A DNA stretch of 64,000 nucleotides from Dudresnaya verticillata (Eukaryota): contig OZ374565.1 of the NCBI GenBank assembly GCA_977862235.1, positions 2,418,001 to 2,482,000 on the forward strand. The letters are read 5' to 3'. Shown here piece after piece: positions 1 through 64,000 of this stretch. The notes below the pieces were generated by a model. It saw only the letters and a list, made by a program, of their open reading frames with translations, was not told where the DNA came from and ran no database searches. The position numbers were made by a program, and so were the translations under genes. Numbering within the stretch: the first letter of the stretch is position 1; each line of letters begins with the position of its first letter.

Positions 1-740
1 ATTGGATTTAGGGACATAGAATTGGATTAGATTTAGTACCCAGAAGATTGGATCAAGGATCACCACAATCGGATCAAGTCTGGTGGCTGGGGTGAGGGTG
101 GCTTGGACGTTTGTGCTCATAACTTTGGAACGGCTGGGGCTAGGGAGCTGCTCAGTAGCTGAATCGAAGCGTCTCGTTGCTGCGCATTGCGTAGCGCTCT
201 TACCCTCCTAAATCGACTTTTTGGCGCGTTTCTATGGTGCAAAACGTCCCCACGGGCCGTCGGCAGCTTTTGAGCAGATCAAATAGGGGTTTGGGGCATG
301 TATGGTTATGGGTGGGTTTAGGGGTGTTAGGGATGTGTCATTTTAACGCGTTTAGGAGTGTAGGGAGTGGGAATGAAAGTAGTAAGGATGAGGAAATGGA
401 AAGGGAAGGATGAGAAAGTATAGTACAATGCAGTAATACAAATCACGGAATGCATCAGGTTGGGATCCAATAAGGGTGGATGGATTGGATCAACGGAAGT
501 CAAGGCGTTATAGGATTGGATCTAGGGGCTCTGTAAATTAGATTGGGTGCTGGTTTCATTGAACCAAGGGGTCAGAACGTCCATGAGCTGGTTGACTGTA
601 TTTATATTGAATCCTGCGTTTAGAGTAAATGGTATACGGTTATGGGTCATTACTTTAATGCTCCACGTGTACACTACAGTCGGATGGACATTGGACGCAG
701 GAGTCTTTAGTCGATGACGGGGAGTGCAGTTGATGGCGCA

Positions 741-748
741 TTTAAATA
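741..748 (+). promoter_or_regulatory. TATA-like element upstream of the 5S gene (present upstream of every 5S 5' end)
   Basis: TTTAAATA at -31 to -24 relative to the 5S start at 772, the usual position for upstream TATA-like motifs of 5S genes. Confidence 0.65.
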
Positions 749-771
749 GGGGTACGGCGGGAACAGCAAGC

Positions 772-892
772 ACATTCGGCCATACTACGCAGACATGCTC
801 CGTATCCCATCCCGAACTGCGAAGATAAGTCTCGTCAGGCTGGTTTAGTACTGAGGTGAGGGATCACTCTGGAATCGCCAGTGCCGAATGTT
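772..892 (+). rRNA. 5S rRNA gene, intact
   Basis: About 121 nt. 5' ACATTCGGC pairs with 3' GCCGAATGT (helix I). Conserved eukaryotic 5S motifs GGCCATAC, ATCCCATCCCGAACT, GAAG-TAAG, TTAGTACT and GTGA-GGGA-TCAC (GNRA loop D). Followed by a T-run. Confidence 0.96.
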
Positions 893-903
893 TTTATTTT
901 TTT
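891..903 (+). terminator. Pol III terminator (present after every 5S 3' end)
   Basis: TTTTTATTTTTTT at the 5S 3' end. Confidence 0.85.
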
Positions 904-1980
904 GCACCTCATTCCTTCCTCCCCGCCGCCCTCTGCGTACATTGCTGCCTTGCATACCTCTCCCACAGAATCCCCGACCCACTGCCTCTGTACAGCGTAT
1001 TCTTTTCACTCGCACTTTTCCCCTTTTCTTGTAAGTGGGAGGGAGTCTGAGAGTGTTTGCAGGTGTCTAGGGGTTGTTTAGGGTTAGGTCTAGGGTTAGT
1101 TTGGTTACTGTGGTACGCGAGGGGCATGATATTGGGAGGGTAAAGGGTCTAGTGTTGGTGCATGGAATGAATCATGGTGGTGGAAGGAATGGATCAGTGT
1201 GGTGGATGAATTGGATTTAGGGACATAGAATTGGATTAGATTTAGTACCCAGAAGATTGGATCAAGGATCACCACAATCGGATCAAGTCTGGTGGCTGGG
1301 GTGAGGGTGGCTTGGACGTTTGTGCTCATAACTTTGGAACGGCTGGGGCTAGGGAGCTGCTCAGTAGCTGAATCGAAGCGTCTCGTTGCTGCGCATTGCG
1401 TAGCGCTCTTACCCTCCTAAATCGACTTTTTGGCGCGTTTCTATGGTGCAAAACGTCCCCACGGGCCGTCGGCAGCTTTTGAGCAGATCAAATAGGGGTT
1501 TGGGGCATGTATGGTTATGGGTGGGTTTAGGGGTGTTAGGGATGTGTCATTTTAACGCGTTTAGGAGTGTAGGGAGTGGGAATGAAAGTAGTAAGGATGA
1601 GGAAATGGAAAGGGAAGGATGAGAAAGTATAGTACAATGCAGTAATACAAATCACGGAATGCATCAGGTTGGGATCCAATAAGGGTGGATGGATTGGATC
1701 AACGGAAGTCAAGGCGTTATAGGATTGGATCTAGGGGCTCTGTAAATTAGATTGGGTGCTGGTTTCATTGAACCAAGGGGTCAGAACGTCCATGAGCTGG
1801 TTGACTGTATTTATATTGAATCCTGCGTTTAGAGTAAATGGTATACGGTTATGGGTCATTACTTTAATGCTCCACGTGTACACTACAGTCGGATGGACAT
1901 TGGACGCAGGAGTCTTTAGTCGATGACGGGGAGTGCAGTTGATGGCGCATTTAAATAGGGGTACGGCGGGAACAGCAAGC

Positions 1981-2101
1981 ACATTCGGCCATACTACGCA
2001 GACATGCTCCGTATCCCATCCCGAACTGCGAAGATAAGTCTCGTCAGGCTGGTTTAGTACTGAGGTGAGGGATCACTCTGGAATCGCCAGTGCCGAATGT
2101 T
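1981..2101 (+). rRNA. 5S rRNA gene, intact
   Basis: Identical to 772-892. Confidence 0.96.
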
Positions 2102-3189
2102 TTTATTTTTTTGCACCTCATTCCTTCCTCCCCGCCGCCCTCTGCGTACATTGCTGCCTTGCATACCTCTCCCACAGAATCCCCGACCCACTGCCTCTGT
2201 ACAGCGTATTCTTTTCACTCGCACTTTTCCCCTTTTCTTGTAAGTGGGAGGGAGTCTGAGAGTGTTTGCAGGTGTCTAGGGGTTGTTTAGGGTTAGGTCT
2301 AGGGTTAGTTTGGTTACTGTGGTACGCGAGGGGCATGATATTGGGAGGGTAAAGGGTCTAGTGTTGGTGCATGGAATGAATCATGGTGGTGGAAGGAATG
2401 GATCAGTGTGGTGGATGAATTGGATTTAGGGACATAGAATTGGATTAGATTTAGTACCCAGAAGATTGGATCAAGGATCACCACAATCGGATCAAGTCTG
2501 GTGGCTGGGGTGAGGGTGGCTTGGACGTTTGTGCTCATAACTTTGGAACGGCTGGGGCTAGGGAGCTGCTCAGTAGCTGAATCGAAGCGTCTCGTTGCTG
2601 CGCATTGCGTAGCGCTCTTACCCTCCTAAATCGACTTTTTGGCGCGTTTCTATGGTGCAAAACGTCCCCACGGGCCGTCGGCAGCTTTTGAGCAGATCAA
2701 ATAGGGGTTTGGGGCATGTATGGTTATGGGTGGGTTTAGGGGTGTTAGGGATGTGTCATTTTAACGCGTTTAGGAGTGTAGGGAGTGGGAATGAAAGTAG
2801 TAAGGATGAGGAAATGGAAAGGGAAGGATGAGAAAGTATAGTACAATGCAGTAATACAAATCACGGAATGCATCAGGTTGGGATCCAATAAGGGTGGATG
2901 GATTGGATCAACGGAAGTCAAGGCGTTATAGGATTGGATCTAGGGGCTCTGTAAATTAGATTGGGTGCTGGTTTCATTGAACCAAGGGGTCAGAACGTCC
3001 ATGAGCTGGTTGACTGTATTTATATTGAATCCTGCGTTTAGAGTAAATGGTATACGGTTATGGGTCATTACTTTAATGCTCCACGTGTACACTACAGTCG
3101 GATGGACATTGGACGCAGGAGTCTTTAGTCGATGACGGGGAGTGCAGTTGATGGCGCATTTAAATAGGGGTACGGCGGGAACAGCAAGC

Positions 3190-3278
3190 ACATTCGGCCA
3201 TACTACGCAGACATGCTCCGTATCCCATCCCGAACTGCGAAGATAAGTCTCGTCAGGCTGGTTTAGTACTGAGGTGAG
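3190..3278 (+). pseudogene. 5S rRNA 5' part (nt 1-89), interrupted by E1+E2
   Basis: 5S sequence stops after TAGTACTGAGGTGAG; element sequence TTCAACTTT follows. Confidence 0.95.
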
Positions 3279-3379
3279 TTCAACTTTATAACAGGTGACC
3301 ATATTCTAATATTTGTCGACGTACAATCTACTGTAGTATCACAACAAAGTTAAACCCCAACTCAAAACAACTTGCACAT

Positions 3380-6300
3380 CTACACCTCCTGTTGGATCCC
3401 TTCCATCAGGCACTTGACGTTGTTCTGCACCAGTCGCGCCGCGTGCCTGTGGAATAGAGCCGCTCGCGAAACACCGCGAGTTACCATGGCCCGAGAAGCC
3501 ACAGTATCCGCCAACTCTTGCATGTACTTGTGCGCCTCCGGGTGCCAGCCACCTAGTGTGGTCATCGGCACCGGCACAAGTCTTGCCCCCGGTCCGGCAG
3601 CCTGGATGAAGCCACGGTAAGTCCGCACCTTGTCAGCGTGGGCGTTCTTCAGCGTCCCTTGCGGGTTTGTTATGCAGCTGAGAATGCGTTGTTCTGACGA
3701 CAGTGGATGACTGATTGTGACGTCCAGGTAGTCCGTTCCTCCTTCTGTTCCAAGCGCCTTGATGTCCGGCCGATCCAGGTGAGCCCCCACAGGGCGGGGC
3801 TCCACAATCGGGGTGCGTGTCGCACGTTTCAGATCCGAAGCCAGCAGACGAACCTGAGAGTCGTGGCGCCACGACCGAGGAGATCCGCTGTTCCGCATGC
3901 CGTTCGGACAAATCAGCAGATGGTCGCCGTGAACATCCATCTTCTTCTTGCACCCGGCCCGAGGACACTCCGTGTCGGGTTCCAGCAGTGGAATCCGACA
4001 GTAGAATCGAAGCCATACGCGGTAGTCCCGATCCGCAATGTACGTCTTCATGCCTGGTGCCGGCTGGCACTTGAGCCAGTCCTTGGCGCCCGGCACGCCA
4101 AGGGAAGCTCGGAAAGCTTGAGTCCGCCTGTCCCCGAGCGGCAGCTCGGCCTGCACCTTCTTCAGTACCAACTGCGTCAAGTCCCGCTGGCGCGGGCACT
4201 CGTCGCTGTCGATCTTCTCCAGGTCCAGGGCATCCTCACTATGGCACTTGGCGCTCCAGTCTTCGTGCGCTTCTACTGCAAAAGGATCGTCAGAAAGAGC
4301 AGTGTTCACAGAAGCGGGTAAGATAGAACGCAGTAAGTTGCGGGTCAGTGAAAGGGACGCCAAAAACGCGCTCGAGTTCATGTCGCCAGCTCCCGAAATA
4401 CCGATTCCGAAGCTGGGCTCTTTCGTGCGCAGGGGAAGCTGAAGTTCGCGGAAGGTGTCCCTCGGTAGGACTCCTCCCACGAGCTTGCGCATGCAAGCCT
4501 CAATCTTCTGGTCGAAGAGCTCGGCGCCCTTCGCCGTGGCGGATGATGGAACTACTCGCAGCAGGTAGTTCAGCCGGCAGACTCCGGCACAGTTGCGGAG
4601 TAGAGTGATGGCCACGTGTAGGTCTTCTAGTCCCGAAATTGCGTCCAGCAGGGGCTGGATGGACTCGACATGGCCATTCACGCTCTCCTCCATGTAGTTC
4701 TGCGTTCCAATCGGAGCCTGAAGTACTGTAGTGCCTTCTCCGTAGCTCTGCCCAAGATCCGACGGGTAGGCAGCGCAGTCTTCTGGGTCGGGTGCAGTAG
4801 GCCACCAAACAGTACACTTGTCCATGCGCAGGTGGAAGCCATAGCCCTTAGCTTCCTCGGAGTCAAAGAAGGACAGAACCTTCCTGAGTACGGCGTGTTT
4901 CGCCACGATGACGCCGTCGTCCAGGTAGAACAGTGACAGCAGCAAGTTGTTCGCCCCCTCCGCTTGCTGATTGCGGCCCGAGCGCCGCAGGTCGGCGGTG
5001 AGTTCCTTCAACTGTTTGATCAGTGCCTGCAGCACCAAAGCAAACAGTAACGGCCCGAGCGGGTCACCTTGCTGTACACCAGTGACACTCCGCAGTAGAG
5101 TGTCACCCATCCACAGGTGCGGGCCCTCAGAGTCATAACAGTATCTGACCCACGGTAGTAGTTCAGGCATATGTCGGCGGACCTCCTTCATGAATGCTTT
5201 GCGGCTGACAAGGTTGAAGGCATTCTTCAAGTCCACTTGTAGCAACCCGTAGGACTTGTCATGGCCGTGAGACTTCTGCAGCTTCCGGACCGCGTGTACA
5301 ATGGCTTCTGTGCCGCCCGAGGTTGCGACCCCGAGCTGAAGCGGTTCGAGGTATGCCTTGGCCTTGGGAGCGACTCTGGTCATGAGCATAGAGCTCACGA
5401 GTCGTCGGATTGTCTCTCCTACAGCAATGGGGCGGACACCGCCGGTGCGCTTCTTCAGAGCCGTGAGAGGAGCGCTGGCAATCCAAGGCGACAGCTCCGC
5501 AGGTCCTGCGCCGCTGGCCAGCACGTTGACCATTTTGGTGAGCCCGCCAAGCAGGCCCGTGTGCTCGTGAGTGGTCGGGACTGAGAGCAGTTCCTGCAGA
5601 TGGGTCGGTGATAGTCCTGTGCCCCCCGAGGCCGAAGCCCGGGGGAACTTGGCAACTGCTTTTCGTACTTCGTCGGCTGTGAAAGGCACGAAGTCAGGGA
5701 TGGTCGGCAGCGGTTCGGACTGGTCAAGCTCGTGGTCCGCGTCGGTTTGCGGTACGGACTGTGGGTGCTTGTCCTTCATGGACTGTATCACAGAGTCTGT
5801 GGCTGGCGCGATTCCATCAGAGTCTAGAGCTGCTGCTGCCTTACTGTAGGCGCCCTCCTTTGCGAGGCGAAGGGCTCGTGAGGCGTTGATACGGCGTTGC
5901 TCTTCTGCGGAAGGCGCAGTCTGCTCACGGAATGTCGAGCCCTTCAAGGCCTCCTGCCATAGGGCGTCGTAATCCTTGAGTCCCCAGCGGCGGATTCGAT
6001 CGCGGAAGGTGCCGATCGAGGACGCAGAGGTTGACGCGCCGGCCCTTGCACTCGCCGCGGGAGGATTGGACAAGACGGCTGCTGGAAAAAGCAGGAATGC
6101 AGTGAGCTCTTTGGTGGCTTCCTGAGAGTTGTTTGCGTTCGTAAAAGCCCATACCGTCTTGGACAGTGCGTCGCGCACCTCTGCGCGGACGCGAGACGGT
6201 ATATGTGTGACCATAGGGATATGCGAGCGACAGATATCTTCGACCGCCGGCAGAAGCTGCCCTCCTGGACCCCGCGCAGCGTGTCGGGTTTGCGCAGTTG

Positions 6301-6868
6301 GTACCACTTGAGTAGCTGGTACCGGTGCAGGAGGCGGCTCCTGGCTGTCCGGGATTCGTCGCGGGGCTGGCAGGATATCGTCCGCCGGCTCGCCGTCCTC
6401 GGGTTGCGTCTCCGTGACCGCGTCCAGAGCAGGAGTCTGTGATGGCGCGGCTACAGTTTCTTCACGGCTCGGTGTCGTCAATTGGTTGGACGGGACGTGG
6501 GAGAACGCCGGAGTGCGAGTGGCGGGACATGCGCTGCAATTCTTGTACCGCATACTGTACATGCCTTCACTGTTCATGCGGGAGCTACAGTGGGTAGGCA
6601 TGTACTTGTTGTGAGTCACACAGTACCATACTCCATAGTCCAGGAGCTGCTGCTTGAGAGGCTCGATGTCGGTCCTCGTCGGTGGTCCTCGCCTGCCAGG
6701 AACATGCATCTTCCGCAGGTGCATGAGTAGCGCTTCTACAGTAGGCAGTGAGGACGACTGGCAGCCCAGAGGACAGCTGGTACTGTTTGTCGGGCGGTGT
6801 TTTGCCGAAGGCATAAAGCATGGAGAGAGCCATACCTTCGGCATGTCGGGGTGCTGCTGACCAATCAT
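3380..6868 (-). CDS. Retrotransposon protein, 1162 aa: C2H2 ZnF, reverse transcriptase, CCHC knuckle, restriction-like endonuclease
   Basis: C-x3-C-x13-H-x4-H at aa 32-55; RT motifs GVRPIAVGETIRRL, QLGV, DLKNAFN, GVQQGDPLGPLLF, YLDD; CPRAGC...HLLIC knuckle; RHD...E...RPDI...YLDVTI endonuclease. Confidence 0.95.
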   Translation of the reverse strand: MIGQQHPDMPKVWLSPCFMPSAKHRPTNSTSCPLGCQSSSLPTVEALLMHLRKMHVPGRRGPPTRTDIEPLKQQLLDYGVWYCVTHNKYMPTHCSSRMNSEGMYSMRYKNCSACPATRTPAFSHVPSNQLTTPSREETVAAPSQTPALDAVTETQPEDGEPADDILPAPRRIPDSQEPPPAPVPATQVVPTAQTRHAARGPGGQLLPAVEDICRSHIPMVTHIPSRVRAEVRDALSKTVWAFTNANNSQEATKELTAFLLFPAAVLSNPPAASARAGASTSASSIGTFRDRIRRWGLKDYDALWQEALKGSTFREQTAPSAEEQRRINASRALRLAKEGAYSKAAAALDSDGIAPATDSVIQSMKDKHPQSVPQTDADHELDQSEPLPTIPDFVPFTADEVRKAVAKFPRASASGGTGLSPTHLQELLSVPTTHEHTGLLGGLTKMVNVLASGAGPAELSPWIASAPLTALKKRTGGVRPIAVGETIRRLVSSMLMTRVAPKAKAYLEPLQLGVATSGGTEAIVHAVRKLQKSHGHDKSYGLLQVDLKNAFNLVSRKAFMKEVRRHMPELLPWVRYCYDSEGPHLWMGDTLLRSVTGVQQGDPLGPLLFALVLQALIKQLKELTADLRRSGRNQQAEGANNLLLSLFYLDDGVIVAKHAVLRKVLSFFDSEEAKGYGFHLRMDKCTVWWPTAPDPEDCAAYPSDLGQSYGEGTTVLQAPIGTQNYMEESVNGHVESIQPLLDAISGLEDLHVAITLLRNCAGVCRLNYLLRVVPSSATAKGAELFDQKIEACMRKLVGGVLPRDTFRELQLPLRTKEPSFGIGISGAGDMNSSAFLASLSLTRNLLRSILPASVNTALSDDPFAVEAHEDWSAKCHSEDALDLEKIDSDECPRQRDLTQLVLKKVQAELPLGDRRTQAFRASLGVPGAKDWLKCQPAPGMKTYIADRDYRVWLRFYCRIPLLEPDTECPRAGCKKKMDVHGDHLLICPNGMRNSGSPRSWRHDSQVRLLASDLKRATRTPIVEPRPVGAHLDRPDIKALGTEGGTDYLDVTISHPLSSEQRILSCITNPQGTLKNAHADKVRTYRGFIQAAGPGARLVPVPMTTLGGWHPEAHKYMQELADTVASRAMVTRGVSRAALFHRHAARLVQNNVKCLMEGIQQEV

Positions 6869-7542
6869 GGTTACAGCGCTGGGTAAGGTACCTGTAAAGG
6901 TCCTCTACAGTAGGTTCCCACGGGGCACAGACCTCCTAACCGGGACGCAAGCCTGTCGTCCGTCGTCAGTCTGTTCGGGACACCTCCAGAGGGTGCTACA
7001 GGTGGCCTTGCTGCGAGATGAAGGCCTCTTCGCAGCGTAGGGCGCGAGATCGCGCAATTTGCGCACGAGCTCGCGCAAAAGGGCGCGCGTGTTAGCGTTC
7101 GTGCGCGTAGACTTATCGGACGTTCCCTTCCCTGCCGCAGCTGAGAAGACTCTCTTCACTGCGGTCCTGTAACGCGCGGTACTTCTCGTTTGCACAAGCT
7201 CTCAATGGGGTCGCAGAACCACCGTTTACCTGTGAGTGCCCACAGGATTTTTGGCCTCCCCCGAAGGTTCGCTGGCAGGACGTTCGCTCGATCTTAGAAG
7301 GGGTGGTTTCAAAACAGGATCCACCAGGCTTAAGCCACGTTACCCCAACTTCGACGTTGCTTGGCACGTTTCTGCGATGAGCTTGTGGGTCACGAGCCGC
7401 CTACCACTCAAGGTCGAGGGTCTTTGGCGATTCCCACACTTGTAGGTCTCTCGGCACTTCCCGAAGGAAGATTTTACAGGACAAGCCTGGCCTTTACCAA
7501 TCTGTCAGTTGAAGGGTGTGAAACCCCTCTGTCGACAGTCCA

Positions 7543-7573
7543 CGGCAGCCTAGACAGAGTCTAGGCTGTGCCG
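7543..7573 (-). other. Strong hairpin in element 5' UTR (all copies retaining the 5' UTR)
   Basis: Perfect 10-bp inverted repeat CAGCCTAGAC-AGA-GTCTAGGCTG, extended by CGG/CCG after a 2-nt bulge. Confidence 0.7.
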
Positions 7574-7608
7574 GGTACAAGCAAAACGCGTACAGGGCCA
7601 GGGAAAGA

Positions 7609-7654
7609 AAGATAAGTCAGTGGGGCCCGGGCAAATTTCAAGGTGAGGGATCAC
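7609..7654 (+). promoter_or_regulatory. 5S internal control region mimic (Box A / IE / Box C) in the element 5' UTR
   Basis: AAGATAAGTC = 5S nt 51-60 and AGGTGAGGGATCAC = 5S nt 83-96, separated by 22 nt in both; GG of 5S nt 71-72 is also retained. Confidence 0.75.
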
Positions 7655-7688
7655 CTTAAAAGTAAGCGCAAAATAGGAAACGCGTGAC

Positions 7689-7740
7689 CGTCGGCGACGA
7701 CGGCGGCGGCGACGGCGGCGACGACGACGGCGTCGCGGCG
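7689..7740. repeat. GC-rich GAC/GGC trinucleotide tract in the element 5' UTR
   Basis: CGTCGGCGACGACGGCGGCGGCGACGGCGGCGACGACGACGGCGTCGCGGCG; present in the nine complete full-length copies (one SNP in E3). Confidence 0.8.
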
Positions 7741-7938
7741 CAGATCGGCGGCGCGGAAAGAGACAAAAGTAGACCGCGCTCGCCCGCCCGCGAAGGTGAA
7801 GGGCTGAAAAACCCCGCACCGACGCGCCGTCGCGCGCTCGAACAGGCGGCACCGCCGCCGAAAAGATCGGTGCAGAGCTTGTTGAGATATCCGCGAAACA
7901 AAAATTTCGGCAGATCGCTGAGGGAGTACTGAGGTGAG

Positions 7939-10900
7939 TTCAACTTTATAACAGGTGACCATATTCTAATATTTGTCGACGTACAATCTACTGTAGTATC
8001 ACAACAAAGTTAAACCCCAACTCAAAACAACCTGCACATCTACACCTCCTGTTGGATCCCTTCCATCAGGCACTTGACGTTGTTCTGCACCAGTCGCGCC
8101 GCGTGCCTGTGGAACAGAGCCGCTCGCGAAACACCGCGAGTTACCATGGCCCGAGAAGCCACGGTATCCGCCAACTCTTGCATATACTTGTGCGCCTCCG
8201 GGTGCCAGCCACCTAGTGTGGTCATCGGCACCGGCACAAGCCTTGCCCCCGGTCCGGCAGCCTGGATGAAGCCACGATAAGTCCGCACCTTGTCAGCGTG
8301 GGCGTTCTTCAGCGTCCCTTGCGGGTTTGTTATGCAGCTGAGAATGCGTTGTTCTGACGACAGTGGATGACTGATTGTGACGTCCAGGTAGTCCGTTCCT
8401 CCTTCTGTTCCAAGCGCCTTGATGTCCGGCCGATCCAAGTGAGCCCCCACAGGGCGGGGCTCCACAATCGGGGTGCGTGTCGCACGTTTCAGATCCGAAG
8501 CCAGCAGACGAACCTGAGAGTCGTGGCGCCACGACCGAGGAGATCCGCTGTTCCGCATGCCGTTCGGACAAATCAGCAGATGGTCGCCGTGAACATCCAT
8601 CATCTTCTTGCACCCGGCCCGAGGACACTCCGTGTCGGGTTCCAGCAGTGGAATCCGACAGTAGAATCGAAGCCATACGCGGTAGTCCCGATCCGCAATG
8701 TACGTCTTCATGCCTGGTGCCGGCTGGCACTTGAGCCAGTCCTTGGCGCCCGGCACGCCAAGGGAAGCTCGGAAAGCTTGCGTCCGCCTGTCCCCGAGCG
8801 GCAGCTCGGCTTGCACTTTCTTCAGAACCAACCGCGTCAAGTCCCGCTGGCGCGGGCACTCGTCGCTGTCGATCTTCTCCAGGTCCAGGGCATCCTCACT
8901 ATGGCACTTGGCGCTCCAGTCTTCGTGCGCTTCTACTGCAAAAGGATCGTCAGAAAGAGCAGTGTTCACAGAAGCGGGTAAGATAGAACGCAGTAAGTTG
9001 CGGGTCAGTGAAAGGGACGCCAAAAACGCGCTCGAGTTCATGTCGCCAGCTCCCGAAATACCGATTCCGAAGCTGGGCTCTTTCGTGCGCAGGGGAAGCT
9101 GAAGTTCGCGGAAGGTGTCCCTCGGTAGGACTCCTCCCACGAGCTTGCGCATGCAAGCCTCAATCTTCTGGTCGAAGAGCTCGGCGCCCTTTGCCGTGGC
9201 GGATGATGGAACTACTCGCAGCAGGTAGTTCAGCCGGCAGACTCCGGCACAGTTGCGGAGTAGAGTGATGGCCACGTGTAGGTCTTCTAGTCCCGAAATT
9301 GCGTCCAGCAGGGGCTGGATGGACTCGACATGGCCATTCACGCTCTCCTCCATGTAGTTCTGCGTTCCAATCGGAGCCTGAAGTACTGTAGTGCCTTCTC
9401 CGTAGCTCTGCCCAAGATCCGACGGGTAGGCAGCGCAGTCTTCTGGGTCGGGTGCAGTAGGCCACCAAACAGTACACTTGTCCATGCGCAGGTGGAAGCC
9501 ATAGCCCTTAGCTTCCTCGGAGTCAAAGAAGGACAGAACCTTCCTGAGTACGGCGTGTTTCGCCACGATGACGCCGTCGTCCAGGTAGAACAGTGACAGC
9601 AGCAAGTTGTTCGCCCCCTCCGCTTGCTGATTGCGGCCCGAGCGCCGCAGGTCGGCGGTGAGTTCCTTCAACTGTTTGATCAGTGCCTGCAGCACCAAAG
9701 CAAACAGTAACGGCCCGAGCGGGTCACCTTGCTGTACACCAGTGACACTCCGCAGTAGAGTGTCACCCATCCACAGGTGCGGGCCCTCAGAGTCATAACA
9801 GTATCTGACCCACGGTAGTAGTTCAGGCATATGTCGGCGGACCTCCTTCATGAATGCTTTGCGGCTGACAAGGTTGAAGGCATTCTTCAAGTCCACTTGT
9901 AGCAACCCGTAGGACTTGTCATGGCCGTGAGACTTCTGCAGCTTCCGGACCGCGTGTACAATGGCTTCTGTGCCGCCCGAGGTTGCGACCCCGAGCTGAA
10001 GCGGTTCGAGGTATGCCTTGGCCTTGGGAGCGACTCTGGTCATGAGCATAGAGCTCACGAGTCGTCGGATTGTCTCTCCTACAGCAATGGGGCGGACACC
10101 GCCGGTGCGCTTCTTCAGAGCCGTGAGAGGAGCGCTGGCAATCCAAGGCGACAGCTCCGCAGGTCCTGCGCCGCTGGCCAGCACGTTGACCATTTTGGTG
10201 AGCCCGCCAAGCAGGCCCGTGTGCTCGTGAGTGGTCGGGACTGAGAGCAGTTCCTGCAGATGGGTCGGTGATAGTCCTGTTCCCCCCGAGGCCGAAGCCC
10301 GGGGGAACTTGGCCACTGCTTTTCGTACTTCGTCGGCTGTGAAAGGCACGAAGTCAGGCATGGTCGGCAGCGGTTCGGACTGGTCAAGCTCGTGGTCCGC
10401 GTCGGTTTGCGGTACGGACTGCGGGTGCTTGTCCTTCATGGACTGTATCACAGAGTCTGTGGCTGGGGCGATTCCATCAGAGTCTAGAGCTGCTGCTGCC
10501 TTACTGTAGGCGCCCTCCTTTGCGAGGCGAAGGGCTCGTGAGGCATTGATACGGCGTTGCTCTTCTGCGGAAGGCGCAGTCTGCTCACGGAATGTCGAGC
10601 CCTTCAAGGCCTCCTGCCATAGGGCGTCGTAATCCTTGAGTCCCCAGCGTCGGATTCGATCGCGGAAGGTGCCGATCGAGGACGCAGAGGTTGACGCGCT
10701 GGCCCTTGCACTCGCCGCGGGAGGATTGGACAAGACGGCTGCTGGAAAAAGCAGGAATGCAGTGAGCTCTTTGGTGGCTTCCTGAGAGTTGGTTGCGTTC
10801 GTAAAAGCCCATACCGTCTTGGACAGTGCGTCGCGCACCTCGGCGCGGACGCGAGACGGTATATGTGTGACCATAGGGATATGCGAGCGACAGATGTCTT

Positions 10901-12590
10901 CGACCGCCGGCAGAAGCTGCCCTCCTGGACCCCGCGCAACGGGTGGGGTTTGCGCAGTTGGTACCTCTCGAGTAGCAGGTACCGGTGCAGGAGGCGGCTC
11001 CTGGCTGTCCGGGATTCGTCGCGGGGCTGGCAGGATATCGTCCGCTGGCTCGCCGTCCTCGGGTTGCGTCTCCGTGACCGCGTCCAGAGCAGGAGACTGT
11101 GATGGCGCGGCTACAGTTTCTTCACGGCTCGGTGTCGTCAATTGGTTGGACGGGACGTGGGAGAACGCCGGAGTGCGAGTAGCGGGACATGCGCTGCAAT
11201 TCTTGTACCGCATACTGTACATGCCTTCACTGTTCATGCGGGAGCTACAGTGGGTGGGCATGTACTTGTTGTGAGTCACACAGTACCATACTCCATAGTC
11301 CAGGAGCTGCTGCTTGAGAGGCTCGATGTCGGTCCTCGTCGGTGGTCCTCGCCTGCCAGGAACATGCATCTTCCGCAGGTGCATGAGTAGCGCTTCTACA
11401 GTAGGCAGTGAGGACGACTGGCAGCCCAGAGGACAGCTGGTACTGTTTGTCGGGCGGTGTTTTGCCGAAGGCATAAAGCATGGAGAGAGCCATACCTTCG
11501 GCATGTCGGGGTGCTGCTGACCAATCATGGTTACAGCGCTGGGTAAGGTACCTGTAAAGGTCCTCTACAGTAGGTTCCCACGGGGCACAGACCTCCTAAC
11601 CGGGACGCAAGCCTGTCGTCCGTCGTCAGTCTGTTCGGGACACCTCCAGAGGGTGCTACAGGTGGCCTTGCTGCGAGATGAGGGCCTCTTCGCAGCGTAG
11701 GGCGCGAGATCGCGCACTTTGCGCACGAGCTCGCGCAAAAGGGCGCGCGTGTTAGCGTTCGTGCGCGCAGAGTTATCGGACGTTCCCTTCCCTGCCGCAG
11801 CTGAGAAGACTCTCTTCACTGCGGTCCTGTAACGCGCGGTACTTCTCGTTTGCACAAGCTCTCAATGGGGTCGCAGAACCACCGTTTACCTGTGAGTGCC
11901 CACAGGATTTTTGGCCTCCCCCGAAGGTTCGCTGGCAGGACGTTCGCTCGATCTTAGAAGGGGTGGTTTCAAAACAGGATCCACCAGGCTTAAGCCACGT
12001 TACCCCAACTTCGACGTTGCTTGGCACGTTTCTGCGATGAGCTTGTGGGTCACGAGCCGCCTACCACTCAAGGTCGAGGGTCTTTGGCGATTCCCACACT
12101 TGTAGGTCTCTCGGCACTTCCCGAAGGAAGATTTTACAGGACAAGCCTGGCCTTTGCCAATCTGTCAGTTGAAGGGTGTGAAACCCCTCTGTCGACAGTC
12201 CACGGCAGCCTAGACAGAGTCTAGGCTGTGCCGGGTACAAGCAAAACGCGTACAGGGCCAGGGAAAGAAAGATAAGTCAGTGGGGCCCGGGCAAATTTCA
12301 AGGTGAGGGATCACCTTAAAAGTAAGCGCAAAATAGGAAACGCGTGACCGTCGGCGACGACGGCGGCGGCGACGGCGGCGACGACGACGGCGTCGCGGCG
12401 CAGATCGGCGGCGCGGAAAGAGACAAAAGTAGACCGCGCTCGCCCGCCCGCGAAGGTGAAGGGCTGAAAAACCCCGCACCGACGCGCCGTCGCGCGCTCG
12501 AACAGGCGGCACCGCCGCCGAAAAGATCGGTGCAGAACTTGCTGAGAAATCTCCGAAACAAAAAATTCGGCAGATCGCGAGGGGTCCTCC
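7939..12590 (-). mobile_element. E2: full-length copy, head-to-tail with E1
   Basis: Same 3' end after AGTACTGAGGTGAG; type-B 5' end ending in GAGGGGTCCTCC. Confidence 0.93.
8040..11528 (-). CDS. RT-RLE retrotransposon protein, 1162 aa (E2)
   Basis: Intact ORF with the same motifs as E1. Confidence 0.95.
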   Translation of the reverse strand: MIGQQHPDMPKVWLSPCFMPSAKHRPTNSTSCPLGCQSSSLPTVEALLMHLRKMHVPGRRGPPTRTDIEPLKQQLLDYGVWYCVTHNKYMPTHCSSRMNSEGMYSMRYKNCSACPATRTPAFSHVPSNQLTTPSREETVAAPSQSPALDAVTETQPEDGEPADDILPAPRRIPDSQEPPPAPVPATREVPTAQTPPVARGPGGQLLPAVEDICRSHIPMVTHIPSRVRAEVRDALSKTVWAFTNATNSQEATKELTAFLLFPAAVLSNPPAASARASASTSASSIGTFRDRIRRWGLKDYDALWQEALKGSTFREQTAPSAEEQRRINASRALRLAKEGAYSKAAAALDSDGIAPATDSVIQSMKDKHPQSVPQTDADHELDQSEPLPTMPDFVPFTADEVRKAVAKFPRASASGGTGLSPTHLQELLSVPTTHEHTGLLGGLTKMVNVLASGAGPAELSPWIASAPLTALKKRTGGVRPIAVGETIRRLVSSMLMTRVAPKAKAYLEPLQLGVATSGGTEAIVHAVRKLQKSHGHDKSYGLLQVDLKNAFNLVSRKAFMKEVRRHMPELLPWVRYCYDSEGPHLWMGDTLLRSVTGVQQGDPLGPLLFALVLQALIKQLKELTADLRRSGRNQQAEGANNLLLSLFYLDDGVIVAKHAVLRKVLSFFDSEEAKGYGFHLRMDKCTVWWPTAPDPEDCAAYPSDLGQSYGEGTTVLQAPIGTQNYMEESVNGHVESIQPLLDAISGLEDLHVAITLLRNCAGVCRLNYLLRVVPSSATAKGAELFDQKIEACMRKLVGGVLPRDTFRELQLPLRTKEPSFGIGISGAGDMNSSAFLASLSLTRNLLRSILPASVNTALSDDPFAVEAHEDWSAKCHSEDALDLEKIDSDECPRQRDLTRLVLKKVQAELPLGDRRTQAFRASLGVPGAKDWLKCQPAPGMKTYIADRDYRVWLRFYCRIPLLEPDTECPRAGCKKMMDVHGDHLLICPNGMRNSGSPRSWRHDSQVRLLASDLKRATRTPIVEPRPVGAHLDRPDIKALGTEGGTDYLDVTISHPLSSEQRILSCITNPQGTLKNAHADKVRTYRGFIQAAGPGARLVPVPMTTLGGWHPEAHKYMQELADTVASRAMVTRGVSRAALFHRHAARLVQNNVKCLMEGIQQEV

Positions 12591-12621
12591 AGTACTATAG
12601 TACTGAGGTGAGGGATCACTC

Positions 12622-12667
12622 AGTACTGAGGTGAGGGATCACTCTGGAATCGCCAGTGCCGAATGTT
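12622..12667 (+). pseudogene. 5S rRNA 3' part after E1+E2 (includes duplicated target)
   Basis: AGTACTGAGGTGAGGGATCACTCTGG...GCCGAATGT followed by the T-run. Confidence 0.93.
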
Positions 12668-13755
12668 TTTATTTTTTTGCACCTCATTCCTTCCTCCCCG
12701 CCGCCCTCTGCGTACATTGCTGCCTTGCATACCTCTCCCACAGAATCCCCGACCCACTGCCTCTGTACAGCGTATTCTTTTCACTCGCACTTTTCCCCTT
12801 TTCTTGTAAGTGGGAGGGAGTCTGAGAGTGTTTGCAGGTGTCTAGGGGTTGTTTAGGGTTAGGTCTAGGGTTAGTTTGGTTACTGTGGTACGCGAGGGGC
12901 ATGATATTGGGAGGGTAAAGGGTCTAGTGTTGGTGCATGGAATGAATCATGGTGGTGGAAGGAATGGATCAGTGTGGTGGATGAATTGGATTTAGGGACA
13001 TAGAATTGGATTAGATTTAGTACCCAGAAGATTGGATCAAGGATCACCACAATCGGATCAAGTCTGGTGGCTGGGGTGAGGGTGGCTTGGACGTTTGTGC
13101 TCATAACTTTGGAACGGCTGGGGCTAGGGAGCTGCTCAGTAGCTGAATCGAAGCGTCTCGTTGCTGCGCATTGCGTAGCGCTCTTACCCTCCTAAATCGA
13201 CTTTTTGGCGCGTTTCTATGGTGCAAAACGTCCCCACGGGCCGTCGGCAGCTTTTGAGCAGATCAAATAGGGGTTTGGGGCATGTATGGTTATGGGTGGG
13301 TTTAGGGGTGTTAGGGATGTGTCATTTTAACGCGTTTAGGAGTGTAGGGAGTGGGAATGAAAGTAGTAAGGATGAGGAAATGGAAAGGGAAGGATGAGAA
13401 AGTATAGTACAATGCAGTAATACAAATCACGGAATGCATCAGGTTGGGATCCAATAAGGGTGGATGGATTGGATCAACGGAAGTCAAGGCGTTATAGGAT
13501 TGGATCTAGGGGCTCTGTAAATTAGATTGGGTGCTGGTTTCATTGAACCAAGGGGTCAGAACGTCCATGAGCTGGTTGACTGTATTTATATTGAATCCTG
13601 CGTTTAGAGTAAATGGTATACGGTTATGGGTCATTACTTTAATGCTCCACGTGTACACTACAGTCGGATGGACATTGGACGCAGGAGTCTTTAGTCGATG
13701 ACGGGGAGTGCAGTTGATGGCGCATTTAAATAGGGGTACGGCGGGAACAGCAAGC

Positions 13756-13876
13756 ACATTCGGCCATACTACGCAGACATGCTCCGTATCCCATCCCGAA
13801 CTGCGAAGATAAGTCTCGTCAGGCTGGTTTAGTACTGAGGTGAGGGATCACTCTGGAATCGCCAGTGCCGAATGTT
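13756..13876 (+). rRNA. 5S rRNA gene, intact
   Basis: Identical to 772-892. Confidence 0.96.
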
Positions 13877-14964
13877 TTTATTTTTTTGCACCTCATTCCT
13901 TCCTCCCCGCCGCCCTCTGCGTACATTGCTGCCTTGCATACCTCTCCCACAGAATCCCCGACCCACTGCCTCTGTACAGCGTATTCTTTTCACTCGCACT
14001 TTTCCCCTTTTCTTGTAAGTGGGAGGGAGTCTGAGAGTGTTTGCAGGTGTCTAGGGGTTGTTTAGGGTTAGGTCTAGGGTTAGTTTGGTTACTGTGGTAC
14101 GCGAGGGGCATGATATTGGGAGGGTAAAGGGTCTAGTGTTGGTGCATGGAATGAATCATGGTGGTGGAAGGAATGGATCAGTGTGGTGGATGAATTGGAT
14201 TTAGGGACATAGAATTGGATTAGATTTAGTACCCAGAAGATTGGATCAAGGATCACCACAATCGGATCAAGTCTGGTGGCTGGGGTGAGGGTGGCTTGGA
14301 CGTTTGTGCTCATAACTTTGGAACGGCTGGGGCTAGGGAGCTGCTCAGTAGCTGAATCGAAGCGTCTCGTTGCTGCGCATTGCGTAGCGCTCTTACCCTC
14401 CTAAATCGACTTTTTGGCGCGTTTCTATGGTGCAAAACGTCCCCACGGGCCGTCGGCAGCTTTTGAGCAGATCAAATAGGGGTTTGGGGCATGTATGGTT
14501 ATGGGTGGGTTTAGGGGTGTTAGGGATGTGTCATTTTAACGCGTTTAGGAGTGTAGGGAGTGGGAATGAAAGTAGTAAGGATGAGGAAATGGAAAGGGAA
14601 GGATGAGAAAGTATAGTACAATGCAGTAATACAAATCACGGAATGCATCAGGTTGGGATCCAATAAGGGTGGATGGATTGGATCAACGGAAGTCAAGGCG
14701 TTATAGGATTGGATCTAGGGGCTCTGTAAATTAGATTGGGTGCTGGTTTCATTGAACCAAGGGGTCAGAACGTCCATGAGCTGGTTGACTGTATTTATAT
14801 TGAATCCTGCGTTTAGAGTAAATGGTATACGGTTATGGGTCATTACTTTAATGCTCCACGTGTACACTACAGTCGGATGGACATTGGACGCAGGAGTCTT
14901 TAGTCGATGACGGGGAGTGCAGTTGATGGCGCATTTAAATAGGGGTACGGCGGGAACAGCAAGC

Positions 14965-15085
14965 ACATTCGGCCATACTACGCAGACATGCTCCGTATCC
15001 CATCCCGAACTGCGAAGATAAGTCTCGTCAGGCTGGTTTAGTACTGAGGTGAGGGATCACTCTGGAATCGCCAGTGCCGAATGTT
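14965..15085 (+). rRNA. 5S rRNA gene, intact
   Basis: Identical to 772-892. Confidence 0.96.
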
Positions 15086-16173
15086 TTTATTTTTTTGCAC
15101 CTCATTCCTTCCTCCCCGCCGCCCTCTGCGTACATTGCTGCCTTGCATACCTCTCCCACAGAATCCCCGACCCACTGCCTCTGTACAGCGTATTCTTTTC
15201 ACTCGCACTTTTCCCCTTTTCTTGTAAGTGGGAGGGAGTCTGAGAGTGTTTGCAGGTGTCTAGGGGTTGTTTAGGGTTAGGTCTAGGGTTAGTTTGGTTA
15301 CTGTGGTACGCGAGGGGCATGATATTGGGAGGGTAAAGGGTCTAGTGTTGGTGCATGGAATGAATCATGGTGGTGGAAGGAATGGATCAGTGTGGTGGAT
15401 GAATTGGATTTAGGGACATAGAATTGGATTAGATTTAGTACCCAGAAGATTGGATCAAGGATCACCACAATCGGATCAAGTCTGGTGGCTGGGGTGAGGG
15501 TGGCTTGGACGTTTGTGCTCATAACTTTGGAACGGCTGGGGCTAGGGAGCTGCTCAGTAGCTGAATCGAAGCGTCTCGTTGCTGCGCATTGCGTAGCGCT
15601 CTTACCCTCCTAAATCGACTTTTTGGCGCGTTTCTATGGTGCAAAACGTCCCCACGGGCCGTCGGCAGCTTTTGAGCAGATCAAATAGGGGTTTGGGGCA
15701 TGTATGGTTATGGGTGGGTTTAGGGGTGTTAGGGATGTGTCATTTTAACGCGTTTAGGAGTGTAGGGAGTGGGAATGAAAGTAGTAAGGATGAGGAAATG
15801 GAAAGGGAAGGATGAGAAAGTATAGTACAATGCAGTAATACAAATCACGGAATGCATCAGGTTGGGATCCAATAAGGGTGGATGGATTGGATCAACGGAA
15901 GTCAAGGCGTTATAGGATTGGATCTAGGGGCTCTGTAAATTAGATTGGGTGCTGGTTTCATTGAACCAAGGGGTCAGAACGTCCATGAGCTGGTTGACTG
16001 TATTTATATTGAATCCTGCGTTTAGAGTAAATGGTATACGGTTATGGGTCATTACTTTAATGCTCCACGTGTACACTACAGTCGGATGGACATTGGACGC
16101 AGGAGTCTTTAGTCGATGACGGGGAGTGCAGTTGATGGCGCATTTAAATAGGGGTACGGCGGGAACAGCAAGC

Positions 16174-16294
16174 ACATTCGGCCATACTACGCAGACATGC
16201 TCCGTATCCCATCCCGAACTGCGAAGATAAGTCTCGTCAGGCTGGTTTAGTACTGAGGTGAGGGATCACTCTGGAATCGCCAGTGCCGAATGTT
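16174..16294 (+). rRNA. 5S rRNA gene, intact
   Basis: Identical to 772-892. Confidence 0.96.
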
Positions 16295-17382
16295 TTTATT
16301 TTTTTGCACCTCATTCCTTCCTCCCCGCCGCCCTCTGCGTACATTGCTGCCTTGCATACCTCTCCCACAGAATCCCCGACCCACTGCCTCTGTACAGCGT
16401 ATTCTTTTCACTCGCACTTTTCCCCTTTTCTTGTAAGTGGGAGGGAGTCTGAGAGTGTTTGCAGGTGTCTAGGGGTTGTTTAGGGTTAGGTCTAGGGTTA
16501 GTTTGGTTACTGTGGTACGCGAGGGGCATGATATTGGGAGGGTAAAGGGTCTAGTGTTGGTGCATGGAATGAATCATGGTGGTGGAAGGAATGGATCAGT
16601 GTGGTGGATGAATTGGATTTAGGGACATAGAATTGGATTAGATTTAGTACCCAGAAGATTGGATCAAGGATCACCACAATCGGATCAAGTCTGGTGGCTG
16701 GGGTGAGGGTGGCTTGGACGTTTGTGCTCATAACTTTGGAACGGCTGGGGCTAGGGAGCTGCTCAGTAGCTGAATCGAAGCGTCTCGTTGCTGCGCATTG
16801 CGTAGCGCTCTTACCCTCCTAAATCGACTTTTTGGCGCGTTTCTATGGTGCAAAACGTCCCCACGGGCCGTCGGCAGCTTTTGAGCAGATCAAATAGGGG
16901 TTTGGGGCATGTATGGTTATGGGTGGGTTTAGGGGTGTTAGGGATGTGTCATTTTAACGCGTTTAGGAGTGTAGGGAGTGGGAATGAAAGTAGTAAGGAT
17001 GAGGAAATGGAAAGGGAAGGATGAGAAAGTATAGTACAATGCAGTAATACAAATCACGGAATGCATCAGGTTGGGATCCAATAAGGGTGGATGGATTGGA
17101 TCAACGGAAGTCAAGGCGTTATAGGATTGGATCTAGGGGCTCTGTAAATTAGATTGGGTGCTGGTTTCATTGAACCAAGGGGTCAGAACGTCCATGAGCT
17201 GGTTGACTGTATTTATATTGAATCCTGCGTTTAGAGTAAATGGTATACGGTTATGGGTCATTACTTTAATGCTCCACGTGTACACTACAGTCGGATGGAC
17301 ATTGGACGCAGGAGTCTTTAGTCGATGACGGGGAGTGCAGTTGATGGCGCATTTAAATAGGGGTACGGCGGGAACAGCAAGC

Positions 17383-17503
17383 ACATTCGGCCATACTACG
17401 CAGACATGCTCCGTATCCCATCCCGAACTGCGAAGATAAGTCTCGTCAGGCTGGTTTAGTACTGAGGTGAGGGATCACTCTGGAATCGCCAGTGCCGAAT
17501 GTT
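17383..17503 (+). rRNA. 5S rRNA gene, intact
   Basis: Identical to 772-892. Confidence 0.96.
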
Positions 17504-18591
17504 TTTATTTTTTTGCACCTCATTCCTTCCTCCCCGCCGCCCTCTGCGTACATTGCTGCCTTGCATACCTCTCCCACAGAATCCCCGACCCACTGCCTCT
17601 GTACAGCGTATTCTTTTCACTCGCACTTTTCCCCTTTTCTTGTAAGTGGGAGGGAGTCTGAGAGTGTTTGCAGGTGTCTAGGGGTTGTTTAGGGTTAGGT
17701 CTAGGGTTAGTTTGGTTACTGTGGTACGCGAGGGGCATGATATTGGGAGGGTAAAGGGTCTAGTGTTGGTGCATGGAATGAATCATGGTGGTGGAAGGAA
17801 TGGATCAGTGTGGTGGATGAATTGGATTTAGGGACATAGAATTGGATTAGATTTAGTACCCAGAAGATTGGATCAAGGATCACCACAATCGGATCAAGTC
17901 TGGTGGCTGGGGTGAGGGTGGCTTGGACGTTTGTGCTCATAACTTTGGAACGGCTGGGGCTAGGGAGCTGCTCAGTAGCTGAATCGAAGCGTCTCGTTGC
18001 TGCGCATTGCGTAGCGCTCTTACCCTCCTAAATCGACTTTTTGGCGCGTTTCTATGGTGCAAAACGTCCCCACGGGCCGTCGGCAGCTTTTGAGCAGATC
18101 AAATAGGGGTTTGGGGCATGTATGGTTATGGGTGGGTTTAGGGGTGTTAGGGATGTGTCATTTTAACGCGTTTAGGAGTGTAGGGAGTGGGAATGAAAGT
18201 AGTAAGGATGAGGAAATGGAAAGGGAAGGATGAGAAAGTATAGTACAATGCAGTAATACAAATCACGGAATGCATCAGGTTGGGATCCAATAAGGGTGGA
18301 TGGATTGGATCAACGGAAGTCAAGGCGTTATAGGATTGGATCTAGGGGCTCTGTAAATTAGATTGGGTGCTGGTTTCATTGAACCAAGGGGTCAGAACGT
18401 CCATGAGCTGGTTGACTGTATTTATATTGAATCCTGCGTTTAGAGTAAATGGTATACGGTTATGGGTCATTACTTTAATGCTCCACGTGTACACTACAGT
18501 CGGATGGACATTGGACGCAGGAGTCTTTAGTCGATGACGGGGAGTGCAGTTGATGGCGCATTTAAATAGGGGTACGGCGGGAACAGCAAGC

Positions 18592-18712
18592 ACATTCGGC
18601 CATACTACGCAGACATGCTCCGTATCCCATCCCGAACTGCGAAGATAAGTCTCGTCAGGCTGGTTTAGTACTGAGGTGAGGGATCACTCTGGAATCGCCA
18701 GTGCCGAATGTT
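18592..18712 (+). rRNA. 5S rRNA gene, intact
   Basis: Identical to 772-892. Confidence 0.96.
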
Positions 18713-19800
18713 TTTATTTTTTTGCACCTCATTCCTTCCTCCCCGCCGCCCTCTGCGTACATTGCTGCCTTGCATACCTCTCCCACAGAATCCCCGACCC
18801 ACTGCCTCTGTACAGCGTATTCTTTTCACTCGCACTTTTCCCCTTTTCTTGTAAGTGGGAGGGAGTCTGAGAGTGTTTGCAGGTGTCTAGGGGTTGTTTA
18901 GGGTTAGGTCTAGGGTTAGTTTGGTTACTGTGGTACGCGAGGGGCATGATATTGGGAGGGTAAAGGGTCTAGTGTTGGTGCATGGAATGAATCATGGTGG
19001 TGGAAGGAATGGATCAGTGTGGTGGATGAATTGGATTTAGGGACATAGAATTGGATTAGATTTAGTACCCAGAAGATTGGATCAAGGATCACCACAATCG
19101 GATCAAGTCTGGTGGCTGGGGTGAGGGTGGCTTGGACGTTTGTGCTCATAACTTTGGAACGGCTGGGGCTAGGGAGCTGCTCAGTAGCTGAATCGAAGCG
19201 TCTCGTTGCTGCGCATTGCGTAGCGCTCTTACCCTCCTAAATCGACTTTTTGGCGCGTTTCTATGGTGCAAAACGTCCCCACGGGCCGTCGGCAGCTTTT
19301 GAGCAGATCAAATAGGGGTTTGGGGCATGTATGGTTATGGGTGGGTTTAGGGGTGTTAGGGATGTGTCATTTTAACGCGTTTAGGAGTGTAGGGAGTGGG
19401 AATGAAAGTAGTAAGGATGAGGAAATGGAAAGGGAAGGATGAGAAAGTATAGTACAATGCAGTAATACAAATCACGGAATGCATCAGGTTGGGATCCAAT
19501 AAGGGTGGATGGATTGGATCAACGGAAGTCAAGGCGTTATAGGATTGGATCTAGGGGCTCTGTAAATTAGATTGGGTGCTGGTTTCATTGAACCAAGGGG
19601 TCAGAACGTCCATGAGCTGGTTGACTGTATTTATATTGAATCCTGCGTTTAGAGTAAATGGTATACGGTTATGGGTCATTACTTTAATGCTCCACGTGTA
19701 CACTACAGTCGGATGGACATTGGACGCAGGAGTCTTTAGTCGATGACGGGGAGTGCAGTTGATGGCGCATTTAAATAGGGGTACGGCGGGAACAGCAAGC

Positions 19801-19921
19801 ACATTCGGCCATACTACGCAGACATGCTCCGTATCCCATCCCGAACTGCGAAGATAAGTCTCGTCAGGCTGGTTTAGTACTGAGGTGAGGGATCACTCTG
19901 GAATCGCCAGTGCCGAATGTT
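19801..19921 (+). rRNA. 5S rRNA gene, intact
   Basis: Identical to 772-892. Confidence 0.96.
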
Positions 19922-21009
19922 TTTATTTTTTTGCACCTCATTCCTTCCTCCCCGCCGCCCTCTGCGTACATTGCTGCCTTGCATACCTCTCCCACAGAAT
20001 CCCCGACCCACTGCCTCTGTACAGCGTATTCTTTTCACTCGCACTTTTCCCCTTTTCTTGTAAGTGGGAGGGAGTCTGAGAGTGTTTGCAGGTGTCTAGG
20101 GGTTGTTTAGGGTTAGGTCTAGGGTTAGTTTGGTTACTGTGGTACGCGAGGGGCATGATATTGGGAGGGTAAAGGGTCTAGTGTTGGTGCATGGAATGAA
20201 TCATGGTGGTGGAAGGAATGGATCAGTGTGGTGGATGAATTGGATTTAGGGACATAGAATTGGATTAGATTTAGTACCCAGAAGATTGGATCAAGGATCA
20301 CCACAATCGGATCAAGTCTGGTGGCTGGGGTGAGGGTGGCTTGGACGTTTGTGCTCATAACTTTGGAACGGCTGGGGCTAGGGAGCTGCTCAGTAGCTGA
20401 ATCGAAGCGTCTCGTTGCTGCGCATTGCGTAGCGCTCTTACCCTCCTAAATCGACTTTTTGGCGCGTTTCTATGGTGCAAAACGTCCCCACGGGCCGTCG
20501 GCAGCTTTTGAGCAGATCAAATAGGGGTTTGGGGCATGTATGGTTATGGGTGGGTTTAGGGGTGTTAGGGATGTGTCATTTTAACGCGTTTAGGAGTGTA
20601 GGGAGTGGGAATGAAAGTAGTAAGGATGAGGAAATGGAAAGGGAAGGATGAGAAAGTATAGTACAATGCAGTAATACAAATCACGGAATGCATCAGGTTG
20701 GGATCCAATAAGGGTGGATGGATTGGATCAACGGAAGTCAAGGCGTTATAGGATTGGATCTAGGGGCTCTGTAAATTAGATTGGGTGCTGGTTTCATTGA
20801 ACCAAGGGGTCAGAACGTCCATGAGCTGGTTGACTGTATTTATATTGAATCCTGCGTTTAGAGTAAATGGTATACGGTTATGGGTCATTACTTTAATGCT
20901 CCACGTGTACACTACAGTCGGATGGACATTGGACGCAGGAGTCTTTAGTCGATGACGGGGAGTGCAGTTGATGGCGCATTTAAATAGGGGTACGGCGGGA
21001 ACAGCAAGC

Positions 21010-21098
21010 ACATTCGGCCATACTACGCAGACATGCTCCGTATCCCATCCCGAACTGCGAAGATAAGTCTCGTCAGGCTGGTTTAGTACTGAGGTGAG
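21010..21098 (+). pseudogene. 5S rRNA 5' part (nt 1-89), interrupted by E3-E9
   Basis: Stops at GAGGTGAG, followed by element TTCAAC. Confidence 0.95.
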
Positions 21099-24000
21099 TT
21101 CAACTTTATAACAGGTGACCATATTCTAATATTTGTCGACGTACAATCTACTGTAGTATCACAACAAAGTTAAACCCCAACTCAAAACAACCTGCACATC
21201 TACACCTCCTGTTGGATCCCTTCCATCAGGCACTTGACGTTGTTCTGCACCAGTCGCGCCGCGTGCCTGTGGAACAGAGCCGCTCGCGAAACACCGCGAG
21301 TTACCATGGCCCGAGAAGCCACGGTATCCGCCAACTCTTGCATATACTTGTGCGCCTCCGGGTGCCAGCCACCTAGTGTGGTCATCGGCACCGGCACAAG
21401 CCTTGCCCCCGGTCCGGCAGCCTGGATGAAGCCACGGTAAGTCCGCACCTTGTCAGCGTGGGCGTTCTTCAGCGTCCCTTGCGGGTTTGTTATGCAGCTG
21501 AGAATGCGTTGTTCTGACGACAGTGGATGACTGATTGTGACGTCCAGGTAGTCCGTTCCTCCTTCTGTTCCAAGCGCCTTGATGTCCGGCCGATCCAAGT
21601 GAGCCCCCACAGGGCGGGGCTCCACAATCGGGGTGCGTGTCGCACGTTTCAGATCCGAAGCCAGCAGACGAACCTGAGAGTCGTGGCGCCACGACCGAGG
21701 AGATCCGCTGTTCCGCATGCCGTTCGGACAAATCAGCAGATGGTCGCCGTGAACATCCATCATCTTCTTGCACCCGGCCCGAGGACACTCCGTGTCGGGT
21801 TCCAGCAGTGGAATCCGACAGTAGAATCGAAGCCATACGCGGTAGTCCCGATCCGCAATGTACGTCTTCATGCCTGGTGCCGGCTGGCACTTGAGCCAGT
21901 CCTTGGCGCCCGGCACGCCAAGGGAAGCTCGGAAAGCTTGCGTCCGCCTGTCCCCGAGCGGCAGCTCGGCTTGCACTTTCTTCAGAACCAACCGCGTCAA
22001 GTCCCGCTGGCGCGGGCACTCGTCGCTGTCGATCTTCTCCAGGTCCAGGGCATCCTCACTATGGCACTTGGCGCTCCAGTCTTCGTGCGCTTCTACTGCA
22101 AAAGGATCGTCAGAAAGAGCAGTGTTCACAGAAGCGGGTAAGATAGAACGCAGTAAGTTGCGGGTCAGTGAAAGGGACGCCAAAAACGCGCTCGAGTTCA
22201 TGTCGCCAGCTCCCGAAATACCGATTCCGAAGCTGGGCTCTTTCGTGCGCAGGGGAAGCTGAAGTTCGCGGAAGGTGTCCCTCGGTAGGACTCCTCCCAC
22301 GAGCTTGCGCATGCAAGCCTCAATCTTCTGGTCGAAGAGCTCGGCGCCCTTTGCCGTGGCGGATGATGGAACTACTCGCAGCAGGTAGTTCAGCCGGCAG
22401 ACTCCGGCACAGTTGCGGAGTAGAGTGATGGCCACGTGTAGGTCTTCTAGTCCCGAAATTGCGTCCAGCAGGGGCTGGATGGACTCGACATGGCCATTCA
22501 CGCTCTCCTCCATGTAGTTCTGCGTTCCAATCGGAGCCTGAAGTACTGTAGTGCCTTCTCCGTAGCTCTGCCCAAGATCCGACGGGTAGGCAGCGCAGTC
22601 TTCTGGGTCGGGTGCAGTAGGCCACCAAACAGTACACTTGTCCATGCGCAGGTGGAAGCCATAGCCCTTAGCTTCCTCGGAGTCAAAGAAGGACAGAACC
22701 TTCCTGAGTACGGCGTGTTTCGCCACGATGACGCCGTCGTCCAGGTAGAACAGTGACAGCAGCAAGTTGTTCGCCCCCTCCGCTTGCTGATTGCGGCCCG
22801 AGCGCCGCAGGTCGGCGGTGAGTTCCTTCAACTGTTTGATCAGTGCCTGCAGCACCAAAGCAAACAGTAACGGCCCGAGCGGGTCACCTTGCTGTACACC
22901 AGTGACACTCCGCAGTAGAGTGTCACCCATCCACAGGTGCGGGCCCTCAGAGTCATAACAGTATCTGACCCACGGTAGTAGTTCAGGCATATGTCGGCGG
23001 ACCTCCTTCATGAATGCTTTGCGGCTGACAAGGTTGAAGGCATTCTTCAAGTCCACTTGTAGCAACCCGTAGGACTTGTCATGGCCGTGAGACTTCTGCA
23101 GCTTCCGGACCGCGTGTACAATGGCTTCTGTGCCGCCCGAGGTTGCGACCCCGAGCTGAAGCGGTTCGAGGTATGCCTTGGCCTTGGGAGCGACTCTGGT
23201 CATGAGCATAGAGCTCACGAGTCGTCGGATTGTCTCTCCTACAGCAATGGGGCGGACACCGCCGGTGCGCTTCTTCAGAGCCGTGAGAGGAGCGCTGGCA
23301 ATCCAAGGCGACAGCTCCGCAGGTCCTGCGCCGCTGGCCAGCACGTTGACCATTTTGGTGAGCCCGCCAAGCAGGCCCGTGTGCTCGTGAGTGGTCGGGA
23401 CTGAGAGCAGTTCCTGCAGATGCGTCGGTGATAGTCCTGTTCCCCCCGAGGCCGAAGCCCGGGGGAACTTGGCCACTGCTTTTCGTACTTCGTCGGCTGT
23501 GAAAGGCACGAAGTCAGGCATGGTCGGCAGCGGTTCGGACTGGTCAAGCTCGTGGTCCGCGTCGGTTTGCGGTACGGACTGCGGGTGCTTGTCCTTCATG
23601 GACTGTATCACAGAGTCTGTGGCTGGGGCGATTCCATCAGAGTCTAGAGCTGCTGCTGCCTTACTGTAGGCGCCCTCCTTTGCAAGGCGAAGGGCTCGTG
23701 AGGCATTGATACGGCGTTGCTCTTCTGCGGAAGGCGCAGTCTGCTCACGGAATGTCGAGCCCTTCAAGGCCTCCTGCCATAGGGCGTCGTAATCCTTGAG
23801 TCCCCAGCGTCGGATTCGATCGCGGAAGGTGCCGATCGAGGACGCAGAGGTTGACGCGCTGGCCCTTGCACTCGCCGCGGGAGGATTGGACAAGACGGCT
23901 GCTGGAAAAAGCAGGAATGCAGTGAGCTCTTTGGTGGCTTCCTGAGAGTTGGTTGTGTTCGTAAAAGCCCATACCGTCTTGGACAGTGCGTCGCGCACCT

Positions 24001-25750
24001 CGGCGCGGACGCGAGACGGTATATGTGTGACCATAGGGATATGCGAGCGACAGATGTCTTCGACCGCCGGCAGAAGCTGCCCTCCTGGACCCCGCGCAAC
24101 GGGTGGGGTTTGCGCAGTTGGTACCTCTCGAGTAGCAGGTACCGGTGCAGGAGGCGGCTCCTGGCTGTCCGGGATTCGTCGCGGGGCTGGCAGGATATCG
24201 TCCGCTGGCTCGCCGTCCTCGGGTTGCGTCTCCGTGACCGCGTCCAGAGCAGGAGACTGTGATGGCGCGGCTACAGTTTCTTCACGGCTCGGTGTCGTCA
24301 ATTGGTTGGACGGGACGTGGGAGAACGCCGGAGTGCGAGTAGCGGGACATGCGCTGCAATTCTTGTACCGCATACTGTACATGCCTTCACTGTTCATGCG
24401 GGAGCTACAGTGGGTGGGCATGTACTTGTTGTGAGTCACACAGTACCATACTCCATAGTCCAGGAGCTGCTGCTTGAGAGGCTCGATGTCGGTCCTCGTC
24501 GGTGGTCCTCGCCTGCCAGGAACATGCATCTTCCGCAGGTGCATGAGTAGCGCTTCTACAGTAGGCAGTGAGGACGACTGGCAGCCCAGAGGACAGCTGG
24601 TACTGTTTGTCGGGCGGTGTTTTGCCGAAGGCATAAAGCATGGAGAGAGCCATACCTTCGGCATGTCGGGGTGCTGCTGACCAATCATGGTTACAGCGCT
24701 GGGTAAGGTACCTGTAAAGGTCCTCTACAGTAGGTTCCCACGGGGCACAGGCCTCCTAACCGGGACGCAAGCCTGTCGTCCGTCGTCAGTCTGTTCGGGA
24801 CACCTCCAGAGGGTGCTACAGGTGGCCTTGCTGCGAGATGAGGGCCTCTTCGCAGCGTAGGGCGCGAGATCGCGCACTTTGCGCACGAGCTCGCGCAAAA
24901 GGGCGCGCGTGTTAGCGTTCGTGCGCGCAGAGTTATCGGACGTTCCCTTCCCTGCCGCAGCTGAGAAGACTCTCTTCACTGCGGTCCTGTAACGCGCGGT
25001 ACTTCTCGTTTGCACAAGCTCTCAATGGGGTCGCAGAACCACCGTTTACCTGTGAGTGCCCACAGGATTTTTGGCCTCCCCCGAAGGTTCGCTGGCAGGA
25101 CGTTCGCTCGATCTTAGAAGGGGTGGTTTCAAAACAGGATCCACCAGGCTTAAGCCACGTTACCCCAACTTCGACGTTGCTTGGCACGTTTCTGCGATGA
25201 GCTTGTGGGTCACGAGCCGCCTACCACTCAAGGTCGAGGGTCTTTGGCGATTCCCACACTTGTAGGTCTCTCGGCACTTCCCGAAGGAAGATTTTACAGG
25301 ACAAGCCTGGCCTTTACCAATCTGTCAGTTGAAGGGTGTGAAACCCCTCTGTCGACAGTCCACGGCAGCCTAGACAGAGTCTAGGCTGTGCCGGGTACAA
25401 GCAAAACGCGTACAGGGCCAGGGAAAGAAAGATAAGTCAGTGGGGCCCGGGCAAATTTCAAGGTGAGGGATCACCTTAAAAGTAAGCGCAAAATAGGAAA
25501 CGCGTGACCGTCGGCGACGACAGCGGCGGCGACGGCGGCGACGACGACGGCGTCGCGGCGCAGATCGGCGGCGCGGAAAGAGACAAAAGTAGACCGCGCT
25601 CGCCCGCCCGCGAAGGTGAAGGGCTGAAAAACCCCGCACCGACGCGCCGTCGCGCGCTCGAACAGGCGGCACCGCCGCCGAAAAGATCGGTGCAGAACTT
25701 GCTGAGAAATCTCCGAAACAAAAAATTCGGCAGATCGCGAGGGGTTCTCC
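21099..25750 (-). mobile_element. E3: full-length copy
   Basis: Same termini; type-B 5' end. Confidence 0.93.
21200..24688 (-). CDS. RT-RLE retrotransposon protein, 1162 aa (E3)
   Basis: Intact ORF. Confidence 0.95.
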   Translation of the reverse strand: MIGQQHPDMPKVWLSPCFMPSAKHRPTNSTSCPLGCQSSSLPTVEALLMHLRKMHVPGRRGPPTRTDIEPLKQQLLDYGVWYCVTHNKYMPTHCSSRMNSEGMYSMRYKNCSACPATRTPAFSHVPSNQLTTPSREETVAAPSQSPALDAVTETQPEDGEPADDILPAPRRIPDSQEPPPAPVPATREVPTAQTPPVARGPGGQLLPAVEDICRSHIPMVTHIPSRVRAEVRDALSKTVWAFTNTTNSQEATKELTAFLLFPAAVLSNPPAASARASASTSASSIGTFRDRIRRWGLKDYDALWQEALKGSTFREQTAPSAEEQRRINASRALRLAKEGAYSKAAAALDSDGIAPATDSVIQSMKDKHPQSVPQTDADHELDQSEPLPTMPDFVPFTADEVRKAVAKFPRASASGGTGLSPTHLQELLSVPTTHEHTGLLGGLTKMVNVLASGAGPAELSPWIASAPLTALKKRTGGVRPIAVGETIRRLVSSMLMTRVAPKAKAYLEPLQLGVATSGGTEAIVHAVRKLQKSHGHDKSYGLLQVDLKNAFNLVSRKAFMKEVRRHMPELLPWVRYCYDSEGPHLWMGDTLLRSVTGVQQGDPLGPLLFALVLQALIKQLKELTADLRRSGRNQQAEGANNLLLSLFYLDDGVIVAKHAVLRKVLSFFDSEEAKGYGFHLRMDKCTVWWPTAPDPEDCAAYPSDLGQSYGEGTTVLQAPIGTQNYMEESVNGHVESIQPLLDAISGLEDLHVAITLLRNCAGVCRLNYLLRVVPSSATAKGAELFDQKIEACMRKLVGGVLPRDTFRELQLPLRTKEPSFGIGISGAGDMNSSAFLASLSLTRNLLRSILPASVNTALSDDPFAVEAHEDWSAKCHSEDALDLEKIDSDECPRQRDLTRLVLKKVQAELPLGDRRTQAFRASLGVPGAKDWLKCQPAPGMKTYIADRDYRVWLRFYCRIPLLEPDTECPRAGCKKMMDVHGDHLLICPNGMRNSGSPRSWRHDSQVRLLASDLKRATRTPIVEPRPVGAHLDRPDIKALGTEGGTDYLDVTISHPLSSEQRILSCITNPQGTLKNAHADKVRTYRGFIQAAGPGARLVPVPMTTLGGWHPEAHKYMQELADTVASRAMVTRGVSRAALFHRHAARLVQNNVKCLMEGIQQEV

Positions 25751-25782
25751 GGGTACTGAGGTGAGGACTGAGGTCAGGTGAG

Positions 25783-28700
25783 TTCAACTTTATAACAGGT
25801 GGCCATATTCTAATATTTGTCGACGTACAATCTACTGTAGTATCACAACAAAGTTAAACCCCAACTCAAAACAACCTGCACATCTACACCTCCTGTTGGA
25901 TCCCTTCCATCAGGCACTTGACGTTGTTCTGCACCAGTCGCGCCGCGTGCCTGTGGAACAGAGCCGCTCGCGAAACACCGCGAGTTACCATGGCCCGAGA
26001 AGCCACGGTATCCGCCAACTCTTGCATATACTTGTGCGCCTCCGGGTGCCAGCCACCTAGTGTGGTCATCGGCACCGGCACAAGCCTTGCCCCCGGTCCG
26101 GCAGCCTGGATGAAGCCACGGTAAGTCCGCACCTTGTCAGCGTGGGCGTTCTTCAGCGTCCCTTGCGGGTTTGTTATGCAGCTGAGAATGCGTTGTTCTG
26201 ACGACAGTGGATGACTGATTGTGACGTCCAGGTAGTCCGTTCCTCCTTCTGTTCCAAGCGCCTTGATGTCCGGCCGATCCAAGTGAGCCCCCACAGGGCG
26301 GGGCTCCACAATCGGGGTGCGTGTCGCACGTTTCAGATCCGAAGCCAGCAGACGAACCTGAGAGTCGTGGCGCCACGACCGAGGAGATCCGCTGTTCCGC
26401 ATGCCGTTCGGACAAATCAGCAGATGGTCGCCGTGAACATCCATCATCTTCTTGCACCCGGCCCGAGGACACTCCGTGTCGGGTTCCAGCAGTGGAATCC
26501 GACAGTAGAATCGAAGCCATACGCGGTAGTCCCGATCCGCAATGTACGTCTTCATGCCTGGTGCCGGCTGGCACTTGAGCCAGTCCTTGGCGCCCGGCAC
26601 GCCAAGGGAAGCTCGGAAAGCTTGCGTCCGCCTGTCCCCGAGCGGCAGCTCGGCTTGCACTTTCTTCAGAACCAACCGCGTCAAGTCCCGCTGGCGCGGG
26701 CACTCGTCGCTGTCGATCTTCTCCAGGTCCAGGGCATCCTCACTATGGCACTTGGCGCTCCAGTCTTCGTGCGCTTCTACTGCAAAAGGATCGTCAGAAA
26801 GAGCAGTGTTCACAGAAGCGGGTAAGATAGAACGCAGTAAGTTGCGGGTCAGTGAAAGGGACGCCAAAAACGCGCTCGAGTTCATGTCGCCAGCTCCCGA
26901 AATACCGATTCCGAAGCTGGGCTCTTTCGTGCGCAGGGGAAGCTGAAGTTCGCGGAAGGTGTCCCTCGGTAGGACTCCTCCCACGAGCTTGCGCATGCAA
27001 GCCTCAATCTTCTGGTCGAAGAGCTCGGCGCCCTTTGCCGTGGCGGATGATGGAACTACTCGCAGCAGGTAGTTCAGCCGGCAGACTCCGGCACAGTTGC
27101 GGAGTAGAGTGATGGCCACGTGTAGGTCTTCTAGTCCCGAAATTGCGTCCAGCAGGGGCTGGATGGACTCGACATGGCCATTCACGCTCTCCTCCATGTA
27201 GTTCTGCGTTCCAATCGGAGCCTGAAGTACTGTAGTGCCTTCTCCGTAGCTCTGCCCAAGATCCGACGGGTAGGCAGCGCAGTCTTCTGGGTCGGGTGCA
27301 GTAGGCCACCAAACAGTACACTTGTCCATGCGCAGGTGGAAGCCATAGCCCTTAGCTTCCTCGGAGTCAAAGAAGGACAGAACCTTCCTGAGTACGGCGT
27401 GTTTCGCCACGATGACGCCGTCGTCCAGGTAGAACAGTGACAGCAGCAAGTTGTTCGCCCCCTCCGCTTGCTGATTGCGGCCCGAGCGCCGCAGGTCGGC
27501 GGTGAGTTCCTTCAACTGTTTGATCAGTGCCTGCAGCACCAAAGCAAACAGTAACGGCCCGAGCGGGTCACCTTGCTGTACACCAGTGACACTCCGCAGT
27601 AGAGTGTCACCCATCCACAGGTGCGGGCCCTCAGAGTCATAACAGTATCTGACCCACGGTAGTAGTTCAGGCATATGTCGGCGGACCTCCTTCATGAATG
27701 CTTTGCGGCTGACAAGGTTGAAGGCATTCTTCAAGTCCACTTGTAGCAACCCGTAGGACTTGTCATGGCCGTGAGACTTCTGCAGCTTCCGGACCGCGTG
27801 TACAATGGCTTCTGTGCCGCCCGAGGTTGCGACCCCGAGCTGAAGCGGTTCGAGGTATGCCTTGGCCTTGGGAGCGACTCTGGTCATGAGCATAGAGCTC
27901 ACGAGTCGTCGGATTGTCTCTCCTACAGCAATGGGGCGGACACCGCCGGTGCGCTTCTTCAGAGCCGTGAGAGGAGCGCTGGCAATCCAAGGCGACAGCT
28001 CCGCAGGTCCTGCGCCGCTGGCCAGCACGTTGACCATTTTGGTGAGCCCGCCAAGCAGGCCCGTGTGCTCGTGAGTGGTCGGGACTGAGAGCAGTTCCTG
28101 CAGATGCGTCGGTGATAGTCCTGTTCCCCCCGAGGCCGAAGCCCGGGGGAACTTGGCCACTGCTTTTCGTACTTCGTCGGCTGTGAAAGGCACGAAGTCA
28201 GGCATGGTCGGCAGCGGTTCGGACTGGTCAAGCTCGTGGTCCGCGTCGGTTTGCGGTACGGACTGCGGGTGCTTGTCCTTCATGGACTGTATCACAGAGT
28301 CTGTGGCTGGGGCGATTCCATCAGAGTCTAGAGCTGCTGCTGCCTTACTGTAGGCGCCCTCCTTTGCAAGGCGAAGGGCTCGTGAGGCATTGATACGGCG
28401 TTGCTCTTCTGCGGAAGGCGCAGTCTGCTCACGGAATGTCGAGCCCTTCAAGGCCTCCTGCCATAGGGCGTCGTAATCCTTGAGTCCCCAGCGTCGGATT
28501 CGATCGCGGAAGGTGCCGATCGAGGACGCAGAGGTTGACGCGCTGGCCCTTGCACTCGCCGCGGGAGGATTGGACAAGACGGCTGCTGGAAAAAGCAGGA
28601 ATGCAGTGAGCTCTTTGGTGGCTTCCTGAGAGTTGGTTGTGTTCGTAAAAGCCCATACCGTCTTGGACAGTGCGTCGCGCACCTCGGCGCGGACGCGAGA

Positions 28701-30434
28701 CGGTATATGTGTGACCATAGGGATATGCGAGCGACAGATGTCTTCGACCGCCGGCAGAAGCTGCCCTCCTGGACCCCGCGCAACGGGTGGGGTTTGCGCA
28801 GTTGGTACCTCTCGAGTAGCAGGTACCGGTGCAGGAGGCGGCTCCTGGCTGTCCGGGATTCGTCGCGGGGCTGGCAGGATATCGTCCGCTGGCTCGCCGT
28901 CCTCGGGTTGCGTCTCCGTGACCGCGTCCAGAGCAGGAGACTGTGATGGCGCGGCTACAGTTTCTTCACGGCTCGGTGTCGTCAATTGGTTGGACGGGAC
29001 GTGGGAGAACGCCGGAGTGCGAGTAGCGGGACATGCGCTGCAATTCTTGTACCGCATACTGTACATGCCTTCACTGTTCATGCGGGAGCTACAGTGGGTG
29101 GGCATGTACTTGTTGTGAGTCACACAGTACCATACTCCATAGTCCAGGAGCTGCTGCTTGAGAGGCTCGATGTCGGTCCTCGTCGGTGGTCCTCGCCTGC
29201 CAGGAACATGCATCTTCCGCAGGTGCATGAGTAGCGCTTCTACAGTAGGCAGTGAGGACGACTGGCAGCCCAGAGGACAGCTGGTACTGTTTGTCGGGCG
29301 GTGTTTTGCCGAAGGCATAAAGCATGGAGAGAGCCATACCTTCGGCATGTCGGGGTGCTGCTGACCAATCATGGTTACAGCGCTGGGTAAGGTACCTGTA
29401 AAGGTCCTCTACAGTAGGTTCCCACGGGGCACAGGCCTCCTAACCGGGACGCAAGCCTGTCGTCCGTCGTCAGTCTGTTCGGGACACCTCCAGAGGGTGC
29501 TACAGGTGGCCTTGCTGCGAGATGAGGGCCTCTTCGCAGCGTAGGGCGCGAGATCGCGCACTTTGCGCACGAGCTCGCGCAAAAGGGCGCGCGTGTTAGC
29601 GTTCGTGCGCGCAGAGTTATCGGACGTTCCCTTCCCTGCCGCAGCTGAGAAGACTCTCTTCACTGCGGTCCTGTAACGCGCGGTACTTCTCGTTTGCACA
29701 AGCTCTCAATGGGGTCGCAGAACCACCGTTTACCTGTGAGTGCCCACAGGATTTTTGGCCTCCCCCGAAGGTTCGCTGGCAGGACGTTCGCTCGATCTTA
29801 GAAGGGGTGGTTTCAAAACAGGATCCACCAGGCTTAAGCCACGTTACCCCAACTTCGACGTTGCTTGGCACGTTTCTGCGATGAGCTTGTGGGTCACGAG
29901 CCGCCTACCACTCAAGGTCGAGGGTCTTTGGCGATTCCCACACTTGTAGGTCTCTCGGCACTTCCCGAAGGAAGATTTTACAGGACAAGCCTGGCCTTTA
30001 CCAATCTGTCAGTTGAAGGGTGTGAAACCCCTCTGTCGACAGTCCACGGCAGCCTAGACAGAGTCTAGGCTGTGCCGGGTACAAGCAAAACGCGTACAGG
30101 GCCAGGGAAAGAAAGATAAGTCAGTGGGGCCCGGGCAAATTTCAAGGTGAGGGATCACCTTAAAAGTAAGCGCAAAATAGGAAACGCGTGACCGTCGGCG
30201 ACGACGGCGGCGGCGACGGCGGCGACGACGACGGCGTCGCGGCGCAGATCGGCGGCGCGGAAAGAGACAAAAGTAGACCGCGCTCGCCCGCCCGCGAAGG
30301 TGAAGGGCTGAAAAACCCCGCACCGACGCGCCGTCGCGCGCTCGAACAGGCGGCACCGCCGCCGAAAAGATCGGTGCAGAACTTGCTGAGAAATCTCCGA
30401 AACAAAAAATTCGGCAGATCGCGAGGGGTTCTCC
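25783..30434 (-). mobile_element. E4: full-length copy
   Basis: Same termini; type-B 5' end. Confidence 0.93.
25884..29372 (-). CDS. RT-RLE retrotransposon protein, 1162 aa (E4)
   Basis: Intact ORF. Confidence 0.95.
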   Translation of the reverse strand: MIGQQHPDMPKVWLSPCFMPSAKHRPTNSTSCPLGCQSSSLPTVEALLMHLRKMHVPGRRGPPTRTDIEPLKQQLLDYGVWYCVTHNKYMPTHCSSRMNSEGMYSMRYKNCSACPATRTPAFSHVPSNQLTTPSREETVAAPSQSPALDAVTETQPEDGEPADDILPAPRRIPDSQEPPPAPVPATREVPTAQTPPVARGPGGQLLPAVEDICRSHIPMVTHIPSRVRAEVRDALSKTVWAFTNTTNSQEATKELTAFLLFPAAVLSNPPAASARASASTSASSIGTFRDRIRRWGLKDYDALWQEALKGSTFREQTAPSAEEQRRINASRALRLAKEGAYSKAAAALDSDGIAPATDSVIQSMKDKHPQSVPQTDADHELDQSEPLPTMPDFVPFTADEVRKAVAKFPRASASGGTGLSPTHLQELLSVPTTHEHTGLLGGLTKMVNVLASGAGPAELSPWIASAPLTALKKRTGGVRPIAVGETIRRLVSSMLMTRVAPKAKAYLEPLQLGVATSGGTEAIVHAVRKLQKSHGHDKSYGLLQVDLKNAFNLVSRKAFMKEVRRHMPELLPWVRYCYDSEGPHLWMGDTLLRSVTGVQQGDPLGPLLFALVLQALIKQLKELTADLRRSGRNQQAEGANNLLLSLFYLDDGVIVAKHAVLRKVLSFFDSEEAKGYGFHLRMDKCTVWWPTAPDPEDCAAYPSDLGQSYGEGTTVLQAPIGTQNYMEESVNGHVESIQPLLDAISGLEDLHVAITLLRNCAGVCRLNYLLRVVPSSATAKGAELFDQKIEACMRKLVGGVLPRDTFRELQLPLRTKEPSFGIGISGAGDMNSSAFLASLSLTRNLLRSILPASVNTALSDDPFAVEAHEDWSAKCHSEDALDLEKIDSDECPRQRDLTRLVLKKVQAELPLGDRRTQAFRASLGVPGAKDWLKCQPAPGMKTYIADRDYRVWLRFYCRIPLLEPDTECPRAGCKKMMDVHGDHLLICPNGMRNSGSPRSWRHDSQVRLLASDLKRATRTPIVEPRPVGAHLDRPDIKALGTEGGTDYLDVTISHPLSSEQRILSCITNPQGTLKNAHADKVRTYRGFIQAAGPGARLVPVPMTTLGGWHPEAHKYMQELADTVASRAMVTRGVSRAALFHRHAARLVQNNVKCLMEGIQQEV

Positions 30435-30469
30435 AGTCTCAGTCTGAGGTGAGGGAGTACTCAGGTGAG

Positions 30470-33400
30470 TTCAACTTTATAACAGGTGATCATATTCTAA
30501 TATTTGTCGACGTACAATCTACTGTAGTATCACAACAAAGTTAAACCCCAACTCAAACAACTTGCACATCTACACCTCCTGTTGGATCCCTTCCATCAGG
30601 CACTTGACGTTGTTCTGCACCAGTCGCGCCGCGTGCCTGTGGAACAGAGCCGCTCGCGAAACACCGCGAGTTACCATGGCCCGAGAAGCCACGGTATCCG
30701 CCAACTCTTGCATATACTTGTGCGCCTCCGGGTGCCAGCCACCTAGTGTGGTCATCGGCACCGGCACAAGCCTTGCCCCCGGTCCGGCAGCCTGGATGAA
30801 GCCACGGTAAGTCCGCACCTTGTCAGCGTGGGCGTTCTTCAGCGTCCCTTGCGGGTTTGTTATGCAGCTGAGAATGCGTTGTTCTGACGACAGTGGATGA
30901 CTGATTGTGACGTCCAGGTAGTCCGTTCCTCCTTCTGTTCCAAGCGCCTTGATGTCCGGCCGATCCAGGTGAGCCCCCACAGGGCGGGGCTCCACAATCG
31001 GGGTGCGTGTCGCACGTTTCAGATCCGAAGCCAGCAGACGAACCTGAGAGTCGTGGCGCCACGACCGAGGAGATCCGCTGTTCCGCATGCCGTTCGGACA
31101 AATCAGCAGATGGTCGCCGTGAACATCCATCATCTTCTTGCACCCGGCCCGAGGACACTCCGTGTCGGGTTCCAGCAGTGGAATCCGACAGTAGAATCGA
31201 AGCCATACGCGGTAGTCCCGATCCGCAATGTACGTCTTCATGCCTGGTGCCGGCTGGCACTTGAGCCAGTCCTTGGCGCCCGGCGCGCCAAGGGAAGCTC
31301 GGAAAGCTTGCGTCCGCCTGTCCCCGAGCGGCAGCTCGGCTTGCACTTTCTTCAGTACCAACCGCGTCAAGTCCCTCTGGCGTGGGCACTCGTCGCTGTC
31401 GATCTTCTCCAGGTCCAGAGCATCCTCACTATGGCACTTGGCGCTCCAGTCTTCGTGCGCTTCTACTGCAAAAGGATCGTCAGAAAGAGCAGTGTTCACA
31501 GAAGCGGGTAAGATAGAACGCAGTAAGTTGCGGGTCAGTGAAAGGGACGCCAGAAACGCGCTCGAGTTCATGTCGCCAGCTCCCGAAATACCGATTCCGA
31601 AGCTGGGCTCTTTCGTGCGCAGGGGAAGCTGAAGTTCGCGGAAGGTGTCCCTCGGTAGGACTCCTCCCACGAGCTTGCGCATGCAAACCTCAATCTTCTG
31701 GTCGAAGAGCTCGGCGCCCTTCGCCGTGGCGGATGATGGAACTACTCGCAGCAGGTAGTTCAGCCGGCAGACTCCGGCACAGTTGCGGAGTAGAGTGATG
31801 GCCACGTGTAGGTCTTCTAGTCCCGAAATTGCGTCCAGCAGGGGCTGGATGGACTCGACATGGCCATTCACGCTCTCCTCCATGTAGTTCTGCGTTCCAA
31901 TCGGAGCCTGAAGTACTGTAGTGCCTTCTCCGTAGCTCTGCCCAAGATCCGACGGGTAGGCAGCGCAGTCTTCTGGGTCGGGTGCAGTAGGCCACCAAAC
32001 AGTACACTTGTCCATGCGCAGGTGGAAGCCATAGCCCTTAGCTTCCTCGGAGTCAAAGAAGGACAGAACCTTCCTGAGTACGGCGTGTTTCGCCATGATG
32101 ACGCCGTCGTCCAGGTAGAACAGTGACAGCAGCAAGTTGTTCGCCCCCTCCGCTTGCTGATTGCGGCCCGAGCGCCACAGGTCGGCGGTGAGTTCCTTCA
32201 ACTGTTTGATCAGTGCCTGCAGCACCAAAGCAAACAGTAACGGCCCGAGCGGGTCACCTTGCTGTACACCAGTGACACTCCGCAGTAGAGTGTCACCCAT
32301 CCACAGGTGCGGGCCCTCAGAGTCATAACAGTATGTGACCCACGGTAGTAGTTCAGGCATATGTCGGCGGACCTCCTTTATGAATGCTTTGCGGCTGACA
32401 AGGTTGAAGGCATTCTTCAAGTCCACTTGTAGCAACCCGTAGGACTTGTCATGGCCGTGAGACTTCTGCAGCTTCCGGACCGCGTGTACAATCGCTTCTG
32501 TGCCGCCCGAGGTTGCGACCCCGAGCTGAAGCGGTTCGAGGTATGCCTTGGCCGTGGGAGCGACTCTGGTCATGAGCATAGAGCTCACGAGTCGTCGGAT
32601 TGTCTCTCCTACAGCAATGGGGCGGACACCGCCGGTGCGCTTCTTCAGAGCCGTGAGAGGAGCGCTGGCAATCCAAGGCGACAGCTCCGCAGGTCCTGCG
32701 CCGCTGGCCAGCACGTTGACCATTTTGGTGAGCCCGCCAAGCAGGCCCGTGTGCTCGTGAGTGGTCGGGACTGAGAGCAGTTCCTGCAGATGCGTCGGTG
32801 ATAGTCCTGTTCCCCCCGAGGCCGAAGCCCGGGGGAACTTGGCCACTGCTTTTCGTACTTCGTCGGCTGTGAAAGGCACGAAGTCAGGCATGGTCGGCAG
32901 CGGTTCGGACTGGTCAAGCTCGTGGTCCGCGTCGGTTTGCGGTACGGACTGCGGGTGCTTGTCCTTCATGGACTGTATCACCGAGTCTGTGGCTGGCGCG
33001 ATTCCATCAGAGTCTAGAGCTGCTGCTGCCTTACTGTAGGCGCCCTCCTTTGCAAGGCGAAGGGCTCGTGAGGCATTGATACGGCGTTGCTCTTCTGCGG
33101 AAGGCGCAGTCTGCTCACGGAATGTCGAGCCTTTCAAGGCCTGCTGCCATAGGGCGTCGTAATCCTTGAGTCCCCAGCGTCGGATTCGATCGCGGAAGGT
33201 GCCGATCGAGGACGCAGAGGTTGACGCGCTGGCCCTTGCACTCGCCGCGGGAGGATTGGACAAGACGGCTGCTGGAAAGAGCAGGAATGCAGTGAGCTCT
33301 TTGGTGGCTTCCTGAGAGTTGGTTGCGTTCGTAAAAGCCCATACCGTCTTGGACAGTGCGTCGCGCACCTCGGCGCGGACGCGAGACGGTATATGTGTGA

Positions 33401-35108
33401 CCATAGGGATATGCGAGCGACAGATATCTTCGACCGGCGGCAGAAGCTGCCCTCCTGGACCCCGCGCAACGGGTGGGGTTTGCGCAGTTGGTACCTCTCG
33501 AGTAGCAGGTACCGGTGCAGGAGGCGGCTCCTGGCTGTCCGGGATTCGTCGCGGGGCTGGCAGGATATCGTCCGCTGGCTCGCCGTCCTCGGGTTGCGTC
33601 TCCGTGACCGCGACCAGAGCAGGAGTCTGTGATGGCGCGGCTACAGTTTCTTCACGGCTCGGTGTCGTCAATTGGTTGGACGGGACGTGGGAGAACGCCG
33701 GAGTGCGAGTGGCGGGACATGCGCTGCAATTCTTGTACCGCATACTGTACATGCCTTCACTGTTCATGCGGGAGCTACAGTGCGTAGGCATGTACTTGTT
33801 GTGAGTCACACAGTACCATACTCCATAGTCCAGGAGCTGCTGCTTGAGAGACTCGATGTCGGTCCTCGTCGGTGGTCCTCGCCTGCCAGGAACATGCATC
33901 TTCCGCAGGTGCATGAGTAGCGCTTCTACAGTAGGCAGTGAGGACGACTGGCAGCCCAGAGGACAGCTGGTACTGTTTGTCGGGCGGTGTTTTGCCAAAG
34001 GCATAAAGCATGGAGAGAGCCATACCTTCGGCATGTCGGGGTGCTGCTGACCAATCATGGTTACAGCGCTGGGTAAGGTACCTGTAAAGGTCCTCTACAG
34101 TAGGTTCCCACGGGGCACAGACCTCCTAACCGGGACGCAAGCCTGTCGTCCGTCGTCAGTCTGTTCGGGACACCTCCAGAGGGTGCTACAGGTGGCCTTG
34201 CTGCGAGATGAAGGCCTCTTCGCAGCGTAGGGCGCGAGATCGCGCAATTTGCGCACGAGCTCGCGCAAAAGGGCGCGCGTGTTAGCGTTCGTGCGCGTAG
34301 ACTTATCGGACGTTCCCTTCCCTGCCGCAGCTGAGAAGACTCTCTTCACTGCGGTCCTGTAACGCGCGGTACTTCTCGTTTGCACAAGCTCTCAATGGGG
34401 TCGCAGAACCACCGTTTACCTGTGAGTGCCCGCAGGATTTTTGGCCTCCCCCGAAGGTTCGCTGGCAGGACGTTCGCTCGATCTTAGAAGGGGTGGTTTC
34501 AAAACAGGATCCACCAGGCTTAAGCCACGTTACCCCAACTTCGACGTTGCTTGGCACGTTTCTGCGATGAGCTTGTGGGTCACGAGCCGCCTACCACTCA
34601 AGGTCGAGGGTCTTTGGCGATTCCCACACTTGTAGGTCTCTCGGCACTTCCCGAAGGAAGATTTTACAGGACAAGCCTGGCCTTTACCAATCTGTCAGTT
34701 GAAGGGTGTGAAACCCCTCTGTCGACAGTCCACGGCAGCCTAGACAGAGTCTAGGCTGTGCCGGGTACAAGCAAAACGCGTACAGGGCCAGGGAAAGAAA
34801 GACAAGTCAGTGGGGCCCGGGCAAATTTCAAGGTGAGGGATCACCTTAAAAGTAAGCGCAAAATAGGAAACGCGTGACCGTCGGCGACGACGGCGGCGGC
34901 GACGGCGGCGACGACGACGGCGTCGCGGCGCAGATCGGCGGCGCGGAAAGAGACAAAAGTAGACCGCGCTCGCCCGCCCGCGAAGGTGAAGGGCTGAAAA
35001 ACCCCGCACCGACGCGCCGTCGCGCGCTCGAACAGGCGGCACCGCCGCCGAAAAGATCGGTGCAGAACTTGTTGAGATATCCGCGAAACAAAAATTTCGG
35101 CAGATCGC
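30470..35108 (-). mobile_element. E5: full-length copy (variant subfamily)
   Basis: Same termini; 1-bp shorter 3' UTR; type-A 5' end. Confidence 0.93.
30570..34058 (-). CDS. RT-RLE retrotransposon protein, 1162 aa (E5)
   Basis: Intact ORF with diagnostic residues APTAKA, FIKE, WVTY, LWRS, VIMAK. Confidence 0.95.
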   Translation of the reverse strand: MIGQQHPDMPKVWLSPCFMPLAKHRPTNSTSCPLGCQSSSLPTVEALLMHLRKMHVPGRRGPPTRTDIESLKQQLLDYGVWYCVTHNKYMPTHCSSRMNSEGMYSMRYKNCSACPATRTPAFSHVPSNQLTTPSREETVAAPSQTPALVAVTETQPEDGEPADDILPAPRRIPDSQEPPPAPVPATREVPTAQTPPVARGPGGQLLPPVEDICRSHIPMVTHIPSRVRAEVRDALSKTVWAFTNATNSQEATKELTAFLLFPAAVLSNPPAASARASASTSASSIGTFRDRIRRWGLKDYDALWQQALKGSTFREQTAPSAEEQRRINASRALRLAKEGAYSKAAAALDSDGIAPATDSVIQSMKDKHPQSVPQTDADHELDQSEPLPTMPDFVPFTADEVRKAVAKFPRASASGGTGLSPTHLQELLSVPTTHEHTGLLGGLTKMVNVLASGAGPAELSPWIASAPLTALKKRTGGVRPIAVGETIRRLVSSMLMTRVAPTAKAYLEPLQLGVATSGGTEAIVHAVRKLQKSHGHDKSYGLLQVDLKNAFNLVSRKAFIKEVRRHMPELLPWVTYCYDSEGPHLWMGDTLLRSVTGVQQGDPLGPLLFALVLQALIKQLKELTADLWRSGRNQQAEGANNLLLSLFYLDDGVIMAKHAVLRKVLSFFDSEEAKGYGFHLRMDKCTVWWPTAPDPEDCAAYPSDLGQSYGEGTTVLQAPIGTQNYMEESVNGHVESIQPLLDAISGLEDLHVAITLLRNCAGVCRLNYLLRVVPSSATAKGAELFDQKIEVCMRKLVGGVLPRDTFRELQLPLRTKEPSFGIGISGAGDMNSSAFLASLSLTRNLLRSILPASVNTALSDDPFAVEAHEDWSAKCHSEDALDLEKIDSDECPRQRDLTRLVLKKVQAELPLGDRRTQAFRASLGAPGAKDWLKCQPAPGMKTYIADRDYRVWLRFYCRIPLLEPDTECPRAGCKKMMDVHGDHLLICPNGMRNSGSPRSWRHDSQVRLLASDLKRATRTPIVEPRPVGAHLDRPDIKALGTEGGTDYLDVTISHPLSSEQRILSCITNPQGTLKNAHADKVRTYRGFIQAAGPGARLVPVPMTTLGGWHPEAHKYMQELADTVASRAMVTRGVSRAALFHRHAARLVQNNVKCLMEGIQQEV

Positions 35109-35123
35109 TCAGTCTGAGGTGAG

Positions 35124-38100
35124 TTCAACTTTATAACAGGTGACCATATTCTAATATTTGTCGACGTACAATCTACTGTAGTATCACAACAAAGTTAAAC
35201 CCCAACTCAAAACAACCTGCACATCTACACCTCCTGTTGGATCCCTTCCATCAGGCACTTGACGTTGTTCTGCACCAGTCGCGCCGCGTGCCTGTGGAAC
35301 AGAGCCGCTCGCGAAACACCGCGAGTTACCATGGCCCGAGAAGCCACGGTATCCGCCAACTCTTGCATATACTTGTGCGCCTCCGGGTGCCAGCCACCTA
35401 GTGTGGTCATCGGCACCGGCACAAGCCTTGCCCCCGGTCCGGCAGCCTGGATGAAGCCACGGTAAGTCCGCACCTTGTCAGCGTGGGCGTTCTTCAGCGT
35501 CCCTTGCGGGTTTGTTATGCAGCTGAGAATGCGTTGTTCTGACGACAGTGGATGACTGATTGTGACGTCCAGGTAGTCCGTTCCTCCTTCTGTTCCAAGC
35601 GCCTTGATGTCCGGCCGATCCAAGTGAGCCCCCACAGGGCGGGGCTCCACAATCGGGGTGCGTGTCGCACGTTTCAGATCCGAAGCCAGCAGACGAACCT
35701 GAGAGTCGTGGCGCCACGACCGAGGAGATCCGCTGTTCCGCATGCCGTTCGGACAAATCAGCAGATGGTCGCCGTGAACATCCATCATCTTCTTGCACCC
35801 GGCCCGAGGACACTCCGTGTCGGGTTCCAGCAGTGGAATCCGACAGTAGAATCGAAGCCATACGCGGTAGTCCCGATCCGCAATGTACGTCTTCATGCCT
35901 GGTGCCGGCTGGCACTTGAGCCAGTCCTTGGCGCCCGGCACGCCAAGGGAAGCTCGGAAAGCTTGCGTCCGCCTGTCCCCGAGCGGCAGCTCGGCTTGCA
36001 CTTTCTTCAGAACCAACCGCGTCAAGTCCCGCTGGCGCGGGCACTCGTCGCTGTCGATCTTCTCCAGGTCCAGGGCATCCTCACTATGGCACTTGGCGCT
36101 CCAGTCTTCGTGCGCTTCTACTGCAAAAGGATCGTCAGAAAGAGCAGTGTTCACAGAAGCGGGTAAGATAGAACGCAGTAAGTTGCGGGTCAGTGAAAGG
36201 GACGCCAAAAACGCGCTCGAGTTCATGTCGCCAGCTCCCGAAATACCGATTCCGAAGCTGGGCTCTTTCGTGCGCAGGGGAAGCTGAAGTTCGCGGAAGG
36301 TGTCCCTCGGTAGGACTCCTCCCACGAGCTTGCGCATGCAAGCCTCAATCTTCTGGTCGAAGAGCTCGGCGCCCTTTGCCGTGGCGGATGATGGAACTAC
36401 TCGCAGCAGGTAGTTCAGCCGGCAGACTCCGGCACAGTTGCGGAGTAGAGTGATGGCCACGTGTAGGTCTTCTAGTCCCGAAATTGCGTCCAGCAGGGGC
36501 TGGATGGACTCGACATGGCCATTCACGCTCTCCTCCATGTAGTTCTGCGTTCCAATCGGAGCCTGAAGTACTGTAGTGCCTTCTCCGTAGCTCTGCCCAA
36601 GATCCGACGGGTAGGCAGCGCAGTCTTCTGGGTCGGGTGCAGTAGGCCACCAAACAGTACACTTGTCCATGCGCAGGTGGAAGCCATAGCCCTTAGCTTC
36701 CTCGGAGTCAAAGAAGGACAGAACCTTCCTGAGTACGGCGTGTTTCGCCACGATGACGCCGTCGTCCAGGTAGAACAGTGACAGCAGCAAGTTGTTCGCC
36801 CCCTCCGCTTGCTGATTGCGGCCCGAGCGCCGCAGGTCGGCGGTGAGTTCCTTCAACTGTTTGATCAGTGCCTGCAGCACCAAAGCAAACAGTAACGGCC
36901 CGAGCGGGTCACCTTGCTGTACACCAGTGACACTCCGCAGTAGAGTGTCACCCATCCACAGGTGCGGGCCCTCAGAGTCATAACAGTATCTGACCCACGG
37001 TAGTAGTTCAGGCATATGTCGGCGGACCTCCTTCATGAATGCTTTGCGGCTGACAAGGTTGAAGGCATTCTTCAAGTCCACTTGTAGCAACCCGTAGGAC
37101 TTGTCATGGCCGTGAGACTTCTGCAGCTTCCGGACCGCGTGTACAATGGCTTCTGTGCCGCCCGAGGTTGCGACCCCGAGCTGAAGCGGTTCGAGGTATG
37201 CCTTGGCCTTGGGAGCGACTCTGGTCATGAGCATAGAGCTCACGAGTCGTCGGATTGTCTCTCCTACAGCAATGGGGCGGACACCGCCGGTGCGCTTCTT
37301 CAGAGCCGTGAGAGGAGCGCTGGCAATCCAAGGCGACAGCTCCGCAGGTCCTGCGCCGCTGGCCAGCACGTTGACCATTTTGGTGAGCCCGCCAAGCAGG
37401 CCCGTGTGCTCGTGAGTGGTCGGGACTGAGAGCAGTTCCTGCAGATGCGTCGGTGATAGTCCTGTTCCCCCCGAGGCCGAAGCCCGGGGGAACTTGGCCA
37501 CTGCTTTTCGTACTTCGTCGGCTGTGAAAGGCACGAAGTCAGGCATGGTCGGCAGCGGTTCGGACTGGTCAAGCTCGTGGTCCGCGTCGGTTTGCGGTAC
37601 GGACTGCGGGTGCTTGTCCTTCATGGACTGTATCACAGAGTCTGTGGCTGGGGCGATTCCATCAGAGTCTAGAGCTGCTGCTGCCTTACTGTAGGCGCCC
37701 TCCTTTGCAAGGCGAAGGGCTCGTGAGGCATTGATACGGCGTTGCTCTTCTGCGGAAGGCGCAGTCTGCTCACGGAATGTCGAGCCCTTCAAGGCCTCCT
37801 GCCATAGGGCGTCGTAATCCTTGAGTCCCCAGCGTCGGATTCGATCGCGGAAGGTGCCGATCGAGGACGCAGAGGTTGACGCGCTGGCCCTTGCACTCGC
37901 GGCGGGAGGATTGGACAAGACGGCTGCTGGAAAAAGCAGGAATGCAGTGAGCTCTTTGGTGGCTTCCTGAGAGTTGGTTGCGTTCGTAAAAGCCCATACC
38001 GTCTTGGACAGTGCGTCGCGCACCTCGGCGCGGACGCGAGACGGTATATGTGTGACCATAGGGATATGCGAGCGACAGATGTCTTCGACCGCCGGCAGAA

Positions 38101-39775
38101 GCTGCCCTCCTGGACCCCGCGCAACGGGTGGGGTTTGCGCAGTTGGTACCTCTCGAGTAGCAGGTACCGGTGCAGGAGGCGGCTCCTGGCTGTCCGGGAT
38201 TCGTCGCGGGGCTGGCAGGATATCGTCCGCTGGCTCGCCGTCCTCGGGTTGCGTCTCCGTGACCGCGTCCAGAGCAGGAGACTGTGATGGCGCGGCTACA
38301 GTTTCTTCACGGCTCGGTGTCGTCAATTGGTTGGACGGGACGTGGGAGAACGCCGGAGTGCGAGTAGCGGGACATGCGCTGCAATTCTTGTACCGCATAC
38401 TGTACATGCCTTCACTGTTCATGCGGGAGCTACAGTGGGTGGGCATGTACTTGTTGTGAGTCACACAGTACCATACTCCATAGTCCAGGAGCTGCTGCTT
38501 GAGAGGCTCGATGTCGGTCCTCGTCGGTGGTCCTCGCCTGCCAGGAACATGCATCTTCCGCAGGTGCATGAGTAGCGCTTCTACAGTAGGCAGTGAGGAC
38601 GACTGGCAGCCCAGAGGACAGCTGGTACTGTTTGTCGGGCGGTGTTTTGCCGAAGGCATAAAGCATGGAGAGAGCCATACCTTCGGCATGTCGGGGTGCT
38701 GCTGACCAATCATGGTTACAGCGCTGGGTAAGGTACCTGTAAAGGTCCTCTACAGTAGGTTCCCACGGGGCACAGACCTCCTAACCGGGACGCAAGCCTG
38801 TCGTCCGTCGTCAGTCTGTTCGGGACACCTCCAGAGGGTGCTACAGGTGGCCTTGCTGCGAGATGAGGGCCTCTTCGCAGCGTAGGGCGCGAGATCGCGC
38901 ACTTTGCGCACGAGCTCGCGCAAAAGGGCGCGCGTGTTAGCGTTCGTGCGCGCAGAGTTATCGGACGTTCCCTTCCCTGCCGCAGCTGAGAAGACTCTCT
39001 TCACTGCGGTCCTGTAACGCGCGGTACTTCTCGTTTGCACAAGCTCTCAATGGGGTCGCAGAACCACCGTTTACCTGTGAGTGCCCACAGGATTTTTGGC
39101 CTCCCCCGAAGGTTCGCTGGCAGGACGTTCGCTCGATCTTAGAAGGGGTGGTTTCAAAACAGGATCCACCAGGCTTAAGCCACGTTACCCCAACTTCGAC
39201 GTTGCTTGGCACGTTTCTGCGATGAGCTTGTGGGTCACGAGCCGCCTACCACTCAAGGTCGAGGGTCTTTGGCGATTCCCACACTTGTAGGTCTCTCGGC
39301 ACTTCCCGAAGGAAGATTTTACAGGACAAGCCTGGCCTTTACCAATCTGTCAGTTGAAGGGTGTGAAACCCCTCTGTCGACAGTCCACGGCAGCCTAGAC
39401 AGAGTCTAGGCTGTGCCGGGTACAAGCAAAACGCGTACAGGGCCAGGGAAAGAAAGATAAGTCAGTGGGGCCCGGGCAAATTTCAAGGTGAGGGATCACC
39501 TTAAAAGTAAGCGCAAAATAGGAAACGCGTGACCGTCGGCGACGACGGCGGCGGCGACGGCGGCGACGACGACGGCGTCGCGGCGCAGATCGGCGGCGCG
39601 GAAAGAGACAAAAGTAGACCGCGCTCGCCCGCCCGCGAAGGTGAAGGGCTGAAAAACCCCGCACCGACGCGCCGTCGCGCGCTCGAACAGGCGGCACCGC
39701 CGCCGAAAAGATCGGTGGAGAACTTGCTGAGAAATCTCCGAAACAAAAAATTCGGCAGATCGCGAGGGGTTCTCC
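35124..39775 (-). mobile_element. E6: full-length copy
   Basis: Same termini; type-B 5' end. Confidence 0.93.
35225..38713 (-). CDS. RT-RLE retrotransposon protein, 1162 aa (E6)
   Basis: Intact ORF. Confidence 0.95.
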   Translation of the reverse strand: MIGQQHPDMPKVWLSPCFMPSAKHRPTNSTSCPLGCQSSSLPTVEALLMHLRKMHVPGRRGPPTRTDIEPLKQQLLDYGVWYCVTHNKYMPTHCSSRMNSEGMYSMRYKNCSACPATRTPAFSHVPSNQLTTPSREETVAAPSQSPALDAVTETQPEDGEPADDILPAPRRIPDSQEPPPAPVPATREVPTAQTPPVARGPGGQLLPAVEDICRSHIPMVTHIPSRVRAEVRDALSKTVWAFTNATNSQEATKELTAFLLFPAAVLSNPPAASARASASTSASSIGTFRDRIRRWGLKDYDALWQEALKGSTFREQTAPSAEEQRRINASRALRLAKEGAYSKAAAALDSDGIAPATDSVIQSMKDKHPQSVPQTDADHELDQSEPLPTMPDFVPFTADEVRKAVAKFPRASASGGTGLSPTHLQELLSVPTTHEHTGLLGGLTKMVNVLASGAGPAELSPWIASAPLTALKKRTGGVRPIAVGETIRRLVSSMLMTRVAPKAKAYLEPLQLGVATSGGTEAIVHAVRKLQKSHGHDKSYGLLQVDLKNAFNLVSRKAFMKEVRRHMPELLPWVRYCYDSEGPHLWMGDTLLRSVTGVQQGDPLGPLLFALVLQALIKQLKELTADLRRSGRNQQAEGANNLLLSLFYLDDGVIVAKHAVLRKVLSFFDSEEAKGYGFHLRMDKCTVWWPTAPDPEDCAAYPSDLGQSYGEGTTVLQAPIGTQNYMEESVNGHVESIQPLLDAISGLEDLHVAITLLRNCAGVCRLNYLLRVVPSSATAKGAELFDQKIEACMRKLVGGVLPRDTFRELQLPLRTKEPSFGIGISGAGDMNSSAFLASLSLTRNLLRSILPASVNTALSDDPFAVEAHEDWSAKCHSEDALDLEKIDSDECPRQRDLTRLVLKKVQAELPLGDRRTQAFRASLGVPGAKDWLKCQPAPGMKTYIADRDYRVWLRFYCRIPLLEPDTECPRAGCKKMMDVHGDHLLICPNGMRNSGSPRSWRHDSQVRLLASDLKRATRTPIVEPRPVGAHLDRPDIKALGTEGGTDYLDVTISHPLSSEQRILSCITNPQGTLKNAHADKVRTYRGFIQAAGPGARLVPVPMTTLGGWHPEAHKYMQELADTVASRAMVTRGVSRAALFHRHAARLVQNNVKCLMEGIQQEV

Positions 39776-39807
39776 GGGTACTGAGGTGAGGACTGAGGTC
39801 AGGTGAG

Positions 39808-42800
39808 TTCAACTTTATAACAGGTGACCATATTCTAATATTTGTCGACGTACAATCTACTGTAGTATCACAACAAAGTTAAACCCCAACTCAAAACAAC
39901 CTGCACATCTACACCTCCTGTTGGATCCCTTCCATCAGGCACTTGACGTTGTTCTGCACCAGTCGCGCCGCGTGCCTGTGGAACAGAGCCGCTCGCGAAA
40001 CACCGCGAGTTACCATGGCCCGAGAAGCCACGGTATCCGCCAACTCTTGCATATACTTGTGCGCCTCCGGGTGCCAGCCACCTAGTGTGGTCATCGGCAC
40101 CGGCACAAGCCTTGCCCCCGGTCCGGCAGCCTGGATGAAGCCACGGTAAGTCCGCACCTTGTCAGCGTGGGCGTTCTTCAGCGTCCCTTGCGGGTTTGTT
40201 ATGCAGCTGAGAATGCGTTGTTCTGACGACAGTGGATGACTGATTGTGACGTCCAGGTAGTCCGTTCCTCCTTCTGTTCCAAGCGCCTTGATGTCCGGCC
40301 GATCCAAGTGAGCCCCCACAGGGCGGGGCTCCACAATCGGGGTGCGTGTCGCACGTTTCAGATCCGAAGCCAGCAGACGAACCTGAGAGTCGTGGCGCCA
40401 CGACCGAGGAGATCCGCTGTTCCGCATGCCGTTCGGACAAATCAGCAGATGGTCGCCGTGAACATCCATCATCTTCTTGCACCCGGCCCGAGGACACTCC
40501 GTGTCGGGTTCCAGCAGTGGAATCCGACAGTAGAATCGAAGCCATACGCGGTAGTCCCGATCCGCAATGTACGTCTTCATGCCTGGTGCCGGCTGGCACT
40601 TGAGCCAGTCCTTGGCGCCCGGCACGCCAAGGGAAGCTCGGAAAGCTTGCGTCCGCCTGTCCCCGAGCGGCAGCTCGGCTTGCACTTTCTTCAGAACCAA
40701 CCGCGTCAAGTCCCGCTGGCGCGGGCACTCGTCGCTGTCGATCTTCTCCAGGTCCAGGGCATCCTCACTATGGCACTTGGCGCTCCAGTCTTCGTGCGCT
40801 TCTACTGCAAAAGGATCGTCAGAAAGAGCAGTGTTCACAGAAGCGGGTAAGATAGAACGCAGTAAGTTGCGGGTCAGTGAAAGGGACGCCAAAAACGCGC
40901 TCGAGTTCATGTCGCCAGCTCCCGAAATACCGATTCCGAAGCTGGGCTCTTTCGTGCGCAGGGGAAGCTGAAGTTCGCGGAAGGTGTCCCTCGGTAGGAC
41001 TCCTCCCACGAGCTTGCGCATGCAAGCCTCAATCTTCTGGTCGAAGAGCTCGGCGCCCTTTGCCGTGGCGGATGATGGAACTACTCGCAGCAGGTAGTTC
41101 AGCCGGCAGACTCCGGCACAGTTGCGGAGTAGAGTGATGGCCACGTGTAGGTCTTCTAGTCCCGAAATTGCGTCCAGCAGGGGCTGGATGGACTCGACAT
41201 GGCCATTCACGCTCTCCTCCATGTAGTTCTGCGTTCCAATCGGAGCCTGAAGTACTGTAGTGCCTTCTCCGTAGCTCTGCCCAAGATCCGACGGGTAGGC
41301 AGCGCAGTCTTCTGGGTCGGGTGCAGTAGGCCACCAAACAGTACACTTGTCCATGCGCAGGTGGAAGCCATAGCCCTTAGCTTCCTCGGAGTCAAAGAAG
41401 GACAGAACCTTCCTGAGTACGGCGTGTTTCGCCACGATGACGCCGTCGTCCAGGTAGAACAGTGACAGCAGCAAGTTGTTCGCCCCCTCCGCTTGCTGAT
41501 TGCGGCCCGAGCGCCGCAGGTCGGCGGTGAGTTCCTTCAACTGTTTGATCAGTGCCTGCAGCACCAAAGCAAACAGTAACGGCCCGAGCGGGTCACCTTG
41601 CTGTACACCAGTGACACTCCGCAGTAGAGTGTCACCCATCCACAGGTGCGGGCCCTCAGAGTCATAACAGTATCTGACCCACGGTAGTAGTTCAGGCATA
41701 TGTCGGCGGACCTCCTTCATGAATGCTTTGCGGCTGACAAGGTTGAAGGCATTCTTCAAGTCCACTTGTAGCAACCCGTAGGACTTGTCATGGCCGTGAG
41801 ACTTCTGCAGCTTCCGGACCGCGTGTACAATGGCTTCTGTGCCGCCCGAGGTTGCGACCCCGAGCTGAAGCGGTTCGAGGTATGCCTTGGCCTTGGGAGC
41901 GACTCTGGTCATGAGCATAGAGCTCACGAGTCGTCGGATTGTCTCTCCTACAGCAATGGGGCGGACACCGCCGGTGCGCTTCTTCAGAGCCGTGAGAGGA
42001 GCGCTGGCAATCCAAGGCGACAGCTCCGCAGGTCCTGCGCCGCTGGCCAGCACGTTGACCATTTTGGTGAGCCCGCCAAGCAGGCCCGTGTGCTCGTGAG
42101 TGGTCGGGACTGAGAGCAGTTCCTGCAGATGCGTCGGTGATAGTCCTGTTCCCCCCGAGGCCGAAGCCCGGGGGAACTTGGCCACTGCTTTTCGTACTTC
42201 GTCGGCTGTGAAAGGCACGAAGTCAGGCATGGTCGGCAGCGGTTCGGACTGGTCAAGCTCGTGGTCCGCGTCGGTTTGCGGTACGGACTGCGGGTGCTTG
42301 TCCTTCATGGACTGTATCACAGAGTCTGTGGCTGGGGCGATTCCATCAGAGTCTAGAGCTGCTGCTGCCTTACTGTAGGCGCCCTCCTTTGCAAGGCGAA
42401 GGGCTCGTGAGGCATTGATACGGCGTTGCTCTTCTGCGGAAGGCGCAGTCTGCTCACGGAATGTCGAGCCCTTCAAGGCCTCCTGCCATAGGGCGTCGTA
42501 ATCCTTGAGTCCCCAGCGTCGGATTCGATCGCGGAAGGTGCCGATCGAGGACGCAGAGGTTGACGCGCTGGCCCTTGCACTCGCGGCGGGAGGATTGGAC
42601 AAGACGGCTGCTGGAAAAAGCAGGAATGCAGTGAGCTCTTTGGTGGCTTCCTGAGAGTTGGTTGCGTTCGTAAAAGCCCATACCGTCTTGGACAGTGCGT
42701 CGCGCACCTCGGCGCGGACGCGAGACGGTATATGTGTGACCATAGGGATATGCGAGCGACAGATGTCTTCGACCGCCGGCAGAAGCTGCCCTCCTGGACC

Positions 42801-44447
42801 CCGCGCAACGGGTGGGGTTTGCGCAGTTGGTACCTCTCGAGTAGCAGGTACCGGTGCAGGAGGCGGCTCCTGGCTGTCCGGGATTCGTCGCGGGGCTGGC
42901 AGGATATCGTCCGCTGGCTCGCCGTCCTCGGGTTGCGTCTCCGTGACCGCGTCCAGAGCAGGAGACTGTGATGGCGCGGCTACAGTTTCTTCACGGCTCG
43001 GTGTCGTCAATTGGTTGGACGGGACGTGGGAGAACGCCGGAGTGCGAGTAGCGGGACATGCGCTGCAATTCTTGTACCGCATACTGTACATGCCTTCACT
43101 GTTCATGCGGGAGCTACAGTGGGTGGGCATGTACTTGTTGTGAGTCACACAGTACCATACTCCATAGTCCAGGAGCTGCTGCTTGAGAGGCTCGATGTCG
43201 GTCCTCGTCGGTGGTCCTCGCCTGCCAGGAACATGCATCTTCCGCAGGTGCATGAGTAGCGCTTCTACAGTAGGCAGTGAGGACGACTGGCAGCCCAGAG
43301 GACAGCTGGTACTGTTTGTCGGGCGGTGTTTTGCCGAAGGCATAAAGCATGGAGAGAGCCATACCTTCGGCATGTCGGGGTGCTGCTGACCAATCATGGT
43401 TACAGCGCTGGGTAAGGTACCTGTAAAGGTCCTCTACAGTAGGTTCCCACGGGGCACAGACCTCCTAACCGGGACGCAAGCCTGTCGTCCGTCGTCAGTC
43501 TGTTCGGGACACCTCCAGAGGGTGCTACAGGTGGCCTTGCTGCGAGATGAGGGCCTCTTCGCAGCGTAGGGCGCGAGATCGCGCACTTTGCGCACGAGCT
43601 CGCGCAAAAGGGCGCGCGTGTTAGCGTTCGTGCGCGCAGAGTTATCGGACGTTCCCTTCCCTGCCGCAGCTGAGAAGACTCTCTTCACTGCGGTCCTGTA
43701 ACGCGCGGTACTTCTCGTTTGCACAAGCTCTCAATGGGGTCGCAGAACCACCGTTTACCTGTGAGTGCCCACAGGATTTTTGGCCTCCCCCGAAGGTTCG
43801 CTGGCAGGACGTTCGCTCGATCTTAGAAGGGGTGGTTTCAAAACAGGATCCACCAGGCTTAAGCCACGTTACCCCAACTTCGACGTTGCTTGGCACGTTT
43901 CTGCGATGAGCTTGTGGGTCACGAGCCGCCTACCACTCAAGGTCGAGGGTCTTTGGCGATTCCCACACTTGTAGGTCTCTCGGCACTTCCCGAAGGAAGA
44001 TTTTACAGGACAAGCCTGGCCTTTACCAATCTGTCAGTTGAAGGGTGTGAAACCCCTCTGTCGACAGTCCACGGCAGCCTAGACAGAGTCTAGGCTGTGC
44101 CGGGTACAAGCAAAACGCGTACAGGGCCAGGGAAAGAAAGATAAGTCAGTGGGGCCCGGGCAAATTTCAAGGTGAGGGATCACCTTAAAAGTAAGCGCAA
44201 AATAGGAAACGCGTGACCGTCGGCGACGACGGCGGCGGCGACGGCGGCGACGACGACGGCGTCGCGGCGCAGATCGGCGGCGCGGAAAGAGACAAAAGTA
44301 GACCGCGCTCGCCCGCCCGCGAAGGTGAAGGGCTGAAAAACCCCGCACCGACGCGCCGTCGCGCGCTCGAACAGGCGGCACCGCCGCCGAAAAGATCGGT
44401 GCAGAACTTGTTGAGATATCCGCGAAACAAAAATTTCGGCAGATCGC
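39808..44447 (-). mobile_element. E7: full-length copy
   Basis: Same termini; type-A 5' end; 14-bp target repeat at 44450-44463. Confidence 0.93.
39909..43397 (-). CDS. RT-RLE retrotransposon protein, 1162 aa (E7)
   Basis: Intact ORF. Confidence 0.95.
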   Translation of the reverse strand: MIGQQHPDMPKVWLSPCFMPSAKHRPTNSTSCPLGCQSSSLPTVEALLMHLRKMHVPGRRGPPTRTDIEPLKQQLLDYGVWYCVTHNKYMPTHCSSRMNSEGMYSMRYKNCSACPATRTPAFSHVPSNQLTTPSREETVAAPSQSPALDAVTETQPEDGEPADDILPAPRRIPDSQEPPPAPVPATREVPTAQTPPVARGPGGQLLPAVEDICRSHIPMVTHIPSRVRAEVRDALSKTVWAFTNATNSQEATKELTAFLLFPAAVLSNPPAASARASASTSASSIGTFRDRIRRWGLKDYDALWQEALKGSTFREQTAPSAEEQRRINASRALRLAKEGAYSKAAAALDSDGIAPATDSVIQSMKDKHPQSVPQTDADHELDQSEPLPTMPDFVPFTADEVRKAVAKFPRASASGGTGLSPTHLQELLSVPTTHEHTGLLGGLTKMVNVLASGAGPAELSPWIASAPLTALKKRTGGVRPIAVGETIRRLVSSMLMTRVAPKAKAYLEPLQLGVATSGGTEAIVHAVRKLQKSHGHDKSYGLLQVDLKNAFNLVSRKAFMKEVRRHMPELLPWVRYCYDSEGPHLWMGDTLLRSVTGVQQGDPLGPLLFALVLQALIKQLKELTADLRRSGRNQQAEGANNLLLSLFYLDDGVIVAKHAVLRKVLSFFDSEEAKGYGFHLRMDKCTVWWPTAPDPEDCAAYPSDLGQSYGEGTTVLQAPIGTQNYMEESVNGHVESIQPLLDAISGLEDLHVAITLLRNCAGVCRLNYLLRVVPSSATAKGAELFDQKIEACMRKLVGGVLPRDTFRELQLPLRTKEPSFGIGISGAGDMNSSAFLASLSLTRNLLRSILPASVNTALSDDPFAVEAHEDWSAKCHSEDALDLEKIDSDECPRQRDLTRLVLKKVQAELPLGDRRTQAFRASLGVPGAKDWLKCQPAPGMKTYIADRDYRVWLRFYCRIPLLEPDTECPRAGCKKMMDVHGDHLLICPNGMRNSGSPRSWRHDSQVRLLASDLKRATRTPIVEPRPVGAHLDRPDIKALGTEGGTDYLDVTISHPLSSEQRILSCITNPQGTLKNAHADKVRTYRGFIQAAGPGARLVPVPMTTLGGWHPEAHKYMQELADTVASRAMVTRGVSRAALFHRHAARLVQNNVKCLMEGIQQEV

Positions 44448-44463
44448 TGAGTACTGAGGTGAG

Positions 44464-45479
44464 TTCAACTTTATAACAGGTGACCATATTCTAATATTTG
44501 TCGACGTACAATCTACTGTAGTATCACAACAAAGTTAAACCCCAACTCAAAACAACCTGCACATCTACACCTCCTGTTGGATCCCTTCCATCAGGCACTT
44601 GACGTTGTTCTGCACCAGTCGCGCCGCGTGCCTGTGGAACAGAGCCGCTCGCGAAACACCGCGAGTTACCATGGCCCGAGAAGCCACGGTATCCGCCAAC
44701 TCTTGCATATACTTGTGCGCCTCCGGGTGCCAGCCACCTAGTGTGGTCATCGGCACCGGCACAAGCCTTGCCCCCGGTCCGGCAGCCTGGATGAAGCCAC
44801 GGTAAGTCCGCACCTTGTCAGCGTGGGCGTTCTTCAGCGTCCCTTGCGGGTTTGTTATGCAGCTGAGAATGCGTTGTTCTGACGACAGTGGATGACTGAT
44901 TGTGACGTCCAGGTAGTCCGTTCCTCCTTCTGTTCCAAGCGCCTTGATGTCCGGCCGATCCAAGTGAGCCCCCACCGGGCGGGGCTCCACAATCGGGGTG
45001 CGTGTCGCACGTTTCAGATCCGAAGCCAGCAGACGAACCTGAGAGTCGTGGCGCCACGACCGAGGAGATCCGCTGTTCCGCATGCCGTTCGGACAAATCA
45101 GCAGATGGTCGCCGTGAACATCCATCATCTTCTTGCACCCGGCCCGAGGACACTCCGTGTCGGGTTCCAGCAGTGGAATCCGACAGTAGAATCGAAGCCA
45201 TACGCGGTAGTCCCGATCCGCAATGTACGTCTTCATGCCTGGTGCCGGCTGGCACTTGAGCCAGTCCTTGGCGCCCGGCACGCCAAGGGAAGCTCGGAAA
45301 GCTTGCGTCCGCCTGTCCCCGAGCGGCAGCTCGGCTTGCACTTTCTTCAGAACCAACCGCGTCAAGTCCCGCTGGCGCGGGCACTCGTCGCTGTCGATCT
45401 TCTCCAGGTCCAGGGCATCCTCACTATGGCACTTGGCGCTCCAGTCTTCGTGCGCTTCTACTGCAAAAGGATCGTCAGA
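44464..45479 (-). mobile_element. E8: 5'-truncated copy (~1.0 kb)
   Basis: Intact 3' end; homology stops at AAAGGATCGTCAGA, then TCGTC and the target repeat. Confidence 0.92.
44565..45479 (-). pseudogene. C-terminal fragment of the retrotransposon ORF (CCHC + RLE only)
   Basis: Matches the C-terminal part of the 1162-aa protein; RT absent. Confidence 0.88.
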
Positions 45480-45498
45480 TCGTCAGTACTGAGGTGAG

Positions 45499-47821
45499 TT
45501 CAACTTTATAACAGGTGACCATATTCTAATATTTGTCGACGTACAATCTACTGTAGTATCACAACAAAGTTAAACCCCAACTCAAAACAACTTGCACATC
45601 TACACCTCCTGTTGGATCCCTTCCATCAGGCACTTGACGTTGTTCTGCACCAGTCGCGCCGCGTGCCTGTGGAACAGAGCCGCTCGCGAAACACCGCGAG
45701 TTACCATGGCCCGAGAAGCCACGGTATCCGCCAACTCTTGCATATACTTGTGCGCCTCCGGGTGCCAGCCACCTAGTGTGGTCATCGGCACCGGCACAAG
45801 CCTTGCCCCCGGTCCGGCAGCCTGGATGAAGCCACGGTAAGTCCGCACCTTGTCAGCGTGGGCGTTCTTCAGCGTCCCTTGCGGGTTTGTTATGCAGCTG
45901 AGAATGCGTTGTTCTGACGACAGTGGATGACTGATTGTGACGTCCAGGTAGTCCGTTCCTCCTTCTGTTCCAAGCGCCTTGATGTCCGGCCGATCCAAGT
46001 GAGCCCCCACCGGGCGGGGCTCCACAATCGGGGTGCGTGTCGCACGTTTCAGATCCGAAGCCAGCAGACGAACCTGAGAGTCGTGGCGCCACGACCGAGG
46101 AGATCCGCTGTTCCGCATGCCGTTCGGACAAATCAGCAGATGGTCGCCGTGAACATCCATCATCTTCTTGCACCCGGCCCGAGGACACTCCGTGTCGGGT
46201 TCCAGCAGTGGAATCCGACAGTAGAATCGAAGCCATACGCGGTAGTCCCGATCCGCAATGTACGTCTTCATGCCTGGTGCCGGCTGGCACTTGAGCCAGT
46301 CCTTGGCGCCCGGCACGCCAAGGGAAGCTCGGAAAGCTTGCGTCCGCCTGTCCCCGAGCGGCAGCTCGGCTTGCACTTTCTTCAGAACCAACCGCGTCAA
46401 GTCCCGCTGGCGCGGGCACTCGTCGCTGTCGATCTTCTCCAGGTCCAGGGCATCCTCACTATGGCACTTGGCGCTCCAGTCTTCGTGCGCTTCTACTGCA
46501 AAAGGATCGTCAGAAAGAGCAGTGTTCACAGAAGCGGGTAAGATAGAACGCAGTAAGTTGCGGGTCAGTGAAAGGGACGCCAAAAACGCGCTCGAGTTCA
46601 TGTCGCCAGCTCCCGAAATACCGATTCCGAAGCTGGGCTCTTTCGTGCGCAGGGGAAGCTGAAGTTCGCGGAAGGTGTCCCTCGGTAGGACTCCTCCCAC
46701 GAGCTTGCGCATGCAAGCCTCAATCTTCTGGTCGAAGAGCTCGGCGCCCTTTGCCGTGGCGGATGATGGAACTACTCGCAGCAGGTAGTTCAGCCGGCAG
46801 ACTCCGGCACAGTTGCGGAGTAGAGTGATGGCCACGTGTAGGTCTTCTAGTCCCGAAATTGCGTCCAGCAGGGGCTGGATGGACTCGACATGGCCATTCA
46901 CGCTCTCCTCCATGTAGTTCTGCGTTCCAATCGGAGCCTGAAGTACTGTAGTGCCTTCTCCGTAGCTCTGCCCAAGATCCGACGGGTAGGCAGCGCAGTC
47001 TTCTGGGTCGGGTGCAGTAGGCCACCAAACAGTACACTTGTCCATGCGCAGGTGGAAGCCATAGCCCTTAGCTTCCTCGGAGTCAAAGAAGGACAGAACC
47101 TTCCTGAGTACGGCGTGTTTCGCCACGATGACGCCGTCGTCCAGGTAGAACAGTGACAGCAGCAAGTTGTTCGCCCCCTCCGCTTGCTGATTGCGGCCCG
47201 AGCGCCGCAGGTCGGCGGTGAGTTCCTTCAACTGTTTGATCAGTGCCTGCAGCACCAAAGCAAACAGTAACGGCCCGAGCGGGTCACCTTGCTGTACACC
47301 AGTGACACTCCGCAGTAGAGTGTCACCCATCCACAGGTGCGGGCCCTCAGAGTCATAACAGTATCTGACCCACGGTAGTAGTTCAGGCATATGTCGGCGG
47401 ACCTCCTTCATGAATGCTTTGCGGCTGACAAGGTTGAAGGCATTCTTCAAGTCCACTTGTAGCAACCCGTAGGACTTGTCATGGCCGTGAGACTTCTGCA
47501 GCTTCCGGACCGCGTGTACAATGGCTTCTGTGCCGCCCGAGGTTGCGACCCCGAGCTGAAGCGGTTCGAGGTATGCCTTGGCCTTGGGAGCGACTCTGGT
47601 CATGAGCATAGAGCTCACGAGTCGTCGGATTGTCTCTCCTACAGCAATGGGGCGGACACCGCCGGTGCGCTTCTTCAGAGCCGTGAGAGGAGCGCTGGCA
47701 ATCCAAGGCGACAGCTCCGCAGGTCCTGCGCCGCTGGCCAGCACGTTGACCATTTTGGTGAGCCCGCCAAGCAGGCCCGTGTGCTCGTGAGTGGTCGGGA
47801 CTGAGAGCAGTTCCTGCAGAT
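45499..47821 (-). mobile_element. E9: 5'-truncated copy (~2.3 kb)
   Basis: Intact 3' end; homology stops at TTCCTGCAGAT, then CG and the 5S 3' part. Confidence 0.92.
45600..47820 (-). pseudogene. N-terminally truncated retrotransposon ORF (RT core + RLE, from LQELLSV)
   Basis: The 779-aa ORF call is 40 aa from antisense 5S/spacer fused to the element ORF. Confidence 0.85.
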
Positions 47822-47823
47822 CG

Positions 47824-47865
47824 CTGAGGTGAGGGATCACTCTGGAATCGCCAGTGCCGAATGTT
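47824..47865 (+). pseudogene. 5S rRNA 3' part after the E3-E9 stack
   Basis: CTGAGGTGAGGGATCACTCTGG...GAATGT; 10-bp target duplication. Confidence 0.93.
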
Positions 47866-48953
47866 TTTATTTTTTTGCACCTCATTCCTTCCTCCCCGCC
47901 GCCCTCTGCGTACATTGCTGCCTTGCATACCTCTCCCACAGAATCCCCGACCCACTGCCTCTGTACAGCGTATTCTTTTCACTCGCACTTTTCCCCTTTT
48001 CTTGTAAGTGGGAGGGAGTCTGAGAGTGTTTGCAGGTGTCTAGGGGTTGTTTAGGGTTAGGTCTAGGGTTAGTTTGGTTACTGTGGTACGCGAGGGGCAT
48101 GATATTGGGAGGGTAAAGGGTCTAGTGTTGGTGCATGGAATGAATCATGGTGGTGGAAGGAATGGATCAGTGTGGTGGATGAATTGGATTTAGGGACATA
48201 GAATTGGATTAGATTTAGTACCCAGAAGATTGGATCAAGGATCACCACAATCGGATCAAGTCTGGTGGCTGGGGTGAGGGTGGCTTGGACGTTTGTGCTC
48301 ATAACTTTGGAACGGCTGGGGCTAGGGAGCTGCTCAGTAGCTGAATCGAAGCGTCTCGTTGCTGCGCATTGCGTAGCGCTCTTACCCTCCTAAATCGACT
48401 TTTTGGCGCGTTTCTATGGTGCAAAACGTCCCCACGGGCCGTCGGCAGCTTTTGAGCAGATCAAATAGGGGTTTGGGGCATGTATGGTTATGGGTGGGTT
48501 TAGGGGTGTTAGGGATGTGTCATTTTAACGCGTTTAGGAGTGTAGGGAGTGGGAATGAAAGTAGTAAGGATGAGGAAATGGAAAGGGAAGGATGAGAAAG
48601 TATAGTACAATGCAGTAATACAAATCACGGAATGCATCAGGTTGGGATCCAATAAGGGTGGATGGATTGGATCAACGGAAGTCAAGGCGTTATAGGATTG
48701 GATCTAGGGGCTCTGTAAATTAGATTGGGTGCTGGTTTCATTGAACCAAGGGGTCAGAACGTCCATGAGCTGGTTGACTGTATTTATATTGAATCCTGCG
48801 TTTAGAGTAAATGGTATACGGTTATGGGTCATTACTTTAATGCTCCACGTGTACACTACAGTCGGATGGACATTGGACGCAGGAGTCTTTAGTCGATGAC
48901 GGGGAGTGCAGTTGATGGCGCATTTAAATAGGGGTACGGCGGGAACAGCAAGC

Positions 48954-49042
48954 ACATTCGGCCATACTACGCAGACATGCTCCGTATCCCATCCCGAACT
49001 GCGAAGATAAGTCTCGTCAGGCTGGTTTAGTACTGAGGTGAG
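48954..49042 (+). pseudogene. 5S rRNA 5' part, interrupted by E10
   Basis: Stops at GAGGTGAG, followed by TTCAAC. Confidence 0.95.
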
Positions 49043-52000
49043 TTCAACTTTATAACAGGTGATCATATTCTAATATTTGTCGACGTACAATCTACTGTAG
49101 TATCACAACAAAGTTAAACCCCAACTCAAACAACTTGCACATCTACACCTCCTGTTGGATCCCTTCCATCAGGCACTTGACGTTGTTCTGCACCAGTCGC
49201 GCCGCGTGCCTGTGGAACAGAGCCGCTCGCGAAACACCGCGAGTTACCATGGCCCGAGAAGCCACGGTATCCGCCAACTCTTGCATATACTTGTGCGCCT
49301 CCGGGTGCCAGCCACCTAGTGTGGTCATCGGCACCGGCACAAGCCTTGCCCCCGGTCCGGCAGCCTGGATGAAGCCACGGTAAGTCCGCACCTTGTCAGC
49401 GTGGGCGTTCTTCAGCGTCCCTTGCGGGTTTGTTATGCAGCTGAGAATGCGTTGTTCTGACGACAGTGGATGACTGATTGTGACGTCCAGGTAGTCCGTT
49501 CCTCCTTCTGTTCCAAGCGCCTTGATGTCCGGCCGATCCAGGTGAGCCCCCACAGGGCGGGGCTCCACAATCGGGGTGCGTGTCGCACGTTTCAGATCCG
49601 AAGCCAGCAGACGAACCTGAGAGTCGTGGCGCCACGACCGAGGAGATCCGCTGTTCCGCATGCCGTTCGGACAAATCAGCAGATGGTCGCCGTGAACATC
49701 CATCATCTTCTTGCACCCGGCCCGAGGACACTCCGTGTCGGGTTCCAGCAGTGGAATCCGACAGTAGAATCGAAGCCATACGCGGTAGTCCCGATCCGCA
49801 ATGTACGTCTTCATGCCTGGTGCCGGCTGGCACTTGAGCCAGTCCTTGGCGCCCGGCGCGCCAAGGGAAGCTCGGAAAGCTTGCGTCCGCCTGTCCCCGA
49901 GCGGCAGCTCGGCTTGCACTTTCTTCAGTACCAACCGCGTCAAGTCCCTCTGGCGTGGGCACTCGTCGCTGTCGATCTTCTCCAGGTCCAGAGCATCCTC
50001 ACTATGGCACTTGGCGCTCCAGTCTTCGTGCGCTTCTACTGCAAAAGGATCGTCAGAAAGAGCAGTGTTCACAGAAGCGGGTAAGATAGAACGCAGTAAG
50101 TTGCGGGTCAGTGAAAGGGACGCCAGAAACGCGCTCGAGTTCATGTCGCCAGCTCCCGAAATACCGATTCCGAAGCTGGGCTCTTTCGTGCGCAGGGGAA
50201 GCTGAAGTTCGCGGAAGGTGTCCCTCGGTAGGACTCCTCCCACGAGCTTGCGCATGCAAACCTCAATCTTCTGGTCGAAGAGCTCGGCGCCCTTCGCCGT
50301 GGCGGATGATGGAACTACTCGCAGCAGGTAGTTCAGCCGGCAGACTCCGGCACAGTTGCGGAGTAGAGTGATGGCCACGTGTAGGTCTTCTAGTCCCGAA
50401 ATTGCGTCCAGCAGGGGCTGGATGGACTCGACATGGCCATTCACGCTCTCCTCCATGTAGTTCTGCGTTCCAATCGGAGCCTGAAGTACTGTAGTGCCTT
50501 CTCCGTAGCTCTGCCCAAGATCCGACGGGTAGGCAGCGCAGTCTTCTGGGTCGGGTGCAGTAGGCCACCAAACAGTACACTTGTCCATGCGCAGGTGGAA
50601 GCCATAGCCCTTAGCTTCCTCGGAGTCAAAGAAGGACAGAACCTTCCTGAGTACGGCGTGTTTCGCCATGATGACGCCGTCGTCCAGGTAGAACAGTGAC
50701 AGCAGCAAGTTGTTCGCCCCCTCCGCTTGCTGATTGCGGCCCGAGCGCCACAGGTCGGCGGTGAGTTCCTTCAACTGTTTGATCAGTGCCTGCAGCACCA
50801 AAGCAAACAGTAACGGCCCGAGCGGGTCACCTTGCTGTACACCAGTGACACTCCGCAGTAGAGTGTCACCCATCCACAGGTGCGGGCCCTCAGAGTCATA
50901 ACAGTATGTGACCCACGGTAGTAGTTCAGGCATATGTCGGCGGACCTCCTTTATGAATGCTTTGCGGCTGACAAGGTTGAAGGCATTCTTCAAGTCCACT
51001 TGTAGCAACCCGTAGGACTTGTCATGGCCGTGAGACTTCTGCAGCTTCCGGACCGCGTGTACAATCGCTTCTGTGCCGCCCGAGGTTGCGACCCCGAGCT
51101 GAAGCGGTTCGAGGTATGCCTTGGCCGTGGGAGCGACTCTGGTCATGAGCATAGAGCTCACGAGTCGTCGGATTGTCTCTCCTACAGCAATGGGGCGGAC
51201 ACCGCCGGTGCGCTTCTTCAGAGCCGTGAGAGGAGCGCTGGCAATCCAAGGCGACAGCTCCGCAGGTCCTGCGCCGCTGGCCAGCACGTTGACCATTTTG
51301 GTGAGCCCGCCAAGCAGGCCCGTGTGCTCGTGAGTGGTCGGGACTGAGAGCAGTTCCTGCAGATGCGTCGGTGATAGTCCTGTGCCCCCCGAGGCCGAAG
51401 CCCGGGGGAACTTGGCCACTGCTTTTCGTACTTCGTCGGCTGTGAAAGGCACGAAGTCAGGGATGGTCGGCAGCGGTTCGGACTGGTCAAGCTCGTGGTC
51501 CGCGTCGGTTTGCGGTACGGACTGCGGGTGCTTGTCCTTCATGGACTGTATCACCGAGTCTGTGGCTGGCGCGATTCCATCAGAGTCTAGAGCTGCTGCT
51601 GCCTTACTGTAGGCGCCCTCCTTTGCAAGGCGAAGGGCTCGTGAGGCATTGATACGGCGTTGCTCTTCTGCGGAAGGCGCAGTCTGCTCACGGAATGTCG
51701 AGCCTTTCAAGGCCTCCTGCCATAGGGCGTCGTAATCCTTGAGTCCCCAGCGTCGGATTCGATCGCGGAAGGTGCCGATCGAGGACGCAGAGGTTGACGC
51801 GCTGGCCCTTGCACTCGCCGCGGGAGGATTGGACAAGACGGCTGCTGGAAAGAGCAGGAATGCAGTGAGCTCTTTGGTGGCTTCCTGAGAGTTGGTTGCG
51901 TTCGTAAAAGCCCATACCGTCTTGGACAGTGCGTCGCGCACCTCGGCGCGGACGCGAGACGGTATATGTGTGACCATAGGGATATGCGAGCGACAGATAT

Positions 52001-53681
52001 CTTCGACCGGCGGCAGAAGCTGCCCTCCTGGACCCCGCGCAACGGGTGGGGTTTGCGCAGTTGGTACCTCTCGAGTAGCAGGTACCGGTGCAGGAGGCGG
52101 CTCCTGGCTGTCCGGGATTCGTCGCGGGGCTGGCAGGATATCGTCCGCTGGCTCGCCGTCCTCGGGTTGCGTCTCCGTGACCGCGACCAGAGCAGGAGTC
52201 TGTGATGGCGCGGCTACAGTTTCTTCACGGCTCGGTGTCGTCAATTGGTTGGACGGGACGTGGGAGAACGCCGGAGTGCGAGTGGCGGGACATGCGCTGC
52301 AATTCTTGTACCGCATACTGTACATGCCTTCACTGTTCATGCGGGAGCTACAGTGCGTAGGCATGTACTTGTTGTGAGTCACACAGTACCATACTCCATA
52401 GTCCAGGAGCTGCTGCTTGAGAGGCTCGATGTCGGTCCTCGTCGGTGGTCCTCGCCTGCCAGGAACATGCATCTTCCGCAGGTGCATGAGTAGCGCTTCT
52501 ACAGTAGGCAGTGAGGACGACTGGCAGCCCAGAGGACAGCTGGTACTGTTTGTCGGGCGGTGTTTTGCCGAAGGCATAAAGCATGGAGAGAGCCATACCT
52601 TCGGCATGTCGGGGTGCTGCTGACCAATCATGGTTACAGCGCTGGGTAAGGTACCTGTAAAGGTCCTCTACAGTAGGTTCCCACGGGGCACAGACCTCCT
52701 AACCGGGACGCAAGCCTGTCGTCCGTCGTCAGTCTGTTCGGGACACCTCCAGAGGGTGCTACAGGTGGCCTTGCTGCGAGATGAAGGCCTCTTCGCAGCG
52801 TAGGGCGCGAGATCGCGCACTTTGCGCACGAGCTCGCGCAAAAGGGCGCGCGTGTTAGCGTTCGTGCGCGTAGACTTATCGGACGTTCCCTTCCCTGCCG
52901 CAGCTGAGAAGACTCTCTTCACTGCGGTCCTGTAACGCGCGGTACTTCTCGTTTGCACAAGCTCTCAATGGGGTCGCAGAACCACCGTTTACCTGTGAGT
53001 GCCCGCAGGATTTTTGGCCTCCCCCGAAGGTTCGCTGGCAGGACGTTCGCTCGATCTTAGAAGGGGTGGTTTCAAAACAGGATCCACCAGGCTTAAGCCA
53101 CGTTACCCCAACTTCGACGTTGCTTGGCACGTTTCTGCGATGAGCTTGTGGGTCACGAGCCGCCTACCACTCAAGGTCGAGGGTCTTTGGCGATTCCCAC
53201 ACTTGTAGGTCTCTCGGCACTTCCCGAAGGAAGATTTTACAGGACAAGCCTGGCCTTTACCAATCTGTCAGTTGAAGGGTGTGAAACCCCTCTGTCGACA
53301 GTCCACGGCAGCCTAGACAGAGTCTAGGCTGTGCCGGGTACAAGCAAAACGCGTACAGGGCCAGGGAAAGAAAGATAAGTCAGTGGGGCCCGGGCAAATT
53401 TCAAGGTGAGGGATAACCTTAAAAGTAAGCGCAAAATAGGAAACGCGTGACCGTCGGCGACGACGGCGGCGGCGACGGCGGCGACGACGACGGCGTCGCG
53501 GCGCAGATCGGCGGCGCGGAAAGAGACAAAAGTAGACCGCGCTCGCCCGCCCGCGAAGGTGAAGGGCTGAAAAACCCCGCACCGACGCGCCGTCGCGCGC
53601 TCGAACAGGCGGCACCGCCGCCGAAAAGATCGGTGCAGAACTTGTTGAGATATCCGCGAAACAAAAATTTCGGCAGATCGC
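49043..53681 (-). mobile_element. E10: full-length solitary copy (variant subfamily)
   Basis: Flanked by the two 5S halves; type-A 5' end. Confidence 0.93.
49143..52631 (-). CDS. RT-RLE retrotransposon protein, 1162 aa (E10)
   Basis: Intact ORF. Confidence 0.95.
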   Translation of the reverse strand: MIGQQHPDMPKVWLSPCFMPSAKHRPTNSTSCPLGCQSSSLPTVEALLMHLRKMHVPGRRGPPTRTDIEPLKQQLLDYGVWYCVTHNKYMPTHCSSRMNSEGMYSMRYKNCSACPATRTPAFSHVPSNQLTTPSREETVAAPSQTPALVAVTETQPEDGEPADDILPAPRRIPDSQEPPPAPVPATREVPTAQTPPVARGPGGQLLPPVEDICRSHIPMVTHIPSRVRAEVRDALSKTVWAFTNATNSQEATKELTAFLLFPAAVLSNPPAASARASASTSASSIGTFRDRIRRWGLKDYDALWQEALKGSTFREQTAPSAEEQRRINASRALRLAKEGAYSKAAAALDSDGIAPATDSVIQSMKDKHPQSVPQTDADHELDQSEPLPTIPDFVPFTADEVRKAVAKFPRASASGGTGLSPTHLQELLSVPTTHEHTGLLGGLTKMVNVLASGAGPAELSPWIASAPLTALKKRTGGVRPIAVGETIRRLVSSMLMTRVAPTAKAYLEPLQLGVATSGGTEAIVHAVRKLQKSHGHDKSYGLLQVDLKNAFNLVSRKAFIKEVRRHMPELLPWVTYCYDSEGPHLWMGDTLLRSVTGVQQGDPLGPLLFALVLQALIKQLKELTADLWRSGRNQQAEGANNLLLSLFYLDDGVIMAKHAVLRKVLSFFDSEEAKGYGFHLRMDKCTVWWPTAPDPEDCAAYPSDLGQSYGEGTTVLQAPIGTQNYMEESVNGHVESIQPLLDAISGLEDLHVAITLLRNCAGVCRLNYLLRVVPSSATAKGAELFDQKIEVCMRKLVGGVLPRDTFRELQLPLRTKEPSFGIGISGAGDMNSSAFLASLSLTRNLLRSILPASVNTALSDDPFAVEAHEDWSAKCHSEDALDLEKIDSDECPRQRDLTRLVLKKVQAELPLGDRRTQAFRASLGAPGAKDWLKCQPAPGMKTYIADRDYRVWLRFYCRIPLLEPDTECPRAGCKKMMDVHGDHLLICPNGMRNSGSPRSWRHDSQVRLLASDLKRATRTPIVEPRPVGAHLDRPDIKALGTEGGTDYLDVTISHPLSSEQRILSCITNPQGTLKNAHADKVRTYRGFIQAAGPGARLVPVPMTTLGGWHPEAHKYMQELADTVASRAMVTRGVSRAALFHRHAARLVQNNVKCLMEGIQQEV

Positions 53682-53692
53682 TGAGGGAGTAC

Positions 53693-53721
53693 TCACTCTG
53701 GAATCGCCAGTGCCGAATGTT
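53693..53721 (+). pseudogene. 5S rRNA 3' part after E10 (lacks GGA, nt 90-92)
   Basis: Junction reads GAGGGAGTAC-TCACTCTGGAATC. Confidence 0.9.
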
Positions 53722-54809
53722 TTTATTTTTTTGCACCTCATTCCTTCCTCCCCGCCGCCCTCTGCGTACATTGCTGCCTTGCATACCTCTCCCACAGAAT
53801 CCCCGACCCACTGCCTCTGTACAGCGTATTCTTTTCACTCGCACTTTTCCCCTTTTCTTGTAAGTGGGAGGGAGTCTGAGAGTGTTTGCAGGTGTCTAGG
53901 GGTTGTTTAGGGTTAGGTCTAGGGTTAGTTTGGTTACTGTGGTACGCGAGGGGCATGATATTGGGAGGGTAAAGGGTCTAGTGTTGGTGCATGGAATGAA
54001 TCATGGTGGTGGAAGGAATGGATCAGTGTGGTGGATGAATTGGATTTAGGGACATAGAATTGGATTAGATTTAGTACCCAGAAGATTGGATCAAGGATCA
54101 CCACAATCGGATCAAGTCTGGTGGCTGGGGTGAGGGTGGCTTGGACGTTTGTGCTCATAACTTTGGAACGGCTGGGGCTAGGGAGCTGCTCAGTAGCTGA
54201 ATCGAAGCGTCTCGTTGCTGCGCATTGCGTAGCGCTCTTACCCTCCTAAATCGACTTTTTGGCGCGTTTCTATGGTGCAAAACGTCCCCACGGGCCGTCG
54301 GCAGCTTTTGAGCAGATCAAATAGGGGTTTGGGGCATGTATGGTTATGGGTGGGTTTAGGGGTGTTAGGGATGTGTCATTTTAACGCGTTTAGGAGTGTA
54401 GGGAGTGGGAATGAAAGTAGTAAGGATGAGGAAATGGAAAGGGAAGGATGAGAAAGTATAGTACAATGCAGTAATACAAATCACGGAATGCATCAGGTTG
54501 GGATCCAATAAGGGTGGATGGATTGGATCAACGGAAGTCAAGGCGTTATAGGATTGGATCTAGGGGCTCTGTAAATTAGATTGGGTGCTGGTTTCATTGA
54601 ACCAAGGGGTCAGAACGTCCATGAGCTGGTTGACTGTATTTATATTGAATCCTGCGTTTAGAGTAAATGGTATACGGTTATGGGTCATTACTTTAATGCT
54701 CCACGTGTACACTACAGTCGGATGGACATTGGACGCAGGAGTCTTTAGTCGATGACGGGGAGTGCAGTTGATGGCGCATTTAAATAGGGGTACGGCGGGA
54801 ACAGCAAGC

Positions 54810-54898
54810 ACATTCGGCCATACTACGCAGACATGCTCCGTATCCCATCCCGAACTGCGAAGATAAGTCTCGTCAGGCTGGTTTAGTACTGAGGTGAG
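54810..54898 (+). pseudogene. 5S rRNA 5' part, interrupted by E11+E12
   Basis: Stops at GAGGTGAG, followed by TTCAAC. Confidence 0.95.
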
Positions 54899-57800
54899 TT
54901 CAACTTTATAACAGGTGACCATATTCTAATATTTGTCGACGTACAATCTACTGTAGTATCACAACAAAGTTAAACCCCAACTCAAAACAACCTGCACATC
55001 TACACCTCCTGTTGGATCCCTTCCATCAGGCACTTGACGTTGTTCTGCACCAGTCGCGCCGCGTGCCTGTGGAACAGAGCCGCTCGCGAAACACCGCGAG
55101 TTACCATGGCCCGAGAAGCCACGGTATCCGCCAACTCTTGCATATACTTGTGCGCCTCCGGGTGCCAGCCACCTAGTGTGGTCATCGGCACCGGCACAAG
55201 CCTTGCCCCCGGTCCGGCAGCCTGGATGAAGCCACGGTAAGTCCGCACCTTGTCAGCGTGGGCGTTCTTCAGCGTCCCTTGCGGGTTTGTTATGCAGCTG
55301 AGAATGCGTTGTTCTGACGACAGTGGATGACTGATTGTGACGTCCAGGTAGTCCGTTCCTCCTTCTGTTCCAAGCGCCTTGATGTCCGGCCGATCCAAGT
55401 GAGCCCCCACAGGGCGGGGCTCCACAATCGGGGTGCGTGTCGCACGTTTCAGATCCGAAGCCAGCAGACGAACCTGAGAGTCGTGGCGCCACGACCGAGG
55501 AGATCCGCTGTTCCGCATGCCGTTCGGACAAATCAGCAGATGGTCGCCGTGAACATCCATCATCTTCTTGCACCCGGCCCGAGGACACTCCGTGTCGGGT
55601 TCCAGCAGTGGAATCCGACAGTAGAATCGAAGCCATACGCGGTAGTCCCGATCCGCAATGTACGTCTTCATGCCTGGTGCCGGCTGGCACTTGAGCCAGT
55701 CCTTGGCGCCCGGCACGCCAAGGGAAGCTCGGAAAGCTTGCGTCCGCCTGTCCCCGAGCGGCAGCTCGGCTTGCACTTTCTTCAGAACCAACCGCGTCAA
55801 GTCCCGCTGGCGCGGGCACTCGTCGCTGTCGATCTTCTCCAGGTCCAGGGCATCCTCACTATGGCACTTGGCGCTCCAGTCTTCGTGCGCTTCTACTGCA
55901 AAAGGATCGTCAGAAAGAGCAGTGTTCACAGAAGCGGGTAAGATAGAACGCAGTAAGTTGCGGGTCAGTGAAAGGGACGCCAAAAACGCGCTCGAGTTCA
56001 TGTCGCCAGCTCCCGAAATACCGATTCCGAAGCTGGGCTCTTTCGTGCGCAGGGGAAGCTGAAGTTCGCGGAAGGTGTCCCTCGGTAGGACTCCTCCCAC
56101 GAGCTTGCGCATGCAAGCCTCAATCTTCTGGTCGAAGAGCTCGGCGCCCTTTGCCGTGGCGGATGATGGAACTACTCGCAGCAGGTAGTTCAGCCGGCAG
56201 ACTCCGGCACAGTTGCGGAGTAGAGTGATGGCCACGTGTAGGTCTTCTAGTCCCGAAATTGCGTCCAGCAGGGGCTGGATGGACTCGACATGGCCATTCA
56301 CGCTCTCCTCCATGTAGTTCTGCGTTCCAATCGGAGCCTGAAGTACTGTAGTGCCTTCTCCGTAGCTCTGCCCAAGATCCGACGGGTAGGCAGCGCAGTC
56401 TTCTGGGTCGGGTGCAGTAGGCCACCAAACAGTACACTTGTCCATGCGCAGGTGGAAGCCATAGCCCTTAGCTTCCTCGGAGTCAAAGAAGGACAGAACC
56501 TTCCTGAGTACGGCGTGTTTCGCCACGATGACGCCGTCGTCCAGGTAGAACAGTGACAGCAGCAAGTTGTTCGCCCCCTCCGCTTGCTGATTGCGGCCCG
56601 AGCGCCGCAGGTCGGCGGTGAGTTCCTTCAACTGTTTGATCAGTGCCTGCAGCACCAAAGCAAACAGTAACGGCCCGAGCGGGTCACCTTGCTGTACACC
56701 AGTGACACTCCGCAGTAGAGTGTCACCCATCCACAGGTGCGGGCCCTCAGAGTCATAACAGTATCTGACCCACGGTAGTAGTTCAGGCATATGTCGGCGG
56801 ACCTCCTTCATGAATGCTTTGCGGCTGACAAGGTTGAAGGCATTCTTCAAGTCCACTTGTAGCAACCCGTAGGACTTGTCATGGCCGTGAGACTTCTGCA
56901 GCTTCCGGACCGCGTGTACAATGGCTTCTGTGCCGCCCGAGGTTGCGACCCCGAGCTGAAGCGGTTCGAGGTATGCCTTGGCCTTGGGAGCGACTCTGGT
57001 CATGAGCATAGAGCTCACGAGTCGTCGGATTGTCTCTCCTACAGCAATGGGGCGGACACCGCCGGTGCGCTTCTTCAGAGCCGTGAGAGGAGCGCTGGCA
57101 ATCCAAGGCGACAGCTCCGCAGGTCCTGCGCCGCTGGCCAGCACGTTGACCATTTTGGTGAGCCCGCCAAGCAGGCCCGTGTGCTCGTGAGTGGTCGGGA
57201 CTGAGAGCAGTTCCTGCAGATGCGTCGGTGATAGTCCTGTTCCCCCCGAGGCCGAAGCCCGGGGGAACTTGGCCACTGCTTTTCGTACTTCGTCGGCTGT
57301 GAAAGGCACGAAGTCAGGCATGGTCGGCAGCGGTTCGGACTGGTCAAGCTCGTGGTCCGCGTCGGTTTGCGGTACGGACTGCGGGTGCTTGTCCTTCATG
57401 GACTGTATCACAGAGTCTGTGGCTGGGGCGATTCCATCAGAGTCTAGAGCTGCTGCTGCCTTACTGTAGGCGCCCTCCTTTGCAAGGCGAAGGGCTCGTG
57501 AGGCATTGATACGGCGTTGCTCTTCTGCGGAAGGCGCAGTCTGCTCACGGAATGTCGAGCCCTTCAAGGCCTCCTGCCATAGGGCGTCGTAATCCTTGAG
57601 TCCCCAGCGTCGGATTCGATCGCGGAAGGTGCCGATCGAGGACGCAGAGGTTGACGCGCTGGCCCTTGCACTCGCGGCGGGAGGATTGGACAAGACGGCT
57701 GCTGGAAAAAGCAGGAATGCAGTGAGCTCTTTGGTGGCTTCCTGAGAGTTGGTTGTGTTCGTAAAAGCCCATACCGTCTTGGACAGTGCGTCGCGCACCT

Positions 57801-59550
57801 CGGCGCGGACGCGAGACGGTATATGTGTGACCATAGGGATATGCGAGCGACAGATGTCTTCGACCGCCGGCAGAAGCTGCCCTCCTGGACCCCGCGCAAC
57901 GGGTGGGGTTTGCGCAGTTGGTACCTCTCGAGTAGCAGGTACCGGTGCAGGAGGCGGCTCCTGGCTGTCCGGGATTCGTCGCGGGGCTGGCAGGATATCG
58001 TCCGCTGGCTCGCCGTCCTCGGGTTGCGTCTCCGTGACCGCGTCCAGAGCAGGAGACTGTGATGGCGCGGCTACAGTTTCTTCACGGCTCGGTGTCGTCA
58101 ATTGGTTGGACGGGACGTGGGAGAACGCCGGAGTGCGAGTAGCGGGACATGCGCTGCAATTCTTGTACCGCATACTGTACATGCCTTCACTGTTCATGCG
58201 GGAGCTACAGTGGGTGGGCATGTACTTGTTGTGAGTCACACAGTACCATACTCCATAGTCCAGGAGCTGCTGCTTGAGAGGCTCGATGTCGGTCCTCGTC
58301 GGTGGTCCTCGCCTGCCAGGAACATGCATCTTCCGCAGGTGCATGAGTAGCGCTTCTACAGTAGGCAGTGAGGACGACTGGCAGCCCAGAGGACAGCTGG
58401 TACTGTTTGTCGGGCGGTGTTTTGCCGAAGGCATAAAGCATGGAGAGAGCCATACCTTCGGCATGTCGGGGTGCTGCTGACCAATCATGGTTACAGCGCT
58501 GGGTAAGGTACCTGTAAAGGTCCTCTACAGTAGGTTCCCACGGGGCACAGGCCTCCTAACCGGGACGCAAGCCTGTCGTCCGTCGTCAGTCTGTTCGGGA
58601 CACCTCCAGAGGGTGCTACAGGTGGCCTTGCTGCGAGATGAGGGCCTCTTCGCAGCGTAGGGCGCGAGATCGCGCACTTTGCGCACGAGCTCGCGCAAAA
58701 GGGCGCGCGTGTTAGCGTTCGTGCGCGCAGAGTTATCGGACGTTCCCTTCCCTGCCGCAGCTGAGAAGACTCTCTTCACTGCGGTCCTGTAACGCGCGGT
58801 ACTTCTCGTTTGCACAAGCTCTCAATGGGGTCGCAGAACCACCGTTTACCTGTGAGTGCCCACAGGATTTTTGGCCTCCCCCGAAGGTTCGCTGGCAGGA
58901 CGTTCGCTCGATCTTAGAAGGGGTGGTTTCAAAACAGGATCCACCAGGCTTAAGCCACGTTACCCCAACTTCGACGTTGCTTGGCACGTTTCTGCGATGA
59001 GCTTGTGGGTCACGAGCCGCCTACCACTCAAGGTCGAGGGTCTTTGGCGATTCCCACACTTGTAGGTCTCTCGGCACTTCCCGAAGGAAGATTTTACAGG
59101 ACAAGCCTGGCCTTTACCAATCTGTCAGTTGAAGGGTGTGAAACCCCTCTGTCGACAGTCCACGGCAGCCTAGACAGAGTCTAGGCTGTGCCGGGTACAA
59201 GCAAAACGCGTACAGGGCCAGGGAAAGAAAGATAAGTCAGTGGGGCCCGGGCAAATTTCAAGGTGAGGGATCACCTTAAAAGTAAGCGCAAAATAGGAAA
59301 CGCGTGACCGTCGGCGACGACGGCGGCGGCGACGGCGGCGACGACGACGGCGTCGCGGCGCAGATCGGCGGCGCGGAAAGAGACAAAAGTAGACCGCGCT
59401 CGCCCGCCCGCGAAGGTGAAGGGCTGAAAAACCCCGCACCGACGCGCCGTCGCGCGCTCGAACAGGCGGCACCGCCGCCGAAAAGATCGGTGCAGAACTT
59501 GCTGAGAAATCTCCGAAACAAAAAATTCGGCAGATCGCGAGGGGTTCTCC
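54899..59550 (-). mobile_element. E11: full-length copy
   Basis: Same termini; type-B 5' end. Confidence 0.93.
55000..58488 (-). CDS. RT-RLE retrotransposon protein, 1162 aa (E11)
   Basis: Intact ORF. Confidence 0.95.
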   Translation of the reverse strand: MIGQQHPDMPKVWLSPCFMPSAKHRPTNSTSCPLGCQSSSLPTVEALLMHLRKMHVPGRRGPPTRTDIEPLKQQLLDYGVWYCVTHNKYMPTHCSSRMNSEGMYSMRYKNCSACPATRTPAFSHVPSNQLTTPSREETVAAPSQSPALDAVTETQPEDGEPADDILPAPRRIPDSQEPPPAPVPATREVPTAQTPPVARGPGGQLLPAVEDICRSHIPMVTHIPSRVRAEVRDALSKTVWAFTNTTNSQEATKELTAFLLFPAAVLSNPPAASARASASTSASSIGTFRDRIRRWGLKDYDALWQEALKGSTFREQTAPSAEEQRRINASRALRLAKEGAYSKAAAALDSDGIAPATDSVIQSMKDKHPQSVPQTDADHELDQSEPLPTMPDFVPFTADEVRKAVAKFPRASASGGTGLSPTHLQELLSVPTTHEHTGLLGGLTKMVNVLASGAGPAELSPWIASAPLTALKKRTGGVRPIAVGETIRRLVSSMLMTRVAPKAKAYLEPLQLGVATSGGTEAIVHAVRKLQKSHGHDKSYGLLQVDLKNAFNLVSRKAFMKEVRRHMPELLPWVRYCYDSEGPHLWMGDTLLRSVTGVQQGDPLGPLLFALVLQALIKQLKELTADLRRSGRNQQAEGANNLLLSLFYLDDGVIVAKHAVLRKVLSFFDSEEAKGYGFHLRMDKCTVWWPTAPDPEDCAAYPSDLGQSYGEGTTVLQAPIGTQNYMEESVNGHVESIQPLLDAISGLEDLHVAITLLRNCAGVCRLNYLLRVVPSSATAKGAELFDQKIEACMRKLVGGVLPRDTFRELQLPLRTKEPSFGIGISGAGDMNSSAFLASLSLTRNLLRSILPASVNTALSDDPFAVEAHEDWSAKCHSEDALDLEKIDSDECPRQRDLTRLVLKKVQAELPLGDRRTQAFRASLGVPGAKDWLKCQPAPGMKTYIADRDYRVWLRFYCRIPLLEPDTECPRAGCKKMMDVHGDHLLICPNGMRNSGSPRSWRHDSQVRLLASDLKRATRTPIVEPRPVGAHLDRPDIKALGTEGGTDYLDVTISHPLSSEQRILSCITNPQGTLKNAHADKVRTYRGFIQAAGPGARLVPVPMTTLGGWHPEAHKYMQELADTVASRAMVTRGVSRAALFHRHAARLVQNNVKCLMEGIQQEV

Positions 59551-59585
59551 AGTCTCAGTCTGAGGTGAGGGAGTACTCAGGTGAG

Positions 59586-62500
59586 TTCAACTTTATAACA
59601 GGTGATCATATTCTAATATTTGTCGACGTACAATCTACTGTAGTATCACAACAAAGTTAAACCCCAACTCAAACAACTTGCACATCTACACCTCCTGTTG
59701 GATCCCTTCCATCAGGCACTTGACGTTGTTCTGCACCAGTCGCGCCGCGTGCCTGTGGAACAGAGCCGCTCGCGAAACACCGCGAGTTACCATGGCCCGA
59801 GAAGCCACGGTATCCGCCAACTCTTGCATATACTTGTGCGCCTCCGGGTGCCAGCCACCTAGTGTGGTCATCGGCACCGGCACAAGCCTTGCCCCCGGTC
59901 CGGCAGCCTGGATGAAGCCACGGTAAGTCCGCACCTTGTCAGCGTGGGCGTTCTTCAGCGTCCCTTGCGGGTTTGTTATGCAGCTGAGAATGCGTTGTTC
60001 TGACGACAGTGGATGACTGATTGTGACGTCCAGGTAGTCCGTTCCTCCTTCTGTTCCAAGCGCCTTGATGTCCGGCCGATCCAGGTGAGCCCCCACAGGG
60101 CGGGGCTCCACAATCGGGGTGCGTGTCGCACGTTTCAGATCCGAAGCCAGCAGACGAACCTGAGAGTCGTGGCGCCACGACCGAGGAGATCCGCTGTTCC
60201 GCATGCCGTTCGGACAAATCAGCAGATGGTCGCCGTGAACATCCATCATCTTCTTGCACCCGGCCCGAGGACACTCCGTGTCGGGTTCCAGCAGTGGAAT
60301 CCGACAGTAGAATCGAAGCCATACGCGGTAGTCCCGATCCGCAATGTACGTCTTCATGCCTGGTGCCGGCTGGCACTTGAGCCAGTCCTTGGCGCCCGGC
60401 GCGCCAAGGGAAGCTCGGAAAGCTTGCGTCCGCCTGTCCCCGAGCGGCAGCTCGGCTTGCACTTTCTTCAGTACCAACCGCGTCAAGTCCCTCTGGCGTG
60501 GGCACTCGTCGCTGTCGATCTTCTCCAGGTCCAGAGCATCCTCACTATGGCACTTGGCGCTCCAGTCTTCGTGCGCTTCTACTGCAAAAGGATCGTCAGA
60601 AAGAGCAGTGTTCACAGAAGCGGGTAAGATAGAACGCAGTAAGTTGCGGGTCAGTGAAAGGGACGCCAGAAACGCGCTCGAGTTCATGTCGCCAGCTCCC
60701 GAAATACCGATTCCGAAGCTGGGCTCTTTCGTGCGCAGGGGAAGCTGAAGTTCGCGGAAGGTGTCCCTCGGTAGGACTCCTCCCACGAGCTTGCGCATGC
60801 AAACCTCAATCTTCTGGTCGAAGAGCTCGGCGCCCTTCGCCGTGGCGGATGATGGAACTACTCGCAGCAGGTAGTTCAGCCGGCAGACTCCGGCACAGTT
60901 GCGGAGTAGAGTGATGGCCACGTGTAGGTCTTCTAGTCCCGAAATTGCGTCCAGCAGGGGCTGGATGGACTCGACATGGCCATTCACGCTCTCCTCCATG
61001 TAGTTCTGCGTTCCAATCGGAGCCTGAAGTACTGTAGTGCCTTCTCCGTAGCTCTGCCCAAGATCCGACGGGTAGGCAGCGCAGTCTTCTGGGTCGGGTG
61101 CAGTAGGCCACCAAACAGTACACTTGTCCATGCGCAGGTGGAAGCCATAGCCCTTAGCTTCCTCGGAGTCAAAGAAGGACAGAACCTTCCTGAGTACGGC
61201 GTGTTTCGCCATGATGACGCCGTCGTCCAGGTAGAACAGTGACAGCAGCAAGTTGTTCGCCCCCTCCGCTTGCTGATTGCGGCCCGAGCGCCACAGGTCG
61301 GCGGTGAGTTCCTTCAACTGTTTGATCAGTGCCTGCAGCACCAAAGCAAACAGTAACGGCCCGAGCGGGTCACCTTGCTGTACACCAGTGACACTCCGCA
61401 GTAGAGTGTCACCCATCCACAGGTGCGGGCCCTCAGAGTCATAACAGTATGTGACCCACGGTAGTAGTTCAGGCATATGTCGGCGGACCTCCTTTATGAA
61501 TGCTTTGCGGCTGACAAGGTTGAAGGCATTCTTCAAGTCCACTTGTAGCAACCCGTAGGACTTGTCATGGCCGTGAGACTTCTGCAGCTTCCGGACCGCG
61601 TGTACAATCGCTTCTGTGCCGCCCGAGGTTGCGACCCCGAGCTGAAGCGGTTCGAGGTATGCCTTGGCCGTGGGAGCGACTCTGGTCATGAGCATAGAGC
61701 TCACGAGTCGTCGGATTGTCTCTCCTACAGCAATGGGGCGGACACCGCCGGTGCGCTTCTTCAGAGCCGTGAGAGGAGCGCTGGCAATCCAAGGCGACAG
61801 CTCCGCAGGTCCTGCGCCGCTGGCCAGCACGTTGACCATTTTGGTGAGCCCGCCAAGCAGGCCCGTGTGCTCGTGAGTGGTCGGGACTGAGAGCAGTTCC
61901 TGCAGATGCGTCGGTGATAGTCCTGTTCCCCCCGAGGCCGAAGCCCGGGGGAACTTGGCCACTGCTTTTCGTACTTCGTCGGCTGTGAAAGGCACGAAGT
62001 CAGGGATGGTCGGCAGCGGTTCGGACTGGTCAAGCTCGTGGTCCGCGTCGGTTTGCGGTACGGACTGCGGGTGCTTGTCCTTCATGGACTGTATCACCGA
62101 GTCTGTGGCTGGCGCGATTCCATCAGAGTCTAGAGCTGCTGCTGCCTTACTGTAGGCGCCCTCCTTTGCAAGGCGAAGGGCTCGTGAGGCATTGATACGG
62201 CGTTGCTCTTCTGCGGAAGGCGCAGTCTGCTCACGGAATGTCGAGCCTTTCAAGGCCTGCTGCCATAGGGCGTCGTAATCCTTGAGTCCCCAGCGTCGGA
62301 TTCGATCGCGGAAGGTGCCGATCGAGGACGCAGAGGTTGACGCGCTGGCCCTTGCACTCGCCGCGGGAGGATTGGACAAGACGGCTGCTGGAAAGAGCAG
62401 GAATGCAGTGAGCTCTTTGGTGGCTTCCTGAGAGTTGGTTGCGTTCGTAAAAGCCCATACCGTCTTGGACAGTGCGTCGCGCACCTCGGCGCGGACGCGA

Positions 62501-64000
62501 GACGGTATATGTGTGACCATAGGGATATGCGAGCGACAGATATCTTCGACCGGCGGCAGAAGCTGCCCTCCTGGACCCCGCGCAACGGGTGGGGTTTGCG
62601 CAGTTGGTACCTCTCGAGTAGCAGGTACCGGTGCAGGAGGCGGCTCCTGGCTGTCCGGGATTCGTCGCGGGGCTGGCAGGATATCGTCCGCTGGCTCGCC
62701 GTCCTCGGGTTGCGTCTCCGTGACCGCGACCAGAGCAGGAGTCTGTGATGGCGCGGCTACAGTTTCTTCACGGCTCGGTGTCGTCAATTGGTTGGACGGG
62801 ACGTGGGAGAACGCCGGAGTGCGAGTGGCGGGACATGCGCTGCAATTCTTGTACCGCATACTGTACATGCCTTCACTGTTCATGCGGGAGCTACAGTGCG
62901 TAGGCATGTACTTGTTGTGAGTCACACAGTACCATACTCCATAGTCCAGGAGCTGCTGCTTGAGAGACTCGATGTCGGTCCTCGTCGGTGGTCCTCGCCT
63001 GCCAGGAACATGCATCTTCCGCAGGTGCATGAGTAGCGCTTCTACAGTAGGCAGTGAGGACGACTGGCAGCCCAGAGGACAGCTGGTACTGTTTGTCGGG
63101 CGGTGTTTTGCCAAAGGCATAAAGCATGGAGAGAGCCATACCTTCGGCATGTCGGGGTGCTGCTGACCAATCATGGTTACAGCGCTGGGTAAGGTACCTG
63201 TAAAGGTCCTCTACAGTAGGTTCCCACGGGGCACAGACCTCCTAACCGGGACGCAAGCCTGTCGTCCGTCGTCAGTCTGTTCGGGACACCTCCAGAGGGT
63301 GCTACAGGTGGCCTTGCTGCGAGATGAAGGCCTCTTCGCAGCGTAGGGCGCGAGATCGCGCAATTTGCGCACGAGCTCGCGCAAAAGGGCGCGCGTGTTA
63401 GCGTTCGTGCGCGTAGACTTATCGGACGTTCCCTTCCCTGCCGCAGCTGAGAAGACTCTCTTCACTGCGGTCCTGTAACGCGCGGTACTTCTCGTTTGCA
63501 CAAGCTCTCAATGGGGTCGCAGAACCACCGTTTACCTGTGAGTGCCCGCAGGATTTTTGGCCTCCCCCGAAGGTTCGCTGGCAGGACGTTCGCTCGATCT
63601 TAGAAGGGGTGGTTTCAAAACAGGATCCACCAGGCTTAAGCCACGTTACCCCAACTTCGACGTTGCTTGGCACGTTTCTGCGATGAGCTTGTGGGTCACG
63701 AGCCGCCTACCACTCAAGGTCGAGGGTCTTTGGCGATTCCCACACTTGTAGGTCTCTCGGCACTTCCCGAAGGAAGATTTTACAGGACAAGCCTGGCCTT
63801 TACCAATCTGTCAGTTGAAGGGTGTGAAACCCCTCTGTCGACAGTCCACGGCAGCCTAGACAGAGTCTAGGCTGTGCCGGGTACAAGCAAAACGCGTACA
63901 GGGCCAGGGAAAGAAAGACAAGTCAGTGGGGCCCGGGCAAATTTCAAGGTGAGGGATCACCTTAAAAGTAAGCGCAAAATAGGAAACGCGTGACCGTCGG
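59586..64000 (-). mobile_element. E12: copy running off the window end (variant subfamily)
   Basis: Intact 3' end and ORF; 5' UTR cut by the window edge. Confidence 0.92.
59686..63174 (-). CDS. RT-RLE retrotransposon protein, 1162 aa (E12)
   Basis: Intact ORF. Confidence 0.95.
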   Translation of the reverse strand: MIGQQHPDMPKVWLSPCFMPLAKHRPTNSTSCPLGCQSSSLPTVEALLMHLRKMHVPGRRGPPTRTDIESLKQQLLDYGVWYCVTHNKYMPTHCSSRMNSEGMYSMRYKNCSACPATRTPAFSHVPSNQLTTPSREETVAAPSQTPALVAVTETQPEDGEPADDILPAPRRIPDSQEPPPAPVPATREVPTAQTPPVARGPGGQLLPPVEDICRSHIPMVTHIPSRVRAEVRDALSKTVWAFTNATNSQEATKELTAFLLFPAAVLSNPPAASARASASTSASSIGTFRDRIRRWGLKDYDALWQQALKGSTFREQTAPSAEEQRRINASRALRLAKEGAYSKAAAALDSDGIAPATDSVIQSMKDKHPQSVPQTDADHELDQSEPLPTIPDFVPFTADEVRKAVAKFPRASASGGTGLSPTHLQELLSVPTTHEHTGLLGGLTKMVNVLASGAGPAELSPWIASAPLTALKKRTGGVRPIAVGETIRRLVSSMLMTRVAPTAKAYLEPLQLGVATSGGTEAIVHAVRKLQKSHGHDKSYGLLQVDLKNAFNLVSRKAFIKEVRRHMPELLPWVTYCYDSEGPHLWMGDTLLRSVTGVQQGDPLGPLLFALVLQALIKQLKELTADLWRSGRNQQAEGANNLLLSLFYLDDGVIMAKHAVLRKVLSFFDSEEAKGYGFHLRMDKCTVWWPTAPDPEDCAAYPSDLGQSYGEGTTVLQAPIGTQNYMEESVNGHVESIQPLLDAISGLEDLHVAITLLRNCAGVCRLNYLLRVVPSSATAKGAELFDQKIEVCMRKLVGGVLPRDTFRELQLPLRTKEPSFGIGISGAGDMNSSAFLASLSLTRNLLRSILPASVNTALSDDPFAVEAHEDWSAKCHSEDALDLEKIDSDECPRQRDLTRLVLKKVQAELPLGDRRTQAFRASLGAPGAKDWLKCQPAPGMKTYIADRDYRVWLRFYCRIPLLEPDTECPRAGCKKMMDVHGDHLLICPNGMRNSGSPRSWRHDSQVRLLASDLKRATRTPIVEPRPVGAHLDRPDIKALGTEGGTDYLDVTISHPLSSEQRILSCITNPQGTLKNAHADKVRTYRGFIQAAGPGARLVPVPMTTLGGWHPEAHKYMQELADTVASRAMVTRGVSRAALFHRHAARLVQNNVKCLMEGIQQEV

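Follow-up and report, generated by a model that had tools for sequence, protein, structure and literature searches.

Retrotransposons with a restriction-like endonuclease (RLE) form the oldest group of LINEs and are the basis of R2-type gene-writing tools. R2 targets the 28S rRNA gene, in the sense orientation and co-transcribed with it; CRE1, SLACS and CZAR target spliced-leader genes, SLACS and CZAR carrying a poly(A) tail, and MoTeR targets telomeric repeats. Mutsu, found in 5S rRNA genes, uses an APE endonuclease and belongs to the Tx1 clade. A study of the CRE clade, in the excerpt used here, names spliced-leader exons and telomeric repeats as targets, and describes target duplications for all known CRE elements and target deletions for NeSL (PMC3636483). 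The Utopia elements, an RLE clade, are reported in the cited passage to target U2 snRNA genes, to occur sometimes in tandem stacks, and in some members to encode an Ulp1 protease (PMC4640811). For 5S genes, the parts of the sources cited describe the zebrafish element Mutsu as having two ORFs in about 5.5 kb and inserting about 20 nt from the 5S 5' end (PMC5340908), list Mutsu as a LINE inserted into 5S in a 2024 review of elements in rDNA (PMC10946416), and state that Dada-5S, a fish DNA transposon, targets 5S rRNA genes (PMC8869645).

The present analysis concerns one window of 64 kb from the genome of Dudresnaya verticillata (GCA_977862235.1, contig OZ374565.1, 2,418,001-2,482,000, forward strand), and all coordinates below count from its first nucleotide. 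The window contains 5S rDNA in tandem with a unit of 1,209 bp, and Rfam recognised eight complete 5S genes and four cut ones, beginning at 3190, 21010, 48954 and 54810. Judging by the 5S sequence, the host is probably a red alga. BLAST tiling showed that one such unit and one element account for the entire window. The element, of about 4.64 kb and without LTRs, is present in 12 copies, all on the minus strand and antisense to 5S, in clusters of 2, 7, 1 and at least 2 copies (the last cluster runs off the window). Together they cover about 49.5 of the 64 kb, so that an RLE element occupies about 77% of this stretch of the 5S array. The layout is as follows.

772..3189, plus strand: two intact 1,209-bp 5S units, the uninserted target (Rfam, BLAST tiling)
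3190..3278, plus strand: first interrupted 5S gene, 5' part (nt 1-89)
3279..7917, minus strand: full-length copy 1 of 4,639 nt, with a type-A 5' end
7918..7938, plus strand: linker between copies 1 and 2, with 7 extra nt and a 14-nt duplicate of 5S nt 76-89
7939..12577, minus strand: full-length copy 2, with an intact ORF and a type-B 5' end
12578..12667, plus strand: complex 5' junction, with extra 5S nt 75-98 and then nt 76-121 (14-nt duplication plus the 3' part of the gene)
13756..21009, plus strand: six further 5S units of 1,209 bp, intact and with the same sequence as the first
21010..47865: second interrupted 5S gene with seven stacked copies (3-9, minus strand)
Second cluster, minus strand: copies 3-7, full length, starting at 21099, 25783, 30470, 35124 and 39808
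44464-45482 and 45499-47823, minus strand: copies 8 and 9 of the second cluster, 5'-truncated
48954..53721: third interrupted 5S gene, holding a single full copy (copy 10, 49043-53680)
54810..64000: fourth interrupted 5S gene, holding copy 11 at 54899-59537 and copy 12 from 59586 to the window end

The insertions share one position. An earlier note on this DNA, whose coordinates span the first of the four clusters, had placed the cut in the four interrupted 5S genes between nt 89 and 90, and in all four of them 5S nt 1-89 indeed passes straight into the element; antisense insertion at a single 5S base, also claimed there, applies to every one of the 12 copies, which lie at nt 89 on the minus strand. 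The first 19 nt of the element 3' end are common to all 12 copies and each time directly follow AGGTGAG. The copies differ further in, and the earlier description of twelve identical 3' ends abutting AGGTGAG therefore holds for the junction only. This 3' end is preceded by intact 5S nt 1-89 in four of the copies, and by the linker of a neighbouring copy in the remaining eight. The junction is sharp: the element carries no poly(A), and its end is not homologous to 5S from nt 90 onward. The Rfam alignment puts the site directly behind the G that opens the GNRA loop G89-A92 in loop D, a position which we take to lie in Box C of the internal promoter (Xenopus numbering, nt 80-97). The far side of the cut is visible in three of the four genes, where 5S is taken up again at nt 76, at nt 80 and at about nt 93-94. 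Around the insertion site 17 of 21 nt agree with the Rfam 5S consensus; use of the element as a site-specific insertion tool, based on this conserved target, is speculative.

BLAST tiling of the whole window left no insertion in the spacer, in keeping with what had been noted before. The odds of hitting the same base and strand by chance, calculated by simple arithmetic for three independent hits in a 1,209-bp unit, are below 1e-6. A family that merely prefers a short motif near the 5S site, with many copies elsewhere in the genome and the array as its 5S subset, is an unlikely explanation. It is accommodated by the scope of the survey (one 64-kb window of the genome), by the non-5S flanks of two relatives from the same clade (L002 and L059), and by four stacked copies that keep only 7 nt of 5S at their 3' side. 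However, the 7-nt motif of the junction is found at two places within each element, once inside a 14-nt match that spans the cut, and these sites are unused in all copies, implying that recognition needs more context; moreover, some 14 kb of unit DNA contain no insertion at any position other than nt 89. Insertion directed to 5S nt 89 itself is the reading followed below.

In contrast to the fixed 3' end, the 5' ends are variable or truncated. Eleven 5' junctions are visible, nine of which are distinct, and ten carry a target duplication of 7-14 nt ending at nt 89. This duplication comprises 14 nt in copies 1, 2, 7 and 8, 10 nt in copies 5 and 9, and 7 nt in copies 3, 4, 6 and 11, while copy 10 has no duplication and has lost 5S nt 90-92/93. 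The stagger of 14 nt predicted earlier is thus recovered in 4 of 11 junctions (10 nt in two, 7 nt in four and none in one). Fragments of 5S nt 75-102, in direct or inverted orientation, are found in the linkers as well. Truncation has left 1.0 kb of copy 8 and 2.3 kb of copy 9, both of which retain exactly the 3' end of the other copies. The 5' end of copy 9 (47816-47833) shares its last 14 nt with a full-length type-A junction, and the join runs through a 6-nt microhomology that is present four times in the element; this suggests a template jump, or a deletion, to the 5' tip of the element. Retention of the 5' tip by copy 8 was also considered and dropped, as a local slippage repeat of 8 nt accounts for its junction. 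Two types of 5' end can be distinguished, one in copies 1, 5, 7 and 10 and the other in copies 2, 3, 4, 6 and 11, which differ at several positions in the first hairpin (7860-7917 and equivalents).

We propose that these insertions arose, with high probability, by repeated target-primed reverse transcription directed to 5S nt 89, and were reshuffled later by recombination. The steps of nicking, priming and joining are inferred from the junctions and from R2/CRE biochemistry. The element protein would bind 5S DNA and make a first nick in the 5S sense strand after G89, the 3'-OH of which would prime reverse transcription of the element RNA. A second nick in the other strand would be made about 14 nt towards the 5S 5' end, or sometimes 10 or 7 nt; at 14 nt it would fall between nt 75 and 76, at an AGTACT palindrome, and would yield the duplicate. 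Imprecise 5' joining may then insert the short direct and inverted target scraps. Later copies would stack head to tail on the target remnant, because such a remnant survives each insertion, and unequal crossing-over would then multiply and shuffle the stacked copies. By splitting Box C, each insertion would disable the 5S gene that receives it. In copies 5 and 7 the duplicate holds more 5S than their present 3' flank, which favours insertion of new copies beside intact 5S 1-89, although recombination yields the same pattern. The linkers at 25738-25782, 30422-30469, 35108-35123, 39763-39807 and 59538-59585 have modules in common, and the linker of copy 5 is contained within that of copy 4, as if earlier junctions had been carried in RNA and re-copied.

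Comparison of the copies over 4,400 columns identifies three sublineages, separated by 37-52 differences and with 0-8 differences within each. Among the ten ORFs, 35 changes are synonymous (874 sites) and 24 are replacements (2,612 sites), which gives a pN/pS of 0.23 (binomial p 2.6e-8), and the ORF is under purifying selection. The elements have diverged while all eight full 5S units remain without any difference among them, and are therefore not mere passengers of array homogenisation; selection on the ORF together with divergence inside a homogenised array indicates propagation by retrotransposition. Recent activity, as asserted in the earlier note, is borne out. These results confirm a real, young, site-directed RLE retrotransposon in the 5S array.

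It is evident that recombination has copied and mixed insertions. The linkers of copies 3 and 6 are identical, as are those of copies 4 and 11, copies 4-5 and 11-12 form near-identical pairs, and copy 7 combines the body of copy 6 with the other 5' end type. The identical linkers and the recombinant copy 7 imply fewer than 12 insertion events. The same observations would also fit one or two chance 5S insertions that were multiplied by unequal crossing-over and gene conversion without any targeting. This is very improbable, however, as nine different 5' junctions, two truncations and spacer-free head-to-tail stacks are unlike the products of unit-wise crossing-over, the ORFs are under selection, and three sublineages with 1% divergence lie among spacers with zero differences. 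Even less probable is an artefact in which a repeat collapsed during assembly and gave rise to the tandem stacks. The 5S units are 100% identical, and one sequencing run (0.06 share) gave short low-depth pieces, with junctions lacking coverage, both of which would suit an artefact, but the copies differ in codon-biased sets of SNPs and in their junctions, which mis-assembly does not create, and the single 5S/element junction stands even if stack lengths are wrong. Repeated site-directed retrotransposition followed by recombination thus remains our preferred explanation.

The anatomy of the element is best described for copy 1.

3279..3379, minus strand: 3' UTR of 101 nt, lacking a poly(A) tail and with an unremarkable fold (z 0.33)
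3380..6868, minus strand: single ORF, 1,162 aa
6527..6775, minus strand: N-terminal zinc module, C2H2 (aa 32-55) and C-x2-H...C-x2-C (aa 83-114)
4769..5419, minus strand: reverse transcriptase (RT) domain, Pfam RVT_1, aa 484-700, YLDD
3908..3967, minus strand: CCHC zinc knuckle, aa 968-987
3539..3868, minus strand: restriction-like endonuclease (RHD, PD-x12-D, K...Y, GGW), aa 1001-1110
6869..7917, minus strand: 5' region, 1,049 nt, no ATG; likely internal promoter and 5' UTR
7636..7661, strand not given: 11-bp hairpin holding an exact 14-nt match to 5S nt 83-96

The 3' UTR has a 1-nt deletion in copies 5, 10 and 12. The 5' region is free of ATG in all nine complete copies; for copy 1, only 3 of 5,000 shuffles were ATG-free, with a shuffle mean of 5.8 ATG. 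The opposite strand is also ATG-poor (3 vs a mean of 5.8), which softens the argument from the absence of AUG. The first 280 nt are CpG-rich, and folding over the first 425 nt is much stronger than in shuffled sequences (z -6.7). As the element is antisense to the Pol III-transcribed 5S gene, it cannot ride on the 5S transcript, and a promoter of its own is likely; this promoter probably lies in the CpG-rich 5' end, with translation by scanning from the first AUG. A search for ribozymes gave no Rfam match up to E 10 in 6800-8100; divergent ribozymes can escape such a search. The hairpin at 7636-7661 has an equivalent in nine other copies and replicates helix IV/loop D of 5S, where the cut site lies; by comparison with its exact match, any 5S 14-mer was present in 5 of 2,000 shuffles. 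This 5S-like match is never used as a target in the window, and the hairpin may be a fossil junction or a mimic of the target. A 98-codon in-frame stretch upstream of the ORF was rejected as a gene, since it has no ATG and no match among 377 proteins.

The ORF of 1,162 aa is open from the same ATG in all ten untruncated copies. It contains all the RT motifs, the CCHC motif and the PD-D endonuclease that had been named before, with RPIAVGE at aa 479, QQGDPLGP at aa 599, YLDD at aa 648, CCHC at aa 968-987, and the endonuclease motifs RHD at aa 1001, PD-x12-D at aa 1034-1049, K...Y at aa 1080 and GGW at aa 1106. The RT domain matches Pfam RVT_1 (E 1e-16), while Pfam recognised no named domain in the N-terminal 125 aa or in the RLE region. 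After the RT, CCHC and RLE follow in this order, with invariant C, H, C, H and D columns in an alignment of 80 sequences. The RLE motifs match the RH, PD-D, K..KY and RG.W motifs of R2Bm, which, according to the cited part of a study of that protein, were mutated there (PMC4838377). The earlier reading of a single ORF with RT and a C-terminal CCHC/RLE region is thereby upheld by Pfam, motifs and predicted fold.

An AlphaFold model of aa 323-1162 was obtained with high scores (pLDDT 95, pTM 0.93), and its seven best Foldseek matches are all R2 structures (E 1.6e-22, TM 0.63). Structural alignment with R2 runs over model residues 1-839 (Z 23-26, 705-742 residues, rmsd 4.2-6.4); LINE-1 ORF2p is level with R2 by Z-score, but with fewer residues aligned. 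The predicted fold thus tracks R2 from end to end. A search of the Atlas returned unnamed RT clusters only. The zinc module is predicted to be folded (pLDDT about 80 in the full-length model), followed by a disordered linker (aa 124-202), and is likely to bind DNA. At E under 1e-4 it recurs in 8 of 377 proteins, each of them a close relative.

The element shares with R2 (and R8 and R9) the domain order, the predicted fold over RT, linker and RLE, site specificity for an rRNA array, and 5' truncations. Unlike R2, to which it is 16-17% identical, it targets the Pol III-transcribed 5S gene rather than 28S or 18S, is antisense and hence without co-transcription with its target, and has no ribozyme recognised by Rfam and no recognised Myb domain in its protein. 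With the CRE clade it has in common a single protein with N-terminal zinc finger, RT, CCHC and RLE, as well as target duplications and insertion into a multicopy small-RNA gene array. It differs from CRE1, SLACS, CZAR and MoTeR in its target (5S nt 89/90); it lacks a poly(A) tail, and its protein belongs to a separate clade of unnamed proteins. As in Utopia and NeSL, which are sometimes stacked in tandem, an RLE element resides in a small-RNA gene and forms tandem stacks; however, those target U2 snRNA and SL1, and NeSL is associated with deletions instead of duplications. Mutsu is likewise a 5S-specific non-LTR element, in contrast to which the present one has one ORF, an RLE, a length of 4.64 kb and the site at nt 89/90. 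Dada-5S shares the 5S target, but is a DDE transposon without reverse transcriptase.

The nearest proteins, P0133 (73% identity over part of the protein), P0001 (57%) and P0002 (52%), are unnamed. A SLACS-named protein of Diplonema shows 27% identity over 862 columns (243 bits), covering the whole RT-RLE region, whereas the family profile matches R2 in the RT core only (76 bits). The term CRE-like, used in the earlier note, therefore stands as a statement of resemblance: at the sequence level the element protein appears much closer to SLACS-named (CRE-like) proteins than to R2, and as a resemblance this is well supported. An RT tree of 55 rows was constructed (16 closest, 18 further unnamed, 5 other and 15 named proteins, without outgroup). 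It places the element protein in a clade of 22 rows without a named member (SH-aLRT 100), among rows that include no curated CRE, R4, NeSL or HERO; proteins of Diplonema, sponge, tardigrade, moth, plant and fungal origin that were automatically named after SLACS fall outside this clade. A search with the SLACS-named protein P0072 returned four proteins, none of them curated, and cluster look-ups gave no names for 20 close relatives.

The loci of relatives comprise at least 80 from metagenomes, 48 from prokaryote bins and one viral locus; P0133, P0001 and P0002 are not among them. Because none of the 129 loci listed matched the 5S sequence of the window, and none of the 53 scanned with Rfam had any match at gathering score, 5S targeting is not extended to the wider clade. 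L002 and L059, the only two of five close-clade loci with a 3' flank, contained no 5S in it even at E 5. Three close relatives (P0005, P0125 and P0128) have an Ulp1-family protease upstream of the RT according to Pfam, and an Ulp1-like protease was judged by eye at L002:4100-4800; this domain, known from NeSL/Utopia elements, is absent from the element in the window. The 48 loci encoding relatives in prokaryote genome bins (L081-L128) are most likely eukaryotic contigs contaminating these bins.

Fell and colleagues reportedly mined CRE elements from assemblies. No RLE or CRE element inserted into 5S turned up in the literature searched, which covers neither Repbase nor Fell et al. 2025. The targets of RLE elements named there are 28S, 18S, spliced leader, U2, telomeres and microsatellites, with 5S absent, and the term 5S rDNA does not occur in two reviews from 2026 (PMC13580325 and PMC13708176). 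The earlier suggestion that the family may be undescribed agrees with this literature; Repbase, according to the cited part of a 2015 account, held 1,181 families from the red alga Chondrus crispus (PMC4455052). A 5S target for a Chlamydomonas Dualen element was also considered, but literature naming both terms gave no support.

The machinery is of a known kind and the target apparently new, and we regard it as probable that 5S is a new target for RLE elements. A fuller reading is put forward tentatively, with confidence just short of even. The element would be the first strictly 5S-specific RLE retrotransposon, and would represent a lineage of the CRE group that is active, uncatalogued and equipped with a zinc module of its own, and that inserts antisense in loop D/Box C. 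It would have its own promoter without a ribozyme, would read mainly the 5' half of 5S, hence its self-stacking, and would carry in its 5' UTR a hairpin that mimics the target. If uncatalogued, it would be the first RLE-type element known to aim at 5S. Besides Mutsu and Dada-5S, it provides a third, independent way of living in 5S arrays. As a young family with ten intact ORFs, an exactly known cut site, a short 3' UTR and a protein of 1,162 aa, it makes retargeting in the CRE group, which has been little studied, directly testable.

Some features of the 5S units themselves were also observed. A TATA-like AT-rich box is present about 30 nt upstream of every 5S gene (738-746), the terminator is a split T-run (889-902), and the spacer has a strong skew of G over C.

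What the first reader, a model, noticed from the sequence alone, without database searches (positions are those of the whole stretch)
7609..7657. Element 5' UTR carries a correctly spaced mimic of the 5S internal promoter (Box A, GG, Box C)
Seen: element AAGATAAGTC-N22-AGGTGAGGGATCAC aligns without gaps to 5S 822-831 and 854-867, with the same 22-nt spacing. Only 6 of the 22 intervening nt match, but they include the GG at 5S nt 71-72. The flanks show no evident 5S similarity. It is oriented like the 5S genes, antisense to the element, and occurs in all ten copies retaining this region (also 12269, 25429, 30113, 34799, 39454, 44138, 53372, 59229, 63915). Known: Box A (~50-64), intermediate element (~67-72) and Box C (~80-97) form the TFIIIA/TFIIIC-bound type-1 Pol III promoter. 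Inference: retaining just these boxes suggests the element recruits TFIIIA, replacing the site it destroys, to stay in open 5S chromatin, support its own promoter, or make an antisense Pol III RNA starting near 7559. Caveat: E5/E12 have one Box A change and E10 has one Box C change.
Basis: partly seen in the sequence, partly recalled or inferred. Interest (0 to 1): 0.9.

Follow-up and report, generated by a model that had tools for sequence, protein, structure and literature searches.

The report
Retrotransposon carries a backwards 5S promoter
A jumping gene that inserts into 5S ribosomal RNA genes carries, backwards in its own leader, two exact pieces of the 5S internal promoter at their natural spacing, which likely lets it bind the host's 5S transcription factors, though binding and function are untested.

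Summary
A 4.65-kb non-LTR retrotransposon (RT plus restriction-like endonuclease, CRE-like) sits antisense in 5S genes, cut after 5S nt 89. Its 5' UTR (7609-7654) matches the host 5S at nt 51-60 (10/10) and 83-96 (14/14) without gaps; 0 of 3000 shuffles reach this, and the middle (6/22) and flanks (15/74) are at chance level. The blocks cover most of Box A and Box C and carry the host's letter at all 7 positions where it departs from the Rfam consensus. The GG 'intermediate element' is not beyond chance. Best reading (0.5): a captured internal control region kept as a TFIIIA/TFIIIC docking site, as in Cassandra, Ajax and SINE3, but backwards, so it cannot make the element's RNA. New complications: Box C lies in an 11-bp hairpin of the element RNA and is centred on the cut site; the host's -31 TATA-like box is missing; two young mutations hit the blocks. 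No relative with flanking 5S DNA and no RNA data could be obtained, so selection on the boxes across species and function remain untested.

The parts
7609..7618 (+). Box A block, identical to host 5S nt 51-60
   Evidence: 10/10
7619..7640 (+). 22-nt middle, same length as in 5S, sequence at chance level; GG at 7629-7630; the loop-E/target bases AGTACT are lost
   Evidence: 6/22; no change among 10 copies
7641..7654 (+). Box C block, identical to host 5S nt 83-96; 7 nt on each side of the position where the element cuts
   Evidence: 14/14; cut after nt 89 in 12 of 12 junctions
7636..7661 (-). Predicted 11-bp hairpin of the element-sense RNA that encloses the Box C block (one U-G pair that forms only on this strand)
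   Evidence: random flanks as stable in 511 of 20000
7546..7568 (.). Perfect 10-bp inverted repeat, 3-nt loop; its right arm begins at 7559, the position equivalent to 5S +1
3279..7924 (-). Full-length element copy E1 (one of 12 copies in the window, 10 with an intact ORF)
3380..6868 (-). Single ORF, 1162 aa from first ATG: C2H2 finger, RT (PF00078), CCHC knuckle and restriction-like endonuclease
6869..7924 (-). About 1-kb 5' UTR holding the motif; GC-rich (64-74%) at 7700-7899, likely internal Pol II promoter (inferred)
3190..3278 (+). Interrupted 5S gene, nt 1-89, at the element's 3' end
7925..7938 (+). Target-site duplication (5S nt 76-89) between E1 and E2
772..891 (+). Intact host 5S rRNA gene used as reference (1209-bp unit; TTTAAATA at -31)
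12269..12314 (+). Motif in E2, exact
25429..25474 (+). Motif in E3, exact
30113..30158 (+). Motif in E4, exact
34799..34844 (+). Motif in E5, one change in the Box A block
39454..39499 (+). Motif in E6, exact
44138..44183 (+). Motif in E7, exact
53372..53417 (+). Motif in E10, one change in the Box C block that also breaks a hairpin pair
59229..59274 (+). Motif in E11, exact
63915..63960 (+). Motif in E12, same Box A change as E5

Best explanation
The element's 5' UTR holds two exact blocks of the host 5S internal control region in natural register, likely captured from its own target and likely kept by selection as a DNA docking site for host TFIIIA and TFIIIC. Origin (inferred): the 5' junctions of this element repeatedly copy pieces of the 5S target, some across the cut, so one longer copy could have been internalised; everything then decayed except the bases the factors read. 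Function (inferred): the site faces against the element, so it cannot make the element's RNA; it most likely marks each copy as 5S-like chromatin and acts as a TFIIIC-type boundary between the element body and the GC-rich promoter in the first 250 nt, with a weak antisense Pol III transcript from about 7559 as a possible by-product or brake. Shown: sequence, register, host-specific letters, orientation, junction copying. Not shown: binding, transcription, benefit.
For: 24/24 in register, 0 of 3000 shuffles. Middle and flanks at chance, so not uniform decay. With box limits from PMC3215682 (passage) and a 2-nt offset (1 nt from the Rfam alignment; the second recalled) the blocks cover 9 of 12 Box A and 10 of 11 Box C positions. 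At all 7 block positions where the host differs from the Rfam consensus the element has the host's letter, while RNA-level conserved motifs (loop C, two of three capital letters of the loop-E AGuA) are lost. TFIIIA fingers 1-3 read Box C with high affinity, Box A is the low-affinity part, TSS lies about 50 bp before Box A, and TFIIIC-only sites act as barriers (PMC12409998, passages). Same pattern (boxes kept, between-box decay, no indels) in Cassandra (PMC10853983, passages) and Ajax (PMC10886601, passages). Junctions hold 1-3 partial target copies, up to nt 75-98. None of 57 lineage-defining changes falls in 7243-7876 (scan-corrected 0.014).
Against: IE match is 3 of 6 and chance-level, though finger 5 reads the IE. 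No TATA-like box at -31, which the host gene has. Two young changes fall in the 24 block bases (2 of 8 E5/E10 differences, p about 7e-4, chosen after the fact), so inserted copies are not being purged for it. The Box C block is embedded in a stronger hairpin than in the 5S gene (-11.4 against -3.6 kcal/mol on the element-sense strand), which a DNA-binding factor does not need. Box C alone is rebuilt by the target-site duplication at 2 of 3 5S-facing junctions. The low divergence of 7243-7876 covers 630 nt and may come from exchange between copies, which are mosaic. TFIIIA in this host was not verified (no genome; no paper).
Confidence: 0.5

Rival explanations
1. The blocks work for the element's own machinery: in the element RNA they are complementary to the 5S sense strand, so they could pair with the target DNA (or 5S rRNA) during integration, or the DNA copy could be a two-part binding site for the element's protein (autoregulation), in the way R2 reads an upstream motif and the cut site at fixed distance.
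For: The Box C block is 7+7 nt around the cut, and its left edge (nt 83) equals the shortest target duplication (4 of 8 tandem junctions, 2 independent types). On the element RNA the Box A complement is predicted unpaired (8 of 10 bases at 0.8 or more) and the Box C complement forms a hairpin with a strand-specific U-G pair. 7480-7924 folds with z -5.0. R2Bm uses two motifs at fixed spacing, -34 to -22 and -6 to +1 (PMC10499050, passages).
Against: The Box C complement is locked in the stem (unpaired only in the 4-nt loop). RNA pairing does not need a 22-nt register. Box A lies on the primer side of the cut, opposite to the R2 upstream motif. Junctions E3|E4 and E4|E5 keep 5S letters past the cut although an element now follows, so later copies likely inserted where Box A was absent (inferred order). 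Hairpin extension is only modestly unusual (511 of 20000 on this strand, 940 on either); the opposite strand folds as well (z -4.8) and 3 other of 23 tiles reach z -4.4 to -5.1. No copy is inserted into or truncated at the motif (10 of 10).
Confidence: 0.25
2. A relic without present function: an old 5' junction, or the head of a SINE3-like element inserted backwards, whose boxes were shaped earlier or patched by conversion from the neighbouring 5S genes, and which now rides along.
For: Junction copying of target sequence is frequent. Two young mutations hit the blocks and none the middle. An 8-nt direct repeat flanks the motif (7584, 7678) and a possibly older copy lies 153 nt away (43 of 1000 shuffles). 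SINE3 heads keep boxes and lose upstream sequence (PMC10886601, passage).
Against: A middle decayed to chance beside 24/24 identity with the present host gene cannot come from uniform decay. No junction copy reaches left of nt 75, so Box A is not captured routinely. No SINE tail or free SINE copy in the window (only 64 kb seen).
Confidence: 0.22
3. Chance similarity.
For: A single exact run of 14 or more arises in 10 of 3000 shuffles; the Box C core is self-complementary.
Against: Two blocks on one diagonal summing to 24: 0 of 3000, largest 20; 113 chance hits of the 14-mer in viral contigs never have more than 6 of 10 Box A matches in register.
Confidence: 0.01

Closest known systems
Cassandra and Ajax (non-autonomous LTR elements with a 5S internal control region; PMC10853983, PMC10886601, passages read)
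   Same: A mobile element keeps Box A and Box C at fixed spacing while sequence between and around them diverges; Cassandra follows its host's C-box changes.
   Different: Those are non-autonomous LTR elements that use (Cassandra) or are thought to use (Ajax) the promoter in sense to make their own RNA, keep a core of about 70 nt (Cassandra), and do not target 5S genes. Here the carrier is an autonomous non-LTR element, the site is antisense and internal, reduced to 24 nt, and copies the very box the element cuts.
SINE3 (5S-derived SINEs; as described in PMC10886601 and PMC10946416, passages)
   Same: 5S-derived promoter boxes kept, upstream part diverged.
   Different: SINE3 has the promoter at its 5' end in sense and encodes no protein.
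Mutsu (zebrafish; PMC5340908, passages) and Dada-5S (fish DNA transposon; PMC8869645, passages)
   Same: Sequence-specific insertion inside 5S genes.
   Different: Mutsu has two ORFs and inserts about 20 nt from the 5' end (its APE endonuclease is recalled); Dada is a DNA transposon. No internal promoter copy appeared in the passages read. This element has one ORF with a restriction-like endonuclease and cuts in Box C.
CRE-group RLE elements (CRE1/2, SLACS, MoTeR, FoTeR, Cnl1; PMC12857005, passages)
   Same: One ORF of about 1160 aa with N-terminal C2H2 finger, RT and a C-terminal CCHC-RHD-E-RPD-D endonuclease motif; site-specific insertion in a repeated target.
   Different: Targets there are telomeres (read) or spliced-leader genes (recalled); no 5S-targeting member was found in my searches; clade placement was not tested with reference sequences.
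Extra-TFIIIC (ETC) sites and tRNA-gene barriers (PMC12409998, passages)
   Same: Proposed working mode: Pol III factor binding without productive transcription, acting as a boundary.
   Different: ETC sites are B-box based and TFIIIA-independent; this would be a TFIIIA-dependent version carried by a transposon.

Membership tests
Type 1 Pol III promoter (5S internal control region) | Box A | tested here: met
   9 of 12 positions, contiguous (numbering offset partly recalled)
Type 1 Pol III promoter (5S internal control region) | Intermediate element | tested here: inconclusive
   3 of 6 positions, in a G-rich middle at chance identity
Type 1 Pol III promoter (5S internal control region) | Box C | tested here: met
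   10 of 11 positions plus 4 more downstream
Type 1 Pol III promoter (5S internal control region) | Native spacing between boxes | tested here: met
   22 nt in all 10 copies
Type 1 Pol III promoter (5S internal control region) | Upstream TATA-like element as in the host 5S gene (common, not universal) | tested here: not met
   TTTAAATA at -31 in the gene, none on this strand in the element
Type 1 Pol III promoter (5S internal control region) | TFIIIA/TFIIIC binding and a Pol III transcript | not testable with these tools
   no genome, ChIP or RNA run available
Cassandra / Ajax (TRIMp3) | LTRs, non-autonomous | tested here: not met
   no LTRs; intact RT-RLE ORF in 10 of 12 copies
Cassandra / Ajax (TRIMp3) | 5S promoter in sense, able to make the element RNA | tested here: not met
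   antisense; 14 runs of 4 or more T on the sense strand
Cassandra / Ajax (TRIMp3) | Boxes kept, between-box sequence free, boxes follow host | tested here: inconclusive
   pattern met in this host; cross-species tracking could not be tested
SINE3 | 5S head at the 5' end of a short non-coding element | tested here: not met
   internal, 270 nt from the 5' end, antisense, in a coding element
CRE-group RLE non-LTR retrotransposon | Single ORF with RT and C-terminal CCHC + restriction-like endonuclease motif | tested here: met
   PF00078 1.2e-16; motif at residue 980 onward fits the SLACS/CRE pattern with 1-3 residue wider spacers; best PDB hits are R2 proteins
CRE-group RLE non-LTR retrotransposon | Site-specific insertion with target-site duplication | tested here: met
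   12 of 12 3' junctions after 5S nt 89; duplications of 7-14 nt
CRE-group RLE non-LTR retrotransposon | RT phylogeny groups with named CRE elements | not tested
   no named reference sequences were at hand; the tree holds unnamed relatives only

The most novel reading that the evidence does not exclude
The element RNA carries a built-in, two-part guide: an exposed complement of Box A and a hairpin-caged complement of the cut site pair with the 5S target strand during integration, making this an RNA-assisted target-recognition step in a non-LTR retrotransposon, reprogrammable by changing 24 bases.
Probability: 0.08. Interest if true: 0.92.

Novelty: new variant of a known kind. Interest (0 to 1): 0.62.

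Why it matters
If TFIIIA/TFIIIC bind, this is an autonomous retrotransposon that both cuts the 5S promoter and carries a minimal copy of it for a purpose other than making its own RNA. That offers a direct test of how site-specific elements stay expressed inside Pol III gene arrays, and a natural dissection of which 24 bases of a type 1 promoter matter. The element itself, a restriction-like-endonuclease element targeting Box C of 5S genes in antisense, did not appear in my literature searches and is a compact candidate for site-specific insertion studies. If the blocks act at RNA level it would touch the open question of how such elements form their 5' junction.

Tried and rejected
No whole genome is held, so other subfamilies and host TFIIIA could not be searched. 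Sequencing runs: no RNA holder listed; 2 runs with shares 0.06 and 0.05; laid, they gave only short pieces and none covers the motif. Related loci: 80 kept of 516 from a metagenome scan that stopped at 19 of 64 parts, 3 from genome contigs, 0 from viral contigs. No 5S gene in 19 of these 83 loci scanned with Rfam, none in all 83 by blastn and nhmmer; best in-register score 16 of 24. In a quick tree (careful search unfinished, 44 rows) these loci fall on other branches than the query's nearest proteins P0002-P0004, whose DNA could not be fetched, so this is no test of the motif's conservation. Whole-record search of 5 loci was not possible. Rfam at E up to 10 finds no ribozyme or other family in 6800-7940 beyond one chance hit. 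No B box in the 5' UTR. The 103-aa ORF over the E1/E2 junction starts in the neighbour and is incidental. Earlier scan findings: three look-ups, nothing. Paper searches with no hit; PMC2566860 (passages) and PMC4640811 (passages) gave only background. No supplements were read, Repbase is not searchable here, and the family may be catalogued there.

Full report
Setting. The window is a 5S rDNA array: 8 intact genes and 4 interrupted 5' halves in a 1209-bp unit. Twelve copies of a 4.65-kb element lie in it on the minus strand, ten with an intact ORF. The protein has a C2H2 finger, an RT (PF00078) and a CCHC plus restriction-like endonuclease motif that fits the SLACS/CRE pattern quoted in PMC12857005 (passages) with slightly wider spacers; its best solved relatives are R2 proteins. 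All 12 element 3' ends abut 5S nt 89; tandem junctions keep 7-14 nt of target. The 5S sequence looks red-algal to me; that is recalled and comes from no call.

Observation. The motif is 7609-7654. It matches 5S nt 51-60 at 10/10 and nt 83-96 at 14/14 on one diagonal, with 6/22 between and 15/74 outside. No shuffle of 3000 reaches 24 (largest 20); 55 spacer windows reach at most 14. Scattering the same number of matches at random over a captured 46-mer gives two runs summing to 24 in 170 of 1,000,000 trials, over a whole gene in 0 of 300,000. Ten copies carry it, seven exactly, but they form three lineages about 1% apart and include a duplicated block (E4-E5 = E11-E12). The GG is weak: 8 of 22 middle bases are G.

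What the blocks correspond to. With Xenopus limits (A 50-61, IE 67-72, C 80-90; PMC3215682, passage) and an offset of 2 (1 from the Rfam alignment, the other recalled), the element keeps 9 of 12, 3 of 6 and 10 of 11 positions. Seven of the 24 block positions differ between the host gene and the Rfam consensus, and the element has the host letter at all seven; motifs conserved for the RNA's sake outside the boxes are lost. That is the pattern of Cassandra, where boxes and spacing are kept and the parts between vary (PMC10853983, passages), and of Ajax (PMC10886601, passages). TFIIIA fingers 1-3 read Box C, finger 5 the IE, and the start lies about 50 bp before Box A (PMC12409998, passages).

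What it cannot be. It faces away from the element's RNA, whose strand has 14 runs of four or more T, so it is not the element's promoter in the Cassandra sense. An antisense start at 7559 would be a G at the first base of the right arm of a 10-bp palindrome, but the host's TTTAAATA at -31 is absent, and the first T4 lies 398-447 nt away in 2 copies, 2.6-3.7 kb away in 7, and beyond the window in 1. Hence docking of TFIIIA/TFIIIC without much transcription, as at extra-TFIIIC barrier sites, is my preferred mode; it is an inference. The site lies between the ORF and the GC-rich first 250 nt.

Origin. 5' junctions hold one to three partial copies of target nt 75-98, some running across the cut. 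This gives a route for capture, though no present junction reaches Box A. The same junctions show 5S letters past the cut where an element now follows, which suggests that tandem arrays grew at the rebuilt 5'-junction site without Box A (inferred; recombination could blur the order). Box C is rebuilt intact at 2 of 3 junctions that face a 5S 3' half, so the insertion destroys the register, not Box C.

Results against the preferred reading. The Box C block sits in an 11-bp inverted repeat that is more stable on the element-sense strand than the gene's own (-11.4 against -3.6 kcal/mol); random flanks do as well in 511 of 20000 (940 on either strand), so the signal is modest. The block is centred on the cut and starts at the edge of the shortest duplication. 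The Box A complement is predicted unpaired in the element RNA, and 7480-7924 folds at z -5.0, but the other strand folds at -4.8 and 3 other of 23 tiles fold as well. R2 reads two target motifs at fixed distance (PMC10499050, passages), though on the other side of the cut. Among copies, 2 of 80 variable columns fall in the 24 block bases and none in the middle; they are 2 of the 8 differences between E5 and E10. Both are young and the lineage ancestor had intact blocks, and none of 57 lineage-defining changes lies in 7243-7876 (scan-corrected 0.014), but this gives no block-specific evidence of current selection.

Comparative test. Not achieved. 378 relatives were found, the best 120 listed, the nearest at 51-56%, without DNA. 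The 83 loci with DNA show no 5S gene or motif and lie on other branches of a quick tree. No RNA run was listed.

Novelty. 5S-targeting elements are known (Mutsu, PMC5340908; Dada-5S, PMC8869645), and 5S promoters in elements are known (table in PMC10946416, passages). My searches (open-access library only, no supplements, no Repbase) showed no restriction-like-endonuclease element targeting 5S and no autonomous element with an internal antisense copy of the promoter it cuts. Verdict: real feature, new variant of a known kind; TFIIIA/TFIIIC site 0.5, element-machinery role 0.25, relic 0.22; interest 0.62.

Noticed in passing
window 25731-25782, 30415-30469, 12571-12644: 5' junctions are built of one to three imperfect restarts on target nt 75-98, a clear record of repeated template jumps; two keep 5S letters past the cut although an element follows, pointing to tandem growth at the rebuilt site.
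   Followed up: partly
window 25783-35109 and 54899-64000: E4-E5 and E11-E12 are a duplicated block with the same junction; E3|E4 and E6|E7 junctions are also identical.
   Followed up: partly
window 44464-45498 and 45499-47823: Two shortened copies (E8, E9) still end in CAGATCG like the full-length 5' end, as if the RT jumped to the RNA's 5' tip by microhomology.
   Followed up: no
window 7755-7802: Possible older, decayed second copy of the motif in the same register, 153 nt away (28/48 ungapped); marginal, 43 of 1000 local shuffles.
   Followed up: yes
window 7877-7920: Two 5'-end haplotypes that do not follow the lineage tree; both fold into a terminal hairpin in different registers.
   Followed up: partly
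window 7584-7591 and 7678-7685: An 8-nt direct repeat AAACGCGT flanks the motif; ACGCGT occurs only there in the element and once in the 5S spacer.
   Followed up: no
run X1 laid on window 12622 and 13806-13809: The run holds another organism's 5S with CT at nt 59-60, where host and motif both have TC (consensus of 4 contigs), and contigs in which 5S likeness starts at about nt 51-54 after unrelated sequence: a hint of promoter-only 5S pieces elsewhere, not tied to an element.
   Followed up: partly
window 53674-53690: At E10's 5' junction 5S nt 82-93 are deleted, so Box C is not rebuilt there; this is also the copy with the Box C change in its motif.
   Followed up: no
proteins P0005, P0014; locus L002 5100-5700: Some relatives carry PF02902, recalled as a Ulp1-type protease domain, absent from this element.
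   Followed up: no

Follow-up and report, generated by a model that had tools for sequence, protein, structure and literature searches.

How a site-specific retrotransposon comes to carry, within its own 5' leader, a copy of the very sequence into which it inserts, and whether that copy acts as RNA, as DNA or not at all, is the question raised by the locus analysed here. The window, i.e. the whole 64-kb stretch of DNA under analysis, is a 5S rDNA array with a repeat of 1209 bp, in which 8 intact and 4 interrupted 5S rRNA genes were recognized with Rfam on the + strand; the host 5S rRNA is presumably red-algal. The window also contains 12 copies of a 4.64-kb CRE-like retrotransposon with a reverse transcriptase (RT) and a restriction-like endonuclease, 9 of them complete (4639-4640 bp), 2 truncated and 1 cut by the window end, and all of them lie antisense to 5S at one single insertion site inside the 5S C box. 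The 3' ends of the element start at one nucleotide in 12/12 cases, following GAGGTGAG, which belongs either to the 5S gene itself or to a junction with a repeat of it. A small share of one DNA sequencing run yielded two 151-nt pieces of the element, which did not cover the segment discussed below, together with a different 5S type. The features to which the analysis refers throughout are the following.

741..748, + strand: TATA-like TTTAAATA upstream of the native 5S gene (-31..-24)
772..892, + strand: intact host 5S gene, used as reference
3190..3278, + strand: interrupted 5S gene, left portion with the A box and one C-box half, adjoining the element 3' end
3279..7918, - strand: full-length copy 1 of the retrotransposon (4640 bp), lying antisense to 5S
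3380..6868, - strand: single ORF of the element, 1162 aa from the first ATG
6869..7918, - strand: 5' leader of the element, 1050 nt

The ORF protein bears an N-terminal C2H2 finger, an RT domain (PF00078), a CCHC knuckle and the restriction-like endonuclease motifs RHD/RPD (motifs read on copy 2, P0001), and the order and most spacings of these motifs match the CRE pattern in the available part of PMC12857005, three CCHC spacers being 1-3 residues longer. A SLACS-annotated protein is 26% identical to it across 987 aa, solved R2 proteins align with it in the RT region only, and the 23 proteins most closely related to it (36-57% identity) bear no functional name, P0002-P0006 being the closest (47-57%). 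The motifs and the SLACS match point to a CRE-like element. In a quick tree of 39 rows, which includes SLACS-annotated proteins and no R2, R4, NeSL or HERO references, the element and its nameless relatives form a 24-protein group with SH-aLRT 100. Precomputed Pfam labels assign extra domains to the relatives P0006, P0060 and P0093 (PF02902, PF09250 and PF00443/PF13423).

A single ORF with zinc finger, RT, CCHC and RHD..E..RPD..D motifs is what the element shares with CRE1/2, SLACS, CZAR, MoTeR and FoTeR, along with site-specific insertion in a repeated gene and a target duplication (CRE clade features as found in the available sections of PMC12857005, PMC12278014 and PMC4640811). The targets in the clade, however, are spliced-leader genes, combined with a poly(A) tail in the trypanosomatid members (PMC12278014), or telomeres, whereas the present element targets the 5S C box and lacks a poly(A) tail. 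As a CRE-like, 5S-specific family with intact ORFs and many young copies, it is a candidate tool for site-specific integration.

Two exact matches to 5S promoter boxes in the leader

The initial annotation of this DNA drew attention to a 14-mer in the leader, AGGTGAGGGATCAC, and the match is real: it follows the target exactly for 7 nt on either side of the insertion point and then stops. The accompanying estimate of its chance occurrence (~3e-5) holds as well, the value being 4e-5 with UTR composition, and any 14-mer of the 5S gene was present in 1/1500 Markov-simulated elements. Ten internal copies had been counted, of which 9 are exact and one carries a C>A change (53404-53417). Missed at that stage was a second exact 5S match, an A box lying in register with the 14-mer, so that the A-to-C spacing is 22 nt both in the native gene and in the element.

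7609..7618, + strand: A-box mimic AAGATAAGTC, identical to host 5S +51..+60
7619..7640, + strand: spacer of 22 nt, the native length, 6/22 identical to 5S, including GG at the position of the intermediate element
7641..7654, + strand: C-box mimic AGGTGAGGGATCAC, host 5S +83..+96 (about +81..+94 in standard numbering), spanning the insertion point 7+7

For an A box at precisely this position the chance is P ~5e-7, and for a 10-nt run anywhere along the diagonal it is ~9e-5. These two boxes, on one and the same diagonal, are the only exact matches of at least 8 nt between the 5S gene and the + strand of the element, and identity to 5S outside them, in register, amounts to 21/97, i.e. background. 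With native spacing the bipartite box score reaches 24/24 here and does not exceed 14 anywhere else on either strand; moreover, the box letters agree with the host 5S gene where the latter deviates from the Rfam consensus.

According to the available portions of PMC1950542, the 5S control region comprises an A box (+50..+64 in amphibians), an intermediate element (+67..+72) and a C box (+80..+97), and in yeast the control region is the C box at +81..+94, to which TFIIIA fingers 1-3 bind; the plant C box occupies positions 80-89 (PMC3409069, likewise in part). The 14-mer was placed at +81..+94 by way of the plant C box on the Rfam alignment, on the assumption that plant and yeast numbering agree, and under that numbering it is, by position, the minimal TFIIIA-binding C box. 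Since the numbering puts it there, the letters that have been kept would be those of promoter boxes and not those of the single-stranded RNA loops C and E, and, as the element targets the middle of the C box, the match has the cut at its centre. The A-box mimic spans only part of the amphibian box, the intermediate element is represented by GG alone, and a TATA-like box is absent from the corresponding place upstream of the mimic, where the sequence is G+C-rich; on TATA-like upstream regions the accessible text of PMC13578239 makes a general statement only.

Our preferred reading, to which we assign a probability of about 0.6, is that the 14-mer and the A box constitute a stripped, DNA-level copy of the host 5S internal promoter, likely to bind host TFIIIA and subsequently TFIIIC. 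The promoter model, to which the initial annotation had offered alternatives, is the one that best fits the data, and if it is true the element offers a naturally occurring minimal map of this host's TFIIIA site. A mimic of 5S RNA structure was considered and rejected, as the + strand around the mimic folds unlike 5S RNA (z -1.5).

Several lesser resemblances were recorded around these boxes. A possible degenerate second A-to-C copy lies 153 nt to the right, at 7755-7802 (28/50 identical, box score 14/24, within background); ACGCGT occurs on both sides of the mimic, at 7583-7589 and 7678-7685; and AGGTGA, the left half-site hexamer, recurs at 3293-3298, 14 nt inside the element 3' end and 21 nt after the native one, followed by letters that differ among copies.

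Related loci were collected by alignment scans as the best 80 of at least 467 metagenome loci, 1 viral locus and 8 genome loci, mostly distant. Neither a 5S gene nor an in-register mimic was found among 81 loci (the 80 metagenome loci and the viral one), an Rfam search of 20 of these 81 returned nothing, and the bipartite box pattern gave 0 matches in genome and viral contigs; a scan of metagenome contigs with a single protein returned no related locus. A 17-nt match to the 5S A-box region in two of the loci (L026:149-165 and 1339-1355; L032:8330-8346) was rejected, its surroundings not being 5S and Rfam recognizing nothing there. The stretch lies in a flanking repeat of these distant relatives, of which L026 has two copies 1190 bp apart.

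The hairpin and readings at the RNA level

The 14-mer had initially been described as folding into a 7-bp stem with a GGGA loop, which is right as a reading of the + strand; the RNA of the element, however, is the - strand, in which the predicted structure is longer and has a different loop.

7636..7661, - strand: predicted 11-bp hairpin with one G-U pair and a UCCC loop, -12.1 kcal/mol, enclosing the target-complementary segment

The prediction is identical in three folding contexts, in which the 10 stem bases of the 14-mer have an unpaired probability of 0.00-0.17. Four pairs of the stem derive from 5S helix IV; given this core, the extension of the stem has P ~0.007 (7 Watson-Crick pairs) or ~0.001 (11 pairs with G-U). 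The extension is unneeded for TFIIIA binding, and its significance (P ~0.001-0.007), which counts against the preferred reading, points to an extra constraint acting at the level of the RNA or of the palindrome. The hairpin would likely hide the complement of the target within the RNA, such that the nicked primer strand would be unable to prime there. That 12/12 insertions proceeded from the true 3' end accords with this notion, and strict recognition of the 3' end accounts for it equally well.

RNA-assisted target recognition, which the initial annotation had advanced as an alternative and in which the RNA segment would pair with the nicked strand in order to choose or hold the site, would matter more if it were right, but the evidence points away from it and we consider it very improbable. 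The complement is exact and symmetric about the cut, the 14-bp RNA duplex is predicted at -26.4 kcal/mol versus -12.1 for the hairpin, and R2 elements use short target homology; in R2, however, the homology is terminal and specificity is read by the protein (PMC10499050 and PMC13580325, as far as the available text of either goes), whereas the present segment sits 264 nt inside the 5' end, with ~4.4 kb between it and the priming end. What makes an RNA guide unlikely is that the segment is predicted to be locked in the 11-bp hairpin, that no junction uses it (priming occurs there in 0/12 3' junctions and joining in 0/11 visible 5' junctions) and that the in-register A box is left unexplained.

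Equally improbable is the idea that the RNA of the element pairs with 5S rRNA through both complementary segments and thereby tethers ribosomes or 5S particles. Co-folding of a 90-nt leader piece with naked 5S RNA gains ~14 kcal/mol, a value obtained with no shuffled control and predicted by complementarity as such. The longer match, however, falls on helix IV, a paired region of 5S RNA, loops C and E, which are open, are unmatched, and the segment in the element is itself contained in the hairpin.

Insertion junctions and variation among copies

Whether the element protein reads the two boxes is a matter on which the junctions bear, one of them being the following.

7919..7938, + strand: junction joining the tandem copies 1 and 2, with 14 nt of left-hand target at its end and no A box

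A repeat of the left target, 7-14 nt long, is found at 10/11 visible 5' junctions and is lost at 53698. The initial proposition that cleavage needs sequence beyond the 14-mer is borne out, inasmuch as 0/10 internal sites have received an insertion, which also upholds the earlier statement that none had, and 8/12 insertions (6 distinct junctions) abut regenerated junctions, i.e. A-box-less flanks with 7, 10 or 14 nt of left target. Extra junction sequence crosses the cut into the right half of 5S and never into the element 3' end; it is GGA at 7939, 30470, 59586 and before 53698, probably of one inherited origin, and 9 nt long before 12636. Because two junctions are duplicated exactly (25783 = 39808; 30470 = 59586), some of the tandems must be attributed to template jumping or recombination.

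These observations weigh on the possibility that the mimic is an operator or decoy, whereby the element protein would recognize a bipartite motif made up of A box and cut site and would bind the internal copy without cutting it, thus limiting transcription of the element. There is precedent in R2Bm, which recognizes the cut site together with a 13-bp motif at -34..-22, the spacing of the two being strict (available part of PMC10499050); here 30-39 nt separate the A box from the cut, the protein possesses an N-terminal C2H2 finger, and the internal site is palindromic and never cut. The A box, however, lies on the primer side, which is the side dispensable for R2Bm, the motif of the latter being located across the cut (PMC10499050, same portion), and the 8/12 insertions at A-box-less flanks speak against such a requirement, all the more as the extra junction sequence weakly favours the view that A-box-less sites were used. 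We regard an operator as improbable. Irrespective of the order in which two tandem copies were inserted, one of two pieces was missing from the site used, namely the A box or the right-hand C-box half, so that the mimic exceeds the needs of the element protein; this argument holds if the tandems are re-insertions and fails if template jumping or recombination made them.

The copies of the mimic themselves are not uniform, as the following examples illustrate.

12269..12314, + strand: mimic in copy 2, intact
34799..34844, + strand: mimic with an A-box T>C change, shared with the copy at 63915-63960
53372..53417, + strand: mimic with a C-box C>A change, which also breaks the hairpin

The mimic is intact in 7/10 copies (starting at 7609, 12269, 25429, 30113, 39454, 44138 and 59229) and has box mutations in 3/10, the two with the A-box T>C change being near-identical copies. 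Two of the 17 SNP sites in the leader fall inside the 24 box nucleotides, against an expectation of 0.4 (P ~0.06 for an excess). With 3/10 copies mutated and 2/17 SNP sites in the boxes, there is no sign of purifying selection in the window, which counts against the preferred reading, as do the scarcely preserved intermediate element, the missing TATA-like box and the absence of a 5S flank or a similar mimic from the 81 related loci; the box changes may have arisen after insertion.

This variation is among the points in favour of a non-functional relic, be it a captured and decayed 5S flank or a mosaic of target fragments from template jumps at 5' junctions. Junctions do accumulate and inherit target fragments, and the orientation of the mimic is consistent with a captured right-hand flank. 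Neutral decay, however, would not leave 10/10 and 14/14 identities at the boxes as opposed to 21/97 elsewhere, without an indel; capture is a plausible origin, but the retention of the boxes would go unexplained, and a mere relic appears decidedly improbable to us.

Other features of the copies were noted in passing. Copies 4-5 (25783-35108) and 11-12 (54899-64000) look as if a block of two elements had been duplicated, the junction being identical in both, copy 10 is seemingly recombinant between haplotypes, and copy 1 has 24 private SNPs. The 5' junctions at 7919-7938, 12579-12635, 25739-25782, 30423-30469 and 53682-53697 are mosaics of target fragments around an AGTACT palindrome, with pieces partly common to unrelated copies, which suggests that transcripts begin inside the junction and so transmit it. 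In both truncated copies (45476-45482 and 47815-47822) the terminal letters are CAGATCG, as at the true 5' end, at a point of CAGA(T) microhomology in the ORF, and this suggests a jump to the 5' terminus of the element or an internal deletion rather than simple truncation. Lastly, the first ~25 sense nucleotides of the element (12556-12572 in copy 2; 7896-7912 in copy 1) resemble the 5S 3' end and terminator, so that the right-hand target flank, at ~22-39 nt from the cut, recurs there in inverted form. One type of 5' end (5/9 ends) matches at 16/18 with one gap (shuffle P ~0.002) and the other (4/9) more weakly (P ~0.02); it is the best 5S-related match of the element after the 14-mer, half of it being a T-run, and the inverted copy could pair with the target flank during integration.

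Candidate uses of the mimic and known systems

The boxes face opposite to the element, and the leader, which is free of ATG (shuffle mean 5.8, P ~0.002), has 7 runs of T4+ in the first 340 nt of its sense strand, with one T-run ~15 nt from the start. Sense-strand transcription by polymerase III was rejected on account of these early T-runs; we infer that the element would be transcribed by polymerase II from its 5' end, and scanned. If so, the mimic is not the promoter of the element in the Cassandra sense, and because its boxes face the other way and the native upstream TATA-like box is missing, it is likely to be either a chromatin or regulatory platform or a driver of antisense RNA.

As regards the copied promoter as a platform, TFIIIA would recruit TFIIIC, which would place TFIIIB upstream of the mimic. 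The full 5S transcription complex protects about -45 to +120 in the excerpted text of PMC10245719; the bound complex would cover ~7515-7680, 240-400 bp inside the leader. As the likeliest single use we tentatively suggest that a TFIIIA/TFIIIC complex 265-310 bp into the leader could keep the promoter region open and restore the TFIIIA site destroyed by insertion, although the odds are somewhat against it. Rather unlikely is an antisense polymerase III RNA driven by the mimic, which would start near 7559, measure ~0.4 kb if the element is the last in the array, and end at the 5S terminator; the first T4 beyond the predicted start comes after 447 and 398 nt, at the 5S terminator, in the two full copies that are last in the array, and after 2634 nt in copy 1. 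Other uses, such as soaking up TFIIIA, seem far-fetched.

One overall scheme, doubtful as a whole, would make the element a self-compensating promoter parasite, which cuts the TFIIIA site of each 5S gene that it enters and brings along a minimal, host-matched replacement. The interrupted repeat would still load TFIIIA and TFIIIC, would stay in active 5S chromatin and would thereby license polymerase II transcription of the element from the opposite strand, with the RNA hairpin hiding the target copy from the primer. Mimicry of the 5S promoter has so far been described for non-autonomous elements that use the mimic for transcription; if the scheme is true, an autonomous site-specific retrotransposon destroys a 5S promoter and supplies a 24-nt backwards replacement, which would represent a second use of such mimicry. 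The question bears, more generally, on how restriction-like-endonuclease elements lying antisense in a polymerase III gene are transcribed.

Like the present element, Cassandra TRIMs, Ajax and the 5S-derived SINEs such as SINE3 carry host 5S A and C boxes, and in Cassandra the boxes are kept at fixed spacing, the sequence between them is variable and promoter variants of the host are mirrored (available parts of 10.1101/2023.07.14.548913 and PMC10946416). All of these are, however, non-autonomous, have ~70 bp or more of 5S similarity and use the promoter for their own transcription, whereas the element described here has an autonomous ORF, keeps 24 nt, carries its boxes antisense and inserts into the promoter that it has copied. 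Mutsu belongs to the Tx1 clade and has an apurinic-type endonuclease. It shares with the DNA transposon Dada-5S and with our element a sequence-specific insertion into 5S rRNA genes, but differs in its two ORFs and in its target, the 5' half of 5S genes in fish, and no internal promoter mimic is mentioned in the portions of the Mutsu and Dada-5S descriptions that were compared (PMC5340908, PMC8869645). R2 elements (R2Bm, R2Tg) resemble the element in having an RT and a restriction-like endonuclease and in target-primed insertion in an rRNA gene; unlike it, they target 28S, are alignable in the RT region alone and have no described copy of a target promoter. The table of a review lists 5S promoters in SINEs and TRIMs only, with Mutsu as a LINE inside 5S (PMC10946416, in the part available), and full-text literature searches, the retrieved text being partial, found neither a 5S-specific CRE-like element nor an antisense 5S promoter in an autonomous LINE; Repbase and the inventory of Fell et al. 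2025 (mentioned in PMC13580325), outside the scope of these searches, may list the family.

A regulatory parallel is offered by the tRNA A and B boxes of a divergent gene next to the trypanosomatid U3 gene, where polymerase III boxes in opposite orientation regulate their neighbour, as proposed via chromatin (accessible text of PMC2784804). Those boxes are of type 2 and lie upstream of the regulated gene, whereas here boxes of type 1 lie downstream of the presumed start of the element.

Some further characteristics of the leader deserve mention. An Rfam search of the leader recognized no ribozyme and no other family. An imperfect CGG/CGA microsatellite at 7692-7753 is reminiscent of the internal repeats reported for CRE-clade leaders, and the 5' 400 nt of the element fold better than shuffles (z -4.35). 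Centred near the predicted start at 7559 is a perfect 10-bp inverted repeat (7546-7568), and another palindrome is situated 20 nt before it (7529-7538).
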